From Patescibacteria group bacterium (GTDB lineage Bacteria > Patescibacteriota > Microgenomatia > UBA12405): a stretch of DNA of 64,000 nt. A program made the position numbers and the translations under genes. Positions 1-64,000 of this stretch are shown here, one piece after another (the stretch's first letter is position 1; each line of letters begins with the position of its first letter). The stretch lies in the NCBI GenBank assembly GCA_038062455.1, contig JBBTXE010000001.1:250371-314370 (forward strand). The letters are read 5' to 3'. The notes beneath the pieces are model-generated. The model saw only the letters and a program-made list of their open reading frames with translations. It did no database searches and was not told the origin of the DNA.

Positions 1-260
1 GGGACGAAAAATATTTTTTCTTTTTCGAAGATCTTGAGCTTTGCCGCCAAATTTGGGCTAGGGATTTCCAGGTATATTTTTATCCAAAATGCTCTGTTAT
101 TCATCGCCACGGCGTCAGCGGTAAAAACTTAGCTCCCTCGGTTACCCAATGGCGACGCCTAATTCCAGGCAGTATTAAGTACCATGGTCTTTTTTATCAC
201 TCCCTATTAAATCTAGTCATCTGGTCCGGTCAAAAATGGCAAAAACTAAAATCATTTTAG
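1..260 (+). CDS. 3' end of a family-2 glycosyltransferase (partial, start lies outside the window)
   Basis: Frame 3 is open from the window edge to TAG at 258-260. The translation DEKYFFFFEDLELCRQIWARDFQVYFYPKCSVIHRHGVSG matches the C-terminal block (FF-x-ED-x-D/E, x-H-x-G-x-S) also seen in the GT2 genes at 54600, 59468 and 62989. Confidence 0.7.
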   Translation, partial: DEKYFFFFEDLELCRQIWARDFQVYFYPKCSVIHRHGVSGKNLAPSVTQWRRLIPGSIKYHGLFYHSLLNLVIWSGQKWQKLKSF

Positions 261-1639
261 CCATTACTGCCGTAATATTTTTCTTTTTACTCTCATATCG
301 ACTTCTTGATGTTCCCACCGGTTTTACCGTCGATGAATCGGCTTTTGGCTATAATGCCGCTCTTCTGGCCCGTACCGGCTATGACGAAAACGGAGATAAA
401 TTTCCAGTTTTTGTTAATTCAATAAATCATAGTGACTGGCGCCAACCCTGGACCCAATATTACATCACCTTATTTTTTAAAATATTCGGGATAAGTATTT
501 ACAATCTCCGCCTTAGTAGTGTCGTTCTCACCCTTATTTCCGCTTTACTTCTTTTTTATTTCGTTAAACTGCTTCTTGGTCAAAAATTAGCTTTTTTCTC
601 CTTGATTCTGTATCTAATTACCCCGGTAGTCTTTATGCACTCTCATCTTGGATTAGACAACATTATGACGGTTCCTTTCACCCTTTTATGGTTAATAAAC
701 CTTTTTAAATATACGACCGTTAAACACCGCCGTTTTCTTTTATATTCCAGTCTGGCTCTCGGTGCCTCATTCTATACCTACAAGGGTATGCGGGCAGTAG
801 TTCCGGTTTGGAGTCTGATAAGTCTTTTATATATATTTAAACTAAAACCCCGAGATACAATTTATTTTTTAGCTGGACTTCTCCCCTTTGCTCTGGCAGT
901 ACCGATTCTTCACCACTATTATCCTGGTGCTATCTTTGGCGGTGCCCGTCCCAAGTTTGACGGCATCTACAACTTTTTTTATTCCTATCTTTCCCATTAC
1001 GATTTAAATTTTTTGTTTATCCGGGGCGATGCCCTTCTCTTTCATTCGACTCAAATCCATGGCATGTATTTACTAGCTTCTGCCCCGCTTTTTTTCTTAG
1101 GGATATACCAAGCCATCAGAAAAAAGAAATTTTGGGGTTTTCTTTTAATTGCTTTTTTGACTGCCCTGGCTCTCTATGGTTTGGTTGAATCTACTTATCG
1201 GGCCAGCCGGATTATTTGTCTGGTCCCGCTTTACGTTTCACTTTCTGCACTTGGTTTTGACTTTTTAATCCGCCAAAAAAGAAAAATTATACCACTAATT
1301 TTGGGTTGCCTAATCCTTATCAATTTTATTGATTTTGCCAAATATTACTGGTTTACTTACCCTAAATTCACTGAAAATATCTTTGGTCACCTGACCCGGG
1401 ATATTTCCTTTCGAATATTTTCTGATGAAGCCAAATCAAAAGGACTTAACCCTTATGTCGATCGGGATATTTTTGAAGGTTTCTTTGCGGCTATTCATTT
1501 TGAAAAACTTCCCCAAATTCTTGACAATCAATCACTTCCGCCCTGGGGATCCATTTATTTAACCTCCAAAGATAACCTACTCGGTTTTACCAAACTTGAT
1601 CTTAAACTTCCCGAGTTTAATCTATTTACTTTTCCATGA
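236..1639 (+). CDS. PMT/ArnT-type GT-C membrane glycosyltransferase, paralog 1 (GT39/GT83-like)
   Basis: 467 aa polytopic protein. First-loop acidic motif VDESAFGYNA, then TGYDENGDKFPVF. Blocks YTYKGMRA and NFLFIRGD are shared with the other six paralogs. Confidence 0.75.
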   Translation: MAKTKIILAITAVIFFFLLSYRLLDVPTGFTVDESAFGYNAALLARTGYDENGDKFPVFVNSINHSDWRQPWTQYYITLFFKIFGISIYNLRLSSVVLTLISALLLFYFVKLLLGQKLAFFSLILYLITPVVFMHSHLGLDNIMTVPFTLLWLINLFKYTTVKHRRFLLYSSLALGASFYTYKGMRAVVPVWSLISLLYIFKLKPRDTIYFLAGLLPFALAVPILHHYYPGAIFGGARPKFDGIYNFFYSYLSHYDLNFLFIRGDALLFHSTQIHGMYLLASAPLFFLGIYQAIRKKKFWGFLLIAFLTALALYGLVESTYRASRIICLVPLYVSLSALGFDFLIRQKRKIIPLILGCLILINFIDFAKYYWFTYPKFTENIFGHLTRDISFRIFSDEAKSKGLNPYVDRDIFEGFFAAIHFEKLPQILDNQSLPPWGSIYLTSKDNLLGFTKLDLKLPEFNLFTFP

Positions 1640-2799
1640 GCCTTACCAAAACCATTATTTTAGCCCTAATTCTCCGCTTATTAGTTGCCCCCTTCTTTTA
1701 CCACCCTGATCTAAAAAGCCAGCATTTTCATTTCCAATTTTTGTCCCATGGTGTTTCCAATATCTATCAATATATCGCCACCAATAAAAATTCTCTTCCC
1801 TACCGCGATACCTTTAATTATCTTCCCCTAACCTATTTTTCCCTGGGGACCTACCATGCCTTATTAAAACCACTCTTTCCCCAAAATCTTTCCGTCTGGT
1901 TGAATGATTGGAGCGCCGCTCAAAACTCCTACGATAATTTTCCTTTTTTTATGTTAATTCTTAAACTACCCTATTTCCTTTTCGACCTCGGCATTTCCTT
2001 TATACTTCTAAAGCTCTACGGTAAAAAGATTTTTTATCTCTGGCTTTTTAATCCCCTAAATTTATATCTAATCTACATTTTAGGAAACTTTGATGTTATC
2101 CCCGTCTTCTTTACCGCCCTGTCATGGTATTTTCTTAAGTCATCACCAAAATATTTATCATTTCTAACTCTCGGGATCGCCACTGCTCTTAAACTTTATC
2201 CGGTACTCTTTCTACCTTTTTTTCTTTTATATAAACCCAAAAGTATATTTAGAAATCTTCTTTTCTTTTTTCTCCCCCCAATTCTTACAGTCTTACCCTT
2301 TGTTGGCAGTCAACCCTTTATCAATTCCCTAACCTCATCCGGCCTTAGTCAAAAAATATTAGAGTTTAAAATTTGGTATTTGCCGGTTTTTCCCGCCGTC
2401 TATCTTTTAATTCTATCAAATTTTCTTCGTCATCGACACCTGGAAAAAACTCTTCTCCATGTCTTTTTAGCTTTCATTGTTTTTGTCGATTTCCACGCCC
2501 AATGGCTGCTATGGTTTTTACCCTTTATTCTGACGACGGTTTTTAAGACCAAGCTAAGATCTCTTATCTTCATCCTAATTTCCTGTCTCTGCCTCCTGTA
2601 CATCATAATTACTGATGATAATTTTTTGTTTTGGGGACATCTAACTCCGGTTTCTCCGGCCTTTGTTTTTCTTCGCCATCCTCATGAAATTTTCCGCTAC
2701 CGTTTTCTAACCGATCCTTACCTTATTCAAAAATATATCAAAATTCTTTTAGCCCTTTTTTCTTTTTGTCTTATCTTTTCTAAAAATGAAAAAAATTAG
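1636..2799 (+). CDS. Polytopic membrane protein, probable GT-C glycosyltransferase (DUF2029/GT87-like)
   Basis: 387 aa, almost entirely hydrophobic. YHPDLKSQ loop after TM1 and an ALKLYPVLFLPFF block. ATGA start/stop overlap with the upstream gene. Confidence 0.45.
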   Translation: MSLTKTIILALILRLLVAPFFYHPDLKSQHFHFQFLSHGVSNIYQYIATNKNSLPYRDTFNYLPLTYFSLGTYHALLKPLFPQNLSVWLNDWSAAQNSYDNFPFFMLILKLPYFLFDLGISFILLKLYGKKIFYLWLFNPLNLYLIYILGNFDVIPVFFTALSWYFLKSSPKYLSFLTLGIATALKLYPVLFLPFFLLYKPKSIFRNLLFFFLPPILTVLPFVGSQPFINSLTSSGLSQKILEFKIWYLPVFPAVYLLILSNFLRHRHLEKTLLHVFLAFIVFVDFHAQWLLWFLPFILTTVFKTKLRSLIFILISCLCLLYIIITDDNFLFWGHLTPVSPAFVFLRHPHEIFRYRFLTDPYLIQKYIKILLALFSFCLIFSKNEKN

Positions 2800-3364
2800 T
2801 CTGCTGATTTTAGAAATAATTTTTCTGGTATTTTTATTGATTCTTTTGCCTGCCCTATTGCTTTCCGAAACCAAATATTTTTTTCGTGAAGGCGGTACTT
2901 ATCAAATCGCTTTAAATTCAGGTAAGGAGTATCGTCTTGTTTTTGGTCATCCCCCCAACCTTAATTCTCTTTCATTAAGGCTTAAAAACCCCCTTATTCA
3001 AAATAACAGCCGCATTGAAATTAATCTTGAAAACAACACTCAACAAAGTCTGGCTAAATTTGTTTTTTACGGTTCAAATGTCGGTGACCCCGGATGGGTT
3101 GATTTTGATTTCCCTCCTCAAAGCGGCACCTCTTATCTCTTAAAACTTTCCACCGACAACACTGTTCCTGAATCGCTCTTTCTATTAAGTGACCCGCCGG
3201 GCAATTGGGATCTCAAAAGCACCTACAAAACTACCAAGTTTACCAATCGGTTAAACGATACCCTCAAAAGTTTTTTAAACCGGATCCAAAAAATGGATAA
3301 AATATATCTGTCGCTTTATCTATTTACATTCATCGGTCTTAACTGGCTATTTATCAAAAAATGA
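2786..3364 (+). CDS. Bitopic membrane protein (N- and C-terminal TM helices, roughly 140 aa ectodomain), function unknown
   Basis: 192 aa. Hydrophobic N-terminus LLILEIIFLVFLLILLPALLL and C-terminus IYLSLYLFTFIGLNWLFI. Overlaps both neighbouring genes, consistent with one operon. Confidence 0.5.
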   Translation: MKKISLLILEIIFLVFLLILLPALLLSETKYFFREGGTYQIALNSGKEYRLVFGHPPNLNSLSLRLKNPLIQNNSRIEINLENNTQQSLAKFVFYGSNVGDPGWVDFDFPPQSGTSYLLKLSTDNTVPESLFLLSDPPGNWDLKSTYKTTKFTNRLNDTLKSFLNRIQKMDKIYLSLYLFTFIGLNWLFIKK

Positions 3365-5076
3365 AACAACCCCGTTTATTATTTTTCATCCTCTTATTTG
3401 CCGCTCTAATCCGGCTGTTTTTGTTAAACTCCTTTCCCACCGGCATTAGCAACGATGAACTTCATTTTGTTCTTAACGCCAAATCAGTTTTTCTTCAGTT
3501 TACCGATTTGGCTCGAAACGGTTGGAACCCTCTTAGCCTTCAAACTATTCCCCAAGAAGCCAGTTCCGAACTCACCTTTCTTCTGGCGGCTCCTTTTATC
3601 GGCTCCCTGCCCTTATCGCTTTTTTGGAGCAAGTTATTTTATGTTCTTATTTCCCTAACAACTATTTTTCTCACCTACAAAATAGTTCTGATACTTATCA
3701 ACCCCAAAATAGCCTTAATTTCTGCCGCTGTTTTTGCTTTAAATCCATGGTCTGTCTATGTTAGCAAAACCGCCTTTGACGCTCCGGTTGCCCTCTGTTT
3801 CTTTCTTCTTTTTATTTACCTTACCCTCATTCTCCGGGGATGGAAAGTGCTTTTAAGTCTTTTCCCCGCCCTTATCGGCTTTTATAGCTATATTGGCACC
3901 AAAGTAATATTTATCCCCCTTGTTTTAATTGTTTCCTATTTTTCCTTTCATTTCCAAAAGAAATCCCAAATTCTTCCATATCTGGTTTTAGTCTTTGGCA
4001 GCCTTTTTATCGTTATCTTTTATTATTTAAATATTCAAAAAAGTTCTGCCCTAAATCGATTTTCTGAACTTATTTCTCCCAACAATCCGCAAATTTTATA
4101 CCAGAGTCAAACCGATAAAAACCTCTCTCTCCGCTCTCCCTTCAAACCCGTCTTCAGCTCTCCGGTGGCGGTGCTATTCCGGCAATCGTTTAGTAAATAT
4201 CTTAATAATTTTTCCCCCGACATATTATTTTTAACCGGCGACCACACCTACATGGTTTCACTTTGGCAACACGGCTATTTCTATTATTTGGATGTATTGT
4301 TCCTTTTACTTGGATTAATTTATCTATTTTGGAAACAGAGACCTGCTTTTTTATTATTAACTAGTCTTATATTGATTTCGCCCATTCCCGAAGCCATTCG
4401 AATCGACCGGATCCCTGCCTACGCCTTCCATTCAGTTCTTCAGTATCCATTTTTAATTATTCTAATTTCAGCCGGTATTTACTTTACCCTCAATTCCATT
4501 CCTAAATTAAAATACCCTTTGTTATTCGCCTACACCCTCCTTTTCCTAAATTTCATCGATATCTATTTTTTCCGTTATCCGATTTTCCAGTCTGAAGGCT
4601 TTAACTTTTCCCGTCGTCTTCTCTCCCGCTATCTTTCGCTGGAATCAACCAAAAGCCCAATAATTTCAGTGCTGGCCAAAGAACCCGAATCTCTTTTTAG
4701 AAACTATTTATTTTTTAACAATCTGGTTACCCGGGAAAACCTAAATCAAATAAGTGAAATCTACCAACACAGTCAAAAACGTCAACATTTTATCTGGAAA
4801 AATATTCTTATAACCGGCAACCTGGCTGACATCAATCCCCAAGGCGTGGTAATTTCTGATATAGATATTACTGATCCAAAATATTTATCATCTGATAAAT
4901 TCAGTATTGCCAGACTGTCAGACCCGGGGGAAATATTCAATATTTATCGTGGTATTACCTGCTCATCTGCCAAACTCGATCCTTTTACCCACCATCTTAA
5001 CTTTACTGATTTCAATCTCGAATTCCTTCCTGAAAATCAATTCTGTCAAAAATTCATTATCAAAACTTTTGACTAG
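3361..5076 (+). CDS. PMT/ArnT-type GT-C membrane glycosyltransferase, paralog 2 (divergent)
   Basis: 571 aa polytopic protein. NDELHFVLNA first-loop motif. Blocks NPWSVYVSKTAFD, YSYIGTKV and DILFLTGDH align with the other paralogs. Confidence 0.7.
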   Translation: MKQPRLLFFILLFAALIRLFLLNSFPTGISNDELHFVLNAKSVFLQFTDLARNGWNPLSLQTIPQEASSELTFLLAAPFIGSLPLSLFWSKLFYVLISLTTIFLTYKIVLILINPKIALISAAVFALNPWSVYVSKTAFDAPVALCFFLLFIYLTLILRGWKVLLSLFPALIGFYSYIGTKVIFIPLVLIVSYFSFHFQKKSQILPYLVLVFGSLFIVIFYYLNIQKSSALNRFSELISPNNPQILYQSQTDKNLSLRSPFKPVFSSPVAVLFRQSFSKYLNNFSPDILFLTGDHTYMVSLWQHGYFYYLDVLFLLLGLIYLFWKQRPAFLLLTSLILISPIPEAIRIDRIPAYAFHSVLQYPFLIILISAGIYFTLNSIPKLKYPLLFAYTLLFLNFIDIYFFRYPIFQSEGFNFSRRLLSRYLSLESTKSPIISVLAKEPESLFRNYLFFNNLVTRENLNQISEIYQHSQKRQHFIWKNILITGNLADINPQGVVISDIDITDPKYLSSDKFSIARLSDPGEIFNIYRGITCSSAKLDPFTHHLNFTDFNLEFLPENQFCQKFIIKTFD

Positions 5077-6743
5077 TCCAGAGTCACCATCACCGAGGAG
5101 TTATAAGGCCTAACCGGATTTTTCAAGTAATAGGCCTTGGCGTTTGGAGTTTTGTCAATCTCATCCTGATTGGTAGTCGCCGGCATCCACAAAATTGTCT
5201 TTGTTAATTTATTATCTTCGTACCAATTTATTTTTCTGAATTTAAATTTGTCGAAATCAAAATCCCAGCTCCCCTCGTCAGAAGCTTTTACCCGGGTTGG
5301 TGCATATGATTGAATTGTTTTTGGGTCATAAGCGCCATAAAACAAAAAGAAAATATAGCTTTGAGCGTGAGGGGAGTCAATAATCACCCCATCATAATCT
5401 TTCAACATCGACATCAATAAAGGGATTCCTTCCTTAAATCCCCCCGGCTGATATTCACCATGATTCTCCCAAACTGAATAAACAAATTCGTTGTTAACAA
5501 TAAAGATAGACTGCCAAATAAATACCGTGCCCAATAAAATTGCCAACCATTTTCGCCCTTTTAACCATCGGTTGACAATAAATAAAAAACCCCAAACCAT
5601 AATAATTTCAATCGCCGGCAAAGCGTTTAAAACCCGCAGCGAATGGAACCAATTCCAGGTCAGAGCCGCCGGAGCTGCGCCGGCCAAAATCCAATAAAAA
5701 AAATATCGATAATTAAATTTCTTTATATTTTTTACTAATATAATCAATCCGATAATCAAAAAAAATATCTCCAGCCAGCCAAAGAGATTAAACTCCGGTA
5801 TATATTGAACCGACTTTCTCACCCATAAAAATATATTGGTCGAAAAATTAACCGGTGAAAAGTAGGCCGAAAAATGACCCAGAATAATACCTAAAAAGTA
5901 ATAAACCGGGCTAATTCGTAACCAGCTTATTAAATTATTTTCAAATAACTCCGATGGTGCAAACGGGGAAAACTTAACAAAAACATTTTCCTGTCTAAAG
6001 CGGGTCATCACCTCCCGTCCGCCGGAATTTGAAAATACCGGTATTAGCAAAATCACAAACAGGGCTATCCAAAATAATCTTGGCAACTTCCTGACAATAT
6101 CAACCACCCCTGTTTTCCAAAGCCAGCTTAAAGGATCAAACAAAACCAAACCCAGCAACAACGGCGCGGCCAATCGCGCCGAGTGATAGCTATATGCCGA
6201 CAATAACAACGGCACCATACTCGCTGTCAGCCATTTCCAATCGAACCTTTTTCCATCCCGGCGGGCCCTAAACAAACACCAAGCCCCAAAAATAAAAAAC
6301 GCTGCTGACAAATTTGTTTCTAAAGCGGTCCGTGAAAAATGAATTCTCCAGGGTTCCAGCGCCAAAAAGAACAAAACCAACAACCTCAAAACCGGTTTTT
6401 TTACCCAAGTAGATAATAAAAGCCAAAGTCCAAGAACACTAAAGGTGCCGGCCACAGCCGACACTGCCCGGGTAGAATTTTGATTCAATCCCCAAGCCTT
6501 AACGAAAGGAACGGTGAGAACCGAATATAGTGCTGGTTTATAGTCGTTAAACGATCTTAAGCTCAACGGCCAACTCTTCCCATATTCATCCTTACCGGTA
6601 GTTAATAAACAATAGGCATTGTAGCCTAAAGACGCCTCATCCCAATTAATTGATATCGGGCTTTTTTCCAGACCGTACCCTCTTAAAAACAAAGCCATAC
6701 CTAATATTAAAATTAAACCAAACACGACCAAAATATTTTTCAT
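5073..6743 (-). CDS. PMT/ArnT-type GT-C membrane glycosyltransferase, paralog 3
   Basis: 556 aa. Motifs WDEASLGYNAY, TGKDEYGKSWPL..FNDYKP, EPWRIHFSRTALETN, YSYHSARL, and the C-terminal block SYIFFLFYGAYDP. Confidence 0.8.
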   Translation of the reverse strand: MKNILVVFGLILILGMALFLRGYGLEKSPISINWDEASLGYNAYCLLTTGKDEYGKSWPLSLRSFNDYKPALYSVLTVPFVKAWGLNQNSTRAVSAVAGTFSVLGLWLLLSTWVKKPVLRLLVLFFLALEPWRIHFSRTALETNLSAAFFIFGAWCLFRARRDGKRFDWKWLTASMVPLLLSAYSYHSARLAAPLLLGLVLFDPLSWLWKTGVVDIVRKLPRLFWIALFVILLIPVFSNSGGREVMTRFRQENVFVKFSPFAPSELFENNLISWLRISPVYYFLGIILGHFSAYFSPVNFSTNIFLWVRKSVQYIPEFNLFGWLEIFFLIIGLIILVKNIKKFNYRYFFYWILAGAAPAALTWNWFHSLRVLNALPAIEIIMVWGFLFIVNRWLKGRKWLAILLGTVFIWQSIFIVNNEFVYSVWENHGEYQPGGFKEGIPLLMSMLKDYDGVIIDSPHAQSYIFFLFYGAYDPKTIQSYAPTRVKASDEGSWDFDFDKFKFRKINWYEDNKLTKTILWMPATTNQDEIDKTPNAKAYYLKNPVRPYNSSVMVTLD

Positions 6744-8038
6744 TTAAGTTTGGCGACTACTAAATTAAAACCGTATTGATTGGCAATATTATCCCGCAGA
6801 GCTCTGAATGAAACCACCTCAAAACCGTCATCGGTTAACCTTTTAGTAATATTATCCGGAAAAAAATTTTTAAAATTTGGACCAACAAACTCCCCCTCAA
6901 ATCCGGCGTAGCTTATATCTCTTTGGGGGGGAGATTCTTTAAAATTAAACCCGGCCAGAGTAAAGTTGGCATCACATCGACCCCCCAAAAAATATTGACA
7001 GTAAAGAACCGCATTGGCCACCCGATCAGTGACCTGAATTTTTCCGGGTAAATTTCTGACAGTTTCAAAAAAATATTTATATACCAAAGGGCGGTTATCC
7101 AGCCAATAATCGGGACGATTAGATAAATCGTAAATAAACGCCTGATAACCATAAAAAAATAATAATAGGAAAATCATCAGATAAAGTTTAGATTTTCTCA
7201 AAAAAATCAAAGCCTCTGCTATCAGAAAAGCCAAAAAAGGCAGTATCAAACTATATCGTAATGATCCGTCCGATTTCGAAAACAAATAACCAAAAAAAGC
7301 CAAACACCCCAAATACCCCAACATTTTTTTATAATTCATTTTTTTACCTTGAAGCCCTGAATACAAACCAAGCAAAGCCAACAAAAATCCCGGCCAATAA
7401 AACAAAATCAGTGCTTTTTTACCGGCGGGATGAATTTCCTGAAAAAACCAGGGCTCCAAATCCCAAAAGGAAATTAACTCCTTTAAAGTCGATGACATCA
7501 TCCAGGAAATTTTGTTATAGGAAATTCTTCGCCACCACAAAGGCAGTTCAATTTTCTCAATTAGGTTATCTTCACGTATAAATTTTTCCGTTACCTCTAA
7601 TTTGGCTCGAGTCGGCTCATATATTTCCCATATTCTTGCCTTTTCCTTATTTTGCCAAAATGAAAATGCCAACAAAAAAATTATCGGCAAAACTAAACTT
7701 TTTCGCTTCCACCGACTGGACAACCAAAAAATACCGGAAAACAAAAACCACTTTAATGATTCAACCGGATGAAGCCAAAACAAGCCAAATAAAGTCGGAG
7801 ACAAACTTAAAACTAAAACAAAATAAAAATATAAACTACTTAATTTAAATTCAATAAATATTTTATACCAAAACCAAAATGAAACAATTATCAGGCCAAA
7901 ACAAAGCGACCTTGTCCAAAAAACCGGCCATAATCCAACCAACAGCTGTTCTTCTGTCGGCGGGTAGCCAATTTTCAATCCCACCCACCACCAAACGGCC
8001 AAAACCGCTGCTATTACCCAGAAACGCCATCTCCGCAT
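6740..8038 (-). CDS. Polytopic membrane protein, function unknown
   Basis: 432 aa ORF with multiple hydrophobic segments and a C-terminal soluble region of about 110 aa. ATGA-type 4-nt overlap with the downstream GT-C gene. Confidence 0.4.
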   Translation of the reverse strand: MRRWRFWVIAAVLAVWWWVGLKIGYPPTEEQLLVGLWPVFWTRSLCFGLIIVSFWFWYKIFIEFKLSSLYFYFVLVLSLSPTLFGLFWLHPVESLKWFLFSGIFWLSSRWKRKSLVLPIIFLLAFSFWQNKEKARIWEIYEPTRAKLEVTEKFIREDNLIEKIELPLWWRRISYNKISWMMSSTLKELISFWDLEPWFFQEIHPAGKKALILFYWPGFLLALLGLYSGLQGKKMNYKKMLGYLGCLAFFGYLFSKSDGSLRYSLILPFLAFLIAEALIFLRKSKLYLMIFLLLFFYGYQAFIYDLSNRPDYWLDNRPLVYKYFFETVRNLPGKIQVTDRVANAVLYCQYFLGGRCDANFTLAGFNFKESPPQRDISYAGFEGEFVGPNFKNFFPDNITKRLTDDGFEVVSFRALRDNIANQYGFNLVVAKLK

Positions 8039-8043
8039 AGCTT

Positions 8044-8053
8044 AGTATAAAAT
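8044..8053. promoter_or_regulatory. Putative bidirectional -10 region in a 20-bp divergent spacer
   Basis: The + strand reads TAAAAT at 8048-8053, which is -11..-6 of ATG 8059. The complement of 8044-8049 reads TATACT, which is -11..-6 of the minus-strand ATG 8038. No Shine-Dalgarno-like purine run on either side. Confidence 0.4.
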
Positions 8054-8058
8054 AGGTT

Positions 8059-9663
8059 ATGCCAAAAAGCATGAAGTTAGCCCTGATAATCATCCTGGCC
8101 CTCTTTCTTCGGCTCTACTCCCTTCACTCTCTTCCTCCTGCCCTTTTCTCCGACGAGGTTGATATCGCCAATCAGGTACGTACTTTCCGCCAATCCCAAA
8201 GCGATTACTATGGTAACCGTTTTCCTATTCACTTTCATTCCTTCTCTGATTGGCGCACTCCTTTAGCGATCTATTCATCCGTTTTTATCAGTTATTTTAC
8301 CTCTGATCCGGTGCTAATTGTCCGCTTGCCGTCAGTTTTTTTTAGTCTTTTATCTATTATTTTCTTCTATCTTATTACTGATTCGTTATTAGCCGCTTTT
8401 CTCTTGGCTCTTTCTCCCTGGTCTCTTCATTTTGGCCGAACCGGTTTTGAAGTTTCCGGTATGCTTTTTACCATTCTGGCCGGACTTTTCTTTTGGCTAA
8501 AATACCATCGCTTCCCCAAAATAATCTATCTTTATCTATCACTTATCTTCTTTTGTCTGTCGCCCTATTTTTATAGCACCGCCAAACTATTTTTGATTCT
8601 TCTCTGGCCCTTATTGTTAATAATTTGGCCCAAAACCATTTTCAAATTAAAGACCAAAAATATTATATTTCTCATTTTTACCGGTATTCTTATGCTTTCG
8701 CCAATGTTAGTTGACACTCTTAGGGGACACGCCGGCTTTCGTTTTTCCTACATCAGTATTTTTACCGAACCTCATCGGGAACAAATCACCGACACTCTTC
8801 GTTATCAGGACATTCTTTTATCCCATCCAAATGAAATTGGTGTCAAAACACCATTTCTCTCGTTTATATTCCACAATAAATATCAACTTATTTTAGAAAA
8901 ATTTACCAAAAATTTTCTTTCATCCTTTTCGACTAATTTTCTATTTCTTAGAGGTGACGAAAACCTCCGTCAGGGTTTTGGCAACCATGGCCTGCTTTAT
9001 ATTATTGATTTTTTTCTTATTTTTATCGGGATTATTCTCCATTTTAAAAAACCCACTAAATTAGGTGTCTTTTTTCTTTTCTTTCTTCTCCTCTCACCCA
9101 TTCCCTTTGCCTTAACCCGCGACTCCGCCTCGCCTCATGCCACCCGATTAATTTTTATGATTTTCCCGCTTTTGTATTTTTCTTCCCTAGCCCTTAAAAA
9201 ATATCTCTATTTATTTCCCTTCTATCTTCTTTTCTTTATCAATTTTTGGCATCATTATACTATCCATTACCCCCAGATATCAGCCAGATACTGGCACTAC
9301 AATTTAAAAGAAGCAATTCTGGCCGCCAAAGAAACAAACTCTGAAACCATCTATTTTTCCGACACCGCCGAATCCTTTTTACCCTTCTTTCTTTTATACT
9401 TCCCTTACCCTGTCCCCAATACAAGCAATATTATTGCCAAAATCGCTCCTTTTGCCAGCCCTTCTTTTATCGGCTCGGAGCTAGATCAACGCTTCTTTTT
9501 TGGCCGTCTTAATTGGTCAAATTTATCAGATTTACCAACCGAATCCCTAATTGTTGCTCCGGAAAGTAACCAAAATCTTTTCCCCGCCGAACTTAAAATA
9601 ATTAAAAAAATCGACAAAAAATACATCGAAGCCGAAGCCTTCTATCTGCTCCAAAAACAATGA
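8059..9663 (+). CDS. PMT/ArnT-type GT-C membrane glycosyltransferase, paralog 4
   Basis: 534 aa. Motifs SDEVDIANQV, YYGNRFPIHFHSFSDW, SPWSLHFGRTGFE, YFYSTAKL and NFLFLRGDEN. Confidence 0.75.
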   Translation: MPKSMKLALIIILALFLRLYSLHSLPPALFSDEVDIANQVRTFRQSQSDYYGNRFPIHFHSFSDWRTPLAIYSSVFISYFTSDPVLIVRLPSVFFSLLSIIFFYLITDSLLAAFLLALSPWSLHFGRTGFEVSGMLFTILAGLFFWLKYHRFPKIIYLYLSLIFFCLSPYFYSTAKLFLILLWPLLLIIWPKTIFKLKTKNIIFLIFTGILMLSPMLVDTLRGHAGFRFSYISIFTEPHREQITDTLRYQDILLSHPNEIGVKTPFLSFIFHNKYQLILEKFTKNFLSSFSTNFLFLRGDENLRQGFGNHGLLYIIDFFLIFIGIILHFKKPTKLGVFFLFFLLLSPIPFALTRDSASPHATRLIFMIFPLLYFSSLALKKYLYLFPFYLLFFINFWHHYTIHYPQISARYWHYNLKEAILAAKETNSETIYFSDTAESFLPFFLLYFPYPVPNTSNIIAKIAPFASPSFIGSELDQRFFFGRLNWSNLSDLPTESLIVAPESNQNLFPAELKIIKKIDKKYIEAEAFYLLQKQ

Positions 9664-11249
9664 AAAGACTAACAAATATCTTACCGGTTCTATTAATAAT
9701 TTTATTGGCTTTTCTTCTTACTTGGCGTCTAATGCGTCCGGGATTCTTTTCCATGCAGGACGACCTTCATTTGTTTCGTCTTTCTGAATTTAATCTTTGC
9801 CTAAAATCCGGTCAAATTCCTTGCCGCTATTCACCCAATTCAGCCCTGGGTTTCGGCGCGCCTATTTTTAATTTTTATCCTTCTTTTACCTACGGACTGG
9901 CCGAAATCTTTCATCTTTCGGGATTTTCTCTAATAAACAGTCTCAAAATAATCTATATCCTCCCGCTCTTTTTCGGTCCAATATATTTATATTTATTCAC
10001 CAAAAAATATTTCGGTGCTAATGGGGGATTAATTTCTGCTTTTCTTTTTGCCCTAGCCCCTTATCAGGCCGTTAACCTTTACGTTCGCGGAGCCTTAGCC
10101 GAACATTTTGCTCTAAATTTAGTTCCGGTAATTTTTTTCTACTTTTACCGGAAAAAAACTAAAACTACTATCATTCTGCTAAGCTGTCTTCTTTTAACCC
10201 ATCAGCTTACCACCCTCTACTGCCTCCCGCTTTTATTTTTATTTTCCCTTTTTCAAAGAAAAATCAAGTGTTTTTTCTCGGTCGTTTTGTGGTCAACACT
10301 TTTATGCGCCTTTTTTCTCCTTCCTTCCTTCATTGAAAAAAATCTTACCACCAATATAACTATGACCCAGGGCTACTTTAACTATATAAACCACTTCACC
10401 ACATTAAAACAATTGTTTTTCGACCGTTTCTGGGGTTATGGAGCCTCACTTTGGGGGCCAAAGGATGATATGTCCTTTCAGATCGGTCTGATTCAATGGT
10501 TATTGCCCTTACTGGCGCTTTTTTTTGCCTTTCGAAAAAATCAAAAAAATAAATATACCATTTTAACAGTGTTATTTATAGGTTTCTTTTTTCTATTTCT
10601 GACTCACAACAAATCAACCTTTATTTGGCATCTTTTTCCGATTATGGCTTATTTTCAATTTCCCTGGCGCCTTCTTGGTCCTGCCCTGCTTTGTCTTTGC
10701 TTTGTCTCTGCCTCCCTTAAACCAAATAAGTTTTTCTTAATACTTATCATCCTATCATCTTTTTATCTTAACTATTCCTATTTTCGGGAGGACATTTGGT
10801 TTAATAATCTCTCCGACACTCAAAAACTAACCGGCGCCAACCTTGTCGCTCAACAAGGGGCCGGCTTGAAAGATTTTTACCCCAAATTTTCACTTGAGTA
10901 TCCCCAAAACCCATCATCAAATATACCTATTCTCGTTAATGGAGTGGTTCAACTGGGAGATTTTCAAAAAAACAGCACCGTCGCTTCGGGGAATATATTT
11001 GTCAATTCACCTGCCTCGACCATTAATTTACCGATCGCCTATTTTCCCAGAATGGAATTACGTCTCGATGGTCAAAAAAGCTCCTATCGGATTGACCCAA
11101 TATTAGGCCTAATTCAATTTGATCTACCCCAAGGCAGGCACTACTTTTATCTTCGCTTTTCTGATACCCCGATACGTTCTATTGCCAATCTAATTTCTGT
11201 CTTCACCCTTCTTGCCTTTATAATAAAAATAATCCGTGACCAAAAATAA
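9660..11249 (+). CDS. Polytopic membrane protein, YfhO/COG5617-like putative GT-C
   Basis: 529 aa. The loop after TM1, FFSMQDDLHLFRLSEF..GQIPCRYSP, resembles the D-x-x-H-x-x-R loop I recall from YfhO-type proteins (not searched). About 140 aa C-terminal soluble domain. Confidence 0.4.
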   Translation: MKRLTNILPVLLIILLAFLLTWRLMRPGFFSMQDDLHLFRLSEFNLCLKSGQIPCRYSPNSALGFGAPIFNFYPSFTYGLAEIFHLSGFSLINSLKIIYILPLFFGPIYLYLFTKKYFGANGGLISAFLFALAPYQAVNLYVRGALAEHFALNLVPVIFFYFYRKKTKTTIILLSCLLLTHQLTTLYCLPLLFLFSLFQRKIKCFFSVVLWSTLLCAFFLLPSFIEKNLTTNITMTQGYFNYINHFTTLKQLFFDRFWGYGASLWGPKDDMSFQIGLIQWLLPLLALFFAFRKNQKNKYTILTVLFIGFFFLFLTHNKSTFIWHLFPIMAYFQFPWRLLGPALLCLCFVSASLKPNKFFLILIILSSFYLNYSYFREDIWFNNLSDTQKLTGANLVAQQGAGLKDFYPKFSLEYPQNPSSNIPILVNGVVQLGDFQKNSTVASGNIFVNSPASTINLPIAYFPRMELRLDGQKSSYRIDPILGLIQFDLPQGRHYFYLRFSDTPIRSIANLISVFTLLAFIIKIIRDQK

Positions 11250-12834
11250 GATTTTCTTTCTGGTTATTTTAATTCTGGCCGCCTTTTTCCGCTTTTGGCA
11301 GTTAAATAAACTTCCATTATCCCCAAACTGGGATGAAATCTCCCATGGTTATAACGCCTTCTCCCTTTTAAAAACCGGCCAGGATCAGTGGGGGAGTACC
11401 TGGCCGCTTTTTAACTTTCGCGCCTACGGCGATTATCCGACCGCCCTTAATCTCTACCTTACCCTCCCTTTTGTCGCCTTTCTTGGATTAAACACCTTGT
11501 CCCTAAGGCTTCCGGCCGCTATATTGGGACTTGCCTTTACTATTGTTGTCTATTTTCTGGCCCGGCTTTTTACCAAAAACCGATCCTTAAGTCTAATTGC
11601 TTTTGCTATCGCTGCTTTTTCACCTTGGACTTTTTTTACCTCCCGGGCAGTATTTCAATCCAACCCGGCTCAGTTTTTTTTAAGTTTGGGAATTCTTTTA
11701 TTTCTTTTATCCAAAAATAATCAAAAATATCAGATACTTTCTGCTCTGTCTCTTGGACTTTCCATGTATTCCTATCACAACTCCCGGATAGCTGCTCCCC
11801 TAATTTTTTTCTCTCTTCTTTTGATCTATCGTCAATTTAATAAAAAAAATCTTTTGTTTATCATCGTCTTTCTGATCCTGGCCGTCCCCAATCTTATCAA
11901 CTTATTTTCTCCTGAATCTTTGGTCCGAAACCGTTGGGTGGGAATAATCAATCCCATCTCTGTCAATATAATCAACGAACGTCGTCGCCTGTTTGAAGGA
12001 CCGGTTTTATTAAACCTTCTCGCCAACAATAAAGTTACTTATTTTGGCAGTCAGTTCACCTCAAATCTACTAAACTTTCTAAACCCGGTACCCCTATTTT
12101 TTACCGGCAGTCAAAATTATCAGTTTAATCCGCCCCGAACCGGCCTTCTTTTTGTTTTTCTTCTACCCTTTTTTTATCTTGGACTTATAGTCTCTTTAAA
12201 AAAAGTTGCTAACAACCGACACCGCCTCTTTCTTATAGCTGCCCTCCTAATCTCCTTTATACCGGCCGCCCTCACTACCGGCGATTTCCCCTCTGTCCGT
12301 CTGACCATCGCCACCCCATTTATTTATCTTTTTATTACTATCGGTTTTTCTCCAATTACCGCTAAAACCAAGGGTTATCTTTTACCACTTTTTTTAATAC
12401 TTACCTTAACTTTCTTTTTTAATTATTGGAAAAATTATCAAAATTATGTCCAAAACTATGCCTTCGCCTGGCAATACGGCCACGAGGAAACCGTAAACTA
12501 TCTAAAATCTCAATATCCCAAATATGACCAGATAATATTCACCAAAAAATACGGTGAGCCCCACCAATTTATCCTCTTTTACTGGCCTTGGGACCCGGCT
12601 TCATATCAAAAAGATCCCCGACTAAACACTGATTTTCACGCCGACTGGTATTGGGTTAACGCCTTTGACAAATTTGTTTTCGTCAATGATTGGGAAGTAA
12701 AAAATTATTTCTTTAAACCCCGCACTCTTTTAGTAACCAGTCCGGGGAATTATCCTTCCTTAAATTCACAACTTCAAAAAACGATAAACTACCCCGATTT
12801 GACACCGGTGTTTGACATTGTTTCCTATGATTAA
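11236..12834 (+). CDS. PMT/ArnT-type GT-C membrane glycosyltransferase, paralog 5
   Basis: 532 aa with a GTG start. Motifs WDEISHGYNAF, TGQDQWGSTWPL..YGDYP, SPWTFFTSRAVFQSN, YSYHNSRI, and the C-terminal block YGEPHQFILFYWPWDP. Confidence 0.8.
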   Translation: MTKNKIFFLVILILAAFFRFWQLNKLPLSPNWDEISHGYNAFSLLKTGQDQWGSTWPLFNFRAYGDYPTALNLYLTLPFVAFLGLNTLSLRLPAAILGLAFTIVVYFLARLFTKNRSLSLIAFAIAAFSPWTFFTSRAVFQSNPAQFFLSLGILLFLLSKNNQKYQILSALSLGLSMYSYHNSRIAAPLIFFSLLLIYRQFNKKNLLFIIVFLILAVPNLINLFSPESLVRNRWVGIINPISVNIINERRRLFEGPVLLNLLANNKVTYFGSQFTSNLLNFLNPVPLFFTGSQNYQFNPPRTGLLFVFLLPFFYLGLIVSLKKVANNRHRLFLIAALLISFIPAALTTGDFPSVRLTIATPFIYLFITIGFSPITAKTKGYLLPLFLILTLTFFFNYWKNYQNYVQNYAFAWQYGHEETVNYLKSQYPKYDQIIFTKKYGEPHQFILFYWPWDPASYQKDPRLNTDFHADWYWVNAFDKFVFVNDWEVKNYFFKPRTLLVTSPGNYPSLNSQLQKTINYPDLTPVFDIVSYD

Positions 12835-14353
12835 AAATACCCTGATTTTTATTACTATGGCCGCCTTTCTTGTCCGTTTTATTAACTTCCGTTATCCGCC
12901 GCTCTTATGGGATGAAGCCGCTATCGGCTACAACGCCTACTCCCTTCTCCAAACCGGAAAAGATGAATATGGCCGTTTTTTCCCTTTAATTTTTAAATCC
13001 TTCGGAGACTATAAACCGGGGCTCTATATCTACGCCGCCATCCCCTTGGTGGCTATTTTTGGTCTAAATGAACTTTCGGTTCGTCTTCCTTCTATTATCG
13101 CCGGTTCACTCTTGCCTCTATTATTCTTTCTTTTAATTAAAAAAATATTTCCTAAAAATGATAAATTCGCTTTAATTGCCGCTCTTCTTCTGGCCTTAAA
13201 TCCCTGGAACATTCATTTTTCCCGGGGAGCCTGGGAAACAAACCTACTTCTTTTTGAACTTGTTTTAGCTTGTCTTCTTTTCCTAAACAAACGTTTCCTG
13301 TTATCAGCCATATTTATGGGTCTTGGACTCTACACCTATCAAGCCGCCAAGTTATTAGTGCCGCTTATTTCACTATTGCTCATTATCCAAACCCGCAAAT
13401 TTACCAAATCATATTTTGTAACTCTTTTTATTTTAGCTATTCCGGCTATTTATGGTCTCGTCTTCGGTTCTGATTCCAACCGACTAAAAGTAATGAGTCT
13501 CTTTTCCTATCATCGGCCCCAAACTGAAATCAATCAAATTATAGCTGAATCAAATCCTCTTGATTACCGGCTTTTTTATTCCCACCCCATTTTCTTTTTC
13601 AGAAACTTTCTTACCCGCTATTTTAACCACTTCTCCCCCCGTTTCCTTATTTTTGAAGGTGACTGGCAAACTGCTCGGCACTCGGCTCCATATATAGGAG
13701 TCATTCTCTTCCCCACCTTTTTCTTTTTTATTTGGGGTTTTCTCCTTTCACTTAAAAACTGGCGCCGGCATCGATTTTTCTGGCTCTGGCTTATTTTTTC
13801 CCCGATTCCCGCCGCTCTCTCACTTGATATTATTCAACCGGTCAGAAATTTTGCCCTATCACTCCCCATAATCTACTTTGCCGCTCTTAGTCTAAGTCAA
13901 TTAAATAAAAAACATCTTAAATATATATTCCTTATTTATCTTTTTTCTTTTATCTATTACCTCGAGCTTTATTCCCACCATTTAACCAAAATAAAACCGG
14001 AACAATGGCTGATCGGTTACCGGGAAGCAGTTGAATATGTTCTAAAAAATGGTCAAACTCGTCAAATAGTATTTACGCCTTTTTACGGCCAGCCCTATAT
14101 TTATTATCTTTTTTATTCAAATTATCCACCTGCCCGCTACCAACCCCAAGCTCAATTAACCGTCAACGGTGTCGATACCGGGACAGTCGACCGAATCGAC
14201 GATATCTTGTTTCAATCACCGGACATCCGATCCCTAAACTCACGATCATCACCGGTTTTAGCTATTATTTCCTATGATGAAATTATCCGTCAAGGTTTAA
14301 ACCCAAATGATTTTTTAAAACTTAGCCCCCTATTCTATGTCTACCAAAATTAA
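12812..14353 (+). CDS. PMT/ArnT-type GT-C membrane glycosyltransferase, paralog 6
   Basis: 513 aa. Motifs WDEAAIGYNAYSLLQTGKDEYGRFFPLIFKSFGDYKPG, NPWNIHFSRGAWETN, YTYQAAKL and YGQPYIYYLFYSNYPP. ATG 12827 is an alternative start. Confidence 0.8.
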   Translation: MTLFPMIKNTLIFITMAAFLVRFINFRYPPLLWDEAAIGYNAYSLLQTGKDEYGRFFPLIFKSFGDYKPGLYIYAAIPLVAIFGLNELSVRLPSIIAGSLLPLLFFLLIKKIFPKNDKFALIAALLLALNPWNIHFSRGAWETNLLLFELVLACLLFLNKRFLLSAIFMGLGLYTYQAAKLLVPLISLLLIIQTRKFTKSYFVTLFILAIPAIYGLVFGSDSNRLKVMSLFSYHRPQTEINQIIAESNPLDYRLFYSHPIFFFRNFLTRYFNHFSPRFLIFEGDWQTARHSAPYIGVILFPTFFFFIWGFLLSLKNWRRHRFFWLWLIFSPIPAALSLDIIQPVRNFALSLPIIYFAALSLSQLNKKHLKYIFLIYLFSFIYYLELYSHHLTKIKPEQWLIGYREAVEYVLKNGQTRQIVFTPFYGQPYIYYLFYSNYPPARYQPQAQLTVNGVDTGTVDRIDDILFQSPDIRSLNSRSSPVLAIISYDEIIRQGLNPNDFLKLSPLFYVYQN

Positions 14354-15902
14354 ACTCTTTGTCATATTAATACTCGCCTTCCTAATCCGCAGTTGGAGTA
14401 TAAATTCCCTTCCCTCTCTTAACCCCGACGAAGCCGCTCTTGGATACAACGCCTACTCATTACTTCAAACCGGTCGCGATGAACACGGGGAAGCGTGGCC
14501 GATTCATTTTAAATCTTTTGGAGATTACAAACCCGGAGGATATGTCTATCTGGCTTTACCGTCGATAAAACTTCTTGGTCTTACCCCTTTTGCTATTCGT
14601 CTCCCCAACCTCATCTTTTCCATTCTAACAATCTTTGTCCTCTATCGTCTCGTTCTCCTTTTGACTTTTGACTTTAGACTTTCACTTCTTTCTGCCTTTG
14701 TTTTAACCCTTTCCCCTTGGCACATTCATTTTTCCCGCGGAGCCTGGGAAAGCAACACCGCCCTTTTTTTTATTTTAATTGGCCTTTATTGGTTTTACCG
14801 CTATTTACTTGATAAAAAATGGTTTTTTCTATTTCTTTTTCCGTTACCCTTGGTTATTTCTCTTTATACCTATCACTCAGCCAGACTAATAGTACCGGTT
14901 CTTTTCACCACCCTGATTATTTTTAACCTCAAAAAATTTCTTACCAAAAACGCCTTTCTTTCTTGCTGGCTGGCTCTTCTTTTCATCTTACCACTTATCA
15001 TCTCTTTCGTCAGTATCGGCACCTCCCGACTCAGCGGTGTGGGTCTGACAGCCGACAGAGGACCCCTTTCCCGCTCTGAAGAACTATTAAATCAACACCC
15101 GGCTTTTACTTATTTTGACCGTGTTATTCACAATAAACGGCTGCTCTATCTTCTTTCCTGGGGTCAAAAATATCTTTCCCATTTTGATTTAAATTTTCTC
15201 TTTCTAACCGGCGATGAAGTTCCCCGGTCTAAAAGCCCGGATATGGGTCAGCTTTATTTGTTTGAGCTGCCGTTAATAATTTTAGGACTGTCATTCCTGT
15301 ATAAACAACCGTCATTCCCGCGAAAGCGGGAACCTAATTCATTTAAAGCTCTAAAGCTCTTCCTGTTCTCTTTTCTCTTGACTGCCCCCCTGGCCTCTTC
15401 CCTGACCTTTCAATCACCCTCAGCCCTCCGATCACTCTCCCTTGTCTTGCCGCTGTCAATTCTAACCTCACTTGGCCTATTTTCTCTTAAAAAACTAAGA
15501 CATATAAAACCTTTAATATTTATCGTCTATTTTGTCTCATTTATCTATTTTGCCGACGCCTATTTTATCCACGCTCCCCGTCGTTACCCCTTTGCCTGGA
15601 ATAGCGGCTTCTCCGATATTATTCCTTTTATTGAATCTCAAAAAAACTCTTTTAAAAAAATCTATTTTACTTCGAAATACGATCAACCCTATATTCTCTA
15701 TTTGTTTTTTTCAAAATATCCCCCGGAAAATTTACAATCCCAAATCAATCTATCCCCGCCGGATATTTTTGGTTTTTCAACCGTTTCCACAATCGACAAC
15801 ATCACCTTTTCCATTCCCGATGAAATACCACCCGGCTCGCTGGTTGTCGACAGCTCCGATTTACAAAATACCGGCCAAAGCTTTAAACTATACATAAAAT
15901 AA
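14337..15902 (+). CDS. PMT/ArnT-type GT-C membrane glycosyltransferase, paralog 7 (carries an in-frame hairpin insertion)
   Basis: 521 aa. Motifs PDEAALGYNAYSLLQTGRDEHGEAWPIHFKSFGDYKPG, SPWHIHFSRGAWESN, YTYHSARL, NFLFLTGDE and YDQPYILYLFFSKYPP. Confidence 0.8.
   Translation: MSTKIKLFVILILAFLIRSWSINSLPSLNPDEAALGYNAYSLLQTGRDEHGEAWPIHFKSFGDYKPGGYVYLALPSIKLLGLTPFAIRLPNLIFSILTIFVLYRLVLLLTFDFRLSLLSAFVLTLSPWHIHFSRGAWESNTALFFILIGLYWFYRYLLDKKWFFLFLFPLPLVISLYTYHSARLIVPVLFTTLIIFNLKKFLTKNAFLSCWLALLFILPLIISFVSIGTSRLSGVGLTADRGPLSRSEELLNQHPAFTYFDRVIHNKRLLYLLSWGQKYLSHFDLNFLFLTGDEVPRSKSPDMGQLYLFELPLIILGLSFLYKQPSFPRKREPNSFKALKLFLFSFLLTAPLASSLTFQSPSALRSLSLVLPLSILTSLGLFSLKKLRHIKPLIFIVYFVSFIYFADAYFIHAPRRYPFAWNSGFSDIIPFIESQKNSFKKIYFTSKYDQPYILYLFFSKYPPENLQSQINLSPPDIFGFSTVSTIDNITFSIPDEIPPGSLVVDSSDLQNTGQSFKLYIK
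15315..15332. repeat. Perfect GC-rich hairpin (7-bp stem TTCCCGC/GCGGGAA, GAAA loop) inside a CDS; possible miniature palindromic insertion
   Basis: Read directly: ttcccgc-gaaa-gcgggaa. It encodes PSFPRKREP within a loop that is 7-9 residues longer than in the aligned paralogs. TCATT occurs at 15312-15316 and 15339-15343, 27 nt apart. Confidence 0.6.
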
Positions 15903-15903
15903 T

Positions 15904-16662
15904 ATGATTTCATCACTTTCCGTCGCCATTGCCACTCACAACGAGGCCGAAAATATAAAAAACTGCCTGGACTCAATTAATAAACTGGCCGACGAAATTA
16001 TCATCTACGATGGCCAGTCAACCGACCAAACCGTTGCTAATGCCAAAAAATATAAAAAGGTAAAAATAATTTCCGGTCCAAATCACCCTCTTTTTCACCT
16101 TAATAAACAAACGGCTATCGATGCCTGTACCTCCGATTGGATACTCCAACTTGACGCTGACGAAGTAGTTACCCCAAATTTAGCCAAAGAAATTAAACAA
16201 ATAATTTCTAACACTAAATTTGACGGTTTCTGGATTAAACGGAAATCTTTCTTTTTAGGAAAGTTTTTGACCAAAGGCGGTGTCTATCCCGATCCCACTC
16301 TCCGTCTTTATCGAAAAGGAAAAGGCCGCCTACCCTGCCTTGATGTCCATGAACAGGCTGTTGTTGATGGGCCGGCTGATCAACTTCAAAACGACCTTCT
16401 TCATTATGCTGACCCGACTTTTGAACGTTTCCTATTTAGAAATAACCGTTATAGTACTCTTCTCGCTACCCAAATCCAAAATCCCTCATTTGTCGACTAT
16501 TTCTTCCTAAAACCTTTGGTAACCTTTTTTTCTCTTTATCTTCGTCACCGGGGATACGTCGACGGCTTCCCCGGCTTTATCTTTGCTTTCTACTCCGCTC
16601 TTCGATTTCCTGCCGCCTACGTTAAACACTGGGAGCTAATCCATGCCAAAAATCGCCATTAA
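15904..16662 (+). CDS. Family-2 glycosyltransferase
   Basis: 252 aa. Motifs LSVAIATHNEAENIKNCL, IIIYDGQSTDQT, and LQLDADE (the DxD region). Confidence 0.8.
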   Translation: MISSLSVAIATHNEAENIKNCLDSINKLADEIIIYDGQSTDQTVANAKKYKKVKIISGPNHPLFHLNKQTAIDACTSDWILQLDADEVVTPNLAKEIKQIISNTKFDGFWIKRKSFFLGKFLTKGGVYPDPTLRLYRKGKGRLPCLDVHEQAVVDGPADQLQNDLLHYADPTFERFLFRNNRYSTLLATQIQNPSFVDYFFLKPLVTFFSLYLRHRGYVDGFPGFIFAFYSALRFPAAYVKHWELIHAKNRH

Positions 16663-17722
16663 TGTCTCACCGCTCTCCGACGGTAATAAAATCCGTGGAA
16701 TCGGCTATTACACCAAAAACCTGGTTGACGCTCTTCAAAAGGAGATTAAAACTAATCTCAACTATTCTGATTTTCACATTGAATTAATTGAAAATTGTAA
16801 ATTGAAAATTGAAAATTACGATCTTATCCACTATCCCTATTTCGACCCCTTCAAGCTTACCCTTCACCCAACCGCTACTCCCTTTATTGTTACGGTTCAT
16901 GATCTAATTCCCCGGCAATTTAAAAGTCATTTTCCGGTTGGAATTCGCGGAGAAATAAAATGGCTTATCCAAAAACATCGTCTTAAAAAAGCCAAATGTA
17001 TTATTGTCCCCAGTCTTAACGCTAAATATTCAGTCAGTGATATTATAAATTACCCTTCTAACTTAATTTTTGTCACCACCTTAGCCGCCGATTCTTCTTT
17101 TCACCCAATCACCAACCAAAAAAAGCTGAAATCAATCAAAAAAAAGTATCAGTTGCCCAATAAATTTGTCCTATATGTCGGCGATTTAAACTGGAACAAA
17201 AATGTTCCCTCATTAGTTAATGCCTGTCTCCAACTTAATTATCCCCTGGTCATTGTCGGATCCGCTGCCGTTAAAAAAGTTGATCAAAATCCATGGAATA
17301 AGGATATTATTTGGCTTCAAACTTTAGCTCCAAAGTACCAAAGTTCTAAAACTCTAATCCTAACCGGTTTTGTCCCCGATACCGATCTTCCTTCAATTTT
17401 TAATCTAGCCACCCTTTATTGTCAACCTTCATTTGCCGAAGGTTTTGGTCTGCCCCTTCTTCAGGCTATGCAATCAGGTACACCCACCCTTTTTGCCAAC
17501 ACCTCATCTCTACCCGAAATTAGCTCCTTTTCCGGTCTTTCCTTTGACCCCAATTCTTTCTCTGATCTTCAAAAGAAAATATCAAAGCTCTGGACTAGTT
17601 CAAAACTAAGAGAAGAATATTCAAAAAAAGGGTTAGCCCGCTCATCTCACTTTTCCTGGAAATATACGGCCCGGCAAACCTTGGCAGTCTATAATTATTC
17701 CTGTATCGATGACCAAAAATAA
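16643..17722 (+). CDS. Family-4 (GT-B) glycosyltransferase
   Basis: 359 aa. C-terminal block PSFAEGFGLPLLQAMQSGTP, typical of Glycos_transf_1. Confidence 0.8.
   Translation: MPKIAINVSPLSDGNKIRGIGYYTKNLVDALQKEIKTNLNYSDFHIELIENCKLKIENYDLIHYPYFDPFKLTLHPTATPFIVTVHDLIPRQFKSHFPVGIRGEIKWLIQKHRLKKAKCIIVPSLNAKYSVSDIINYPSNLIFVTTLAADSSFHPITNQKKLKSIKKKYQLPNKFVLYVGDLNWNKNVPSLVNACLQLNYPLVIVGSAAVKKVDQNPWNKDIIWLQTLAPKYQSSKTLILTGFVPDTDLPSIFNLATLYCQPSFAEGFGLPLLQAMQSGTPTLFANTSSLPEISSFSGLSFDPNSFSDLQKKISKLWTSSKLREEYSKKGLARSSHFSWKYTARQTLAVYNYSCIDDQK
16788..16817 (+). repeat. Imperfect tandem heptamer repeat (TTGAAAA x4 plus TT) inside the GT4 CDS
   Basis: Reads ttgaaaa ttgtaaa ttgaaaa ttgaaaa tt and encodes IENCKLKIENY. 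It shares the 17-mer attgaaaattgaaaatt with 19793-19809. Confidence 0.6.
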
Positions 17723-18515
17723 AGAACATTTTTTATCAGTAATTGTCCCCGTCTATAAACAAGCCCAAACCATCCGTCAGGATATCTATTCAATTTTTGA
17801 TACTTTGGAACGAATCAGATATAGCTATGAATTGATTGTTGTCGTTGACGGTACCGAAGTCGACGACTCTTTTGCTGAAGCCAAGAAACTTCAATTAAAA
17901 AATCTAAAAGTCATCGGCTACGAACACAATCACGGCAAAGGCTATGCCCTCCGCTACGCTATGGCCAGATCCAAAGGCGATTATATCGCCTTTATCGATT
18001 CCGGCATGGAAATTGATCCCAATGGTCTGTCTTTAATACTTGAACACCTGGAGTGGTATCAGGCCGATATTATTGTCGGCTCCAAGCATCATCCGGCCTC
18101 TCTGGTTAATTATCCTTTGGAAAGAAAAATCATCTCCTTTGGAGCCTATTTATTCTCTCGCCTCCTTTTGGGAATAAATATTCACGACACTCAAGCCGGC
18201 CTAAAACTTTTTCGCCGCCCGGTTTTAGAAAAAGTTCTCCCCCGATTATTAATAAAAAACTATGCCATTGATTTGGAACTTCTTTCCGTTGCCAACCGGC
18301 TTGGATTCACCCGTATTTACGAAGCTCCTATTAAACTAAACTATAACTTTAATAGTCTGACCCACGCTTCCGGTCTTAAAATAATATTTAAATGCTTAGT
18401 TGATGCTCTGGCGGTTTTTTATCGTCTTAAAATACTTCACTACTACGATGACCGAAACCGTCGCCGCTGGATTTACAATCCAGAGCTGGACATGAGAATT
18501 AATACCGGACGCTAA
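17709..18515 (+). CDS. Family-2 glycosyltransferase (polyprenyl-phosphate sugar synthase-like)
   Basis: 268 aa. Motifs LSVIVPVYKQAQTI, ELIVVVDGTEVD, GKGYALRYAMARSKGDYIAFIDSGMEIDP. Confidence 0.75.
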   Translation: MTKNKEHFLSVIVPVYKQAQTIRQDIYSIFDTLERIRYSYELIVVVDGTEVDDSFAEAKKLQLKNLKVIGYEHNHGKGYALRYAMARSKGDYIAFIDSGMEIDPNGLSLILEHLEWYQADIIVGSKHHPASLVNYPLERKIISFGAYLFSRLLLGINIHDTQAGLKLFRRPVLEKVLPRLLIKNYAIDLELLSVANRLGFTRIYEAPIKLNYNFNSLTHASGLKIIFKCLVDALAVFYRLKILHYYDDRNRRRWIYNPELDMRINTGR

Positions 18516-19489
18516 TGAAAAAATCTCCCATTTTCTCAATTATTATACCTGTCCGGATTTATACTCCTTATTTGAGAGAAACTCTCTCACACCTAAAAAA
18601 ACAAACATTTAACTCATTTGAAACCCTGGTAATTACCGACAAAATATCCGGATCAACTAATCCGGCATTTAAACGCAATCTCGGCGCCAAAATGAGCCAA
18701 GGTCAGTTTTTAGCTTTTCTTGATGACGATTCCTATCCCTCGCCAAATTGGTTAAAAAACGCTTTTCGGCTATTGACCAATAACGTCTCTGCTGTTTGCG
18801 GACCTTGTCTGACTCCACCCCGGGATAATCTTTTAAAAAAAGCTTCCGGCCTGGTCTGGTCATCATATCTTGGCAGCGGCGGTGCCGGTACTTATCGGAA
18901 TTCAGTCAAATCTAAAAGATTTGTTGATGATTTTCCTTCCGTCAATTTAATTATTAAAAAATCTGATTTTATTAAAATTAAAGGATTTAACACCCACCAT
19001 TGGCCCGGCGAAGATACTCTTCTCTGTCTGGCCATTGTTTGTAAACTAAAAAAACAAATTTTATATCACCCCAAAGTGGTTGTCTACCATCATCGTCGGG
19101 AAATTATTCTGCCCCACCTCCAGCAAATTACCCGTTACGCCCTTCATCGGGGAAACTTTGCCAGGATTTACCCCCAAACCAGTTTTAAAATTGGCTACCT
19201 TTTACCATCACTCTTTTTTCTGTATTTATTATTTTTGCCGATTCTAATACTTTACCTACATTATTATTTTTTACTCGTTCCTTTACTAATATATTTTTTA
19301 CTTTTACTAATTACTTTTTTTATATTTATTTTCGATCATTCATTTCTTCTCTCGCTTTTAGCTACACTCGCCATTCCGATCACTCACCTTTACTATGGTA
19401 TCTTATTCCTGATCGGATTTTTTACCAAAAACTTAATATTTACTGCCCGCCAAATTGACAAAAATAAAAACCAATATCTCGGCGGTTAA
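18515..19489 (+). CDS. Family-2 glycosyltransferase with a C-terminal multi-TM domain
   Basis: 324 aa. Motifs FSIIIPVRIYTPYL and FLAFLDDDSYPSPNWL. The last roughly 110 aa are hydrophobic helices. Confidence 0.75.
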   Translation: MKKSPIFSIIIPVRIYTPYLRETLSHLKKQTFNSFETLVITDKISGSTNPAFKRNLGAKMSQGQFLAFLDDDSYPSPNWLKNAFRLLTNNVSAVCGPCLTPPRDNLLKKASGLVWSSYLGSGGAGTYRNSVKSKRFVDDFPSVNLIIKKSDFIKIKGFNTHHWPGEDTLLCLAIVCKLKKQILYHPKVVVYHHRREIILPHLQQITRYALHRGNFARIYPQTSFKIGYLLPSLFFLYLLFLPILILYLHYYFLLVPLLIYFLLLLITFFIFIFDHSFLLSLLATLAIPITHLYYGILFLIGFFTKNLIFTARQIDKNKNQYLGG

Positions 19490-20954
19490 AATATCCGTTT
19501 CCTATCCACCGCTTTCATCATCTAAGGGCCGCCCTTTTTTGGGACAAAACCGGCAGTTTCAATGGACCAACACCGGCAATGTCATATTACCGGTAATTCC
19601 AGCATATGGAGCTACTGCCCTAAAAAATCTAGGTTTTAAAGTTTATTGGGACGACGCCGTCGCCGAAAAAATTTCCTATCAAAAGTGGCTTAGGCGACTT
19701 ATTAGACGAAAGCCCGATATTATTTTTATTGAATCCAAAACTCCGGTAATCAAATCTCATTGGAAAATAATTAAAATAATAAAAAAAATTTCATTGAAAA
19801 TTGAAAATTGGAATTTGAAAATTATCTTAATGGGTGATCATCTCACCGCCCTTCCTCTTGAATCTTTTGACCACTGTCCGGTTGATTATGTCATCACCGG
19901 CGGCGATTACGATTTTATGATGATATCTCTATTAAATCACCTGACCAAAAAAACACCTCTAGAACCCGGATTTTATTGGCGAAAAGGAAAAAAAATTCAA
20001 AACAGTGGCCCATTCTCACTAATTCACCACCATCTTGATGATTTACCCCTCATTAATCGTCGCCTAACCAAATGGAAACTTTATGGCCACAATAACACCA
20101 ATTTTAAATATAAACCCGGTGCCTATATTATGTCAGCCCGCGACTGTTGGTGGGGAAAATGTACTTTTTGTTCCTGGACTACCACTCACCCCGCCGGCAC
20201 CTTTCGGACCTTTTCCGTTGACCACACCATCAAAGAAATAAAATATTTAGTCAAGCTCGGTATAAAAGAAATTTTTGATGATACTGGTACCTTTCCTGTT
20301 GGGCCCTGGCTAGATAAATTTTGCCACCAGATGATAGAAACCGGACTTAATAAAAAGATAGTCCTTGGCTGCAATATGAGATTTGCCGCTCTTAACCAAG
20401 CCCAATATAATTTGATGGCCAAGGCCGGTTTTCGTTTTTTGCTCTACGGACTCGAATCCGGCAACCAACAAACCCTCAACCGAATCAACAAAAACACCAA
20501 AGTCAAAGATGCCCGCGATTCACTTTTAATGGCCAAAAAAGCCGGTTTGCAACCGCATCTAACCATTATGATTGGCTATCCTTGGGAAGATTTTAAAATG
20601 ACTCAAAAGACACTTAATCACACCAAGGAACTTTTTCGTCAAGGACTCGCTGATAGTCTCCAAGCTACTATTATAATTCCCTATCCTGGAACCCATCTCT
20701 TTACCGAATGTCAAAACAAAAACTGGCTAACTACAAAAAATTGGGATGACTACGATATGCGCCAACCGGTAATGAAGTCTCCTCTTAGCCCTCAAACTCA
20801 ACTTTTTATGGTAAAAAACATATTTAAAGGGATTTTAACCCCTCAATTTATTATTCGAAAAATTGTCTCTATCAGAAATATTGATGATTTAAAATTTCTT
20901 GTAAACTATGCCGTCAAGTATCTCCAAAAACTCAAAGACTTTTCCGACGCCTAA
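19455..20954 (+). CDS. B12-binding-domain radical SAM enzyme (class B-like), atypical Cys spacing
   Basis: 499 aa. Rossmann-like N-terminal half ending in ILMGDHLTALP. Cys triad CWWGKCTFC (Cx4Cx2C) at 20145-20171. LLYGLESGNQ block. Confidence 0.7.
   Translation: MTKIKTNISAVKISVSYPPLSSSKGRPFLGQNRQFQWTNTGNVILPVIPAYGATALKNLGFKVYWDDAVAEKISYQKWLRRLIRRKPDIIFIESKTPVIKSHWKIIKIIKKISLKIENWNLKIILMGDHLTALPLESFDHCPVDYVITGGDYDFMMISLLNHLTKKTPLEPGFYWRKGKKIQNSGPFSLIHHHLDDLPLINRRLTKWKLYGHNNTNFKYKPGAYIMSARDCWWGKCTFCSWTTTHPAGTFRTFSVDHTIKEIKYLVKLGIKEIFDDTGTFPVGPWLDKFCHQMIETGLNKKIVLGCNMRFAALNQAQYNLMAKAGFRFLLYGLESGNQQTLNRINKNTKVKDARDSLLMAKKAGLQPHLTIMIGYPWEDFKMTQKTLNHTKELFRQGLADSLQATIIIPYPGTHLFTECQNKNWLTTKNWDDYDMRQPVMKSPLSPQTQLFMVKNIFKGILTPQFIIRKIVSIRNIDDLKFLVNYAVKYLQKLKDFSDA
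19794..19823 (+). repeat. Imperfect tandem heptamer repeat (TTGAAAA x4 plus TT) inside the radical SAM CDS
   Basis: Reads ttgaaaa ttgaaaa ttggaat ttgaaaa tt and encodes LKIENWNLKI, just before the conserved LMGDH strand. Confidence 0.6.
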
Positions 20955-22485
20955 ACCTAAAATTATTTTGTTTTTTCCTTCCCCTTTACCTTACGAACGA
21001 AACTGGCATGGTGTTCCTTTGGCCCTGCTGGCCATCAGCCGGCAACTGGCTCGCGAAAACTACGACATTCAAATTTATTCACGTTATCTTCAAAAGGAAT
21101 ACTTAAAAAATATCCTTAAAGAGGGGGAGGGGAGTCTTTGTCTGGGAATTTCCGCTATGACCGGATTTCAAATTTTTGATGGTTTAAAAACCGCCAAAGC
21201 ATTTAAGAAAAAATATCCTAAAATTCCCATAATTTGGGGAGGCTGGCACCCTTCAATTCTTCCGTTGGAAACCGTTAAAAACAAATATGTTGATATTATT
21301 GTTCGCGGTCAGGGCGATGTTACCTTTACCCAACTTGTTCACACCCTTCAAGACCAAAAAGATCTTGAAAACATTAAAGGCCTTACCTTTAAGCGGGGAA
21401 AAAAGATTGTTTCCACCCCCGACCGTGAACCAACTAAACTCTCACTTCAGCCGCCCCTCCCCTATCACCTTGTTGACATTTCCCGGTGTACCCTAAACAC
21501 CGAATATGGCCTGAAAACCATCCCCTACATTAGTAGTTACGGTTGTCCTCACCGCTGTGCCTTCTGTGTTGAACAAATTGTTAATAAAAGATCATGGACA
21601 GCCGTTCCCGCCAAAATGATCATAAAAGAATGGCAAGCCTTAATCAAGAAATATGGCGTTGACTCCTTTGCCGTCTATGACAGTAATTTCTTCGTTGATG
21701 AAAAAAGAACCCGGGATCTTTGCTGTGGAATTATTAAAAAAAAGCTAGCCATAAAGTGGGGCAACGCTAATGGCCGCGTCGGTCAACTATGCCGCTATCA
21801 AACCAAAACCTGGGAACTGATGAAAAAATCCGGTTGTACCATGATTCTTACCGGCGCCGAGTCCGGATCCCAAAACGCTCTCGATTTTATCAGTAAGGAT
21901 ATGAATGTCAACGACATTATCAAATTTACCCGACTTTGCAAGAAATATAAAATTAAAATCCTTTACTCCTTTCTGGTTGGCCTCCCTTGGTCCGAAGATC
22001 CGCTCCAAAATAAAATCTTTGTTCAGGAGGAATATAAAAGTACTCTGGCTCTAATTGATCAACTATTAAAAATTTGTAACCGAAATCGCTATACCTACTA
22101 CGTATTTCTACCCTATCCCGGCGCTCCGCTATTCACCAGAGCCTTAACTTTGGGTTATCAAGCCCCTCACACTCTTAGTGGCTGGAGCAACTATCTAATG
22201 TCACCCGAAGACGCCTTTAAATCAATTTTAAGACAACGGTGGATTTCGCCAAAACAGTCCCGAATGACTGCCATGCTCACTCAATATATTTTTGGTCTTT
22301 TAGACCGTGACACTTTCCCCATTCTTAAAAAGAGGGTGTCGTCCCCTCTTGGTAAACTAATTTTCACCTTAAGTTATCGCCCGGCTCTTCTTTTAGTAAA
22401 AATTCGCTGGAAATTAAAATATTTTGGTTTACCCTTTGATTACTGGCTTTTTACTCAAGTCCACAAATATGCCGGCCTTATCTAA
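20908..22485 (+). CDS. B12-binding-domain radical SAM enzyme (class B-like)
   Basis: 525 aa. N-terminal segments KIILFFPSP and IIWGGWHPS. CPHRCAFC (CxxxCxxC) at 21544-21567. MILTGAESGSQ block. Confidence 0.75.
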   Translation: MPSSISKNSKTFPTPKPKIILFFPSPLPYERNWHGVPLALLAISRQLARENYDIQIYSRYLQKEYLKNILKEGEGSLCLGISAMTGFQIFDGLKTAKAFKKKYPKIPIIWGGWHPSILPLETVKNKYVDIIVRGQGDVTFTQLVHTLQDQKDLENIKGLTFKRGKKIVSTPDREPTKLSLQPPLPYHLVDISRCTLNTEYGLKTIPYISSYGCPHRCAFCVEQIVNKRSWTAVPAKMIIKEWQALIKKYGVDSFAVYDSNFFVDEKRTRDLCCGIIKKKLAIKWGNANGRVGQLCRYQTKTWELMKKSGCTMILTGAESGSQNALDFISKDMNVNDIIKFTRLCKKYKIKILYSFLVGLPWSEDPLQNKIFVQEEYKSTLALIDQLLKICNRNRYTYYVFLPYPGAPLFTRALTLGYQAPHTLSGWSNYLMSPEDAFKSILRQRWISPKQSRMTAMLTQYIFGLLDRDTFPILKKRVSSPLGKLIFTLSYRPALLLVKIRWKLKYFGLPFDYWLFTQVHKYAGLI

Positions 22486-23494
22486 ACCATCAATCTCCGT
22501 TATTATCCCTACTCTCAACAGCGGCTCTTTTTTAAATGCCTGTCTCGCCTCCATTAGAAACCAATCCTACCCATCCGCTAAAATTCATATATTAATCGCC
22601 GATGGCGGTTCAACTGATTCTACTTTAAAGATTGCCAAAACTTATCACTGTCGCATCTTTCAAAACAAACTCAAAACCGCCGAAGCCGGCAAAGCTCTCT
22701 TGATTAAAAAAGTTACCACTCCTTATCTGATTTCTCTTGACTCCGATAACATTTTACCCTCAAAAAACTGGATATCAGAAATATTAAAACCGCTTCTTGC
22801 CAATCCTCGGGTTATTGGCTCTGAAAGCATTGCTTTTACCTACCGTCGCCATTCGGGATTTATCGAAAGATACTCCGCCCTTCTGGGGGCCAATGATCCT
22901 TATGCCTTTTTTACCGGTGTTTACGATCGTTATTCCCATCTTACTAATCACTGGACCGGGCTAAAGATAACCCAAATTGAAACAAAAGACTACCTTTTAA
23001 TCGACCTAAAAAACACCAAAAACTTGCCTACTATCGGCGCCAATGGAACTCTCTACCTGACATCTTTCATCCAAAATATTTTCCCAAAAAACTATTTTTT
23101 TGACACCGACATTCTTAGCCAGCTAAAACTTTCCTCGCCACTCTTCTTTGCCAAAGTAAAAAACGACATTATCCACTCCTATTGTGAGGCCTCTATTTTA
23201 AAATTTATTAAAAAACAAAAAAGACGGGTAATTGATCTTTATTGCCATCAAAGACACCTAAAAAAACTTGCCTCTATCGGAAATCTCCGGCATCAACTTC
23301 TATTTCTTGTTTATTCCCTTACTTTAATTATTCCCATCTTTCAATCCTTAATAGGTTTTATTAAAAAACCTGATCCGGCTTGGTTTTTCCATCCCCTGGC
23401 TTGTTTTTCTACCGCTCTCATTTATACCTATTACTCAACACTTCATTTCTTCGGAATATTAAAACCGCTTTCCCGAAACCAATGGCGCCAATAA
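22469..23494 (+). CDS. Family-2 glycosyltransferase
   Basis: ISVIIPTLNSGSFLNACLASIRNQSY, ILIADGGSTDST and ISLDSDN (the DxD region). ATG 22469 is preferred over the longer ORF that starts at 22424. Confidence 0.7.
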   Translation: MPALSKPSISVIIPTLNSGSFLNACLASIRNQSYPSAKIHILIADGGSTDSTLKIAKTYHCRIFQNKLKTAEAGKALLIKKVTTPYLISLDSDNILPSKNWISEILKPLLANPRVIGSESIAFTYRRHSGFIERYSALLGANDPYAFFTGVYDRYSHLTNHWTGLKITQIETKDYLLIDLKNTKNLPTIGANGTLYLTSFIQNIFPKNYFFDTDILSQLKLSSPLFFAKVKNDIIHSYCEASILKFIKKQKRRVIDLYCHQRHLKKLASIGNLRHQLLFLVYSLTLIIPIFQSLIGFIKKPDPAWFFHPLACFSTALIYTYYSTLHFFGILKPLSRNQWRQ

Positions 23495-24633
23495 ACAAAA
23501 AAAATTTACTTATATTTCATTTAACTCCCTTCTTTTCCCCCAACATTGGCGGGGTGGAAACTTATCTTGATGATTTAACTTCAATTACCTCAAAAAATCA
23601 CCTATCTCAAATCATTGTCACCTATTCACCTCTTACCTCAATAGTAAAAGCTCCTTTTTACTGGACATCCGCTGATAAAATTCAACAAATTTACCGTTTT
23701 CCTCATATCGGTTTTAATTTATTCCACAAATTAGAAAAGTATCCTTTATTAAATTTTATATATTTAACACCATATCTATTAGTAGCCTCAATTATAATTT
23801 CTTTTTTCCACCGAAAAGAACATAATATCATTCATGCCCATGGCCTAAACTCCGCCATCGTCGGCTATGTTTTAAAACTGATATTTAAGTGGCCCTTGAT
23901 TGTTAATATTTACTCAACCTACGACAATGTCAATTTCAATTCTTTATTTTATAAAACTATCCGCTTTATTTTAAACAAGTCAGACAAAGTACTGACTCAA
24001 TCAAATCAATCAATCGAACAGCTAATCCAGTGGGGGGTTAACCCTAAAATTATTGGCCGTTATTATCACTGGATCGATCTCTCCCGTTTCCAACCCGTTT
24101 CTTCTCCCAAAAGTCCCCAAAACTTTTTATTTATCGGCCGACTCATTCCCCAAAAAGGCGTTCGGATTGTTCTTAAGCTGGCCCGCATTTTTCCTCAAAT
24201 CAATTTTCTTATTGTCGGCAGCGGTCCGGATTACCAAAAAGCCATTAAGCTTTCTAAAACATTAAAAAACCTTAAATTATTTGGTGAAGTCCCTTATAAA
24301 AAACTCCATCAGTATTATCAAATGGCGGATGTCTTTATTTTCCCCAGTCTTTATGCCGAAGGCTGGGGGAGAACTGCCATGGAAGCCGTCGCCTGTGGCC
24401 TGCCTGTTCTTGGGTCAAATCAGGGAGCTATCCCGGAAAATCTTAACTCCTCCGTTTCCATTCTCTTTAAACCTACTCTTCAAAACTTCCAAAGACAAAT
24501 CGCCAAAATTTTGAAATCACCTAAAGTTTATTTTAAACTTCAAAAAAACTGCCGTTCTTACGCCCTAAAACATTTTTCAACTAAAAACTTTTCTAATTTG
24601 AAAAAAATTTACTTATCCATCCCGGAACCCTAA
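23482..24633 (+). CDS. Family-4 glycosyltransferase
   Basis: PSLYAEGWGRTAMEAVACGLPVL and FIGRLIPQKGV blocks. ATG 23482 (MAPINKKNLLIFHL) is preferred over the ORF-track start at 23380. Confidence 0.8.
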   Translation: MAPINKKNLLIFHLTPFFSPNIGGVETYLDDLTSITSKNHLSQIIVTYSPLTSIVKAPFYWTSADKIQQIYRFPHIGFNLFHKLEKYPLLNFIYLTPYLLVASIIISFFHRKEHNIIHAHGLNSAIVGYVLKLIFKWPLIVNIYSTYDNVNFNSLFYKTIRFILNKSDKVLTQSNQSIEQLIQWGVNPKIIGRYYHWIDLSRFQPVSSPKSPQNFLFIGRLIPQKGVRIVLKLARIFPQINFLIVGSGPDYQKAIKLSKTLKNLKLFGEVPYKKLHQYYQMADVFIFPSLYAEGWGRTAMEAVACGLPVLGSNQGAIPENLNSSVSILFKPTLQNFQRQIAKILKSPKVYFKLQKNCRSYALKHFSTKNFSNLKKIYLSIPEP

Positions 24634-25342
24634 ACGGCCAGAAACGGGTTGTCGGTAAGGCCATTTTCACATAATCCCTAACTTTTAAATTATTCGTTAC
24701 CGCCTTTATTTCCACCGGCATCCGTTTTTCTGGATATGCCGCCAACATATCTGCCAATTCATCAATATAAATCATTTCAAAATGGCGATTTTCATCTCCC
24801 GCCATCATTCTTAAACCGCCTTGAGTATTAAATCCCAAAAAGTCTTTTATCCTTCCCGCCACCGATTTTTCCGCTGCTCGATATCTAAAATTCCGGTTTA
24901 TTACTACTCCCGGATAAATAATATAAAAATTCTTTTTTATATTCCTTTTAAAATACTTCAACCCTTCAAATTTGGTGTCAGTGTAATGGTTTCCACTATT
25001 TTTCTTCATCCCTAAAACCATCGTCGTTGAAACATAGACTATCTTATTAAAATGTTTTTTAGCAGCAATTTTTATTAAATTTTTAACTCCTACTACATTT
25101 ACCTTCCAATAATCATTTAGTTTCTTTGATCTATTTTCGGTGGCCAAATAATAGACTACATCGCCTTTTTTTAAGCATTTATATAAAAATTTATAATCCG
25201 CCACATCCCCTTGCAGACAATCATCACTTTTTCTGGCCACCCCCACTACCTCATACCCTTTAGTTTTCAAACATTTCCCTAAACTCCTTCCCACCAAACC
25301 GCTGGCGCCTAAAAGCACCACTCTATTTTTTGGCTTCAACAT
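24593..25342 (-). CDS. NAD-dependent epimerase/dehydratase family protein (short SDR-like)
   Basis: 249 aa. N-terminal Rossmann motif VVLLGASGLVGRSLG. VYVSTTMV block. Confidence 0.6.
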   Translation of the reverse strand: MLKPKNRVVLLGASGLVGRSLGKCLKTKGYEVVGVARKSDDCLQGDVADYKFLYKCLKKGDVVYYLATENRSKKLNDYWKVNVVGVKNLIKIAAKKHFNKIVYVSTTMVLGMKKNSGNHYTDTKFEGLKYFKRNIKKNFYIIYPGVVINRNFRYRAAEKSVAGRIKDFLGFNTQGGLRMMAGDENRHFEMIYIDELADMLAAYPEKRMPVEIKAVTNNLKVRDYVKMALPTTRFWPFRVPGWISKFFSN

Positions 25343-25934
25343 AGAAACATAAATCTTTATGAATCGGTAAATCTAACTTTTTCAAATCGGGACATTCTCC
25401 TTTTCCAATTTTATAAAATTTAATTTCCCTAAAACCTCCATCGCTCAATACCTTCCTAAAACTTTTTTCATTAAACATCCACTGATGAGGGCGAATAAAC
25501 TTTTCCAAAATCTTTTCCTTAAATGTTTTAAATCTCTTTTTTTCATATCCCAGATACTCGTTATTAAAGACATCAGGATCACTATAATTTTTTATCAATA
25601 TATCCAAATCAGGCATAACTACCCTCAATACCCCATTTTTTTTAAGTATCCGAAAACTTTCTTTTACCACTCCCGCTGTCTCCCAATAGTTTAAATGTTC
25701 CAATACATTTGAACAATAAATAAAGTTCACTGATTTATCTTCATACAGCAAAGATTTTCTTATATCACCAAAAGTAATTTTCGGCCAATCTACTCCGTAC
25801 TCTTTTCCCAAAAACCCAAATTTCACTAATACTTTGTTTATTTTAAACGCTCCCAGCCATGGCAACCAACCCCAATCGATATTTTCCCAGCCTTTGGCGC
25901 TGTCAGGACCGCTCCCTAAATTTATTTTAAGCAT
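25323..25934 (-). CDS. Class I SAM-dependent methyltransferase
   Basis: 203 aa. INLGSGPD (motif I-like), IYCSNVLEHL, LKKNGVLRVVMPD. Confidence 0.65.
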   Translation of the reverse strand: MLKINLGSGPDSAKGWENIDWGWLPWLGAFKINKVLVKFGFLGKEYGVDWPKITFGDIRKSLLYEDKSVNFIYCSNVLEHLNYWETAGVVKESFRILKKNGVLRVVMPDLDILIKNYSDPDVFNNEYLGYEKKRFKTFKEKILEKFIRPHQWMFNEKSFRKVLSDGGFREIKFYKIGKGECPDLKKLDLPIHKDLCFYVEAKK

Positions 25935-25943
25935 TATCTAAGA

Positions 25944-25949
25944 TACAAT
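25944..25949 (+). promoter_or_regulatory. Putative -10 box TACAAT, 6 nt upstream of GTG 25956 (leaderless geometry)
   Basis: tacaat at -12..-7 of the start codon, in a 21-bp divergent spacer. Confidence 0.4.
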
Positions 25950-25955
25950 ATAAAA

Positions 25956-27152
25956 GTGATCAAAATTGTCTTTATGGCTAATAATAACATTGGCCAAAGC
26001 CAAAGTGGGGGAGACACCATCTTTTTAGAATTCATCAAAAATTGGCAAAAAGACCTGGATATCACCCTATTTGGTTCAGCCGAAACTAAATTTTTAGCCG
26101 ATAGATATCATCTTAAAATCAACAATTTTATCCTCACTGACAATATCAATCCCAAATGCTTTCCCACCACTAAAAATATTATTTTTCACCAAATAAATAG
26201 AAGCTTCAAAGCTCTTAAGTCGATATTTAAAAACCGCCATCTTTTTAAAAACACCGATTACGTCTATTCAGTTTCCGACTTCTACCCCGATCTTTTACCC
26301 GCTCTTATGGTCAAACTCTTCTATCCTAAAATAAAATGGTTGGCCGGCTATTATCTTATCGCCCCGCTGCCCTGGCAAAAATCTTCTCCCTACTTCATCA
26401 ACCGCCAAATTGTAAAAAATATTTTTTACTGGTTTTTCCAACTTTTTAGCCGTTTTTTAGTAAATCTCTTTGCCGACACTGTTCTCATCACTTCCGAACC
26501 GGACAAAAAATATTTCAAAGGCAAAAATATTTCAGTAATTCAGGGTGGTGTGAATATAACTGAATCAAAAAAATATTTAAAATCGCCAAAGTCCATTCCG
26601 ATAACCAAACGAACTTATGACGCCGTTTTTATCGGGCGTCTCCACCCTCAAAAAGGAGTCCTGGAAATTGTCGATATTTGGCAGAAAGTGACCAAACTCA
26701 TTCCCAAAGCACAGCTGGCCATGATCGGCGACGGTCAACTGGAAAAAGAATTGAAATATAAAATCAAAAAATTAAATCTTCAAAAAAGCATCACCCTATT
26801 CGGTTTCCAAACAGGTCAAGCCAAATTTACTATTTTCAAAAAATCTAAAATGGTGGTTCATCCGGCCATATTTGATAGCGGTGGCATGGCCGCCGCTGAG
26901 GCCATGGCCTGGGGACTTCCCGGAGTCTCCTTTGATCTCCCCGCTCTCAAAACCTACTACCCCCAAGGCATGATCAAAACCCCCTGCTTTGATCAACAGG
27001 CCTTTGCCGACAATATCGTCAGGCTTTTAAAAACCCCTAAGCTTTATCAGAAAACTTCCAAAGAGGCTCTGGATCTTATCACTAATGTTTGGGATTGGTC
27101 CAAACGAGCTGAAAATATCTATCAAGAAATTTTTCTTCATGAAAAATCCTAA
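25956..27152 (+). CDS. Family-4 glycosyltransferase
   Basis: 398 aa. FIGRLHPQKGV and PAIFDSGGMAAAEAMAWGLPGV blocks. GTG 25956 or ATG 25974 as start. Confidence 0.75.
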   Translation: MIKIVFMANNNIGQSQSGGDTIFLEFIKNWQKDLDITLFGSAETKFLADRYHLKINNFILTDNINPKCFPTTKNIIFHQINRSFKALKSIFKNRHLFKNTDYVYSVSDFYPDLLPALMVKLFYPKIKWLAGYYLIAPLPWQKSSPYFINRQIVKNIFYWFFQLFSRFLVNLFADTVLITSEPDKKYFKGKNISVIQGGVNITESKKYLKSPKSIPITKRTYDAVFIGRLHPQKGVLEIVDIWQKVTKLIPKAQLAMIGDGQLEKELKYKIKKLNLQKSITLFGFQTGQAKFTIFKKSKMVVHPAIFDSGGMAAAEAMAWGLPGVSFDLPALKTYYPQGMIKTPCFDQQAFADNIVRLLKTPKLYQKTSKEALDLITNVWDWSKRAENIYQEIFLHEKS

Positions 27153-28644
27153 AGTACTTCTCATCAACCCGCCCAACTCTATTCCCCAAAATAGTGATTT
27201 TGTCATCAATATCTTCCAACCGCTGGGCTTGGCCTATGTGGCGGCAATGCTTCAAAAAAATAATATAAATGTTGAAATCCTCGATGCCCTTGCCCTAGGT
27301 TTTGATCAGGAACATCGCCTCGGTAAAAAAAAGCTAATTGGTCTCAATTACCAAAACATCAAGCAAAAAATCCAGGCATCAAACCCGGATATCGTCGGTA
27401 TAGGCACCCCCTTCAGTTTTCAGGCCCTTGAAGCTCACCAAGTCGCTAAAATCGTTAAAGAGGTTAATCCCCGCATTATCGTTGTTGCCGGCGGCTCACA
27501 TGCGACTATTCAACCCGAAGAACTACTGGCTGACAAAAATTTTGACTATCTTGTCAGAGGCGAAGGTGAATACGTCATGCTTGATATCGTCAATAAGCTC
27601 AAAAAAGGTAAAAAAATAGATACCCTGCCTGGTGTATCTTTCTCAAACAAAAATGGCAAAATAACCCACAACCTTCGCCCGCCGCCAATTCTAAAACTCG
27701 ATGATTTACCCTTTCCCGCCAGAAATCTTTTACCTATGGATAAATATTTCGAAGCTGCCAAAACCGGCCGGGTTATTGAAGGGATGCTTGCCTTTGGCCA
27801 GCGGCGAACCGGTCTATTTACCTCCAGAGGCTGCCCATTCTTCTGCACTTTCTGCAGTGTCCACCTGACTATGACCCGAATCTGGCGGGGGAGAAGTCCG
27901 GAATATGTACTGGCCGAAATTAAAGAATGTGTCCAAAAATACGGCATTAAATATTTCGATATTTTAGATGACAATTTTACTCTTGATCCGATCCGGGCTA
28001 AAAAAATATGCCGGCTTATTATTAAATCAAAGCTTAAAATTCAATGGTCAACCCCCAATGGAATTAGGGCCGATAGAGTCGACGAAGAGCTGATTATACT
28101 CATGAAAAAAGCCGGCTGTATTCAAGTCAAGGTGGCTCCCGAATCAGGCAGTCCGGAAGTTTTAGAAAAGATTATTAAAAAACATTTGGATTTAGATAAA
28201 GTAAAAAACGTTGTATCTTTATGCAAAAAACATCATCTGTCAGTTGAAGCTTTTTTTGTGGTCGGTTTTCCCGAGGAAAAATTAAGTGACATAAAGAAAA
28301 CAATCTCTTTTGCCGGGGAACTGCGGCAACTTGGCTGTGATTATTGCTACTTTTTTATCGCCACCCCTTACTATGGTACTGAAATGTATACCGACGCCAT
28401 TGCCAAAGGCTATCTAAATGAATCAAAATACAACCTAAACACCATCATTACTACTTCAAACAAATCACTTATTAAAAGCCCCAATTTTTCTAATAAACAA
28501 CTTTTTGACCTTTTAAAACTTGCCTCTCAAGTAAACCCGCCTCTTACCAAAATCAGATTTGTTTCCGGTTTCAAAATGCTTTTACTCAATCCTAAAAGAA
28601 TTTTTAAGTACTCACTAAATTATCTTAAGAACTTCCTACCTTAA
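27139..28644 (+). CDS. B12-binding-domain radical SAM enzyme (class B-like)
   Basis: KVLLINPPN..PLGLAYVAAML, VVAGGSHAT, CPFFCTFC at 27832-27855, VKVAPESGS. ATG 27139 is preferred over the ORF-track start at 27085. Confidence 0.8.
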   Translation: MKNPKVLLINPPNSIPQNSDFVINIFQPLGLAYVAAMLQKNNINVEILDALALGFDQEHRLGKKKLIGLNYQNIKQKIQASNPDIVGIGTPFSFQALEAHQVAKIVKEVNPRIIVVAGGSHATIQPEELLADKNFDYLVRGEGEYVMLDIVNKLKKGKKIDTLPGVSFSNKNGKITHNLRPPPILKLDDLPFPARNLLPMDKYFEAAKTGRVIEGMLAFGQRRTGLFTSRGCPFFCTFCSVHLTMTRIWRGRSPEYVLAEIKECVQKYGIKYFDILDDNFTLDPIRAKKICRLIIKSKLKIQWSTPNGIRADRVDEELIILMKKAGCIQVKVAPESGSPEVLEKIIKKHLDLDKVKNVVSLCKKHHLSVEAFFVVGFPEEKLSDIKKTISFAGELRQLGCDYCYFFIATPYYGTEMYTDAIAKGYLNESKYNLNTIITTSNKSLIKSPNFSNKQLFDLLKLASQVNPPLTKIRFVSGFKMLLLNPKRIFKYSLNYLKNFLP

Positions 28645-30349
28645 CTCCCTCCAATTCAATCAAAGCATTTCGGGCCAGTGAATAATTCGGAAAACGACTG
28701 ATGGTTGTTTTTAACACCCCTTTCGCCTCCTCAATCCTGCCAAGTTGGGCATAAACCACCGCTAAAATATATAATGTTTGGGGATTATTCGGATCCAATT
28801 CAACCGACTTGTTAATATGCTGCAACGCCAAATCATATTTTTTTTCATTTAAATCAATTTGAACCAAACTAATATAGGTTTGGATCAAACCCGGATTAAA
28901 ACGCAGTGCCGTCTCATAGCTTTCTCTACCCAAGTCAAGTCTTCCTGTTTTAAAAAATATGTTGGCCCGATTGTGATAAGCATCGGCATAATTAGGTTTT
29001 ACGATCGTTGATTGAGTAAATCCTTTGATGGCGCTGGCATAATCTTTTAATTTATCGTAATCATCGCCGATATTATTCCAGGCATTATGACTATTTGGCG
29101 AGACCTGGCAGGTATTTACCCACAACAAATGGTTTGTCGACCAGTCAATATTTCTAAAATATATTCTTAAAGCATAAACCGACACCAATCCCGCCGCCAA
29201 CACCACCGGAAGTATCTTTAGCCTTTTATACATTACCCCAATAATTAAACTTAAAAATATTGCCAACCCCAGAGACCCTAAATAGGCATATCTCTCCGCC
29301 ACCAGCCAACTTACCTTTAGCGGTGCCATCGACGGTAAAGTCGCCGCCATAAATAAAAATAAAGCAAAAAACCACAACTTATCTTTAAACCAAAATCGAA
29401 CCATTAGGGCCAAATATACCAACAAAACTGCCCAATTTAACCAACCGGGTAAAACGTACATGGTGTGATATAAAGTCAGGTCAGTCGGTACCAAAATAAG
29501 CTGCAAATATTTTGTTACCGCAATTGGATACTGAAAAGTCGGCGGGTAGAAAATACTTCCCGACTCATTAATTCCTGAATTAACAACACTTACCCGGCTT
29601 TTTATATAAGGAAAAGCGATAATAAAAAAGATAACCAATATTGGCAGCAACCACTTCCACATGCTTTTGGCAAAACCGGATATTAGTTTCCATGGGTACA
29701 AAGCCAACAATCCCGGAATTATTAAAAATACCGCAAAAGGACGTGGTCTATCCGTCAAAAAAGCTAGAACAAATGCTAAAATAAACACTAACCCGTATTT
29801 TAACTTTCGGGTCTTTAATAAATAAATAAAAGAAATCAAAACTACCAATATATAATTTGAAATAATTAAATAAATTTTTCCCGCATTCCAGGAAACAGCT
29901 TCTACATGAATTGGCATAAAAGCAAATATTAAAGTTGTCAAAATTGTTAATTTCCCCCGACCGGTAATCAAATATACAAACCAAAAAACTAAAAAAATCG
30001 ACACCAAATAAGTCAACAAACTAAAAACATGGTAAGGAACCGGTGATACCACCCCAAAAATATTTGCCAAAATATAATTTGAAATATTCATACTATTAAA
30101 CATGTTTCCCGGAGTCAGCACCGAGGCTCTAAAATCGGCTACCAGCGGATTTTGGGGTACAGTGGCATAATCATCTGACACAAAATCACCTCTAAGACCG
30201 TTTCCAAACACCACTACTACCCCCAGACCAATTAAAAACAGTGCCCAATAAAACTTTTTAAAAAAAATTTTAAACTCAGGCACTACCATACTTTCCTCCG
30301 GCGTTAAAGACAACATTTTTTTTATTCTTTTTATCTTTTTTTGAGACAT
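28625..30349 (-). CDS. TMTC-like membrane protein: polytopic GT-C-type N-terminal domain fused to C-terminal TPR repeats
   Basis: 574 aa. Loop motif FVSDDYATVPQNP after TM1, about 10 TM segments, then about 4 TPR-like units (AWNNIGDDY.., AYHNRANIF.., YISLVQIDL.., LYILAVVYA..). Confidence 0.65.
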   Translation of the reverse strand: MSQKKIKRIKKMLSLTPEESMVVPEFKIFFKKFYWALFLIGLGVVVVFGNGLRGDFVSDDYATVPQNPLVADFRASVLTPGNMFNSMNISNYILANIFGVVSPVPYHVFSLLTYLVSIFLVFWFVYLITGRGKLTILTTLIFAFMPIHVEAVSWNAGKIYLIISNYILVVLISFIYLLKTRKLKYGLVFILAFVLAFLTDRPRPFAVFLIIPGLLALYPWKLISGFAKSMWKWLLPILVIFFIIAFPYIKSRVSVVNSGINESGSIFYPPTFQYPIAVTKYLQLILVPTDLTLYHTMYVLPGWLNWAVLLVYLALMVRFWFKDKLWFFALFLFMAATLPSMAPLKVSWLVAERYAYLGSLGLAIFLSLIIGVMYKRLKILPVVLAAGLVSVYALRIYFRNIDWSTNHLLWVNTCQVSPNSHNAWNNIGDDYDKLKDYASAIKGFTQSTIVKPNYADAYHNRANIFFKTGRLDLGRESYETALRFNPGLIQTYISLVQIDLNEKKYDLALQHINKSVELDPNNPQTLYILAVVYAQLGRIEEAKGVLKTTISRFPNYSLARNALIELEGVKVGSS

Positions 30350-31317
30350 AAATCCATTCTAGCAAAAAAATTAGCCATCTTTACTTCGCTGTGACGAATC
30401 CGCAAATATTTTTTATCAATCACCGCAATATCTTCAATCAAAACATTTTTTATTCCATTTTCTTTATACCTGATCGGCCTTGAATGTTCCAAACTATACG
30501 ATTTAAACACATTCTTCAATATTTTTTGGTCTAATTTACTAAAATCGGGCATCAACACTAAATCAAAATCACTTCCTATATATTTTTTGAAAGTTTTAGA
30601 GTATTCAATTTGACTAAACAATCTATTTTCATTGGCCACCGACATTATATTAGTCATCAACAGCTTAACTGCTTTAGTTTTTTCCAATTTTTCCTTCATT
30701 CCCAATGGTAATAGATTAATAATCACCGACCCATACATACTACCCGGGCAAAAAATAATCAATTTGGCTCCACCAATTGCTGAAAGCGCCTCCGGATTTG
30801 TCGTTACTTTTTTTGATAACCATATTCTTTTAACCCGATCAAATGACATTCTCATATCATCAAGATGATGTTCGCCATTATATTTTTTATTACTTTCTGT
30901 CTCAAAACATAATTCAGCCGGTTCAAGTGATACCGGAATTACCTCACCCCTTAAATCAGCGCCGGTTAAATCCTTAAACAATTTCTCAACATCGGTTATA
31001 TTTTTTGCTTTTTCAGCCAAAAATTGAAAAAAACTATTACCAAAATTTCTCCCTCGGCCATCTCTGAATCTTAAAACTTCCCCCCAAACCTGTTTTTGCC
31101 TACCGTCACTCCACAAAGAAATTAAAGCCCGCCAATAATCAGAAAAAGCCAGTACCTTCCCTCTCTCATCTGTCCGGATTCTGCCGGTGTCGCCACCACT
31201 GTCAAAAGTAGTTACGATTGACTTTATGTTGATAAAACCAGCCTTTATTAATGACCTATTGATAATCGGCATTCCGGTTCCGCCGCCGATAGTACAAATT
31301 AGGTCATTATTTTTCAC
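30331..31317 (-). CDS. CofD/YvcK-family protein (2-phospho-L-lactate transferase-like, UPF0052)
   Basis: 328 aa with a GTG start. TIGGGTGMP and TTFDSGGDTGRIR blocks typical of the YvcK/CofD family. 19-nt overlap with the TMTC-like gene. Confidence 0.7.
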   Translation of the reverse strand: MKNNDLICTIGGGTGMPIINRSLIKAGFINIKSIVTTFDSGGDTGRIRTDERGKVLAFSDYWRALISLWSDGRQKQVWGEVLRFRDGRGRNFGNSFFQFLAEKAKNITDVEKLFKDLTGADLRGEVIPVSLEPAELCFETESNKKYNGEHHLDDMRMSFDRVKRIWLSKKVTTNPEALSAIGGAKLIIFCPGSMYGSVIINLLPLGMKEKLEKTKAVKLLMTNIMSVANENRLFSQIEYSKTFKKYIGSDFDLVLMPDFSKLDQKILKNVFKSYSLEHSRPIRYKENGIKNVLIEDIAVIDKKYLRIRHSEVKMANFFARMDLCLKKR

Positions 31318-31323
31318 TTACAA

Positions 31324-31329
31324 ATTATA
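31324..31329 (-). promoter_or_regulatory. Consensus -10 box TATAAT exactly 6 nt upstream of GTG 31317
   Basis: The complement of attata at 31324-31329 occupies -12..-7 of the start codon. No Shine-Dalgarno sequence. Confidence 0.5.
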
Positions 31330-31357
31330 CCCTACCGCTAAAAGCAAAATTTTATAC

Positions 31358-31363
31358 TATAAT
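31358..31363 (+). promoter_or_regulatory. Consensus -10 box TATAAT exactly 6 nt upstream of GTG 31370
   Basis: tataat at -12..-7 of the in-frame GTG that gives a normal-length Wzm N-terminus. No Shine-Dalgarno sequence. Confidence 0.5.
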
Positions 31364-31369
31364 CAATCT

Positions 31370-32170
31370 GTGTTGCTCCTACTTCAGGAAATAAAATCGA
31401 TTATTCTCCGACGGGAATTACTTTGGCAAATGGTCGGGCGCGAAGTCAAGGCCCGTTACAAACAATCCATTCTTGGATTTTTCTGGGTGATTCTAAACCC
31501 ACTGGCTCAAATGTTAGTCATGAGTTTTGCTTTTTCCATTATTCTACGCATTCCCACCAATGCCGCCTCAAACATTCCCTATTCAATTTTTCTCTTTGTC
31601 GCCCTCCTTCCTTGGAATCTCTTTGCCAATTCCCTCTCTTTCTCTGCCGGATCTCTAGTAAGCTCCGGCCCGTTAATCACTAAAATATATTTCCCCAGAA
31701 CTATTTTAGTCCTATCGACCATTATCGCTAAAATCATCGATTTTGGTTTTGCTCTTATAATTCTGGTTATATTTATGGTTGCCTACCAAATCCCCATAAC
31801 CATAAATATTCTTTGGGTTCTACCCCTCTTTTTTATCCAACAAATTTTTACACTTGGGTTATCTCTCTTTTTTGCCGCCGCCAATCTTCTCTACCGCGAT
31901 ATCCAATATCTTTTAAACATGGTTTTACTTTTATGGATGTATGCTACTCCGGTTTTTTACCCCGCCGATTTAGTTCCGGATAAATATCGTCTGATCTTTC
32001 AGCTAAACCCCATGTCCGTTATTATCAACGCCTATCGTCAGGTAATCTTGGGGGGAGGGGAGCCCAAATACAGTAGTATCATCGTTGCTTTTACTCTTTC
32101 CCTTATTGTCCTACTTCTTGGCTTTTCCTACTTTAAATCCCGGGAAAAAATCTTCGCCGACAATATCTAA
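31370..32170 (+). CDS. ABC-2 type polysaccharide exporter permease (Wzm/TagG type)
   Basis: RELLWQMVGREVKARYKQSILGFFWVILNPL signature and about 6 TM helices. The ORF-track start at 31187 overlaps the divergent gene; GTG 31370 (or TTG 31373) is preferred. Confidence 0.8.
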   Translation: MLLLLQEIKSIILRRELLWQMVGREVKARYKQSILGFFWVILNPLAQMLVMSFAFSIILRIPTNAASNIPYSIFLFVALLPWNLFANSLSFSAGSLVSSGPLITKIYFPRTILVLSTIIAKIIDFGFALIILVIFMVAYQIPITINILWVLPLFFIQQIFTLGLSLFFAAANLLYRDIQYLLNMVLLLWMYATPVFYPADLVPDKYRLIFQLNPMSVIINAYRQVILGGGEPKYSSIIVAFTLSLIVLLLGFSYFKSREKIFADNI

Positions 32171-32369
32171 AAAAATCCTCCGAAACATAACTATTATGTC
32201 AAAAGATACCACTAAAAAACCCACTACATACGCTTTTATCGATAGTCAGAGTAGACTTACTGAGAAATTCTTTAGAAAAGAAAAAGACCAAGATCAGCGT
32301 TCGGTCGAAACCTTAGGCTGCTTAGCTTGGTCATCGTGATAAATTATATTATATAAAACAAACCCCACT

Positions 32370-33104
32370 ATGTCAACCGACTCCATCATAAAATTTGACC
32401 ATGTTACCAAACGTTTTTCCCGAAACTATCACAAAACCTTTAAAGAGTTTCTCCCCGCCCTAATCAAAGGCGAAGATATAGTCAACACTTTTATTGCCCT
32501 TAATGACATTAGCTTTGAAATTAAACGCGGCGAAGTAATTGGTATCATTGGTCCCAATGGATCAGGTAAATCAACTATTCTCAAGCTTATTGCCGGAGTC
32601 ATGTCACCCACTTCCGGCTCAATTACCGTCACCGGTAAAGTATCACCTCTCATTGAATTGGGCGCCGGTATGCATCCCGAGCTTACCGGCCGGGAAAATG
32701 TTTTTTTAAATGGCTCTATTCTTGGCCTTAAACAAAAAGAAATCAACCAAAACTTTTCAAGTATCGTCAAATTTTCAGAACTTTCCGAATTTATTGACAC
32801 CCCCGTAAAACATTATTCCTCGGGTATGTACATGCGCCTGGCCTTTGCCATTGCCGTCCATGTTAACCCGGAAATTCTTTTAGTCGACGAAATTTTAGCT
32901 GTTGGCGACACCGCCTTTCAGGCCAAATGCTTTAAAAAAATGGAAGAATTTAAAAAAGACAAAAACATTACTATAATCCTGGTATCTCACAGCTTAAAAC
33001 AAATTGAAGAATTTTGCCAAAAAACAATTCTCCTATCCCATTCTCATCTTATTGACTATGGCAATTCCAAAACTATTGTAAAACAATATACAAAAACTCA
33101 GTGA
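32370..33104 (+). CDS. ABC polysaccharide exporter ATP-binding protein (Wzt/TagH type, short form without a C-terminal binding domain)
   Basis: 244 aa. Walker A GPNGSGKST, signature-like YSSGMYMRLAFA, Walker B LLVDEILAVGD. Confidence 0.85.
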   Translation: MSTDSIIKFDHVTKRFSRNYHKTFKEFLPALIKGEDIVNTFIALNDISFEIKRGEVIGIIGPNGSGKSTILKLIAGVMSPTSGSITVTGKVSPLIELGAGMHPELTGRENVFLNGSILGLKQKEINQNFSSIVKFSELSEFIDTPVKHYSSGMYMRLAFAIAVHVNPEILLVDEILAVGDTAFQAKCFKKMEEFKKDKNITIILVSHSLKQIEEFCQKTILLSHSHLIDYGNSKTIVKQYTKTQ

Positions 33105-33153
33105 ACATTCTTCTATCAACTCACCACTTTCTCGGATACACCGGCAATGAATT

Positions 33154-34560
33154 ATGAAAAATATTCGTCGCTTTTCTAGAATTTTACTTATCAATCTTCC
33201 GAGTACAATCCAGGACGGATACAAACCCAGCCCTTTGGGTATTCTTTACCTGGCTTCGTACCTCCGCCAGAATGTCCCTCACATAAAAGTTAATGTTGTT
33301 GATGGTGCCCTTCTCGGATCTGCCGCCATTTATCGAAAAGTAAAAAAATTTCACCCCGACCTCACCGGTCTTTCCGTCATGACTCCCGGCCGCATCGAAG
33401 CCGTCGACATCGCCAAAAAAATAAAAAAAATTTTACCCCACTGCCGCATTGTCCTCGGCGGCATCCATCCCACTATTATGTGGCAACAAATGATGCAACA
33501 CTACTCAATCATTGACTACATTATCAAAGGGGAAGGTGAAATCACTCTATCCGAACTCGTCCAAAATAGTTCCCTACCACAAATCAAAGGTTTGGTTTGG
33601 CGTAAGTCATTTCAAATTATCAACAATCCATCTCAACTATTGATTCAACACCTCGATCAAATTCCCTTCCCCGCCTGGGACCTGATTGACCTCCAGCAAT
33701 ATCCTCCTCGAGGCCAAGGTGTCTTTAACGGCATCAATCTTGAAAAAGAAATCCGAGTTCCTATTATTTTTTCCCGTGGCTGTATGGGTGCCTGCACCTT
33801 TTGCTCCACCTGGAAAATTTGGCGAGGTTATCGTTATCGCAGCGGTAAAAATGTCGCTCGAGAAATCTCTCTTTTAGTCCGAAAATATCACGCCAAACAC
33901 TTCGTTTTTCAAGACGATACTCTCACGGGTAATCGCCAAGAAATGGTTGATTTCTGCCAACAAATCATAAAACGTAAACTAAAAATCGCTATAATTGGCT
34001 GTACCCGAGTCGACCACGTCGACCTCCCCCTTCTAAAACTTATGAAAAAGGCGGGCTTTTATGAACTTAGTTTTGGCATCGAATCCGGCTCACCCGATAT
34101 GCTTAAAAAAATAAATAAAAAGACCAATATCAATGAAATCATCACCGCCGCCCAAAACACTAAAAAAGCTGGCATTAAATTCACTGCTCTGATGATGAGT
34201 AACCTCCCCACCGAAACAGAAAAAGACAAACAACTTAGTCAAAAACTGCTCGACCAACTCCAACCAGACAACTGGAGCACCTTAGGCAATGTTTGGATTT
34301 TCCCCGGCACCGCCCTCTTCCAACAGGCTAAAAGCGCCAAAATAATTACCGATTCTTTCTGGCTAAGCCGTCGACCCTACTACATTTATCGCGGAGGTAT
34401 CGGCCATGACCCCATCCAATACGAACAATTGATTGACGACTGGTATCAGTCATATCAAAGCACCTTCTGGGGAAGAATATTTTATCGTTTCCTCTCCCTT
34501 TGCAACCAAAAAATGAAATATATAAGCTATAATAGCCTCAGACTACTTCTATCCATCTAA
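33154..34560 (+). CDS. B12-binding-domain radical SAM enzyme (class B-like)
   Basis: 468 aa. ILLINLPS..PLGILYLASYL, VLGGIHPT, CMGACTFC at 33781-33804, LSFGIESGS. Confidence 0.8.
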   Translation: MKNIRRFSRILLINLPSTIQDGYKPSPLGILYLASYLRQNVPHIKVNVVDGALLGSAAIYRKVKKFHPDLTGLSVMTPGRIEAVDIAKKIKKILPHCRIVLGGIHPTIMWQQMMQHYSIIDYIIKGEGEITLSELVQNSSLPQIKGLVWRKSFQIINNPSQLLIQHLDQIPFPAWDLIDLQQYPPRGQGVFNGINLEKEIRVPIIFSRGCMGACTFCSTWKIWRGYRYRSGKNVAREISLLVRKYHAKHFVFQDDTLTGNRQEMVDFCQQIIKRKLKIAIIGCTRVDHVDLPLLKLMKKAGFYELSFGIESGSPDMLKKINKKTNINEIITAAQNTKKAGIKFTALMMSNLPTETEKDKQLSQKLLDQLQPDNWSTLGNVWIFPGTALFQQAKSAKIITDSFWLSRRPYYIYRGGIGHDPIQYEQLIDDWYQSYQSTFWGRIFYRFLSLCNQKMKYISYNSLRLLLSI

Positions 34561-34562
34561 CT

Positions 34563-35657
34563 ATGATTTATGATTGTTTTACCTTTTTCAACGAACTCGA
34601 CCTGCTCGATCTCCGACTACACGAACTCAACGACACCATTGACTATTTCGTCCTGGTAGAAAGCCGCTACACTTTTACCAACCAACGAAAACCCCTATAT
34701 TTCGAACAAAATAAAAATATGTTTCAAAAATTTCTCCCCCAAATTATCCATGTCATCATCGATAATTTTGACCAGACCGAAGACATTAAAAACACTCCAT
34801 TTTACCAACAGGCTAAAGACACCGTTGATCAAAATATAGATACCTGGAAACGTGAGGTCCAATCCCGAAATGCCATCCTCCGTGGCCTAACCCAATGCCA
34901 AGACAACGACATTATTATCATTAGCGATCTCGACGAAATCCCCAACAAAGACAAAATTAAACTATTAAAGAAATTTACCGGTATTAAAGCCTTTGAACAA
35001 AAAAACTACTACTATTTTTTTAATTGCCAAAGCGATCAGTCTATTTATTGCTGCCGTGCCATCCTTAAAAAAAATCTAATCAGTCCACAAGAGGTTCGCT
35101 TTTCCCCCAATTATCAAATCATCAAAAACGGCGGTTGGCATTTTTCCTTTCTCGGCGGTCTAAACAAGATCGGCCAAAAAATCAGCTCCTTCAGCCATCA
35201 GGAACTAAACAACCCCTACTTTACCAATAAAAAGCGACTGCTTTTCAATATCAACAACCAACTCGACATTTTCGACCGTCCAATTAGATTCAAAATCAAC
35301 TCCGGTCTCGATCATCTCCCCACCTACATCCAAAAACACCCAAAAAAATTCCAAAAATACTTTTTTAAGAAAGCTGCTTCCAAAGACACTAATACCCGCT
35401 GGCTAATTCAAGAAATCCAACGTCTTCGCCAAAAAATCATGGAGAATCACCCTGATCAAATCATCACACTTAAAACAAAAATCATTTCACTTAAAGCAGA
35501 AAATCTCCGTCTTCTTCTCCGCTTGGCTGAAATAAAAAACTCCAAAATTTTAATTGAGGAAGAATTGGCTGAAATAAAAAACTCAATCCTTTTTAAACTC
35601 TGGCCGTTGTATAATTTAATCAAAAATATACTCAAAAATGAAAAAAAACAATCCTGA
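34563..35657 (+). CDS. GT17-like glycosyltransferase with a C-terminal coiled coil
   Basis: 364 aa. The N-terminus MIYDCFTFFNELDLLDLRLHELNDTIDYFVLVESRYTFTNQRKPLYF matches the Glyco_transf_17 pattern as I recall it. The last roughly 75 aa are heptad-like. Confidence 0.65.
   Translation: MIYDCFTFFNELDLLDLRLHELNDTIDYFVLVESRYTFTNQRKPLYFEQNKNMFQKFLPQIIHVIIDNFDQTEDIKNTPFYQQAKDTVDQNIDTWKREVQSRNAILRGLTQCQDNDIIIISDLDEIPNKDKIKLLKKFTGIKAFEQKNYYYFFNCQSDQSIYCCRAILKKNLISPQEVRFSPNYQIIKNGGWHFSFLGGLNKIGQKISSFSHQELNNPYFTNKKRLLFNINNQLDIFDRPIRFKINSGLDHLPTYIQKHPKKFQKYFFKKAASKDTNTRWLIQEIQRLRQKIMENHPDQIITLKTKIISLKAENLRLLLRLAEIKNSKILIEEELAEIKNSILFKLWPLYNLIKNILKNEKKQS
35523..35584 (+). repeat. 20-nt perfect direct repeat, 42 nt apart, in frame
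   Basis: ttggctgaaataaaaaactc at 35523-35542 and 35565-35584. Encodes LAEIKNS twice in the coiled-coil tail. Confidence 0.8.
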
Positions 35658-37839
35658 AATTGAAAAATATTTTACCAATTTGAACAAAATCGCTGGAGAA
35701 TTATTTGTTACCAAGGAAAATTTACAACTCCTTCAATTTAAACTTAATACTATCTATCAAAGCCCGGCATTTATATTTTACAAATTTACTAAACCAATTA
35801 TCAGCCATCCTTACAATATGATCAAAAATATAATACCAATTACTTTACGAAAAAAAATCAAAAAATACCTATCTAAAATCATCATTTTTAATCAAAAGAA
35901 TCAAATCAACTATGCTTTAAAGCAAGAATGGAAAAAATTTACAAAAAAACAACCCCAAGAAATAAAACACGATATAATAATCTTTAGTCTTATTTCCTGG
36001 AACTTTCGCTTCCAACGTCCCCAGCAACTTGCCACCGAGTTAAGCCATCTCGGTCACCGTGTCTTTTATATTAACAACGAGTTCATTCCCCAAAGACTGT
36101 CCCGCTCCGGCTTCCAGGCCATTAATGCAGAAAAAATTTCTGACAATCTCTATCAGATTAACATCTCTTCAGGTTCTCGACACTTTATCTACCATGACAC
36201 CGCTAATTCCAAAGATGTTGCTATCATGCTGGGTTCTATTAAAACTCTCCTTAACAAAGCCCGCATCGTCAATCCTGTCGCTCTAATTGAGCACCCGTTT
36301 TGGTATCCATTAGCCCAAAAACTTTCCATGCCTCTCGTCTACGACTGCATGGACAATCACTCAGGTTTCCAAGAAACATCACCGGAAAATGTCAAAGCCG
36401 AATCGGAAATGATCCGGTCAACAAATTTCAATATTGCCTCTTCCGACTATCTCCTAAAATATCTAAAGCGCCACCGTTCAACCGATACCCTTCTTGTCTG
36501 CAATGGTGCCAACCTTTCCCATTTTCAGGAAAAAAGACTTACCCCGCCTGATGACATCGCCAAACTCCCGCCCCCGATAATCGGATACTACGGAGCTCTT
36601 GCCAACTGGTTTGATACCACTTTACTTGAAAAAATTGCCCAACACCAACCCCACGCCTCTATTGTTCTTATTGGTGAAGTCACTAACAAAAAAATTTTAA
36701 AACTTTCCTATAAATATCCAAACATAAAATTATTAGGTGAGAAACCATATTCCTCCATTCCTTCTTGTTTAAAAAAATTTGATGTCGCCCTCATCCCTTT
36801 TAAAATCAACCCGCTAACAAAAGCCACTAATCCGGTTAAAATCTTCGAATATTTCTCTCAAGGAAAATCTGTCGTCAGTACCAACCTACCAGAGCTAAAA
36901 AAGTACGAAAAAATTCTTTATCTCTCCCAAAATCATACCGAATTTCTAAAAAATATTGACCTCGCCCTATCCGAAAACACATCCAAAATAATTTTACGTC
37001 GCCAAGTTGCTTCCCAAAACCAATGGTCCGCCAAGGCTAAACAAATTTCAGAAAAACTGTCTTCCTACTTTCCCAAGGTCAGCATCGTCATCTTAGTCTA
37101 CAACAGCACTCAAATGTCCAAAGATAGCATTGACACTGTTCTCAATCGATCCTTTTATCCCAACAAGGAAATCATTGTTGTTGACAATGCCTCAAAGCCG
37201 GACACAGTCAGAATGCTTAAAAAATATCAAAATAATCCGGAGATAAAATTGGTTTTAAATGAGGAAAACTACGGCTTTGCTAAAGGCAACAATATCGGCA
37301 CCCGTCTGGCAACGGGAGAATATATAGTACTACTAAATAACGATATATTAGCCACACCGGGATGGATTGAAAGATTGGTTTACTGCGCCTCAAAAAACAA
37401 GATAGGCCTCGTTGGTCCGATAACCAATAGCATTGGCAACGAAGCCAAAATCGATATCGAATATGACCATACCGATCGAAAACAAATGGAACGAAGAGTT
37501 CGAAAATACACTTCCCGGCACTGGGGTGAAACTCAAAATTTACAAAATCTTGCCGCCTTTTGTTGGATCTGTCCTAAAACAGTCTACGACAAAATAGGGG
37601 AGTTAGACGAACGTTTCGGTCGGGGTATGTTTGAAGATGATGACTATTGCCACCGCCTCAAAAAAGCCGGTTATCAAATTCTTTGTGCCGAAGATTCGTT
37701 CATCCATCACTTTGGCGGAGCTTCCTTTAAACAAATCGTCTCGCAGGAATATCTTGACTTATTTGAATCAAATAAAAAGAAATTTGAAGCCAAGTGGAAA
37801 ATTAAATGGCAACCCCACCGTTATCGCCAAGGTCTATGA
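35638..37839 (+). CDS. Multidomain glycosyltransferase: coiled-coil N-terminus, GT4-like middle domain, GT2 C-terminal domain
   Basis: 733 aa. The middle region resembles a GT-B enzyme (IGYYGALANWFD, VALIPFKINPLTKATNPVKIFEYFSQGKSVV). The C-terminal part has VSIVILVYNS, IIVVDNASKPDT and YGFAKGNNIG. Confidence 0.7.
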   Translation: MKKNNPEIEKYFTNLNKIAGELFVTKENLQLLQFKLNTIYQSPAFIFYKFTKPIISHPYNMIKNIIPITLRKKIKKYLSKIIIFNQKNQINYALKQEWKKFTKKQPQEIKHDIIIFSLISWNFRFQRPQQLATELSHLGHRVFYINNEFIPQRLSRSGFQAINAEKISDNLYQINISSGSRHFIYHDTANSKDVAIMLGSIKTLLNKARIVNPVALIEHPFWYPLAQKLSMPLVYDCMDNHSGFQETSPENVKAESEMIRSTNFNIASSDYLLKYLKRHRSTDTLLVCNGANLSHFQEKRLTPPDDIAKLPPPIIGYYGALANWFDTTLLEKIAQHQPHASIVLIGEVTNKKILKLSYKYPNIKLLGEKPYSSIPSCLKKFDVALIPFKINPLTKATNPVKIFEYFSQGKSVVSTNLPELKKYEKILYLSQNHTEFLKNIDLALSENTSKIILRRQVASQNQWSAKAKQISEKLSSYFPKVSIVILVYNSTQMSKDSIDTVLNRSFYPNKEIIVVDNASKPDTVRMLKKYQNNPEIKLVLNEENYGFAKGNNIGTRLATGEYIVLLNNDILATPGWIERLVYCASKNKIGLVGPITNSIGNEAKIDIEYDHTDRKQMERRVRKYTSRHWGETQNLQNLAAFCWICPKTVYDKIGELDERFGRGMFEDDDYCHRLKKAGYQILCAEDSFIHHFGGASFKQIVSQEYLDLFESNKKKFEAKWKIKWQPHRYRQGL

Positions 37840-38882
37840 AAATTGCTATCATCCTTGGAACCAGACCGGAAATCATCAAGCTTTCTCCTGTCATTCGCCA
37901 ATGTCAGAAAAGTAATATCGATTTCTTTATTATTCACAGCAACCAACATTACAGTCCTGAAATGGATAAGATCTTCTTTAGTGAGCTAAAACTACCCCAA
38001 CCTAAATACAATCTCAATGTCGGATCAGGCCTTCATGGGGAAATGACGGCTAAAATATTAATTGGTACTGAAAAAATTTTGCTTAAGGAGCTTCCTGATT
38101 GGGTTCTGGTTCAAGGTGATACCAATACTATTTTGGCCGGCGCTTTAGCCGCTTCCAAACTTCAAATAAAAGTTGGCCATGTCGAAGCCGGACTCCGTTC
38201 CTACGATCGGACCATGCCCGAAGAGACTAACCGAATTATTACTGACCACATCTCTGACGCTCTTTTCGTCCCCACTCAAAATCAAAAAAAGATTTTATTG
38301 AAAGAGGGGATTGAACCCCGAAAAATATTTGTTACCGGAAATACTATTGTTGACGCCATAATCCAAAATTTAAAACTAATCTCCCCTCAAAAACCTACTC
38401 AAAAATACTTTTTACTCACTCTTCATCGTCCGTCAAACGTCGACGATGCAAAAAAACTAAATCAAATAATCAAATCACTCGAAAGCGTTTCTCAAAAATA
38501 CAAATTACCTTTTATTTTCCCCATCCATCCCCGAACCAAACAAAATCTTAAATTTTTTAAAATTAATTTAAACCCTAAATATTTTTCCGTATTGAAGCCA
38601 TTAAGTTATCTGGAAATGCTATATTTGGAAAAAAATGCCACTCTAATTTTTACCGATTCCGGCGGCATTCAGGAAGAGGCTTGTATACTTAAGATCCCCT
38701 GCGTCACTATTCGTGACAATACTGAACGACCGGAAACTATCAAAGTCGGCGCCAACACATTGGCGTCAGCAACCAATCTCTCTTCCCGAACAAAAAAAAT
38801 GCTAAAAATAAAAAGGGACTGGCCCAATCCTTTCGGCGCCGGCCAATCATCTCTAAAAATATTAAAAATCATCACCTCTTAA
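37836..38882 (+). CDS. wecB: UDP-N-acetylglucosamine 2-epimerase (non-hydrolysing type)
   Basis: MKIAIILGTRPEIIKLSPV, VQGDTNTILAGALAA, HVEAGLRSYDRTMPEETNR, VTGNTIVDA. The ATGA overlap places the start at 37836. Confidence 0.85.
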   Translation: MKIAIILGTRPEIIKLSPVIRQCQKSNIDFFIIHSNQHYSPEMDKIFFSELKLPQPKYNLNVGSGLHGEMTAKILIGTEKILLKELPDWVLVQGDTNTILAGALAASKLQIKVGHVEAGLRSYDRTMPEETNRIITDHISDALFVPTQNQKKILLKEGIEPRKIFVTGNTIVDAIIQNLKLISPQKPTQKYFLLTLHRPSNVDDAKKLNQIIKSLESVSQKYKLPFIFPIHPRTKQNLKFFKINLNPKYFSVLKPLSYLEMLYLEKNATLIFTDSGGIQEEACILKIPCVTIRDNTERPETIKVGANTLASATNLSSRTKKMLKIKRDWPNPFGAGQSSLKILKIITS

Positions 38883-39812
38883 ATGTTTTCGTTCACTAAA
38901 AGCTATCAAGATAAAATGGCGGCGGAAATATCTCACTATGAAAACGTTTTTAAAAATTCACTCTGTCAGGCAGTTCCCCCTTCCTGGCACTATGTCGAAA
39001 AATACTTTTCTCGCCGCATCAAAAAAGCCACCGCAGTAAACAACCTATACCAATACGTTTCACGCTTCGCTCAAGGTAAAAAACATCTTGATATCCTCGG
39101 CCTTGGTTCCGGTGCCTGCGGCCCGGAACTTGAAGGTATTATTCCAGAACTAAAAAAACAAAAGAGCAAAGTTCACCTTTCCTGTTTGGATATCAATCGT
39201 CAAGCTCTAAACACAGCCAGAAAAGAAGCCAAAAAAAGAAAAATTGACTTTACCGCCCTTATCCGTGATATTAATTTTTTTTCTTTCCCTCAAAACAAAT
39301 ATGACATCATTGTCGCCCACGCCTCACTTCACCACTTTGACAAACTAGATCATGTCATTCAAGGCGTCAATCAAGCGCTTAAACCAGATGGCATCTTTAT
39401 TACAGTTGATATTCCCACCAAAAACGGCTATCTTATGTGGCCAGAAACTTATCAGTACGTCTCTGATATTTGGAAAATTCTGCCTCCTAAATACAAAATT
39501 GATCACACTAAACATGCCAAACCTGTTTTTGCTCCAAAATACGAAAACGTTGACTACTCAAAAACATCTTTCGAATGCGCCAATTCCGAAAAAGTTTTAC
39601 CCACTCTCCGCCGTTATCTTCGGGAAATCGTCTTTGTCCCCGGAATGTCAATCAGTCGCCGATTTTTTGATACCAAATTTGGCCCCAATTACAACCTAAA
39701 GAACCCCATCGACAAATCAATTATGGACTTTATTTTAAATCTTGATAATTATCTTCTTGATCAAAACATTTTAAAACCCGAAACCTTCTTCGGTGTTTAT
39801 CGAAAAATATGA
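38883..39812 (+). CDS. Class I SAM-dependent methyltransferase
   Basis: 309 aa. LDILGLGSGACGPEL (motif I), YDIIVAHASLHHF, LKPDGIFITVD. Confidence 0.7.
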   Translation: MFSFTKSYQDKMAAEISHYENVFKNSLCQAVPPSWHYVEKYFSRRIKKATAVNNLYQYVSRFAQGKKHLDILGLGSGACGPELEGIIPELKKQKSKVHLSCLDINRQALNTARKEAKKRKIDFTALIRDINFFSFPQNKYDIIVAHASLHHFDKLDHVIQGVNQALKPDGIFITVDIPTKNGYLMWPETYQYVSDIWKILPPKYKIDHTKHAKPVFAPKYENVDYSKTSFECANSEKVLPTLRRYLREIVFVPGMSISRRFFDTKFGPNYNLKNPIDKSIMDFILNLDNYLLDQNILKPETFFGVYRKI

Positions 39813-41656
39813 GTTTTCTACCCATTTTTTTTCAAAACCGACCAATCCTTGTTATCTTTATTCTGGCTGCAATATTAAGTTTTCCCCTTTACTTATTAAC
39901 CCATGTTAATAACCGCCGACTCCAAATAATTATTTCCCTTACCTTTCTGGCCCTAGCCTTTTTTTACTTCGGCCTTCTTCCCACCGCCTTTCTGATCATT
40001 TTATTACTGGCTATTCTCTCGTTTTCCCAAAAGTTTTCCCTTTCTTTAATTGTCGTCTTTTTTTTCACCATTCAAACCTACATTATCCTCGGCCTGATAT
40101 TTTCTCCCCTCATTTCCCTCTATTCCCTTCTTTTATTTTGCCTCATCTACCTTATCTTTAACCTACCTCGCCTTTCTTATTCCTTCCTCCACCACCTCAA
40201 TCTGATTGACTGTTTCTTTCTGCTGACTATTATTATTCTCGGCTCCTTTCCCCAAACCCATTACGACGCTATCCACGCCAATTTATACACCGCCAAATGG
40301 TATGTCAACCTCAACTCCTTCTCACCCCTTCCCGAAGCTACTTCCTCCCTTTTCCCTCAAAACAGCATTTTTTACTACTCATTCTTTTACGCCCTCGGCC
40401 AGGAAAAAACTCTAGAAATCGCCTTTCTGATACCAGCCTTAATACTTCTTTTTTGGATAAAAAAACTATCCTTTCGCTCTTATTTACCCTATCTTTTGCT
40501 TTTAAGCCCAATCGTTTTTTTTGAATCCACTACCGGCTACTATGACCTCTTCACCGCTTCTCTGACTCTTTCCGGTCTTCTTCTTCTCCTAAAAAACAAA
40601 CCACTATCTGCCGCCTTACTAATTGGAATAGCTGCTGCCACCAAATTTTTCCCTTTGATATTTTTTCCTCTGCCCCTTCTTTTTATTCTTAAGAAAAAAA
40701 ATATTTCCTCCCTTCTTTTTTGCCTTTTACTTCTCACCCTGCCTCTCGGACTTAATTTTTTTCGCACCTATTTTGCTACCGGTTCTCCAGTTTTCCCCTT
40801 CTATCAACAATACTTTCCCACCCCGAAACTTTGGTCGCCCAATGATCACCTCGAACAAAATCCCATGATTCAAACCACCATGAATCACTCCACCTGGATC
40901 AAAGGCGGTTTTTTGACCTATCCCCTTCTTTCATTTTTCCACACCTCTGAGTTTTTCGAATCTCCTTCCTATTTTCCTACCTTTATTCCTATCCTCTTTT
41001 TACCCTTATCATGTTTGGCACTTTATCTTATTTTGTTTAAAAAAACCTTATCACCCCGAGTTAAAATTATCTTTCTTTCAAGTCTTTTGGGCTATTTTAT
41101 TATCGGCCTTTTAACTCGCTACTATCGTTATCTCTGGCCATACCAATTTTATCTTTCCTTTTTTAGCCTCCTTGTTATTCATCGACATTTTCTTTTTTCC
41201 CGCCCACTTTTCATCAGCCTAAACGCCCTGTCTCTTATTCTCCTCCTTTTTAACCTTCGTTACTCCCAAATCTACTTTCAAATATTTCATCCAACATTAC
41301 CCCAAATTTTTCAGCCAAATTTCTACCAAATCAACAATATCAGCCGTGATCCGATCAGTGCCCTCAACCAATATTCCAACTTTAACCAAAACATTGCTAT
41401 TCTTGACTCCTCCTCCAATCCCTCTGGACGTCTTTATCGCTCCGGCCGTACCTATTTTTGTAATTGGTATTGGTATACCTGGCCCCTTGACTCACTTAAG
41501 CCAGATCTAATAAAAAAATTTGATTATATAATCACCTCCAACCCCCCAATCGACAATAATATTTGTCGTCCAATGGTTAAAAACACTATTCCACTTTCCC
41601 GGCTGATTTATGAAAACAAAGAGTATCAAATTTATCAAACTCCATGGTCAAAATAG
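39809..41656 (+). CDS. Polytopic membrane protein, probable GT-C glycosyltransferase (DUF2029-like block)
   Basis: 615 aa with at least 12 hydrophobic segments. GIAAATKFFPLIFFPLPLLF block similar to the one in the 1636 gene. About 130 aa C-terminal soluble part. Confidence 0.4.
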   Translation: MSFLPIFFQNRPILVIFILAAILSFPLYLLTHVNNRRLQIIISLTFLALAFFYFGLLPTAFLIILLLAILSFSQKFSLSLIVVFFFTIQTYIILGLIFSPLISLYSLLLFCLIYLIFNLPRLSYSFLHHLNLIDCFFLLTIIILGSFPQTHYDAIHANLYTAKWYVNLNSFSPLPEATSSLFPQNSIFYYSFFYALGQEKTLEIAFLIPALILLFWIKKLSFRSYLPYLLLLSPIVFFESTTGYYDLFTASLTLSGLLLLLKNKPLSAALLIGIAAATKFFPLIFFPLPLLFILKKKNISSLLFCLLLLTLPLGLNFFRTYFATGSPVFPFYQQYFPTPKLWSPNDHLEQNPMIQTTMNHSTWIKGGFLTYPLLSFFHTSEFFESPSYFPTFIPILFLPLSCLALYLILFKKTLSPRVKIIFLSSLLGYFIIGLLTRYYRYLWPYQFYLSFFSLLVIHRHFLFSRPLFISLNALSLILLLFNLRYSQIYFQIFHPTLPQIFQPNFYQINNISRDPISALNQYSNFNQNIAILDSSSNPSGRLYRSGRTYFCNWYWYTWPLDSLKPDLIKKFDYIITSNPPIDNNICRPMVKNTIPLSRLIYENKEYQIYQTPWSK

Positions 41657-43083
41657 TCTCTCTGCTGATTTCTCTTGCCTTCGCCTTTGCCTACAGTTCA
41701 CGATCTATGGAGATTTATTATCATCATCAAACCCGCGGTGATCTTACCAGCTTTGCCCAAGCCACATGGAATTCCACCCAAGGACGAAGCATGCAAAACA
41801 CCTTTAATTACAGTGTTCACAATTTTTGGGGAGACAGAAATGCTATTATTCCCGCTGACAGCAACATCTTTGGCATTCATCTAAACCCCATTCTTTATCT
41901 CTTTGTCCCTATTTATTCTCTTCGTCCCCACCCCACCACCCTTCTTCTTATCCAAAGCATCCTAACTGCTCTGGCCGGATACCTATTTTTTCTTATTTCA
42001 TCCTACCTACTAAAAAATCAACCTGTTTCTCTTTTAATTCAAATTTCCTTACTATCATACTTTGCCACTGTGTCGGCAGTTCTGAGTGAATTTCACGCCT
42101 TTACCCTATCCATATTCTTTGCTTCTCTCTTTATCTATTTTTATATCAAACAAAAATTCTGGGCATATTACCCGACCCTTATATTATTTTTCTTTGTCCA
42201 GGAAAACACTGCCTTGGCTACCATTTTTTTTGGATTATATTTGATTTTCTTCACCAAACGCAAACTCCACGGCCTAATTACTACCATCTTAAGCATTACC
42301 TATTTCTTTCTGGCAATTAAACTGATTATTCCCTTCTTTTCTAATTACCCCGCCTATATTTTTGAAAGCGCTTATGGTAATCCCTTGGGTAATAATCTAT
42401 CAGAAATAGTAATTAACTCGATTATCCACCCCGATATTCTAATCAAGCAAATTTTTAGTCCTGAAAATCTCAATTATCTTTTAAAACTTCTCATTCCCCT
42501 ATCTCCCCTGGTTATATTTTCTCCGGCTTCTTTCCTGGTAGCCATCGCTTCACTGACCACCAACCTGATCAGTAGTTCTTCACCTCTCAAGTCTCAACTT
42601 ATGCACTACGAGTCGATTGCTGTCCCCTTCCTTTTCTTTAGTCTTGTATTGGGTATTAAATTTTTTCACCGACTTCCAAAGATTGTCCCCATTCTTATCC
42701 TGACTGCTTTTACTCTTTTCGGTTACAAAAAATTTACTTCGCTTCGCCTCAATCCCCATCTGATATTTTTTCATGAATACACTTCCCTTGATCAAAAAAT
42801 TGACCAAATTATCACTCTTATCCCGCCAAATACATCTGTAACCACTCAAGATTATTTGTCGGGGCACCTCACCAATCGCCGTTTTCTCTATCTTTTTCCC
42901 GTCTATTCTGAAAAATCAGATTATGTCTTTATCGCCAACAAACAAAGCACCTGGCCACTTAGCACTGAGGAACACCATCAAATTATCTCTCAATTACTAG
43001 CCACTAAAAATTTCCAGACCGTCTTTCAAGACAATGACTTCTATCTTTTTAAAAATCTCCGTTCACCCATGCTTGGTTTTTGA
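41644..43083 (+). CDS. DUF2079-like polytopic membrane protein
   Basis: 479 aa. RGDLTSFAQATWNSTQGR and FGIHLNPILYLFVP blocks as I recall them from DUF2079 proteins (not searched). Confidence 0.5.
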   Translation: MVKIVSLLISLAFAFAYSSRSMEIYYHHQTRGDLTSFAQATWNSTQGRSMQNTFNYSVHNFWGDRNAIIPADSNIFGIHLNPILYLFVPIYSLRPHPTTLLLIQSILTALAGYLFFLISSYLLKNQPVSLLIQISLLSYFATVSAVLSEFHAFTLSIFFASLFIYFYIKQKFWAYYPTLILFFFVQENTALATIFFGLYLIFFTKRKLHGLITTILSITYFFLAIKLIIPFFSNYPAYIFESAYGNPLGNNLSEIVINSIIHPDILIKQIFSPENLNYLLKLLIPLSPLVIFSPASFLVAIASLTTNLISSSSPLKSQLMHYESIAVPFLFFSLVLGIKFFHRLPKIVPILILTAFTLFGYKKFTSLRLNPHLIFFHEYTSLDQKIDQIITLIPPNTSVTTQDYLSGHLTNRRFLYLFPVYSEKSDYVFIANKQSTWPLSTEEHHQIISQLLATKNFQTVFQDNDFYLFKNLRSPMLGF

Positions 43084-43687
43084 TCCCCAATCTTTTTAAA
43101 TATTCTCTCTCCTTTACTTTGTTACCAGTCGTTAAGGCCGCTATTTTATTCTTATCATTCATCTTTATTAGTTCTTCTACTTCTGTTTGGTTTGGGTTCA
43201 TCTCGTAACCATAACTGTTTATCGGAGTCACCACCAGATCCATCTTTAACCCCCACTCATAAAACTGGCTCACCGCTCTGACAAAATTATTCGTCATCAC
43301 TCCTACTTTTATTGTCGGTCTTATTTTCTTTATGATCTTAATACTACTTTCTAAAATTACATTTGTCTTCAATGCTACCGACAGATCAGTTATTTGATCA
43401 GAAATTAATATATAATCTGCCTTTTCATCTTTTAACTTTATTAGCTCAATTTGAACTAATAAAAGCACTCCATAAGCAAATTCCATTTTAACTAGATGGG
43501 TCAGATTTTTTAAATTCCACCACCCCAAAGTTAAAATCCCCCCAATACCCAAATCTATCATTCTACTCATCAGAGCCCCCAAATTCCCTTTCTCGGACAC
43601 CTCTCGAATAAACAAAGTCATGTCTGGTATTACCAGTCCTTCCATATTATTTATTTTTATTTTATTCTGCATATTTGTAAGCATCAA
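43049..43687 (-). CDS. Hypothetical protein
   Basis: 212 aa ORF that is last in the minus-strand operon. No motif I can assign. Its 5' end overlaps the upstream gene by 26 nt. Confidence 0.35.
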   Translation of the reverse strand: MMLTNMQNKIKINNMEGLVIPDMTLFIREVSEKGNLGALMSRMIDLGIGGILTLGWWNLKNLTHLVKMEFAYGVLLLVQIELIKLKDEKADYILISDQITDLSVALKTNVILESSIKIIKKIRPTIKVGVMTNNFVRAVSQFYEWGLKMDLVVTPINSYGYEMNPNQTEVEELIKMNDKNKIAALTTGNKVKEREYLKRLGIKNQAWVNGDF

Positions 43688-45560
43688 AAATCATTTCCTC
43701 CACCTCTTTAGCAAAAAAAAGGGGAGTACTGGTATTTTTTCTCAACAAACAATTTTCAATAAATTCTCGATCCTCAAGATAATAAGCATCACCTCCTGAC
43801 CTGGGATTTAAATTAAAAACTTCCCGCTCACAAGGAATTTCTTCATAATCATATCTCTTTGCATTTACCCACAATTTATTGTCTTTAAAAATTATTTTTC
43901 CTTTGTTCCCTTGTATTTCAATTTCTATTTTTAAGACTGGCTCATTTTTAACACTCCAAGAAACTAACAACTCCCCTGCAATTTTTCCATGTTTTAATCC
44001 AACTCTTGCCTCATCTTCCACCTCATTTCCATAAATATATTTTATCCGGCTTGACTCAACTTTTCCCTTCCCAAATAAAAATCTTATTACTGAAAAAGCG
44101 TGCGGCCCAGGGTTCATCAGTACCCCGCCACCCGATAATTTTTTACAAAACATCCAGCCACTTTTTCTCCCAAACACTTCTCCATGTTTTAAATTTATTC
44201 GGTAACTCTCAACCTCCCCAATAACTTTTCTTAATAACATCTTTTTAATAAATCTAATTTCTCGCTTTTGTACCCAAAAATAGCCCGTCATTGATTTGTC
44301 CCTTACTTTTTTTGTCATTTTTTTATCAATTTCATACCAATCTTCATACTTTGCCAACACCGGCTTTTCCACCATAAAAGGCACGTCATATCTTAAACAC
44401 ACTTTAACAATGTCCCAATGATTAAAATTGGGGGTACAAATAAACACTGCCTCAATTTTCTCCGTTTCAATTGCTTTTGTGAGATCTTCATAAAATCTGG
44501 CACCAAAACCCATGCTTACCGCTGTTTTACCCAGCTTTTTATCAATATCCACCACCGCCGCAATTTCCACCTCATCCATTGTTGCCAATATAGTAGCGTG
44601 CAAAATACCCATTTTCCCTAAACCTACTATCGCCACCTTTATTTTCTTTTTCTCTTTTAAATACTTCCTCACCCCCTCAACCACCGATAGGGGATTTATT
44701 CCCAGCTTTTTTATTGCTTTTCTTGGACGACAATAAGTATCCTGGTTTGACCCTAAAACATTATCAATACTTACTGGCAAATTGGAAATAATTTTTGTCG
44801 CGACCCAAACTGCCAATAAACCTGCTCCAAAAGGAATGTTTATAATTTTTTTTCTTACCCCCAACTCGTTCTGAATCAAATCAACCAACTCGTTAAATCT
44901 AATACCCTTCTCACAACCTATGTCATAAACTTTCCCAACCGTACTATCATTTTTTAACGTTTTCACAATTATATTAGCCACATCATCGACATCAATCGGA
45001 TACAATTTCCACTTTCCGTCTCCAATTACTGGAATAACTGGTAATTTCAAGGCATAATTAGCAATAGTTTTAAATATTGTATTTTTATCATCACCATAAA
45101 CCAAGCTTGGTTTCAGTGTCGTCCACTTTATTCCTGATGCATTCATGATTATCTGATCGCCTTTTGACTTTGACTTTCCGTACACTCCCTGCCACTTTAT
45201 TTTTGTTGACTGTGAACTAATATTTACCACTCTCTTGCTTCTGACTCTTCCTTCTCCCACCAATCGAACTATGTTTTGAGCTCCTTTAATACTCACTTCA
45301 AAACTTTTTTGGGGGTGATATTTGTTCGCCGCTAAATGAACTACAGCATCAACTACACCCACTCCTTTCATTAATTTTTCATAATCACAAATATCGACCC
45401 TTACTACCTCTAGATTTTTATGAGGTTTTAAACGACAAAAATTGTCATCTCGAACCAGTGCCTTTACCAAAAAACCACTGGCTAACAATATCTCGACTGT
45501 TCTCTTGCCAATAAAACCATTTGCCCCTGTCACCAAAATTGTTTCTTTCATTTTTGACAT
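43662..45560 (-). CDS. Fusion protein: NAD-dependent epimerase/dehydratase (SDR) N-terminal domain plus Gfo/Idh/MocA oxidoreductase C-terminal domain
   Basis: 632 aa. ILVTGANGFIGKRTV Rossmann motif at the N-terminus. A second Rossmann motif, KVAIVGLGKMGILHA, near residue 305, followed by FMVEKPV (EKP motif). Confidence 0.75.
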   Translation of the reverse strand: MSKMKETILVTGANGFIGKRTVEILLASGFLVKALVRDDNFCRLKPHKNLEVVRVDICDYEKLMKGVGVVDAVVHLAANKYHPQKSFEVSIKGAQNIVRLVGEGRVRSKRVVNISSQSTKIKWQGVYGKSKSKGDQIIMNASGIKWTTLKPSLVYGDDKNTIFKTIANYALKLPVIPVIGDGKWKLYPIDVDDVANIIVKTLKNDSTVGKVYDIGCEKGIRFNELVDLIQNELGVRKKIINIPFGAGLLAVWVATKIISNLPVSIDNVLGSNQDTYCRPRKAIKKLGINPLSVVEGVRKYLKEKKKIKVAIVGLGKMGILHATILATMDEVEIAAVVDIDKKLGKTAVSMGFGARFYEDLTKAIETEKIEAVFICTPNFNHWDIVKVCLRYDVPFMVEKPVLAKYEDWYEIDKKMTKKVRDKSMTGYFWVQKREIRFIKKMLLRKVIGEVESYRINLKHGEVFGRKSGWMFCKKLSGGGVLMNPGPHAFSVIRFLFGKGKVESSRIKYIYGNEVEDEARVGLKHGKIAGELLVSWSVKNEPVLKIEIEIQGNKGKIIFKDNKLWVNAKRYDYEEIPCEREVFNLNPRSGGDAYYLEDREFIENCLLRKNTSTPLFFAKEVEEMIFDAYKYAE

Positions 45561-46474
45561 ACTAACAATAAATTTTCCCCTTCCAGTCCCTCTTCATCCT
45601 TCACAATTTCATTATCAAATAAAATTTCCTTGTATGACGTTTTATACTTCAATAAGTTCAAAAAGTTCCCTAACTGCGTCACTTTATCAAACACATTTCT
45701 TGGCACTTTATCTCTCACCCATCGAAACAAACCGTTAGCCCACGTTCCTGGTTTTATCTTTTCAACTCCTGCTACAAATATCTTTTTAAACTGATAATTT
45801 TTTAACAAGTCAATCTTTGCCTTATCTCGACCGAATACTCCTACTGCCAGTTCCAGTAACTCGTTTTTTGTATATTCATGTAAATGTGGCGGAATCAACC
45901 TGCCATCTTCTTTTTCTTCTTTGTTCTCACCATACACTCCTTGACACCATCTTCGCTCCGGAGTCCCAACTAGCACCACTCCTCCATCCTTTACCAACGT
46001 TTTTGCCCCTTCTAAAAACTTTTTACCATCCGCTTTTATCAAATGCTCAATCACATGCGACGAAATCACCACATCAAAACTACCTTTGGGCAATATAGTC
46101 TTTTTGGCATCTGACACTAAAAAAAATAATCCTTCAGTTTTGTAATTTTTATTGGCATATTCAATACATTCCGACGTATAATCAATTCCCCAAATTTCCG
46201 CCCTCGGCACTTCATTTTTTAAAAACGCCAACATCCTCCCCGTCCCACATCCTAACTCTATTATTTTTATCTTTTTCTTTTTTACTTTTTTCAAATACCT
46301 CAATGCAGCTAAATACACCGGTAACACCGCCCCATAATGCATCAGCGGAGTTCGACTTTCAGACCCTGCTCCCTGTTTCGCCACTTCAATTGGAACTTTC
46401 CCGTCTACTTTGCCCCTCGACCACCACCAATATCTCCTGGCCTCATTCTTTAAACTTGAATATTTAATTTTCAT
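45548..46474 (-). CDS. Class I SAM-dependent methyltransferase
   Basis: 308 aa. IIELGCGTGRMLAFL, DVVISSHVIEHL, VKDGGVVLVGTP. Confidence 0.75.
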   Translation of the reverse strand: MKIKYSSLKNEARRYWWWSRGKVDGKVPIEVAKQGAGSESRTPLMHYGAVLPVYLAALRYLKKVKKKKIKIIELGCGTGRMLAFLKNEVPRAEIWGIDYTSECIEYANKNYKTEGLFFLVSDAKKTILPKGSFDVVISSHVIEHLIKADGKKFLEGAKTLVKDGGVVLVGTPERRWCQGVYGENKEEKEDGRLIPPHLHEYTKNELLELAVGVFGRDKAKIDLLKNYQFKKIFVAGVEKIKPGTWANGLFRWVRDKVPRNVFDKVTQLGNFLNLLKYKTSYKEILFDNEIVKDEEGLEGENLLLVCQK

Positions 46475-46477
46475 TCA

Positions 46478-47182
46478 CTATTTCAATAATCGATATTTTA
46501 CTAATGTCCAAATTGCCTCTACTCCATCCCTCAATTTAATTTTTTTTCCATCCACCCTTTTTCTCCCCCGATAAGATATCGGCACTTCCTCTATTTTTTG
46601 ACCACTTTTTGCTATCTTTGCTGTTACCTCGGGACAAAACTCAAATCTTTTACACTTCAGCTTCAAAGAATCCAATAATTTTCGGTCAATCATTTTGTAG
46701 CAAGTAGCTTCATCTGTAATTTTCAATCCATACAGAATATTTGTTAAAAAATTTAGAAAAGTTCCTCCCCAAAAATATATCCAACCTCCATGCTCAATTT
46801 TCTCCCTCGTCAATCTTCTTGACCCATAAACCACTCTCGTTCCCTTTATCCCAATCTTCTCCAACATCTTTTTAAAATCTTTTGGTTCATATTCCAAATC
46901 GGCATCCTGAACCACCACCACCTCACCGGTACACCGTTCAAAGCCAGTTCTCAATGCCGTTCCTTTCCCTTGATTTTTTTTATGAAAAATTACCTTATAT
47001 TTATTAGAAAGTTTTTCCAATATTTCCCTTGTCCCATCAGTTGATCCATCATCAACAATTATTATTTCCTTTTTTACTTTCCCAATATCGGCTCTCTCTA
47101 CTTTTTTTATAATTTTTTCTATTGTTTTCTCCTCGTTAAAAACCGGCACTACCACCGATAATCTTTTTACAATCATATCCAA
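46478..47182 (-). CDS. Family-2 glycosyltransferase, polyprenyl-phosphate sugar synthase (DPM1/GtrB)-like
   Basis: LSVVVPVFNEEKTIEKII, IIIVDDGSTDGT, NQGKGTALRTGF, VVVQDADLEYEP. The track start is TTG 47182; ATG 47176 is the alternative. Confidence 0.8.
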   Translation of the reverse strand: MDMIVKRLSVVVPVFNEEKTIEKIIKKVERADIGKVKKEIIIVDDGSTDGTREILEKLSNKYKVIFHKKNQGKGTALRTGFERCTGEVVVVQDADLEYEPKDFKKMLEKIGIKGTRVVYGSRRLTREKIEHGGWIYFWGGTFLNFLTNILYGLKITDEATCYKMIDRKLLDSLKLKCKRFEFCPEVTAKIAKSGQKIEEVPISYRGRKRVDGKKIKLRDGVEAIWTLVKYRLLK

Positions 47183-47187
47183 AGTTT

Positions 47188-47193
47188 ATTATA
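47188..47193 (-). promoter_or_regulatory. Consensus -10 box TATAAT upstream of the minus-strand GT2 gene
   Basis: The complement of attata at 47188-47193 lies 5 nt upstream of TTG 47182 and 11 nt upstream of ATG 47176. The divergent spacer is only 12-18 bp. Confidence 0.4.
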
Positions 47194-47194
47194 C

Positions 47195-48586
47195 TTGATA
47201 GTGGGACAAATTTTACTTCTATTTATTTTTTCTTTTTTTCGACTATATCAACTTCCCAACTCCCTCTTTTTCTTCAATGACTGGGGACGCGACATGCTGG
47301 TTCTTCTCAAATGGCAACAGACTGGTCTCCCCCCGCTTTTGGGTCCTCTCACCAGCGCTCTTCCTTTCAACCAAAGCGCTGTCTATTTCTACCTTCTTTA
47401 CCCCGGATATCTCCTCTTTGGCGGTCACCCCATATCTTCCGTTTTTACCTTAATCATTTTTTATCTAATTGTTTTTGTATTCCTTTTTGTCTTTCTTAAA
47501 AAAAATTCAAATCTTGCAACTTCTCTTCTTATAACTTTTTATCTAATTTCCGTTCACCCCCAATTTATCATCCAAAATCGTTTTGTCTGGAACCCATCTT
47601 TTATCCCGCCGCTTATTTTTGTCTCTATTTATTCTTTTTACCAACTTCAAAAAAAATATTCTCTATTTTCTCTCTGGGTTTTTTCCCTCTCCATCAGCCT
47701 GGCCATATCCCTTTCATATTCAGCCGCGCCGCTGCTAATTTCTCTCTTTATCTATTGGCTGATTTTTTCCCGCCAAAAGATAAAACAATATCTATTTTCC
47801 CTGTTTTCCGGATTTTTCCTGTTTAACCTACCTACCCTCTTGTTTGAAATCCGTCATTCATTTTTTCTGACTAATCAGCTCTTAAACCAAAGCCCGGCCA
47901 ATCAATACAATAATGATTTTATTTCCCGGCTAAACTCGATCATTTCCAATCTATTCTTCACCAATAACCCACCACTAAATCAGGCCTTGTTTTTTTCATT
48001 TATATTAATTATCTTCATCGTTGTTTACTTTCATCGTCACCAGAGGGGATTATCATTTTATTTTTCCTGCCTGTTTCTAATAACTCTTTTGATTTCTCTT
48101 CTTTTGCCTCTCACCTTTCACTACCAATATATTTTCCCTCTTCTCTGTCTGGCTATTTTAGTCATTTCCGCTTTACCCAAACTACCAAAAATATTACTGG
48201 TCTTGTTGCTGTCGTATCACTACTTAAAACCGGCCACTCTCCAAAACTACTTTAAACCGGCCCGAAGAACTTATGCCCAAATGAATCAATGCGCCAAAGA
48301 TTTTTGTCAAAATTTCAAAGAACCGATCTTTGTCAGTACCCAAGCCTCTTTTCATTCTTTTCACAACGGACCGGAACATCGTTATCTCCTTCGAAAAAAC
48401 GGTTGTAATGTCCGCGATATCGAAACCGAAAACGGCCAAGCCCAATATATGGCCGTAGTTATTGACGATAGCAGCTTCAGTTCTCGAACCACCTATTACG
48501 AACTGGAACTTTTTGGTAAATTCACCGACCGGAAAACTATCGATTGTCTGCCAAACTTCAAGATAAAAGTCCTGAAGAGAAATTAA
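47195..48586 (+). CDS. Polytopic membrane protein with a C-terminal soluble domain, function unknown (GT-C-like architecture)
   Basis: 463 aa with at least 10 hydrophobic segments, then about 110 aa of soluble sequence. TTG 47195 or GTG 47201 as start; TATACT at 47190-47195 lies -11..-6 of the GTG. Confidence 0.4.
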   Translation: MIVGQILLLFIFSFFRLYQLPNSLFFFNDWGRDMLVLLKWQQTGLPPLLGPLTSALPFNQSAVYFYLLYPGYLLFGGHPISSVFTLIIFYLIVFVFLFVFLKKNSNLATSLLITFYLISVHPQFIIQNRFVWNPSFIPPLIFVSIYSFYQLQKKYSLFSLWVFSLSISLAISLSYSAAPLLISLFIYWLIFSRQKIKQYLFSLFSGFFLFNLPTLLFEIRHSFFLTNQLLNQSPANQYNNDFISRLNSIISNLFFTNNPPLNQALFFSFILIIFIVVYFHRHQRGLSFYFSCLFLITLLISLLLPLTFHYQYIFPLLCLAILVISALPKLPKILLVLLLSYHYLKPATLQNYFKPARRTYAQMNQCAKDFCQNFKEPIFVSTQASFHSFHNGPEHRYLLRKNGCNVRDIETENGQAQYMAVVIDDSSFSSRTTYYELELFGKFTDRKTIDCLPNFKIKVLKRN

Positions 48587-48598
48587 TATAATTTCAAC

Positions 48599-49657
48599 TT
48601 ACCTAAAATACGTCTTCAACGCAAAACAATACTGTTCCAAAAATAACCTTTTTACATGATATAGATTATTTGTTTCATAAAACAACAACATCGCCTCTTT
48701 GTATTCATTTTCATCCACACTCCGGTACGAAAGAGGGAAGTAATCATTGGCCATCAAAATTGCGTTTGAAAACATCCTCGCCGTTCGCTTGTTTCCATCC
48801 GCAAATGGCTGCAAATAGGCTATAACACTGTTGGCAATCAAGGCTTTCTCCAGCGGATATTCCGTAATATTGATCAAAGTAATTAGTTTCTCTAACATTT
48901 CTCTTATTTGCCACTCGTTATCAAGAGGACGATAAAGTGTCCCCGTAATACCCACCGCATTCTTTCGAATTCCCGAAGATATTTCCAAATTTTGGGTCAA
49001 AACATTATGCAACTCCAATAAGTTATTTAGCTTTAAAACCTTAAAATCGATCGTATTATTCAAAATTACTTTAAACGCTTGTTTATGATTCAAGATCATG
49101 TCCGCTTCTGCCTTTGTTTTCCCCTCCGCCTCTTTCTCTTGCTTTATCAGCGCTTCAGTTTCCAAAAGTGTATAAGTATTCCCCTCGATTTTTGAAGACT
49201 TCCACGATAACTCAATTAAAAACCTTTCCAACTCTCTAGCTAAAATAGTTTTATCAAGCGTCTTTTTTACCTCACCAAAAGATCTAAAAGATGATTTTAA
49301 CAACAGCTTTTCATCCCCCACAAATAGGTCTCTTAATTTATCAAAAACATCCGTTTGAAAGACCGTTTTTACATTAACTCGGCGATCAGCTTCAGTTTGA
49401 AAATACAAATCCAAATCGACAGACCTTAACAACAAATGTATTGATGCCAAAGAATATGTTCGATGGGGACCGTTCCCGATTGCTTTTATTAAATTGGCGA
49501 CCAACATCTCTTTTAGATCGCGGGCAACTGTTGCTTTTGAAACCGGATATTTTACTTGCATCGCCAACGAGATCTGTTCCCGTGACAATAAGTTGCTCTC
49601 CGACAACAAATTTAAAATTATTTTTTGCCTTTGGCTTAAAGCTATCGTCTCATTCAT
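48599..49657 (-). CDS. Fic-domain protein with an N-terminal winged-HTH and a degenerate active-site motif
   Basis: 352 aa. N-terminal HTH-like region (LSREQIS..VSKATVARDLKEM). Inhibitory-helix-like SSKIEGN. The Fic motif reads QPFADGNKRTAR instead of HPFxDGNxR. Confidence 0.75.
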   Translation of the reverse strand: MNETIALSQRQKIILNLLSESNLLSREQISLAMQVKYPVSKATVARDLKEMLVANLIKAIGNGPHRTYSLASIHLLLRSVDLDLYFQTEADRRVNVKTVFQTDVFDKLRDLFVGDEKLLLKSSFRSFGEVKKTLDKTILARELERFLIELSWKSSKIEGNTYTLLETEALIKQEKEAEGKTKAEADMILNHKQAFKVILNNTIDFKVLKLNNLLELHNVLTQNLEISSGIRKNAVGITGTLYRPLDNEWQIREMLEKLITLINITEYPLEKALIANSVIAYLQPFADGNKRTARMFSNAILMANDYFPLSYRSVDENEYKEAMLLFYETNNLYHVKRLFLEQYCFALKTYFR

Positions 49658-49687
49658 ATGCTTTTATCGTCTCATAATGAGACGATA
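49643..49687. promoter_or_regulatory. Three copies of the 11-mer TATCGTCTCAT (two direct, one inverted) forming a 23-bp perfect palindrome next to the Fic start codon
   Basis: Copies at 49643-49653 (within codons 2-5 of the Fic gene) and 49665-49675, plus the inverted copy atgagacgata at 49677-49687. The palindrome spans 49665-49687. Confidence 0.6.
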
Positions 49688-49749
49688 CCTGCAAACACTA
49701 ATTCACCGACAGAATTAATCAAGTTATGGCTACTAATAAATAAATTTTT

Positions 49750-51039
49750 TTATCTGCCCACCGAGATATAGTTAAAACCCATTTCCTTCATCTTACTTAC
49801 CTCAAATACATTTCTCCCATCCACCACATTTGGCTGACTCATTAGTTCTTTTATTTTTTCGAGATCTACTTCGCCAAACTGTTTCCAATTGGTAACTATT
49901 ACCAGACACTCCGCTTTATCAGCCGAAGCATATAAATCATCTACAAAATCTACGTTTCCCAACATATTTTTGGCTGTTTCCTTAGCCGCCGGATCAAACA
50001 CCCGTACCTTTGCCCTGCTGTCCTGCAGCTGTTTTATTACCGTCAGAGACGGCGCTTCCCTCACATCATCAGTTTCCGCTTTAAACGCCAAACCCCAAAC
50101 GGTAATCTGTTTTCCGTTTAAATTCTCACCCAAAAGTCTCTTTATCTTTGGCAGCAATGAAGCTTTTTGCTCTTCGTTAGTTTTTTCCGTCGATTCTAAA
50201 ATATCAAAGCTTGTTCCGTTGTCACGGGCAATTTGTATCAAGGCCTTAACATCTTTGGGAAAACAGGATCCGCCATAACCCACCCCGGCCTCCAAAAAAG
50301 CATATTTTCCAATCCGCCGATCAAGCTTCATTCCTTTGGCCACCTCAACTACATCCGCTCCCACTTTTTCACAAATATTGGCAATTGAGTTTATAAATGA
50401 TATTTCGGTAGCCAACAGCGAGTTTGACGCATATTTAATCATCTCCGCCGTTTTAACATTGGTCAAAACCCTCTCGCCCGGCAGGGAAAAGTAAAGCTCC
50501 AAAATTATCTCCCGGGCTTTTCCCTCCCCATTTCCAATCACTATCCGATCCGGATTCATAAAGTCATAAACCGCACTCCCTTCCCGCAAAAATTCCGGAT
50601 TGGAAACCACTTCAAACTCACCTTTAAAATATTTTTTAATAATATCGGCCACTACATCTCCGGTACCGATTGGCACTGTTGATTTATTAACAATTACCTT
50701 ATAACCGTTCATTGACCGTCCGATTGACTCGGCTGCTGACTTAACATAGTCAAGATTGACCGAACCATCAGATAAAGATGGAGTCCCCACCGCTATGAAA
50801 ATCACCTCACTTTGAACTACTGCCTTAGCCACTTCTATTTCAAAATTCAAATTTTTGGAATAATTCCTTTTTACAATCTCCTCCAAACCCGGTTCATAAA
50901 TTGGAATAACCCCCTTTTTTAGGGCTTCGATTTTATCTTTATCTATGTCTACCCCGATTACCCGATGTCCAATATCCGCCAGACAAGCCGCAGTTACTAA
51001 ACCGACATAACCAACCCCGACAACTGTTACTTTTTTCAT
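49750..51039 (-). CDS. ugd: UDP-glucose 6-dehydrogenase
   Basis: 429 aa. VTVVGVGYVGLVTAACLA, NPEFLREGSAV, GYGGSCFPKD (catalytic Cys), WGLAFKAETDDVREAP. Confidence 0.9.
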   Translation of the reverse strand: MKKVTVVGVGYVGLVTAACLADIGHRVIGVDIDKDKIEALKKGVIPIYEPGLEEIVKRNYSKNLNFEIEVAKAVVQSEVIFIAVGTPSLSDGSVNLDYVKSAAESIGRSMNGYKVIVNKSTVPIGTGDVVADIIKKYFKGEFEVVSNPEFLREGSAVYDFMNPDRIVIGNGEGKAREIILELYFSLPGERVLTNVKTAEMIKYASNSLLATEISFINSIANICEKVGADVVEVAKGMKLDRRIGKYAFLEAGVGYGGSCFPKDVKALIQIARDNGTSFDILESTEKTNEEQKASLLPKIKRLLGENLNGKQITVWGLAFKAETDDVREAPSLTVIKQLQDSRAKVRVFDPAAKETAKNMLGNVDFVDDLYASADKAECLVIVTNWKQFGEVDLEKIKELMSQPNVVDGRNVFEVSKMKEMGFNYISVGR

Positions 51040-51041
51040 AA

Positions 51042-52013
51042 TTATTTAGCTTTCCGTTGATGCCACCTCCAGGCACTTTCTACAATTTTGGCAATCTCTG
51101 GATATTGCGGCTGCCAACCAAGTTCGGACTTTATTTTATCAGACAAGGCCACTAATATCGCCGGATCACCCGCCCGCCGATCTGTTTCGACTATCGTAAA
51201 TTTTCTACCGGTCACTTTTTTTATCGCGGTTATCACCTCTCTTACCGAAAAACCTTTGCCGTTGCCCAAATTATAAACATTACTTTTATTAGTCTCCAGA
51301 AGTTTTTTTAAGGCCAAAACATGGGCCGTCGCTAAATCCGACACATGAATATAATCTCTAACAGGGGTTCCATCCGGAGTTGGATAATCAGTTCCAAAAA
51401 TTCCAATTTCACTTCTAGCCCCAATAGCTGCATCCAAAACCAATGGAATTAAATTTTGGCCTGAACCCGGCCATTCTCCCACATCTCCATCTAAGTCAGC
51501 TCCGCAGGCATTAAAATAACGCAGGATAACATGCTTAAGACCATAAGCCGTATCAAAATCAGCCAACATTTTTTCTATAATATATTTTGTTTGACCATAA
51601 GGATTAATCGGAGCCAAAGGATGCTTTTCATCAATCGGCATATATTGCGGAGTCCCATAAACCGCCGCCGAAGATGAAAAAATAAAATATTTAACCCCTT
51701 TTTCTTTCATCACTTCCAATAAATTAAGAGTATTGACTACATTATTCCGATAGTATTTAGCCGGATTTTCCACTGATTCTCCGACTGCTTTTGAAGCGGC
51801 AAAATGCATCACTGCTTCAATCTCATATCTATCAAAAATTTCCCATAATTTATTTTTGTCTGCCAAATCAGCTTCCACCAGCTCGCCCCACTTAACCAAC
51901 TCTTTTTTTCCGGTAGATAAATTATCTAAAACTAAAGTTTTGTAACCCTGTTTATTTAATTCCTTATTAATATGGGAGCCAATATATCCCGCCCCGCCGA
52001 CAATTAAAATCAT
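51042..52013 (-). CDS. galE: UDP-glucose 4-epimerase
   Basis: 323 aa. ILIVGGAGYIGSH, FSSSAAVYG, NPYGQTKY (YxxxK), LRYFNACGAD. Confidence 0.9.
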   Translation of the reverse strand: MILIVGGAGYIGSHINKELNKQGYKTLVLDNLSTGKKELVKWGELVEADLADKNKLWEIFDRYEIEAVMHFAASKAVGESVENPAKYYRNNVVNTLNLLEVMKEKGVKYFIFSSSAAVYGTPQYMPIDEKHPLAPINPYGQTKYIIEKMLADFDTAYGLKHVILRYFNACGADLDGDVGEWPGSGQNLIPLVLDAAIGARSEIGIFGTDYPTPDGTPVRDYIHVSDLATAHVLALKKLLETNKSNVYNLGNGKGFSVREVITAIKKVTGRKFTIVETDRRAGDPAILVALSDKIKSELGWQPQYPEIAKIVESAWRWHQRKAK

Positions 52014-52019
52014 AATTAG

Positions 52020-52025
52020 ATTATA
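52020..52025 (-). promoter_or_regulatory. Consensus -10 box TATAAT exactly 6 nt upstream of the galE ATG
   Basis: The complement of attata at 52020-52025 occupies -12..-7 of ATG 52013. No Shine-Dalgarno sequence. Confidence 0.5.
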
Positions 52026-52067
52026 AGATGAAAAGATTAAAACTTACAACTTATCATCTTTTCATCT
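52026..52067. promoter_or_regulatory. 12-bp perfect inverted repeat with an 18-nt spacer between the flippase-like gene and galE
   Basis: agatgaaaagat at 52026-52037 and atcttttcatct at 52056-52067. It abuts the putative galE -10 box. Confidence 0.5.
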
Positions 52068-52069
52068 AT

Positions 52070-52993
52070 TTATAACCAAAGTAATAAACCGCCGATCAAT
52101 GAACTAATAACCCCCAACACTCCGCTAAAGGTCGACACTAACAAAATCTTTTCTACCGGTAACCCCAACTGACCAAAAAAATATAAATATAACTGTTCCC
52201 GGGCACCAAAACCGGCAACAGAAATCGGCAGTATCAAAATCAAGGCAATCACCGGCATAAAAATAAACACCTGCAACAAAGTCAAGGGTAAACCAAAAAG
52301 CTTGACAATAAAAAAGCTCCATACCATCCAGGCTGGTTCGGCGATTAATGATATTCCCAAACAAGATAATAATCTGCCTTTGTTTCCGCCCCGCAATAAC
52401 TCAGCCAGCTCGGACAGCCTGGAAAGATACTTAAACTTTTTTAAAATTACCGAAAAATCCACCGTGTAAGTCAAACAGTAAAATACCACTAACCCAAAAT
52501 TTATCCCCAAGAACAACCATAACAGAAAACCCGGGAATTGATATCCCAGACTCTTCCCGATAATTAAAGCCACCAGCGCTTCCAGTGAAAAAGCGGTCAA
52601 ACCAACCAAACGGTCAATCAAAGCCGTTCCGGCCAACCTGACTTTACTCACCTTTGGATACTTTTTTAAAAGTGATGTCCACTTTAGTAAATCACCTGCC
52701 AACGGCGTCGGGAAAAACAAACTATAAAAAGATCCTACATAAGCCGCTTTAGTAAATGCCAACACGTCCGTTATCCCTACCTTATCCAGTGCCAATAAGC
52801 ACCACCTCCACCCGCCCAAGATTATTATCAATCCTAAATATATAACCAAACCCAGCGTCGCCCACCAGGGAACCAAAATTAATTCTTTTCCCAGACTCAA
52901 TATATCAACTTTTCGGAAAGCGAAATATAGTAAAATCGCCGACAATCCCACCCGAAATAGTTTTAAATGCCAGATACGAATCCAAAATTGCAT
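52070..52993 (-). CDS. UPF0104 / lysyl-PG-synthase-TM-like (flippase-like) membrane protein
   Basis: 307 aa with about 8 TM segments. GGWRW near TM2 and ISVAGFGAREQ near the C-terminus, as I recall for this family. Confidence 0.6.
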   Translation of the reverse strand: MQFWIRIWHLKLFRVGLSAILLYFAFRKVDILSLGKELILVPWWATLGLVIYLGLIIILGGWRWCLLALDKVGITDVLAFTKAAYVGSFYSLFFPTPLAGDLLKWTSLLKKYPKVSKVRLAGTALIDRLVGLTAFSLEALVALIIGKSLGYQFPGFLLWLFLGINFGLVVFYCLTYTVDFSVILKKFKYLSRLSELAELLRGGNKGRLLSCLGISLIAEPAWMVWSFFIVKLFGLPLTLLQVFIFMPVIALILILPISVAGFGAREQLYLYFFGQLGLPVEKILLVSTFSGVLGVISSLIGGLLLWL

Positions 52994-53012
52994 GTAATCT
53001 ATACTATAACAA

Positions 53013-54179
53013 ATGGCCCGAATTCTGCTTCTTACCCATATCTACCCACCAGCCATTGACGGCGGCTCCAGAGTAATAAGTAAAATTGGGAAATACCTTT
53101 CTAAGCAAAACCACCAAATATTAATAGTCACCAGCGACTGCCGCTCAACTGACGACTTTACCCGCCGACACTCTTTGATATTTCACGCCCAACCTCATAT
53201 TCTTCGTTTACCGGTTTACACTTTTCTTCACCGCCCCCTCAAACTCATGTCAACCACCCTTTCTAAAGGACCAATATTCAAATTAATTTCCTTTTTAAAA
53301 GCTCTCAGAAGTATTATCTGTTTTTCTCCTGATCTGATTATCGCTGGCCCCCTGCCAACCACCATCATTTTATATGCCAATCTTATCCGTTTTATCACCA
53401 AAGCTCTAACGCACCAAAGCACTAAATTGCTAATTAACGCTTCTTTTCATCCCACCGACCCCGACTTTAATAAACCCTCCCTATTAAAAGTTTTAAAATC
53501 GGCTGATTACATTTGGACCCTAACCAAATATGAAACTGACTATTTCCAAAACCAACTAAATATTCCCAAACAAAAATTACTTCTTCTGGGAAACGGTGTC
53601 GACAATAACTTTTTACAAAAAAAAGCCAAAAAGATCTCTTTAAAAACTACCAACTTATTATTTGTCGGCTCCTTCGCCGCCCACAAAGGACTGGATACTC
53701 TAATAAATGCCTTTGCTCTGCTTCCTCCTTCCATCACCCTCACCCTCGCCGGTCAACCAACCCTCTACTTCCCCGCCATAAAAAAACAAATTAACTCCCT
53801 GCCCGCCGGTATTAAAAAAAGAATTAAAATTATTCAAAGTTTTCCTTCTGCTCACCTTTCCCGACTTATCGACATATCATCTATTTTAATTCTTCCCTCC
53901 CGTCAGGAAAGTTTCGGACTGGTTTTAATTGAAGCCCTGGCCCGAAAAACCCCCATAATTACCGCCGACATCCCCCAGCTTTTTGAGCTAATATCCAAAA
54001 CCAATGGGGGACTTACATTTAAACGTAACTCCCCCGGGGACCTTGCCAAACAAATACAAAAACTTATCTCCCAACCCCAACTTTCAAAAACTTTGGGACA
54101 AAACGGATTCAATTATGTTTCAAAACACTATACCTGGGATAAAATAGGGAAGGATCTATGCCAAAAATTATCTTTATAA
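53013..54179 (+). CDS. Family-4 glycosyltransferase
   Basis: 388 aa. FVGSFAAHKGLD and PSRQESFGLVLIEALARKTPII blocks. TATACT at -13..-8 of the ATG. Confidence 0.8.
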   Translation: MARILLLTHIYPPAIDGGSRVISKIGKYLSKQNHQILIVTSDCRSTDDFTRRHSLIFHAQPHILRLPVYTFLHRPLKLMSTTLSKGPIFKLISFLKALRSIICFSPDLIIAGPLPTTIILYANLIRFITKALTHQSTKLLINASFHPTDPDFNKPSLLKVLKSADYIWTLTKYETDYFQNQLNIPKQKLLLLGNGVDNNFLQKKAKKISLKTTNLLFVGSFAAHKGLDTLINAFALLPPSITLTLAGQPTLYFPAIKKQINSLPAGIKKRIKIIQSFPSAHLSRLIDISSILILPSRQESFGLVLIEALARKTPIITADIPQLFELISKTNGGLTFKRNSPGDLAKQIQKLISQPQLSKTLGQNGFNYVSKHYTWDKIGKDLCQKLSL

Positions 54180-54610
54180 TCTTAGTTTTTTTTATTATAT
54201 TTTTTATATATAGAATCTTTTATTCATCTAAATTTCAAAGCCTAAATATTGACATCAAAGGTCAAAGTTTTAATTTAGAAGTTGCCAAATCACTTACTCA
54301 AATTACTAAAGGTTTAAGTAATCGAACTTCTCTTTGCCCCAATTGCGGTATGATTTTTGTTTTTCCCTCCCCGCAAATCCTTTCTTTTTGGATGAAAGAT
54401 ACTCTCATTCCTCTCGATATAATTTTTTTAGACTCAAAAAGTCAAATTGTTAACTTTGTCACTGCCGAACCCGAACCTAATGTCCCTGACAATAAACTGA
54501 TACTTTTCCAAAGCAAATCTCCTGCTAACTTTGCCATCGAAATCCCTGCCGGTACCATCCAAAAATTAAATTTAACTCCGGGTGACCAAATTAACCTATA
54601 TGGACTTTAG
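54158..54610 (+). CDS. DUF192-family protein with an N-terminal signal anchor
   Basis: 150 aa. GLSNRTSL..GMIFVF..WMKDTLIPLDIIFLD pattern typical of DUF192/COG1430. Confidence 0.65.
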   Translation: MPKIIFIILVFFIIFFIYRIFYSSKFQSLNIDIKGQSFNLEVAKSLTQITKGLSNRTSLCPNCGMIFVFPSPQILSFWMKDTLIPLDIIFLDSKSQIVNFVTAEPEPNVPDNKLILFQSKSPANFAIEIPAGTIQKLNLTPGDQINLYGL

Positions 54611-55487
54611 TGTCATTATTCCCAACTTCAACGGAGCTCAATTTCTAACTAATTTCCTTAAATCATTATTAGCCGCCGCCAAACATTGTCCCGGTACCAA
54701 TCTGGAAATTATCCTTTCTGATAATGCCAGTACCGACAATAGTCTCTCTGTTTTTAAGAAATATTCAGATAAATTTATTGTCCATCAAACAAACTTGGGT
54801 TTTGGTGAAGCCGTAAATCGCGGTGTCAAACTCGCCACCAAACCCTATATAATAGTCGCCAACAACGACCTTAAACTAGATCAAGGTTGGTTTATTGAAA
54901 TAACCAAAATAATTAACAAATCCCCTAAAGTTGCTTGCTTTTACGGTTTAGTCTTAAACAAAACCGGAGACCGGATCGAATCAGAAGGTTTTAAATTTTT
55001 TTCATCCGGCCGCTGCGTAAATATCAACAATGGCCAGAAATTCGTAATTCGTAATTTGAAATTATTAATTCCTCAAAATATCTGGGGTGCTCCGGCTTCC
55101 CTTATTGTCTATCGGCGCTCCGTCTTTGAGAAACTGAATGGTTTTGATTCCCGATTTTTTGCCTACATCGAAGACGTTGATCTGGCCTACCGCCTTCATC
55201 ACGCCGGTTTTATTACCTCCTACATTCCCCAAGCCATTTCTTATCACCTTGGCGGTGCTACCAGCCATAAAATGGGTAATCTTCGTGCTTACATGACTCT
55301 TAGAAACTGGTTATTTTTCATTAAAAAAAATTACTCCAAAAAACAAATTATTTTTAATTTTCCGGCTATTTTTTTTGAAAGACTAAAAAACTTAAAATAT
55401 TTTTTTATTTCCACTCCCGGTAAACTCTGGCTACCTCAAATTAGAACAATTTGGATAGATCTGTTAAACTTTGATCACAAATTATGA
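54600..55487 (+). CDS. Family-2 glycosyltransferase (rhamnosyltransferase-like)
   Basis: FSVIIPNFNGAQFL, ILSDNASTDNS, GFGEAVNRG, FFAYIEDVDLAYRL. ATG 54600 is preferred over 54582. Confidence 0.8.
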   Translation: MDFSVIIPNFNGAQFLTNFLKSLLAAAKHCPGTNLEIILSDNASTDNSLSVFKKYSDKFIVHQTNLGFGEAVNRGVKLATKPYIIVANNDLKLDQGWFIEITKIINKSPKVACFYGLVLNKTGDRIESEGFKFFSSGRCVNINNGQKFVIRNLKLLIPQNIWGAPASLIVYRRSVFEKLNGFDSRFFAYIEDVDLAYRLHHAGFITSYIPQAISYHLGGATSHKMGNLRAYMTLRNWLFFIKKNYSKKQIIFNFPAIFFERLKNLKYFFISTPGKLWLPQIRTIWIDLLNFDHKL

Positions 55488-56617
55488 TTATTGGCATTGA
55501 TGTTTCCGCTGTTGTTTATGATACTGGAGTCAGTGATTACACTTTAAATCTGGTTAAAAACCTTCTAAAAATTGATCGTCTCAATACTTATAAATTATTT
55601 TTCTCTTCATTTCGCCAACCGATACCCGAAGCTTTAAAAAAACTTTCGGAAAACCCCAATGTCAAACTCTATTCATTTAAATTTCCGCCAACACTATTGG
55701 AAATCTTCTGGAATCGTCTTCACTTCCTGCCTATCGAGTGGTTTATTGGCAAATGTGACATCTTTCACACTTGGGACTGGACCCAACCACCCACTCTCAA
55801 GGCGAAAACAGTCACTACCGTCCACGACTTAGTCCCTTTTTTATATCCTGAAAATCAACACCCCAAAACCATTAATACTTTTAAAAGAAAATTTTATTGG
55901 GCAACCCGCGAATGCCGACATTTTATCTGTGTTTCCCGAAACACTCAAAGTGATCTTTTGCGTCTTTTCCCTCACCTCGCCCCCAATCACACTTCGGTCA
56001 TTTACGAAGCTGCCGAAGACAAATACACTGATTTTTTAAAACTTTCCCCCGCGGATCAATTCCAAAAGAAAAAACAAATCAATTGCCTTTACGGGCTTGA
56101 CAAATTCATTTTAGTCCAAGGAACCCGCGAACCTCGAAAAAATCTAAAACGTCTAATTGACGCCTTCATTACTTTTCGCCGGCATTATCCCAACTCCAAG
56201 GTAGAAATGGCCATTACCGGAAAATACGGCTGGGGAGAAGATATCCCCCAAACTGGAAACCCCTGGATAAAAGTACTCGGATTTATCCCCGAAAAAGATC
56301 TGGTTGCCCTTCACGCCTCGGCCCTCTTTTTGGCTTACCCCTCACTTTATGAAGGTTTCGGCCTGCCATTAGTCAAATCTATGAAAGTTGGTGTTCCTGT
56401 TTTAACCAGCGCCACTTCCAGTCTCCCGGAAATTACCGGCCGTGGAGGACTGTTAGTTGACCCAAACTCTACCGAAGCTATTGCCGAAGGTCTAGAAAAA
56501 TTAATCAACTCTCCTGCCCTCCGATCCCGGCTCTCCCGAAAAGCTTTACTTCAGTCATCTCTTTTTTTCTGGTCTAAAACTGCCAAGGAAACTCTAAATG
56601 TCTATCAAAAAATCTAA
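55484..56617 (+). CDS. Family-4 glycosyltransferase
   Basis: 377 aa. PSLYEGFGLPLVKSMKVGVPVLTS and GTREPRKN blocks. Confidence 0.8.
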   Translation: MIIGIDVSAVVYDTGVSDYTLNLVKNLLKIDRLNTYKLFFSSFRQPIPEALKKLSENPNVKLYSFKFPPTLLEIFWNRLHFLPIEWFIGKCDIFHTWDWTQPPTLKAKTVTTVHDLVPFLYPENQHPKTINTFKRKFYWATRECRHFICVSRNTQSDLLRLFPHLAPNHTSVIYEAAEDKYTDFLKLSPADQFQKKKQINCLYGLDKFILVQGTREPRKNLKRLIDAFITFRRHYPNSKVEMAITGKYGWGEDIPQTGNPWIKVLGFIPEKDLVALHASALFLAYPSLYEGFGLPLVKSMKVGVPVLTSATSSLPEITGRGGLLVDPNSTEAIAEGLEKLINSPALRSRLSRKALLQSSLFFWSKTAKETLNVYQKI

Positions 56618-57236
56618 TCAATTTGGCTGGGGACCGGATTGTGTTATCCCCAAGAATCGGCTGGAATTTCTAAAATCCCAAATCAAGGGTAAGAAAATTA
56701 TTGATATCGGTTGCGGACCGGGACATTTATTAAATTATCTATTAGGTTTTTCATATCTGGTTACCGGTATCGATAAATATAAGTACCAAAATAAAAACAT
56801 CATCAAAGCCCAAGCTTCACACCTGCCTTTCCCCGACAACAGTTTCGACACTGCCTTTTTAAACAATGTCCTCGAACACAATCAAAATGATCAACAAATT
56901 TTAACGGAAGCTCTCCGGGTTGCCTCCAGAGTCATAATCACCGTTCCTCAAAACTGCCCCGATAATCTCAAAAATAGGGGAGTGGTCTATCAACATTACC
57001 AAGACCGAAGCCACCGGCGCACCTATACCCCCAAAAGTCTGCGTCTTCTGGCCCGTCAATCAAACGCTAAAGTTATTAAAATTATTCCTCTCGAACCGTT
57101 ACCCAATCGGGAATTGTTTTCCGAACTAATTAAAAGCCCTATCTTATGGCGTAAAATAATTTCCAGAATCATATTCTACCTTTTTCGCCCTCAACCTTAC
57201 TATTTAGAACTAGCCGCTATCATCAAAAGAAAGTAA
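56598..57236 (+). CDS. Class I SAM-dependent methyltransferase
   Basis: 212 aa. IIDIGCGPGHLL (motif I), FDTAFLNNVLEH. Confidence 0.75.
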   Translation: MSIKKSNQFGWGPDCVIPKNRLEFLKSQIKGKKIIDIGCGPGHLLNYLLGFSYLVTGIDKYKYQNKNIIKAQASHLPFPDNSFDTAFLNNVLEHNQNDQQILTEALRVASRVIITVPQNCPDNLKNRGVVYQHYQDRSHRRTYTPKSLRLLARQSNAKVIKIIPLEPLPNRELFSELIKSPILWRKIISRIIFYLFRPQPYYLELAAIIKRK

Positions 57237-57239
57237 AAT
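57234..57239 (+). promoter_or_regulatory. Putative -10 box TAAAAT, 6 nt upstream of ATG 57246
   Basis: taaaat at -12..-7 of the start codon; it overlaps the upstream stop codon. Confidence 0.35.
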
Positions 57240-57245
57240 ATACTT

Positions 57246-58364
57246 ATGACAGTTGGCATCGATGGAAATGAGGCTAATGTAAAAAATCGGGTCGGTGTTG
57301 GAAATTTTGCCTACCACCTCCTCAAAGAACTTCACCTCCAAAATAAAACCCATCACCTCCTGATATTTCTCAAAAGTCCTCCGCTTCCCGACATGCCCAA
57401 AACTAATCAGCGTTGGCGCTATCTTGTTTTTGGACCCAAACCTCTCTGGACCAAAATTGCCCTGCCGCTTCAACTGATAATTACCAAAGAAAAAATTGAT
57501 TATTTTCTCTCTCTAAGCCACTATTCCCCCTATCCATCGCCCGTCCCCACCATCCCGACAATCCATGATATCGGCTACCTTCGCGCTCCGGAAGCTTTTA
57601 CTAAAAAAGATATCTTCAAGTTAAAAAACTGGACTGCTGCTTCCATAAAACATGCTCATCATATATTAGCTGTCTCCGAATTCACCAAAAACGAAATTAT
57701 AAAAAAATATAAAATCAAACCTGACAAAATTTCCGTCATTAAAAATGGGGTCGGCAAAATACCCCAGCCTAGCCCGAAAAAAGAACGTCAAGTTCTCAAA
57801 AAATTTAACATTTCTCCGCCATATTTTTTGGCCGTCGGTACCCTCAAACCCAACAAAAACTACCCCTTTCTCATCAAAGCTTTTTCCCAATTTCTAAAGC
57901 TCTATAGTTCTAAAGATCTAAATTTCTCCTTAGTCATTGCCGGTAAAAAAGGCTGGCTCTACGATGAAATTTTCAAATTAGTTAAAGAAAAATCATTGCT
58001 AAACAACATTATTTTTACCGATTTTATCAATGAAACAGAAAAGTGGGCGCTTTATCGACAGGCCACAGCCACTGTCATTCCCAGCCTCTACGAAGGTTTT
58101 GGTATTCCGGTCCTGGAAAGCCAACGTGTCGGCACACCGGTAATAGCGAGTTGTATTACCCCGCTTAAAGAAATTCTCGGCAGTAGCGCTCTCTATATTA
58201 ATCCGACCAAAACTTCTTCGCTAGTCACTGCCCTCAAAAAAATTATCCACCCCAAAACTCATAAAAAATATCATCATCTGGGTATAAAAAACTGTCGTAG
58301 CTACACTTGGGCCAACAGCGCTCAAAAACTTTTAAAGCTTTTTGACACCCTCGCTGGGGTATAA
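57246..58364 (+). CDS. Family-4 glycosyltransferase
   Basis: 372 aa. PSLYEGFGIPVLESQRVGTPVI and VGTLKPNKN blocks. Confidence 0.8.
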   Translation: MTVGIDGNEANVKNRVGVGNFAYHLLKELHLQNKTHHLLIFLKSPPLPDMPKTNQRWRYLVFGPKPLWTKIALPLQLIITKEKIDYFLSLSHYSPYPSPVPTIPTIHDIGYLRAPEAFTKKDIFKLKNWTAASIKHAHHILAVSEFTKNEIIKKYKIKPDKISVIKNGVGKIPQPSPKKERQVLKKFNISPPYFLAVGTLKPNKNYPFLIKAFSQFLKLYSSKDLNFSLVIAGKKGWLYDEIFKLVKEKSLLNNIIFTDFINETEKWALYRQATATVIPSLYEGFGIPVLESQRVGTPVIASCITPLKEILGSSALYINPTKTSSLVTALKKIIHPKTHKKYHHLGIKNCRSYTWANSAQKLLKLFDTLAGV

Positions 58365-58365
58365 T
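58360..58365 (+). promoter_or_regulatory. Consensus -10 box TATAAT exactly 6 nt upstream of ATG 58372
   Basis: tataat at -12..-7 of the acetyltransferase ATG; it overlaps the GT4 stop codon. Confidence 0.45.
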
Positions 58366-58371
58366 TCAGCC

Positions 58372-58935
58372 ATGCCAAACCCTCTTCCCCAAATAACCAA
58401 CCGTCTGCAAACGATTTTTTTGGAGTTTTGGTTACTAATTTTGCGGATAGTCGGCTTTATCCCTATTCACACTATCCGTAAGTTTTTCTATATCTTATCC
58501 GGTATCAATCTACCCTTAGATTCGACAATTCATTTAGAGGCTAATTTCTTTAAACCTTCCGGAATCACTATTGGCCACGACACCATTATTGGCTATCGGG
58601 CTTTTTTAGATGGCCGGGGAAAACTTAAAATCGGCTCTCATGTCGATATCGCTTCCGAAGTCTTAATTTATACCAACGAGCACAATATAAATTCAGCCGA
58701 TTTTGGCAACTCTTTTGCGCCCGTTTCCATCGGCGATTATGTTTTTATCGGTCCCCGGGTCATCATTCTGCCCGGAGTTACTATCGGTCAGGGAGCGGTC
58801 ATCGCCGCCGGCGCCGTGGTTACTAAAGACATCCCTGATTTTGAAATCTGGGGCGGGATCCCGGCCAAAAAAATTACCAACCGCCAAATTAATAACCCCA
58901 ACTATAAGCTCGGTCGGGCTATGTGGTTTCAATGA
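58372..58935 (+). CDS. Hexapeptide-repeat (LbH) O-acetyltransferase with an N-terminal hydrophobic segment
   Basis: IGDYVFIGPRVIILPGVTIGQGAVIAAGAVVTKDIP hexapeptide repeats. ATG 58372 is preferred over TTG 58342. Confidence 0.75.
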   Translation: MPNPLPQITNRLQTIFLEFWLLILRIVGFIPIHTIRKFFYILSGINLPLDSTIHLEANFFKPSGITIGHDTIIGYRAFLDGRGKLKIGSHVDIASEVLIYTNEHNINSADFGNSFAPVSIGDYVFIGPRVIILPGVTIGQGAVIAAGAVVTKDIPDFEIWGGIPAKKITNRQINNPNYKLGRAMWFQ

Positions 58936-59471
58936 TCAAAACTCTTCTTAAATTTATCTGGATTATTTTCAATCTTCTGGCCGTTCTTTATCTGGTCGCC
59001 CCAACCCCCGCCATCAAAGATCTCCCCGACAGTGTCAAGTCCGCTTTGCCCGGGGATACCGTCCAACTTAAAAATGTCTCGGGATATTTTACCAATCTTA
59101 GTCGGACCGAAGTTATGAATTTTTATCAATCTTTCTATAATGGACCTCTTCTCATCCGTTTAAATCACCCGCCGGAAAAATCCAAAACCATTTTTCGTGA
59201 TACTATCCAAAGCTATTATCTTGAAGAGCTGGTAATGCCTTTTAAAGAATCGCTTTTTATCAACGGTTATGAATGGGAAAAGGATGTTTTTACCAAGCCT
59301 GAAAAACGGATTTCTAATAAACTAATTTATAACGGAGTAACCTATTCGGCCAAAATTACTACCAAGACTTTCCCCGCTCCGATTCTCAGTCGACTGCTGG
59401 CCTTCTTTATTACGGAAACTTCATTAATTTCGATTTTTTACATTTATCGGCGTTTAATCAAAAATAAATGA
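58923..59471 (+). CDS. Bitopic membrane protein (N- and C-terminal TM helices), function unknown
   Basis: 182 aa. FIWIIFNLLAVLYLV at the N-terminus and LLAFFITETSLISIFYIY at the C-terminus. Confidence 0.45.
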   Translation: MVSMIKTLLKFIWIIFNLLAVLYLVAPTPAIKDLPDSVKSALPGDTVQLKNVSGYFTNLSRTEVMNFYQSFYNGPLLIRLNHPPEKSKTIFRDTIQSYYLEELVMPFKESLFINGYEWEKDVFTKPEKRISNKLIYNGVTYSAKITTKTFPAPILSRLLAFFITETSLISIFYIYRRLIKNK

Positions 59472-60400
59472 AAACTAAACCCATCCTTTCAGTTATCATC
59501 CTCTCTTTTAACACCTGCCAAATCACCCTTGATTGTCTTAAGTCACTTAATGCTGATAAGGGTCTGGAATTCGATATGGAAAAACCGAGTAATTCCCCCA
59601 GAATCCCCACCGAAGTTATCGTCGTTGATAACCACTCCCCTGATGACAGTGTCAAAAAACTCAAAAAAATCAACTGGATTAAACTTATTGCCAATCAGGA
59701 AAACACCGGTTTTGGCAAAGCCAATAATCAAGCTATGAAAATCGCCCAAGGCCAATACTTTCTTTTACTAAACTCGGATACCCTAATTCTCCACTCGGCT
59801 GTCAGCCAATCCCTAAATTGGCTCTCGGCTCACCCTGAAGCCCATATATGTACTGCTCAATTACTAAACCGTGATAAAAGTATCCAGGCCTCGGGCGGCT
59901 TTTTCCCCAATCTATTAAACGTTTTGGCCTGGTCAACCGGCCTCGACGATCTGCCTTTCTTTAATTATTTAGTCAAGCCCTTTCACCCCCATACCCCATC
60001 CTTTTACACTCATGACCGGTTTTTTCTCCGTGACCATCGTCAGGATTGGGTTACCGGCGCCTTCATGCTAATTCGCGCCTCAGTTTATCAAAAAGTTGGC
60101 GGCTTTGACGAAAATTATTTTATGTATGGCGAGGAAGTTGAATGGAGCTACCGAATGCACCAGAGTTTTCCCAAATCTCAGTGCCGGTACCTTGTCGGCC
60201 CCCAAATAATTCATCTCGGGGGAGCCTCGGCCGTCAAACGCAGCGACCCGATTATCAGAGAATATCAGGGGGTTCTTTCCTTTTTCAAAAAACATCGGCC
60301 TGCCTGGCAACTTTCTTTTGTCAAAATATTTTTCAAAATAAGTTGCCTGCTTCGAAGTTTAATTAATCCCATTTATCGTCAAATCCTCAAAGAACTATGA
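59468..60400 (+). CDS. Family-2 glycosyltransferase (rhamnosyltransferase-like)
   Basis: 310 aa. LSVIILSFNT, VIVVDNHSPDDS, GFGKANNQA, LLLNSDT, YFMYGEEVEW. Confidence 0.8.
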   Translation: MKTKPILSVIILSFNTCQITLDCLKSLNADKGLEFDMEKPSNSPRIPTEVIVVDNHSPDDSVKKLKKINWIKLIANQENTGFGKANNQAMKIAQGQYFLLLNSDTLILHSAVSQSLNWLSAHPEAHICTAQLLNRDKSIQASGGFFPNLLNVLAWSTGLDDLPFFNYLVKPFHPHTPSFYTHDRFFLRDHRQDWVTGAFMLIRASVYQKVGGFDENYFMYGEEVEWSYRMHQSFPKSQCRYLVGPQIIHLGGASAVKRSDPIIREYQGVLSFFKKHRPAWQLSFVKIFFKISCLLRSLINPIYRQILKEL

Positions 60401-61791
60401 ATATATTTCGCCCCCTTTTAGCTGTCTTAATCCTATTTATCCCTCTCTATCCTAAATTTCCCCTAATAAATTTTCCCAACACCTATGTCGCCCTCCGCCT
60501 CGATGATATCGTCATCGGATTAATTTTTATTTTTTGGCTGATAAGGCAATTTAAATCCCGTTTTCCCATATTTAAGGAAAAAATTACCTGGTTTTTTTTA
60601 GCCTACTTTCTGGCCATTACTTCTTCCACTCTTACCGCCATTCTCATCTATCAAACCGACCCCATAAATATCCTCCTTCTCCACCTTTTTCGCCGCTTTG
60701 AATACATATCTCTTTTCTTTATTGCTCTGGAGGCGATCAATTCCAAAAAAGATTTGCTTTATCCCTACCTCCTTCTATTACTATCAGTTACCGGCATCGC
60801 CATCTATGGTTACGGCCAAAAATACCTTCAGTTTCCGGTTATTTCCACCATGAATGAGGAGTTCTCCAAAGGACAACTCTTACAAATGAATATTTGGACC
60901 CGGATCAGTTCCACCTTTGCCGGCCACTATGATTTAGCTGCCTATCTAAGTTTAATTCTAATCGTCATCCTTGGGGTAATGTTAATTTACAAAAATTTAT
61001 TTCTTCGGATTTTTTCCTTAATACTCTTCTTAATCGGATTCCACCTTTTGACTTTAACTGCATCCCGAATCTCAATTTTTGCCTTCTGGGGAGGCAGTAT
61101 TTTGTCTTTATTCTTAATCCGCAAATATCTCTGGATTATTCCGGTCTCTATCTTGGTTATTTTAAGTATGGTTCAATCGGTTGATTTAAACCAACGCCTC
61201 CTGGCCACCCTGCCTTTATTTAAAATAAAACCAACCCCAACTTTTAAACCCATACCTACCACCATTCTTACACCGATACCAACAGTCTCTACCCGACCGA
61301 CCCCCAGCCCAATTCCTTTACCCACCGTCAAACCAATACCGACAATTATTCGTCACGGACCAATCGAAGAATACGTTCCCGTCGATGCTGATGTTGGCGT
61401 TGCCCGTTCGGGAGAAATTCGCTTCAATGTCGAATGGCCCCGGGCTGTCGCTGCCTTCCGGAAAAATCCCATTAGCGGTTCCGGCCTGGGCTCCATCTCC
61501 TTAGCCACCGACAATGACTATCTGCGGCTATTAGGTGAAAGCGGCCTTATGGGACTGTTGACCTTCTTCTTTCCTTTCTTATATCTCCTGGTTCACAGTC
61601 TCCGGCTAATAAAAACCAAAAAACCTGATTCTTCAATATATTTAGAATTAACATTTATTGGTGTTATCTTTTCAGCCCTAATTAACGCTATTTTCATTGA
61701 CATCTTTGAAGCCTCCAAAGTCGCCTACACTTTTTGGATTCTTTTTGCTGTCTATCACCAACTATCAAAGTTTAATCAAAAACGTCAGTGA
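60397..61791 (+). CDS. O-antigen ligase/polymerase-like (Wzy_C-type) membrane protein with a Pro/Thr-rich loop
   Basis: 464 aa with about 10 TM segments. Large loop containing RSGEIRFNVEWPRAVAAFRKNPISGSGLGS, the pattern typical of O-antigen ligase-like proteins. Confidence 0.65.
   Translation: MNIFRPLLAVLILFIPLYPKFPLINFPNTYVALRLDDIVIGLIFIFWLIRQFKSRFPIFKEKITWFFLAYFLAITSSTLTAILIYQTDPINILLLHLFRRFEYISLFFIALEAINSKKDLLYPYLLLLLSVTGIAIYGYGQKYLQFPVISTMNEEFSKGQLLQMNIWTRISSTFAGHYDLAAYLSLILIVILGVMLIYKNLFLRIFSLILFLIGFHLLTLTASRISIFAFWGGSILSLFLIRKYLWIIPVSILVILSMVQSVDLNQRLLATLPLFKIKPTPTFKPIPTTILTPIPTVSTRPTPSPIPLPTVKPIPTIIRHGPIEEYVPVDADVGVARSGEIRFNVEWPRAVAAFRKNPISGSGLGSISLATDNDYLRLLGESGLMGLLTFFFPFLYLLVHSLRLIKTKKPDSSIYLELTFIGVIFSALINAIFIDIFEASKVAYTFWILFAVYHQLSKFNQKRQ
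61228..61344 (+). repeat. Pro/Thr-rich coding low-complexity repeat (KPIPT/TPIPT/SPIPL units)
   Basis: Encodes KPTPTFKPIPTTILTPIPTVSTRPTPSPIPLPTVKPIPT within the predicted extracytoplasmic loop. Confidence 0.8.
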
Positions 61792-63014
61792 AAAAACAAC
61801 CGATGATTAAACGAAAAATATTAATGATTACTCCCTATATCCCCCGACTCTATCAGTCAGGCGGTCAAAATAGCTCCTATTATTCCATCAAATATTTGTC
61901 ACCCTATAACGAAATCACCCTGATTTGTTTCAGCCGTGACGAAGAAGGACTAATAGAGATTCAAAAATATTGCCAAAAGGTAATTGTGGTTAAACGGGGT
62001 AAAACCTGGAATCTTAAAAACATCATGCTGGCCGGATTTAGCCAATACCCCTTCTTAGTTATTAATTATATCTCCGCCGATTTAGCCAACGCCATTAGGG
62101 AAGAGCTGACCAACAACCGTTTTGACTTAATCCACTGCGATAGCTTTTACCCAATTCCCAACATTCCTCCCACTCAAATCCCCATAGTTCTTGTCGACTT
62201 AACTATCGAATATTTAGTTTACCAGCACTATGTTGCCAGTCTTCGCGGCTGGAGAAAAATAATTGCCCCCCTGCTTTGGATTGACGTATTAAAACTTAAA
62301 TATTGGGAAATTCACTACTGGAAAACTATCCACACCGTCGTTGCTTTTGCCTGGGAAGACCAAAAGCTAATTGCCAAAACCACCGGGCGTTCCGACATTG
62401 AGTTGTTTCAAAATGGAGTCGACAAAAGCTTTTATTTGTCTACCCCCAAAGTTCCCAAAAGCCCCACCCCCGCCCTTCTCTTTGGCTTCTCTAATATGAA
62501 GTGGATGCAAAACCGGGAATCAGTCGACCTCATTTTAGACCACGTTTGGCCCCAAATAATCAAAGCAATTCCCAAATGCCGACTTTACATTATTGGACGC
62601 TACGCCAAAGATTTTTATGAACACTTAAATAGCCGCCATATTATTGTTGACGAGGCCGATATTGACGGTGGTAAATTTGACCGCTTTTATTACCTTTACC
62701 ATTGTTGGGCTCTGGTTGCCCCCATGGGCAGTGGAGGAGGCACTAGAAACAAATTTTTGGAAGCCATGGCCTGCGGTCTGCCAATTATTACCACTCCCGA
62801 AGGTATGGGCGGAATTAAAATCAAAAACAACGTTCACTCTATTGTCTGTTCTCTGCCGGAAGTCGCTGCTGAAACCATTAAACTTTTAAAAAACAAAAAA
62901 CGGATGACCCAAATTGGCAAAAATGCCCGGAACTTAATTACGGCCAATTTTGCCTACGAAAAATGCGTGCTAGATTTAAACAACCTCTATGAAAAAATTA
63001 CCTCGCAAAATTAA
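61788..63014 (+). CDS. Family-4 glycosyltransferase
   Basis: 408 aa. APMGSGGGTRNKFLEAMACGLPIIT block. GTG 61788 or ATG 61803 as start. Confidence 0.75.
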   Translation: MKKQPMIKRKILMITPYIPRLYQSGGQNSSYYSIKYLSPYNEITLICFSRDEEGLIEIQKYCQKVIVVKRGKTWNLKNIMLAGFSQYPFLVINYISADLANAIREELTNNRFDLIHCDSFYPIPNIPPTQIPIVLVDLTIEYLVYQHYVASLRGWRKIIAPLLWIDVLKLKYWEIHYWKTIHTVVAFAWEDQKLIAKTTGRSDIELFQNGVDKSFYLSTPKVPKSPTPALLFGFSNMKWMQNRESVDLILDHVWPQIIKAIPKCRLYIIGRYAKDFYEHLNSRHIIVDEADIDGGKFDRFYYLYHCWALVAPMGSGGGTRNKFLEAMACGLPIITTPEGMGGIKIKNNVHSIVCSLPEVAAETIKLLKNKKRMTQIGKNARNLITANFAYEKCVLDLNNLYEKITSQN

Positions 63015-63945
63015 ACCCGTTCTTTCCGTTATCATTTTAAACTACAACGCCAAAGATTACCTCAAAAAATTAATCGACAGTCTTGATTGTTCTCAACTCA
63101 AGTCATTTTTTATTGAAGTAATTATCGCCGATAATGCCTCAACTGATAGCAGTTTCGCTCTTGCCAAAACCGGCAGTCAGAAAAACTCTCAAATTAAATA
63201 TATCTTCCATTCCAACACCGACAATGTCGGCTTTGCCGCCGGCAACAACCAAGGCTTAACCGCCTCTAATCCAAATTCCAAATATATTTTGTTTCTCAAT
63301 CCCGATACCACCGTCGCCAAAAATACTCTTTGTCAGATGATTGAGTTTTTTGAAGAAAATTCCCCTGTCGATGCCGCCACCTGCGATTTAATCTTAGCCC
63401 TAAACGGCCGTACCCAACCCGAATCTCACCGCGGTTTTCCCACTCCCTGGAATGCCTTTTGTCACTTTTTTGGTTTTGGGCTGCCAAAATTATTTCCTTA
63501 TTCAAAATTATTAAATGGTTATTTTATGGGTCATCTGGATTACTCTAAAACCCAAAAAATAGATGCTTGTGTCGGCGCCTTTTTTATGCTCAAAAGATCG
63601 GTGGGGGACTCCGTCGGCTGGTGGAACGACCAATATTTTTTTTATGGTGAAGATTTGGATTTTTGCTGGCAGTTAAAACAATTTGGATTTTCTCTATATT
63701 TTTTCCCCGAAGCCAAAGCCATTCACTACCAGGGAATTTCCTCGGGGGGAATTGCTAAAAAACAAAAACACTCAAGCGCCTCCCGAGCCACCAAGATCAA
63801 GGTCGCCCAAACTTCCACCAAAGCCATGAGAATTTTTTACCAACAAAACTTAATAGAAAAATATCCCCGGTCCCTTCGTTGGATTGTCTGGCTCGGCATC
63901 GATCTTCTTGAATTCTATCGTGTCTTTAAAGCCAAACATTTATGA
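62989..63945 (+). CDS. Family-2 glycosyltransferase (rhamnosyltransferase-like)
   Basis: 318 aa. LSVIILNYNAKDYL, VIIADNASTDSS, GFAAGNNQG, LFLNPDT, YFFYGEDLDFCW. Confidence 0.8.
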   Translation: MKKLPRKIKPVLSVIILNYNAKDYLKKLIDSLDCSQLKSFFIEVIIADNASTDSSFALAKTGSQKNSQIKYIFHSNTDNVGFAAGNNQGLTASNPNSKYILFLNPDTTVAKNTLCQMIEFFEENSPVDAATCDLILALNGRTQPESHRGFPTPWNAFCHFFGFGLPKLFPYSKLLNGYFMGHLDYSKTQKIDACVGAFFMLKRSVGDSVGWWNDQYFFYGEDLDFCWQLKQFGFSLYFFPEAKAIHYQGISSGGIAKKQKHSSASRATKIKVAQTSTKAMRIFYQQNLIEKYPRSLRWIVWLGIDLLEFYRVFKAKHL

Positions 63946-64000
63946 CCTCCCTGGATTTTCTCTGATATATTTTCTAACCGCCAAATATTCCTTTTGATTC
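63940..64000 (-). CDS. Possible 3' end of a convergent minus-strand gene (partial)
   Basis: The minus frame is open from the window edge, reads NQKEYLAVRKYIRENPGRS, and stops at the complement of 63940-63942. Only 19 codons are visible. Confidence 0.25.
   Translation of the reverse strand, partial: NQKEYLAVRKYIRENPGRS

Follow-up and report, generated by a model that had tools for sequence, protein, structure and literature searches.

Two genes in this stretch of DNA are transcribed away from each other across a spacer of only 52 bp, and on both sides a perfect TATAAT ends six nucleotides before a GTG start codon. Are these hexamers the -10 boxes of promoters, and do they place the start of transcription on the start codon itself, so that the mRNAs have no leader? 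We have studied this question in the window, which is the whole stretch of 64,000 nucleotides, and in related genomes. As far as sequence allows it to be judged, the mRNAs of these first genes are most likely leaderless. The features considered are listed below; N6 stands for six nucleotides between a hexamer and its start codon, and other spacings are written in the same way.

30331..31317, minus strand: yvcK/CofD-family gene, 328 aa, GTG start, predicted to be leaderless (Pfam CofD, 2e-36)
31317-28625, minus strand: block opened by the yvcK/CofD-family gene
31324..31329, minus strand: putative -10 box TATAAT, promoter of the yvcK/cofD-like operon, N6 to GTG 31317
31330..31357: 28-bp core of the 52-bp divergent spacer, separating the two back-to-back putative -10 boxes
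31358..31363, plus strand: putative -10 box TATAAT, promoter of the ABC-2 permease (Wzm-like) operon, N6 to GTG 31370
31370..32170, plus strand: ABC-2 type transporter permease, 266 aa, GTG start, predicted to be leaderless (Pfam ABC2_membrane)
31370-43083, plus strand: block opened by the ABC-2 permease
52020..52025, minus strand: putative -10 box TATAAT before a galE-like epimerase (51042-52013), N6 to ATG 52013
25940..25949: opposite overlapping putative -10 boxes in a 21-nt divergent spacer, TACAAT (25944-25949, plus strand, N6 to GTG 25956) and TATCTT (25945-25940, minus strand, a 4/6 match only, N5 to ATG 25934)
8044..8053: opposite overlapping putative -10 boxes in a 20-nt divergent spacer with the common core AGTATAAA, TATACT (8049-8044, minus strand, N5 to ATG 8038) and either TATAAA (8046-8051, N7) or TAAAAT (8048-8053, N5) on the plus strand, before ATG 8059
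47188..47195: core ATTATACT with two opposite putative -10 boxes, TATAAT (47193-47188, minus strand, N5 to TTG 47182) and TATACT (47190-47195, plus strand, N5 to the alternative start GTG 47201)
53000..53008: 19-nt divergent spacer with opposite putative boxes, TATACT (53000-53005, plus strand, N7 to ATG 53013) and either TAGTAT (53006-53001, N7, 4/6) or TATAGT (53008-53003, N9) on the minus strand, before ATG 52993
57234..57239, plus strand: TAAAAT before a GT4 glycosyltransferase, N6 to ATG 57246, a possible internal promoter or a chance match
58360..58365, plus strand: TATAAT before a hexapeptide acetyltransferase, N6 to ATG 58372, a possible internal promoter

The hexamers and start codons of an earlier note on this DNA were all found where it had placed them, with the spacings that it gave. 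The TATAAT before the galE-like epimerase is inside a 56-nt gap between genes of the same strand. Eight of the 11 starts which are first in their unit have a box with at least 5/6 matches at N5-7. When the 20 nt upstream of each start are shuffled with their composition kept, the corresponding value is 0.69, and none of 20000 shuffles reaches 8 (P<5e-5). Such boxes are found in only 4 of 43 internal genes (Fisher P = 6e-5). The hexamer TATAAT is under-represented in the window, with 59 copies on both strands vs 104 expected from composition. Nevertheless, it appears four times at N6 of starts which open an ORF of at least 100 aa, vs about 0.48 times per other spacing (Poisson P = 0.0015). The earlier note went further and proposed that every strand block in this island begins in this way. 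This is true for 8 of the 10 divergent starts, which have a good box at N5-7 (9 of 10 if the gene at 47195 starts at GTG 47201), but not for the remaining starts. Divergent starts without a good box are 25934 (4/6 only) and 52993 (a box at N9, or a 4/6 match at N7). The starts at 32370, 33154, 49657 and 236 have no such box upstream. No tRNA or Rfam families were found in the window.

The window belongs to a Shapirobacteria-like bacterium of the candidate phyla radiation (CPR). The scan of distances between box and start which the earlier note had proposed as a check was carried out on 73 loci from related genomes, with a total of 929 kb and a count which does not depend on annotation. These relatives were found by an alignment-based scan; GTDB genomes scanned with the yvcK protein alone gave no match. 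A sharp peak at N5-N7 before ORF starts is the result. TATAAT is found before 5'-proximal ORF starts 22, 35 and 23 times at N5, N6 and N7, vs about 4 times at other spacings. If yvcK is left out, the counts are 18, 25 and 6 (background 3.0 ± 1.9), and boxes with at least 5/6 matches give 66, 86 and 28 (background 17.7 ± 4.9). The spacing histogram of TGnTAnnnT also has one sharp peak, with 47, 53 and 17 cases vs about 3. The N5-7 peak is several-fold to about 8-fold above background, and the signal is spread across most of the 73 loci. As a control, 50 kb of phage T4, which is AT-rich and uses Shine-Dalgarno (SD) sites, shows no peak.

First genes are preferred in the lineage set as well. Boxes at N5-7 are present at 32% of divergent starts vs 9% of internal genes; for starts after same-strand gaps the values are 18% (gaps of at least 40 nt) and 43% (gaps of 16-39 nt). 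Overall, first genes have such boxes 3-4 times as often as internal genes.

Selection for in-frame stops was considered as a cause of the peak and rejected. It predicts a periodicity of three (N0/N3/N6/N9), or N5 together with N8 for exact TATAAT, and neither pattern is seen. The count of exact TATAAT at N5 may be slightly inflated, since at this spacing the hexamer puts an in-frame TAA at -9..-7; the maximum at N6 cannot be explained in this way.

The geometry is conserved in relatives. Orthologs of yvcK with 52-61% protein identity have unrelated upstream DNA, but in most of them TATAAT is still at N5-N8. In the relative L007, whose yvcK is 80% identical, TATAAT-N6-GTG of the ABC-2 gene is kept despite a different upstream neighbour. 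Relatives L003-L005 (96% identical) have the yvcK box, the spacer length and the GTG unchanged and differ in its central part: Only one of the substitutions with respect to L003 falls outside 31330-31357. None of the six substitutions in the 52 bp affects a hexamer, but chance would give this with a P of about 0.2, and these relatives, which keep both boxes, are too similar to be informative. In the 21-nt spacer at 25940-25949, L003 has one insertion and one deletion, which shift each spacing by 1 nt and leave the length unchanged. The AGTATA(A/C)T core of 8044-8053 appears again in 20-21-nt spacers of L006 and L011-L014. Divergent spacers of 20 nt are not a rule of the lineage: In relatives, spacer lengths are broadly distributed, with only a modest accumulation at 19-25 nt.

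Are the start codons correct? With GTG 31317, the N-terminus of yvcK has the same length as in 26 homologs and retains the conserved CTIGGGxG motif. With GTG 31370, the permease has its whole ABC2_membrane domain (profile positions 2-210 align to residues 17-226) and does not run into the opposite gene, with which it would otherwise share 131 nt; contigs L002 and L007 have the same start called. For galE, the start agrees exactly with Pfam, and the alignments of galE and UDP-glucose dehydrogenase begin at residue 2. Other starts are ambiguous: The gene at 47182 may begin at TTG 47182 or at an ATG two codons downstream, the gene at 47195 at TTG 47195 or GTG 47201, and ATG 58372 is internal to an ORF which opens at TTG 58342. 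Gene callers on related contigs have chosen downstream ATGs for yvcK (313 aa) and the ABC-2 permease (246 aa), which are 15 and 20 codons short.

These ambiguous and downstream starts, together with a range of spacings from N5 to N9, would fit promoters which are real and transcripts which are not strictly leaderless. Either the true starts are downstream, with a short SD-less leader, or initiation takes place a few nucleotides upstream. We consider this unlikely. A shorter yvcK would lose CTIGGGxG, and its 7-codon N-terminus is kept across homologs. A shorter ABC-2 permease would have a truncated Pfam domain, and the alignments from residue 2 also argue for the starts proposed here. In addition, the lineage peak is sharp at N5-6, and other real starts would blur it. 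Standard callers thus appear to misplace starts in these genomes, and a leaderless-aware model would improve CPR annotation.

With respect to codon usage, three of the eight good window sites have GTG and one has TTG; the genes with N5-7 boxes in the lineage set start with ATG (84%), GTG (10%) and TTG (6%). GTG and TTG starts are weak for leaderless translation in E. coli, which counts against the leaderless reading. Sites at N5 and N7 could yield 1-nt leaders or starts within the codon.

Promoters with an extended -10 element (TGn or TRTGn, the '-16 region') occur in E. coli and in Gram-positive bacteria. The lineage boxes are of a similar type. TG at -15/-14 is found in 44% of N5-7 boxes (yvcK excluded), vs 9% where the box is 12-45 nt ahead of an ORF start and 3% for boxes elsewhere. 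T at -17 is found in 61% vs 30% of control boxes, and T at -15 in 61% vs 32% (yvcK included in both cases). No -35 signal was detected around the lineage boxes, and their consensus is T-n-T-G-n-TATAAT. With TG enriched and -35 undetected, the lineage shows the marks of extended -10 promoters; the difference is that these abut the start codon. On the other hand, full TG is absent from all window sites, which have at most a G at -14, in three cases. A sigma-70 consensus scan of the 52-bp spacer gave no -35/-10 pair and no -35-like hexamer for either promoter; generic scans of this type miss these promoters because there is no -35 match. The TG mark, the preference for first genes and the conservation in yvcK orthologs indicate that the hexamers are promoters, and that neither ribosome binding nor chance accounts for them.

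The earlier note had seen no SD-like purine run at its sites. In fact, there is no SD-like motif at any of them, and none is enriched near any start. GGAG, GAGG or AGGA at -20..-4 is found in 5-6% of genes, the same as in control windows. The region from -11 to -1 is A-rich and G-depleted in all genes, including internal ones, where this A-richness is found without T at -12 or -7. The conserved 3' region of 16S was not found in the 85 loci searched. Tsurumaki et al. 2022 (PMC9297842) report a lower detection rate of the anti-SD motif for a subgroup of Parcubacteria only.

The lack of SD enrichment, the A-rich and G-poor upstream regions of all genes and the 9% of internal genes with a box at N5-7 (vs a background of about 1% per spacing) might suggest that the hexamers act in translation, as an enhancer or as a ribosome-binding motif which does not need SD, in the way of the non-SD motif in Bacteroidetes (GeneMarkS-2 group B). 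This seems very improbable to us. The preference for first genes, both in the lineage and in the window, argues against it. TG at -15/-14 is a contact for RNA polymerase, not for the ribosome, internal genes lack T at -12 or -7, and divergent spacers of 18-21 nt hold overlapping boxes on opposite strands. Bacteroidetes have one non-SD motif before all genes, leadered mRNAs and a distinct promoter consensus. They resemble the genomes studied here in the lack of SD enrichment (here across the sampled loci) and in the A-rich, G-poor upstream regions (PMC3155529), but here we find a canonical TATAAT at leaderless distance, mainly at first genes. The feature of group B, which is the same non-SD motif at first and internal genes with leadered mRNAs, is not found here.

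Chance matches in AT-rich intergenic DNA, picked by eye and with a free choice of starts, are refuted for the whole set: A+T make up 61% of the window, a TAA stop is part of two of the six N6 sites, and 31370 and 58372 are not the first start codons in their ORFs, but the shuffles, the concentration at N6 of an under-represented hexamer, the agreement of the annotation-free lineage test with the T4 control and the geometry conserved in orthologs leave this explanation with hardly any credibility. Chance is possible for the single sites at 57246, 58372, 30349 and 35638. Those at 57246 and 58372 are indistinguishable from chance, since they lie at junctions within operons and their hexamers share bases with TAA stops. 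The first three bases of 57234-57239 are the stop of the preceding gene, and at 58360-58365 the stop (58362-58364) falls within the hexamer. About 0.1 sites like 58372 are expected by chance among the 43 internal genes, according to a composition-based estimate.

The central claim of the earlier note, a -10 box which puts the transcription start on the start codon and gives a leaderless mRNA, is thus supported by the lineage peak, the TG mark, the first-gene bias and the conservation in yvcK and ABC-2 orthologs. In 49 bacteria, the distribution of mapped transcription starts is centred 7 bp beyond the -10 element, on its downstream side (PMC12641261). Taken as a whole, the explanation we consider probable is that these are -10 elements without a -35, located at leaderless distance, and that the first genes are leaderless.

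Similar signals are known. The 'TA-led' genes of Zheng et al. 2011 (PMC3160421) and the 'group C' genomes of GeneMarkS-2 (Lomsadze et al. 2018, PMC6028130), with Actinobacteria and Deinococcus-Thermus as typical cases, have the same signature, which marks dRNA-seq-validated leaderless genes in group C genomes. In both cases a TAnnnT or TATAAT box is found about 6-8 nt before the starts of first genes (first T at about 12 nt), leaderless genes have no SD and internal genes show little or no signal. The amounts are also comparable, with about 30% of first-in-unit starts here (strict motif) vs 25-50% of operons in group C. The excess of N5-7 boxes, the specificity for first genes and the absence of SD at leaderless genes are all found here. 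The differences are that the present genomes are small, AT-rich CPR/Patescibacteria (Microgenomates), and that they have the complete TATAAT, in many cases preceded by the TG of an extended -10, instead of a bare TAnnnT. Internal genes of group C use SD sites, while no gene class is SD-enriched here, so the dual model of group C, with an SD-type RBS at the remaining genes, does not apply. Archaeal leaderless genes (GeneMarkS-2 group D) are similar in that first genes are leaderless and such units are frequent. However, their TATA box is about 22-26 nt upstream, and here a bacterial -10 box is found at about 6 nt.

The short divergent spacers may be compared with the symmetry-based bidirectional promoters of Warman et al. 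2021, whose start sites are 7-25 bp apart by definition, according to the summary in PMC10268837. Overlapping opposite boxes are found at 8044-8053, 25940-25949, 47188-47195 and 53000-53008, and also in relatives. These spacers have 12-21 nt as called (18 nt for the 47195 spacer if the gene starts at GTG 47201), and their predicted start sites are 19-22 bp apart, within that range. According to the same summary, such promoters in E. coli and Salmonella most often have an 18-bp register, in which -7T pairs reciprocally with -11A. The core which recurs here is A-N-TATA-N-T, with hexamers offset by 2, in 20-21-nt spacers. Another difference is that the predicted products here are two leaderless protein-coding mRNAs, instead of an mRNA and an antisense RNA.

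The mechanism we propose is as follows. The hexamers would be -10 elements of housekeeping-sigma promoters without a -35 element, often of the extended -10 (TGn) type in the lineage. Judging from their geometry, RNA polymerase would start on the first base (A or G) of the start codon or at most about 1 nt away from it. With the boxes in this position, the first gene of most units in the glycan-biosynthesis island would have a leaderless mRNA, as proposed for yvcK, the ABC-2 permease, galE and the genes which flank the 12-21-nt divergent spacers. The ribosome would bind the 5'-terminal AUG or GUG directly. Within the 52-bp spacer, 28 bp separate the two putative boxes, which are back to back. 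Where the divergent spacer is short, the opposite boxes overlap, typically on a common TATA core (A-N-TATA-N-T), and a segment of about 20 bp may work as a promoter in both directions, giving two leaderless mRNAs. Downstream genes, which have no SD and mostly overlap their predecessor, are probably translated by re-initiation or by SD-independent internal initiation. Of 40 internal junctions, 33 overlap (9 of them as ATGA), an arrangement which is consistent with translational coupling.

This mechanism is already known in other bacteria, and what is added here is that it is common in a little-studied CPR lineage. In a literature search we have found no report of leaderless mRNAs or of SD loss in Microgenomates. 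A wider proposal is that translation is wholly SD-independent in Shapirobacteria, and possibly in Microgenomates more widely, with at least a third of the units leaderless from -35-less extended -10 promoters which abut the starts, and with repeated bidirectional promoters of about 20 bp, each giving two leaderless mRNAs. We find it equally easy to believe or to doubt this proposal. If true, a CPR lineage with reduced ribosomes would be a bacterial counterpart of leaderless-dominated archaea and of Deinococcus.

In practical terms, the sequence rules (T-n-TG-n-TATAAT, N5-7, ATG, no SD) may be used for heterologous expression and for the reading of metatranscriptomes. CPR organisms have reduced ribosomes and do not grow alone, and a sequence signature of this kind would show how their genes are transcribed and translated. 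A deep-branching, AT-rich lineage would join the taxa in which leaderless initiation is common, which bears on the debate about whether this form of initiation is ancestral.

The earlier note had reported TATAAT six bases before both GTG start codons in the 52-bp divergent spacer between the yvcK/CofD-family gene and the ABC-2 permease gene, and the same or a similar box at other genes. All these sites are present in the window sequence exactly as described.

Boxes before start codons in the window (Nx: x bases between the -10 hexamer and the start codon)
31329-31324, minus strand: yvcK promoter box, TATAAT, then TTGTAA, then GTG 31317
31358-31363, plus strand: ABC-2 permease promoter box, TATAAT, then CAATCT, then GTG 31370
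ATG 52013, minus strand: galE, TATAAT-N6-ATG
58360 (hexamer), ATG 58372: hexapeptide acetyltransferase, TATAAT-N6-ATG
Start 25956: TACAAT-N6-GTG
57234 (hexamer), start 57246: TAAAAT-N6-ATG
Starts 8038, 8059, 47182 and 53013: N5 or N7 variants of the box

The two GTG start codons of the spacer are well supported. Read from GTG 31317, the N-terminus (M, six residues, CTIGGGTGMP) lines up with those of 26 homologs, and its glycine-rich motif is conserved; yvcK calls of only 313 aa on some contigs lose this motif. With GTG 31370 the ABC2_membrane domain stays complete and there is no 131-nt overlap antisense to yvcK; the same start is called on the related contigs L002 and L007. On other related contigs the next ATG is called, 15 codons too far downstream for yvcK (L003 10001, L004 1705, L005 296) and 20 for the permease (L003 9843, L006 7213): Gene callers appear to miss these GTG starts, which have no Shine-Dalgarno (SD) site.

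TATAAT is scarce in the window: Base composition predicts 104 copies over the two strands, and there are 59. Of these, four stand at N6 from a start whose ORF has at least 100 aa, against about 0.48 per other spacing (Poisson P = 0.0015). The ten divergent starts and galE, all fixed independently of the motif, form the first-in-unit set. Of these 11 starts, 8 have at N5-7 a TAnnnT box that agrees with TATAAT in at least 5 of its 6 positions. When the 20 nt upstream of each start are shuffled, 0.69 starts on average have such a box, and 8 is not reached once in 20000 shuffles. Among 43 internal genes, only 4 have one (Fisher P = 6e-5). The same count in phage T4 (50 kb, 34% GC, SD-using) gave no N5-7 peak.

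An alignment-based scan found 78 yvcK loci, of which 73 were used (low-GC, 929 kb, near-duplicates of the window excluded). The count needs no annotation: It takes the distance from a hexamer to any ATG, GTG or TTG which begins an ORF of 100 aa or more within 30 codons of the in-frame stop upstream.

Hexamers by spacing in the 73 related loci
TATAAT, all loci: N5/N6/N7 = 22/35/23, background about 4
At least 5 of 6, all loci: 71/99/48, background about 20
TATAAT, yvcK masked: 18/25/6, background 3.0 +- 1.9
At least 5 of 6, yvcK masked: 66/86/28, background 17.7 +- 4.9

The enrichment of N6-type spacing, which the earlier note had proposed as a test, thus holds across related loci, with a peak above background, and most of the 73 loci contribute to the N5-7 signal. 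In-frame stop codons are rejected as its cause: They would give 3-periodic peaks, and the maximum is N6, where TATAAT holds no in-frame stop.

Three independent lines (flanks, context and orthologs) say that the N5-7 boxes are a promoter, not a ribosome-binding motif. When boxes are aligned on the hexamer, TG at -15/-14 is found in 44% of N5-7 boxes, compared with 9% of boxes 12-45 nt upstream of ORF starts (Fisher P = 6e-22) and 3% elsewhere (P = 2e-62), yvcK being excluded from these figures. T is also enriched at -17 and -15, which gives T-n-T-G-n-TATAAT, the signature of an extended -10 or "-16 region"; no -35 signal was found in the aligned lineage set. The spacing histogram of TGnTAnnnT has one sharp peak (N5/6/7 = 47/53/17, about 3 per spacing otherwise) and does not rise again at the usual lengths of a leader. 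As for context, N5-7 boxes precede 32% of divergent starts in related loci but only 9% of internal genes; after same-strand gaps the values are 18% (at least 40 nt) and 43% (16-39 nt). Among yvcK orthologs with 52-61% protein identity the upstream DNA is unrelated, yet mostly a perfect TATAAT is found at N5-N8 before the aligned ATG. The L007 permease retains gcTATAATctatctGTG despite a different, same-strand upstream neighbour. In the 25934/25956 spacer of L003, a 96%-identical relative, one insertion and one deletion move each box-start distance by 1 nt, and the total stays at 21 nt.

The lack of SD-like runs remarked on for individual sites extends to every gene class. GGAG, GAGG or AGGA at -20..-4 is found in 5-6% of genes in the window and loci L006-L085, equal to control windows, and internal genes with unambiguous starts likewise show no excess. 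From -11 to -1, upstream sequences are poor in G and rich in A (about 0.5). Internal genes mostly overlap the upstream neighbour (33 of 40 junctions in the window, 9 being ATGA; of the 202 internal starts that are unambiguous in relatives, 62 have ATGA overlaps). These overlaps would be compatible with the translational coupling suggested earlier.

In a set of 49 bacteria, mapped transcription start sites centre on a distance of 7 bp past the -10 element (PMC12641261), so at N6 the start codon would begin at +1. We infer from these sequences that most units in the window begin with a gene whose mRNA would be leaderless or have no more than 1-2 nt of leader. A box at this distance defines "TA-led" leaderless genes (PMC3160421) and the group C genomes of GeneMarkS-2, in agreement with dRNA-seq in Mycobacterium and Deinococcus (PMC6028130). 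This Shapirobacteria-like lineage resembles group C in its first genes; the remaining genes of group C use SD sites, which are absent here.

The claim that every strand block begins with a leaderless gene was too broad. It stands for 8 of 10 divergent starts (9 with GTG 47201), but not for 25934, with only TATCTT (4 of 6), nor 52993, with TATAGT at N9 or a 4 of 6 box at N7. The first block (start 236) is too near the window edge to be judged. No box was found at 32370, 33154 and 49657, which follow gaps. The hexamers at 57234 and 58360 are intra-operon and overlap the TAA stops of upstream genes: Each may be an internal promoter or a chance match.

In short divergent spacers of the window, -10 boxes of opposite strands overlap.

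Overlapping boxes
8044-8051: AGTATAAA
47188-47195: ATTATACT, given GTG 47201 as the start of the plus-strand gene
53000-53006: TATACT and TAGTAT
25940-25949: TATCTT and TACAAT

The core AGTATA(A/C)T, with 5-7 nt on either side, recurs in 20-21-nt spacers of related loci (L006, L011-L014), although such compact spacers are not a universal rule of the lineage. Their box arrangement may correspond, in another register, to the symmetry-based bidirectional promoters of Warman et al., as summarised in PMC10268837. Unlike the promoters of that summary, those here would make two leaderless mRNAs, each from a protein-coding gene.

The best named homologs of the yvcK/CofD-family protein (about 60% identity) are from Candidatus Shapirobacteria (Microgenomates, CPR/Patescibacteria), and a 96%-identical copy sits on a 795-kb metagenomic contig. 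Many GTDB records with Shapirobacteria-like yvcK loci (28-40% GC), among them those of L008, L018, L026, L032/L080 and L022, bear the titles "uncultured Gammaproteobacteria", "Candidatus Methanoperedens" or "Bacteroidales"; such bins are probably contaminated or wrongly labelled. Searches for rRNA, tRNA and Rfam families gave no match in the window, a dense glycan-biosynthesis island with GT2, GT4 and PMT_2-like glycosyltransferases, B12-binding radical SAM enzymes (four paralogs: 19455, 20908, 27085, 33154), a Wzm/Wzt-like ABC exporter, galE and UDP-glucose dehydrogenase. It has 11 strand blocks, and its five divergent spacers measure only 20, 21, 52, 12 and 19 nt. Between 236 and 15902 there are at least seven PMT_2/ArnT-like membrane-protein paralogs (about 470-570 aa, mutual identity 24-34%).

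PMT_2/ArnT-like paralogs
Starts 236, 3361, 8059, 11236, 12812 and 14337, plus strand
5073-6743, minus strand

The tandem run 8059-15902 comprises four of them and a similar-sized ORF (9660-11249) without detectable similarity. Between the ABC-2 permease and ABC ATPase genes lies a non-coding gap of 200 nt (32171-32369); L003 has a 175-aa NYN-domain gene there, a presence/absence difference within the operon. Directly upstream of ATG 49657, whose gene encodes a Fic domain and an Arg_repressor-like DNA-binding domain, a perfect 9-bp inverted repeat (ATCGTCTCA-TTA-TGAGACGAT, about 49665-49690, minus strand) may serve as an operator or form the hairpin of a terminator. Composition is extremely asymmetric, with 16032 C and 8801 G on the plus strand, the C-rich strand, which carries 41 of 55 genes. 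The third-position (G-C)/(G+C) of the sense strand is -0.49 in plus-strand and +0.49 in minus-strand genes, so plus-strand C:G is near 3:1 regardless of gene orientation. Related loci (L006-L085) have skews of 0.2-0.3 and a G-rich yvcK sense strand.

Leaderless genes led by a -10 box are of a well-known kind. A limited literature search, which is not proof of absence, found no report of leaderless mRNAs or absent SD use in Microgenomates or Shapirobacteria. The only related statement found concerns the anti-SD motif, which some Parcubacteria are reported to lack: It is detected less often only in a Parcubacteria subgroup (PMC9297842). The greater interest lies in the lineage-wide result, rather than in a single 52-bp spacer.
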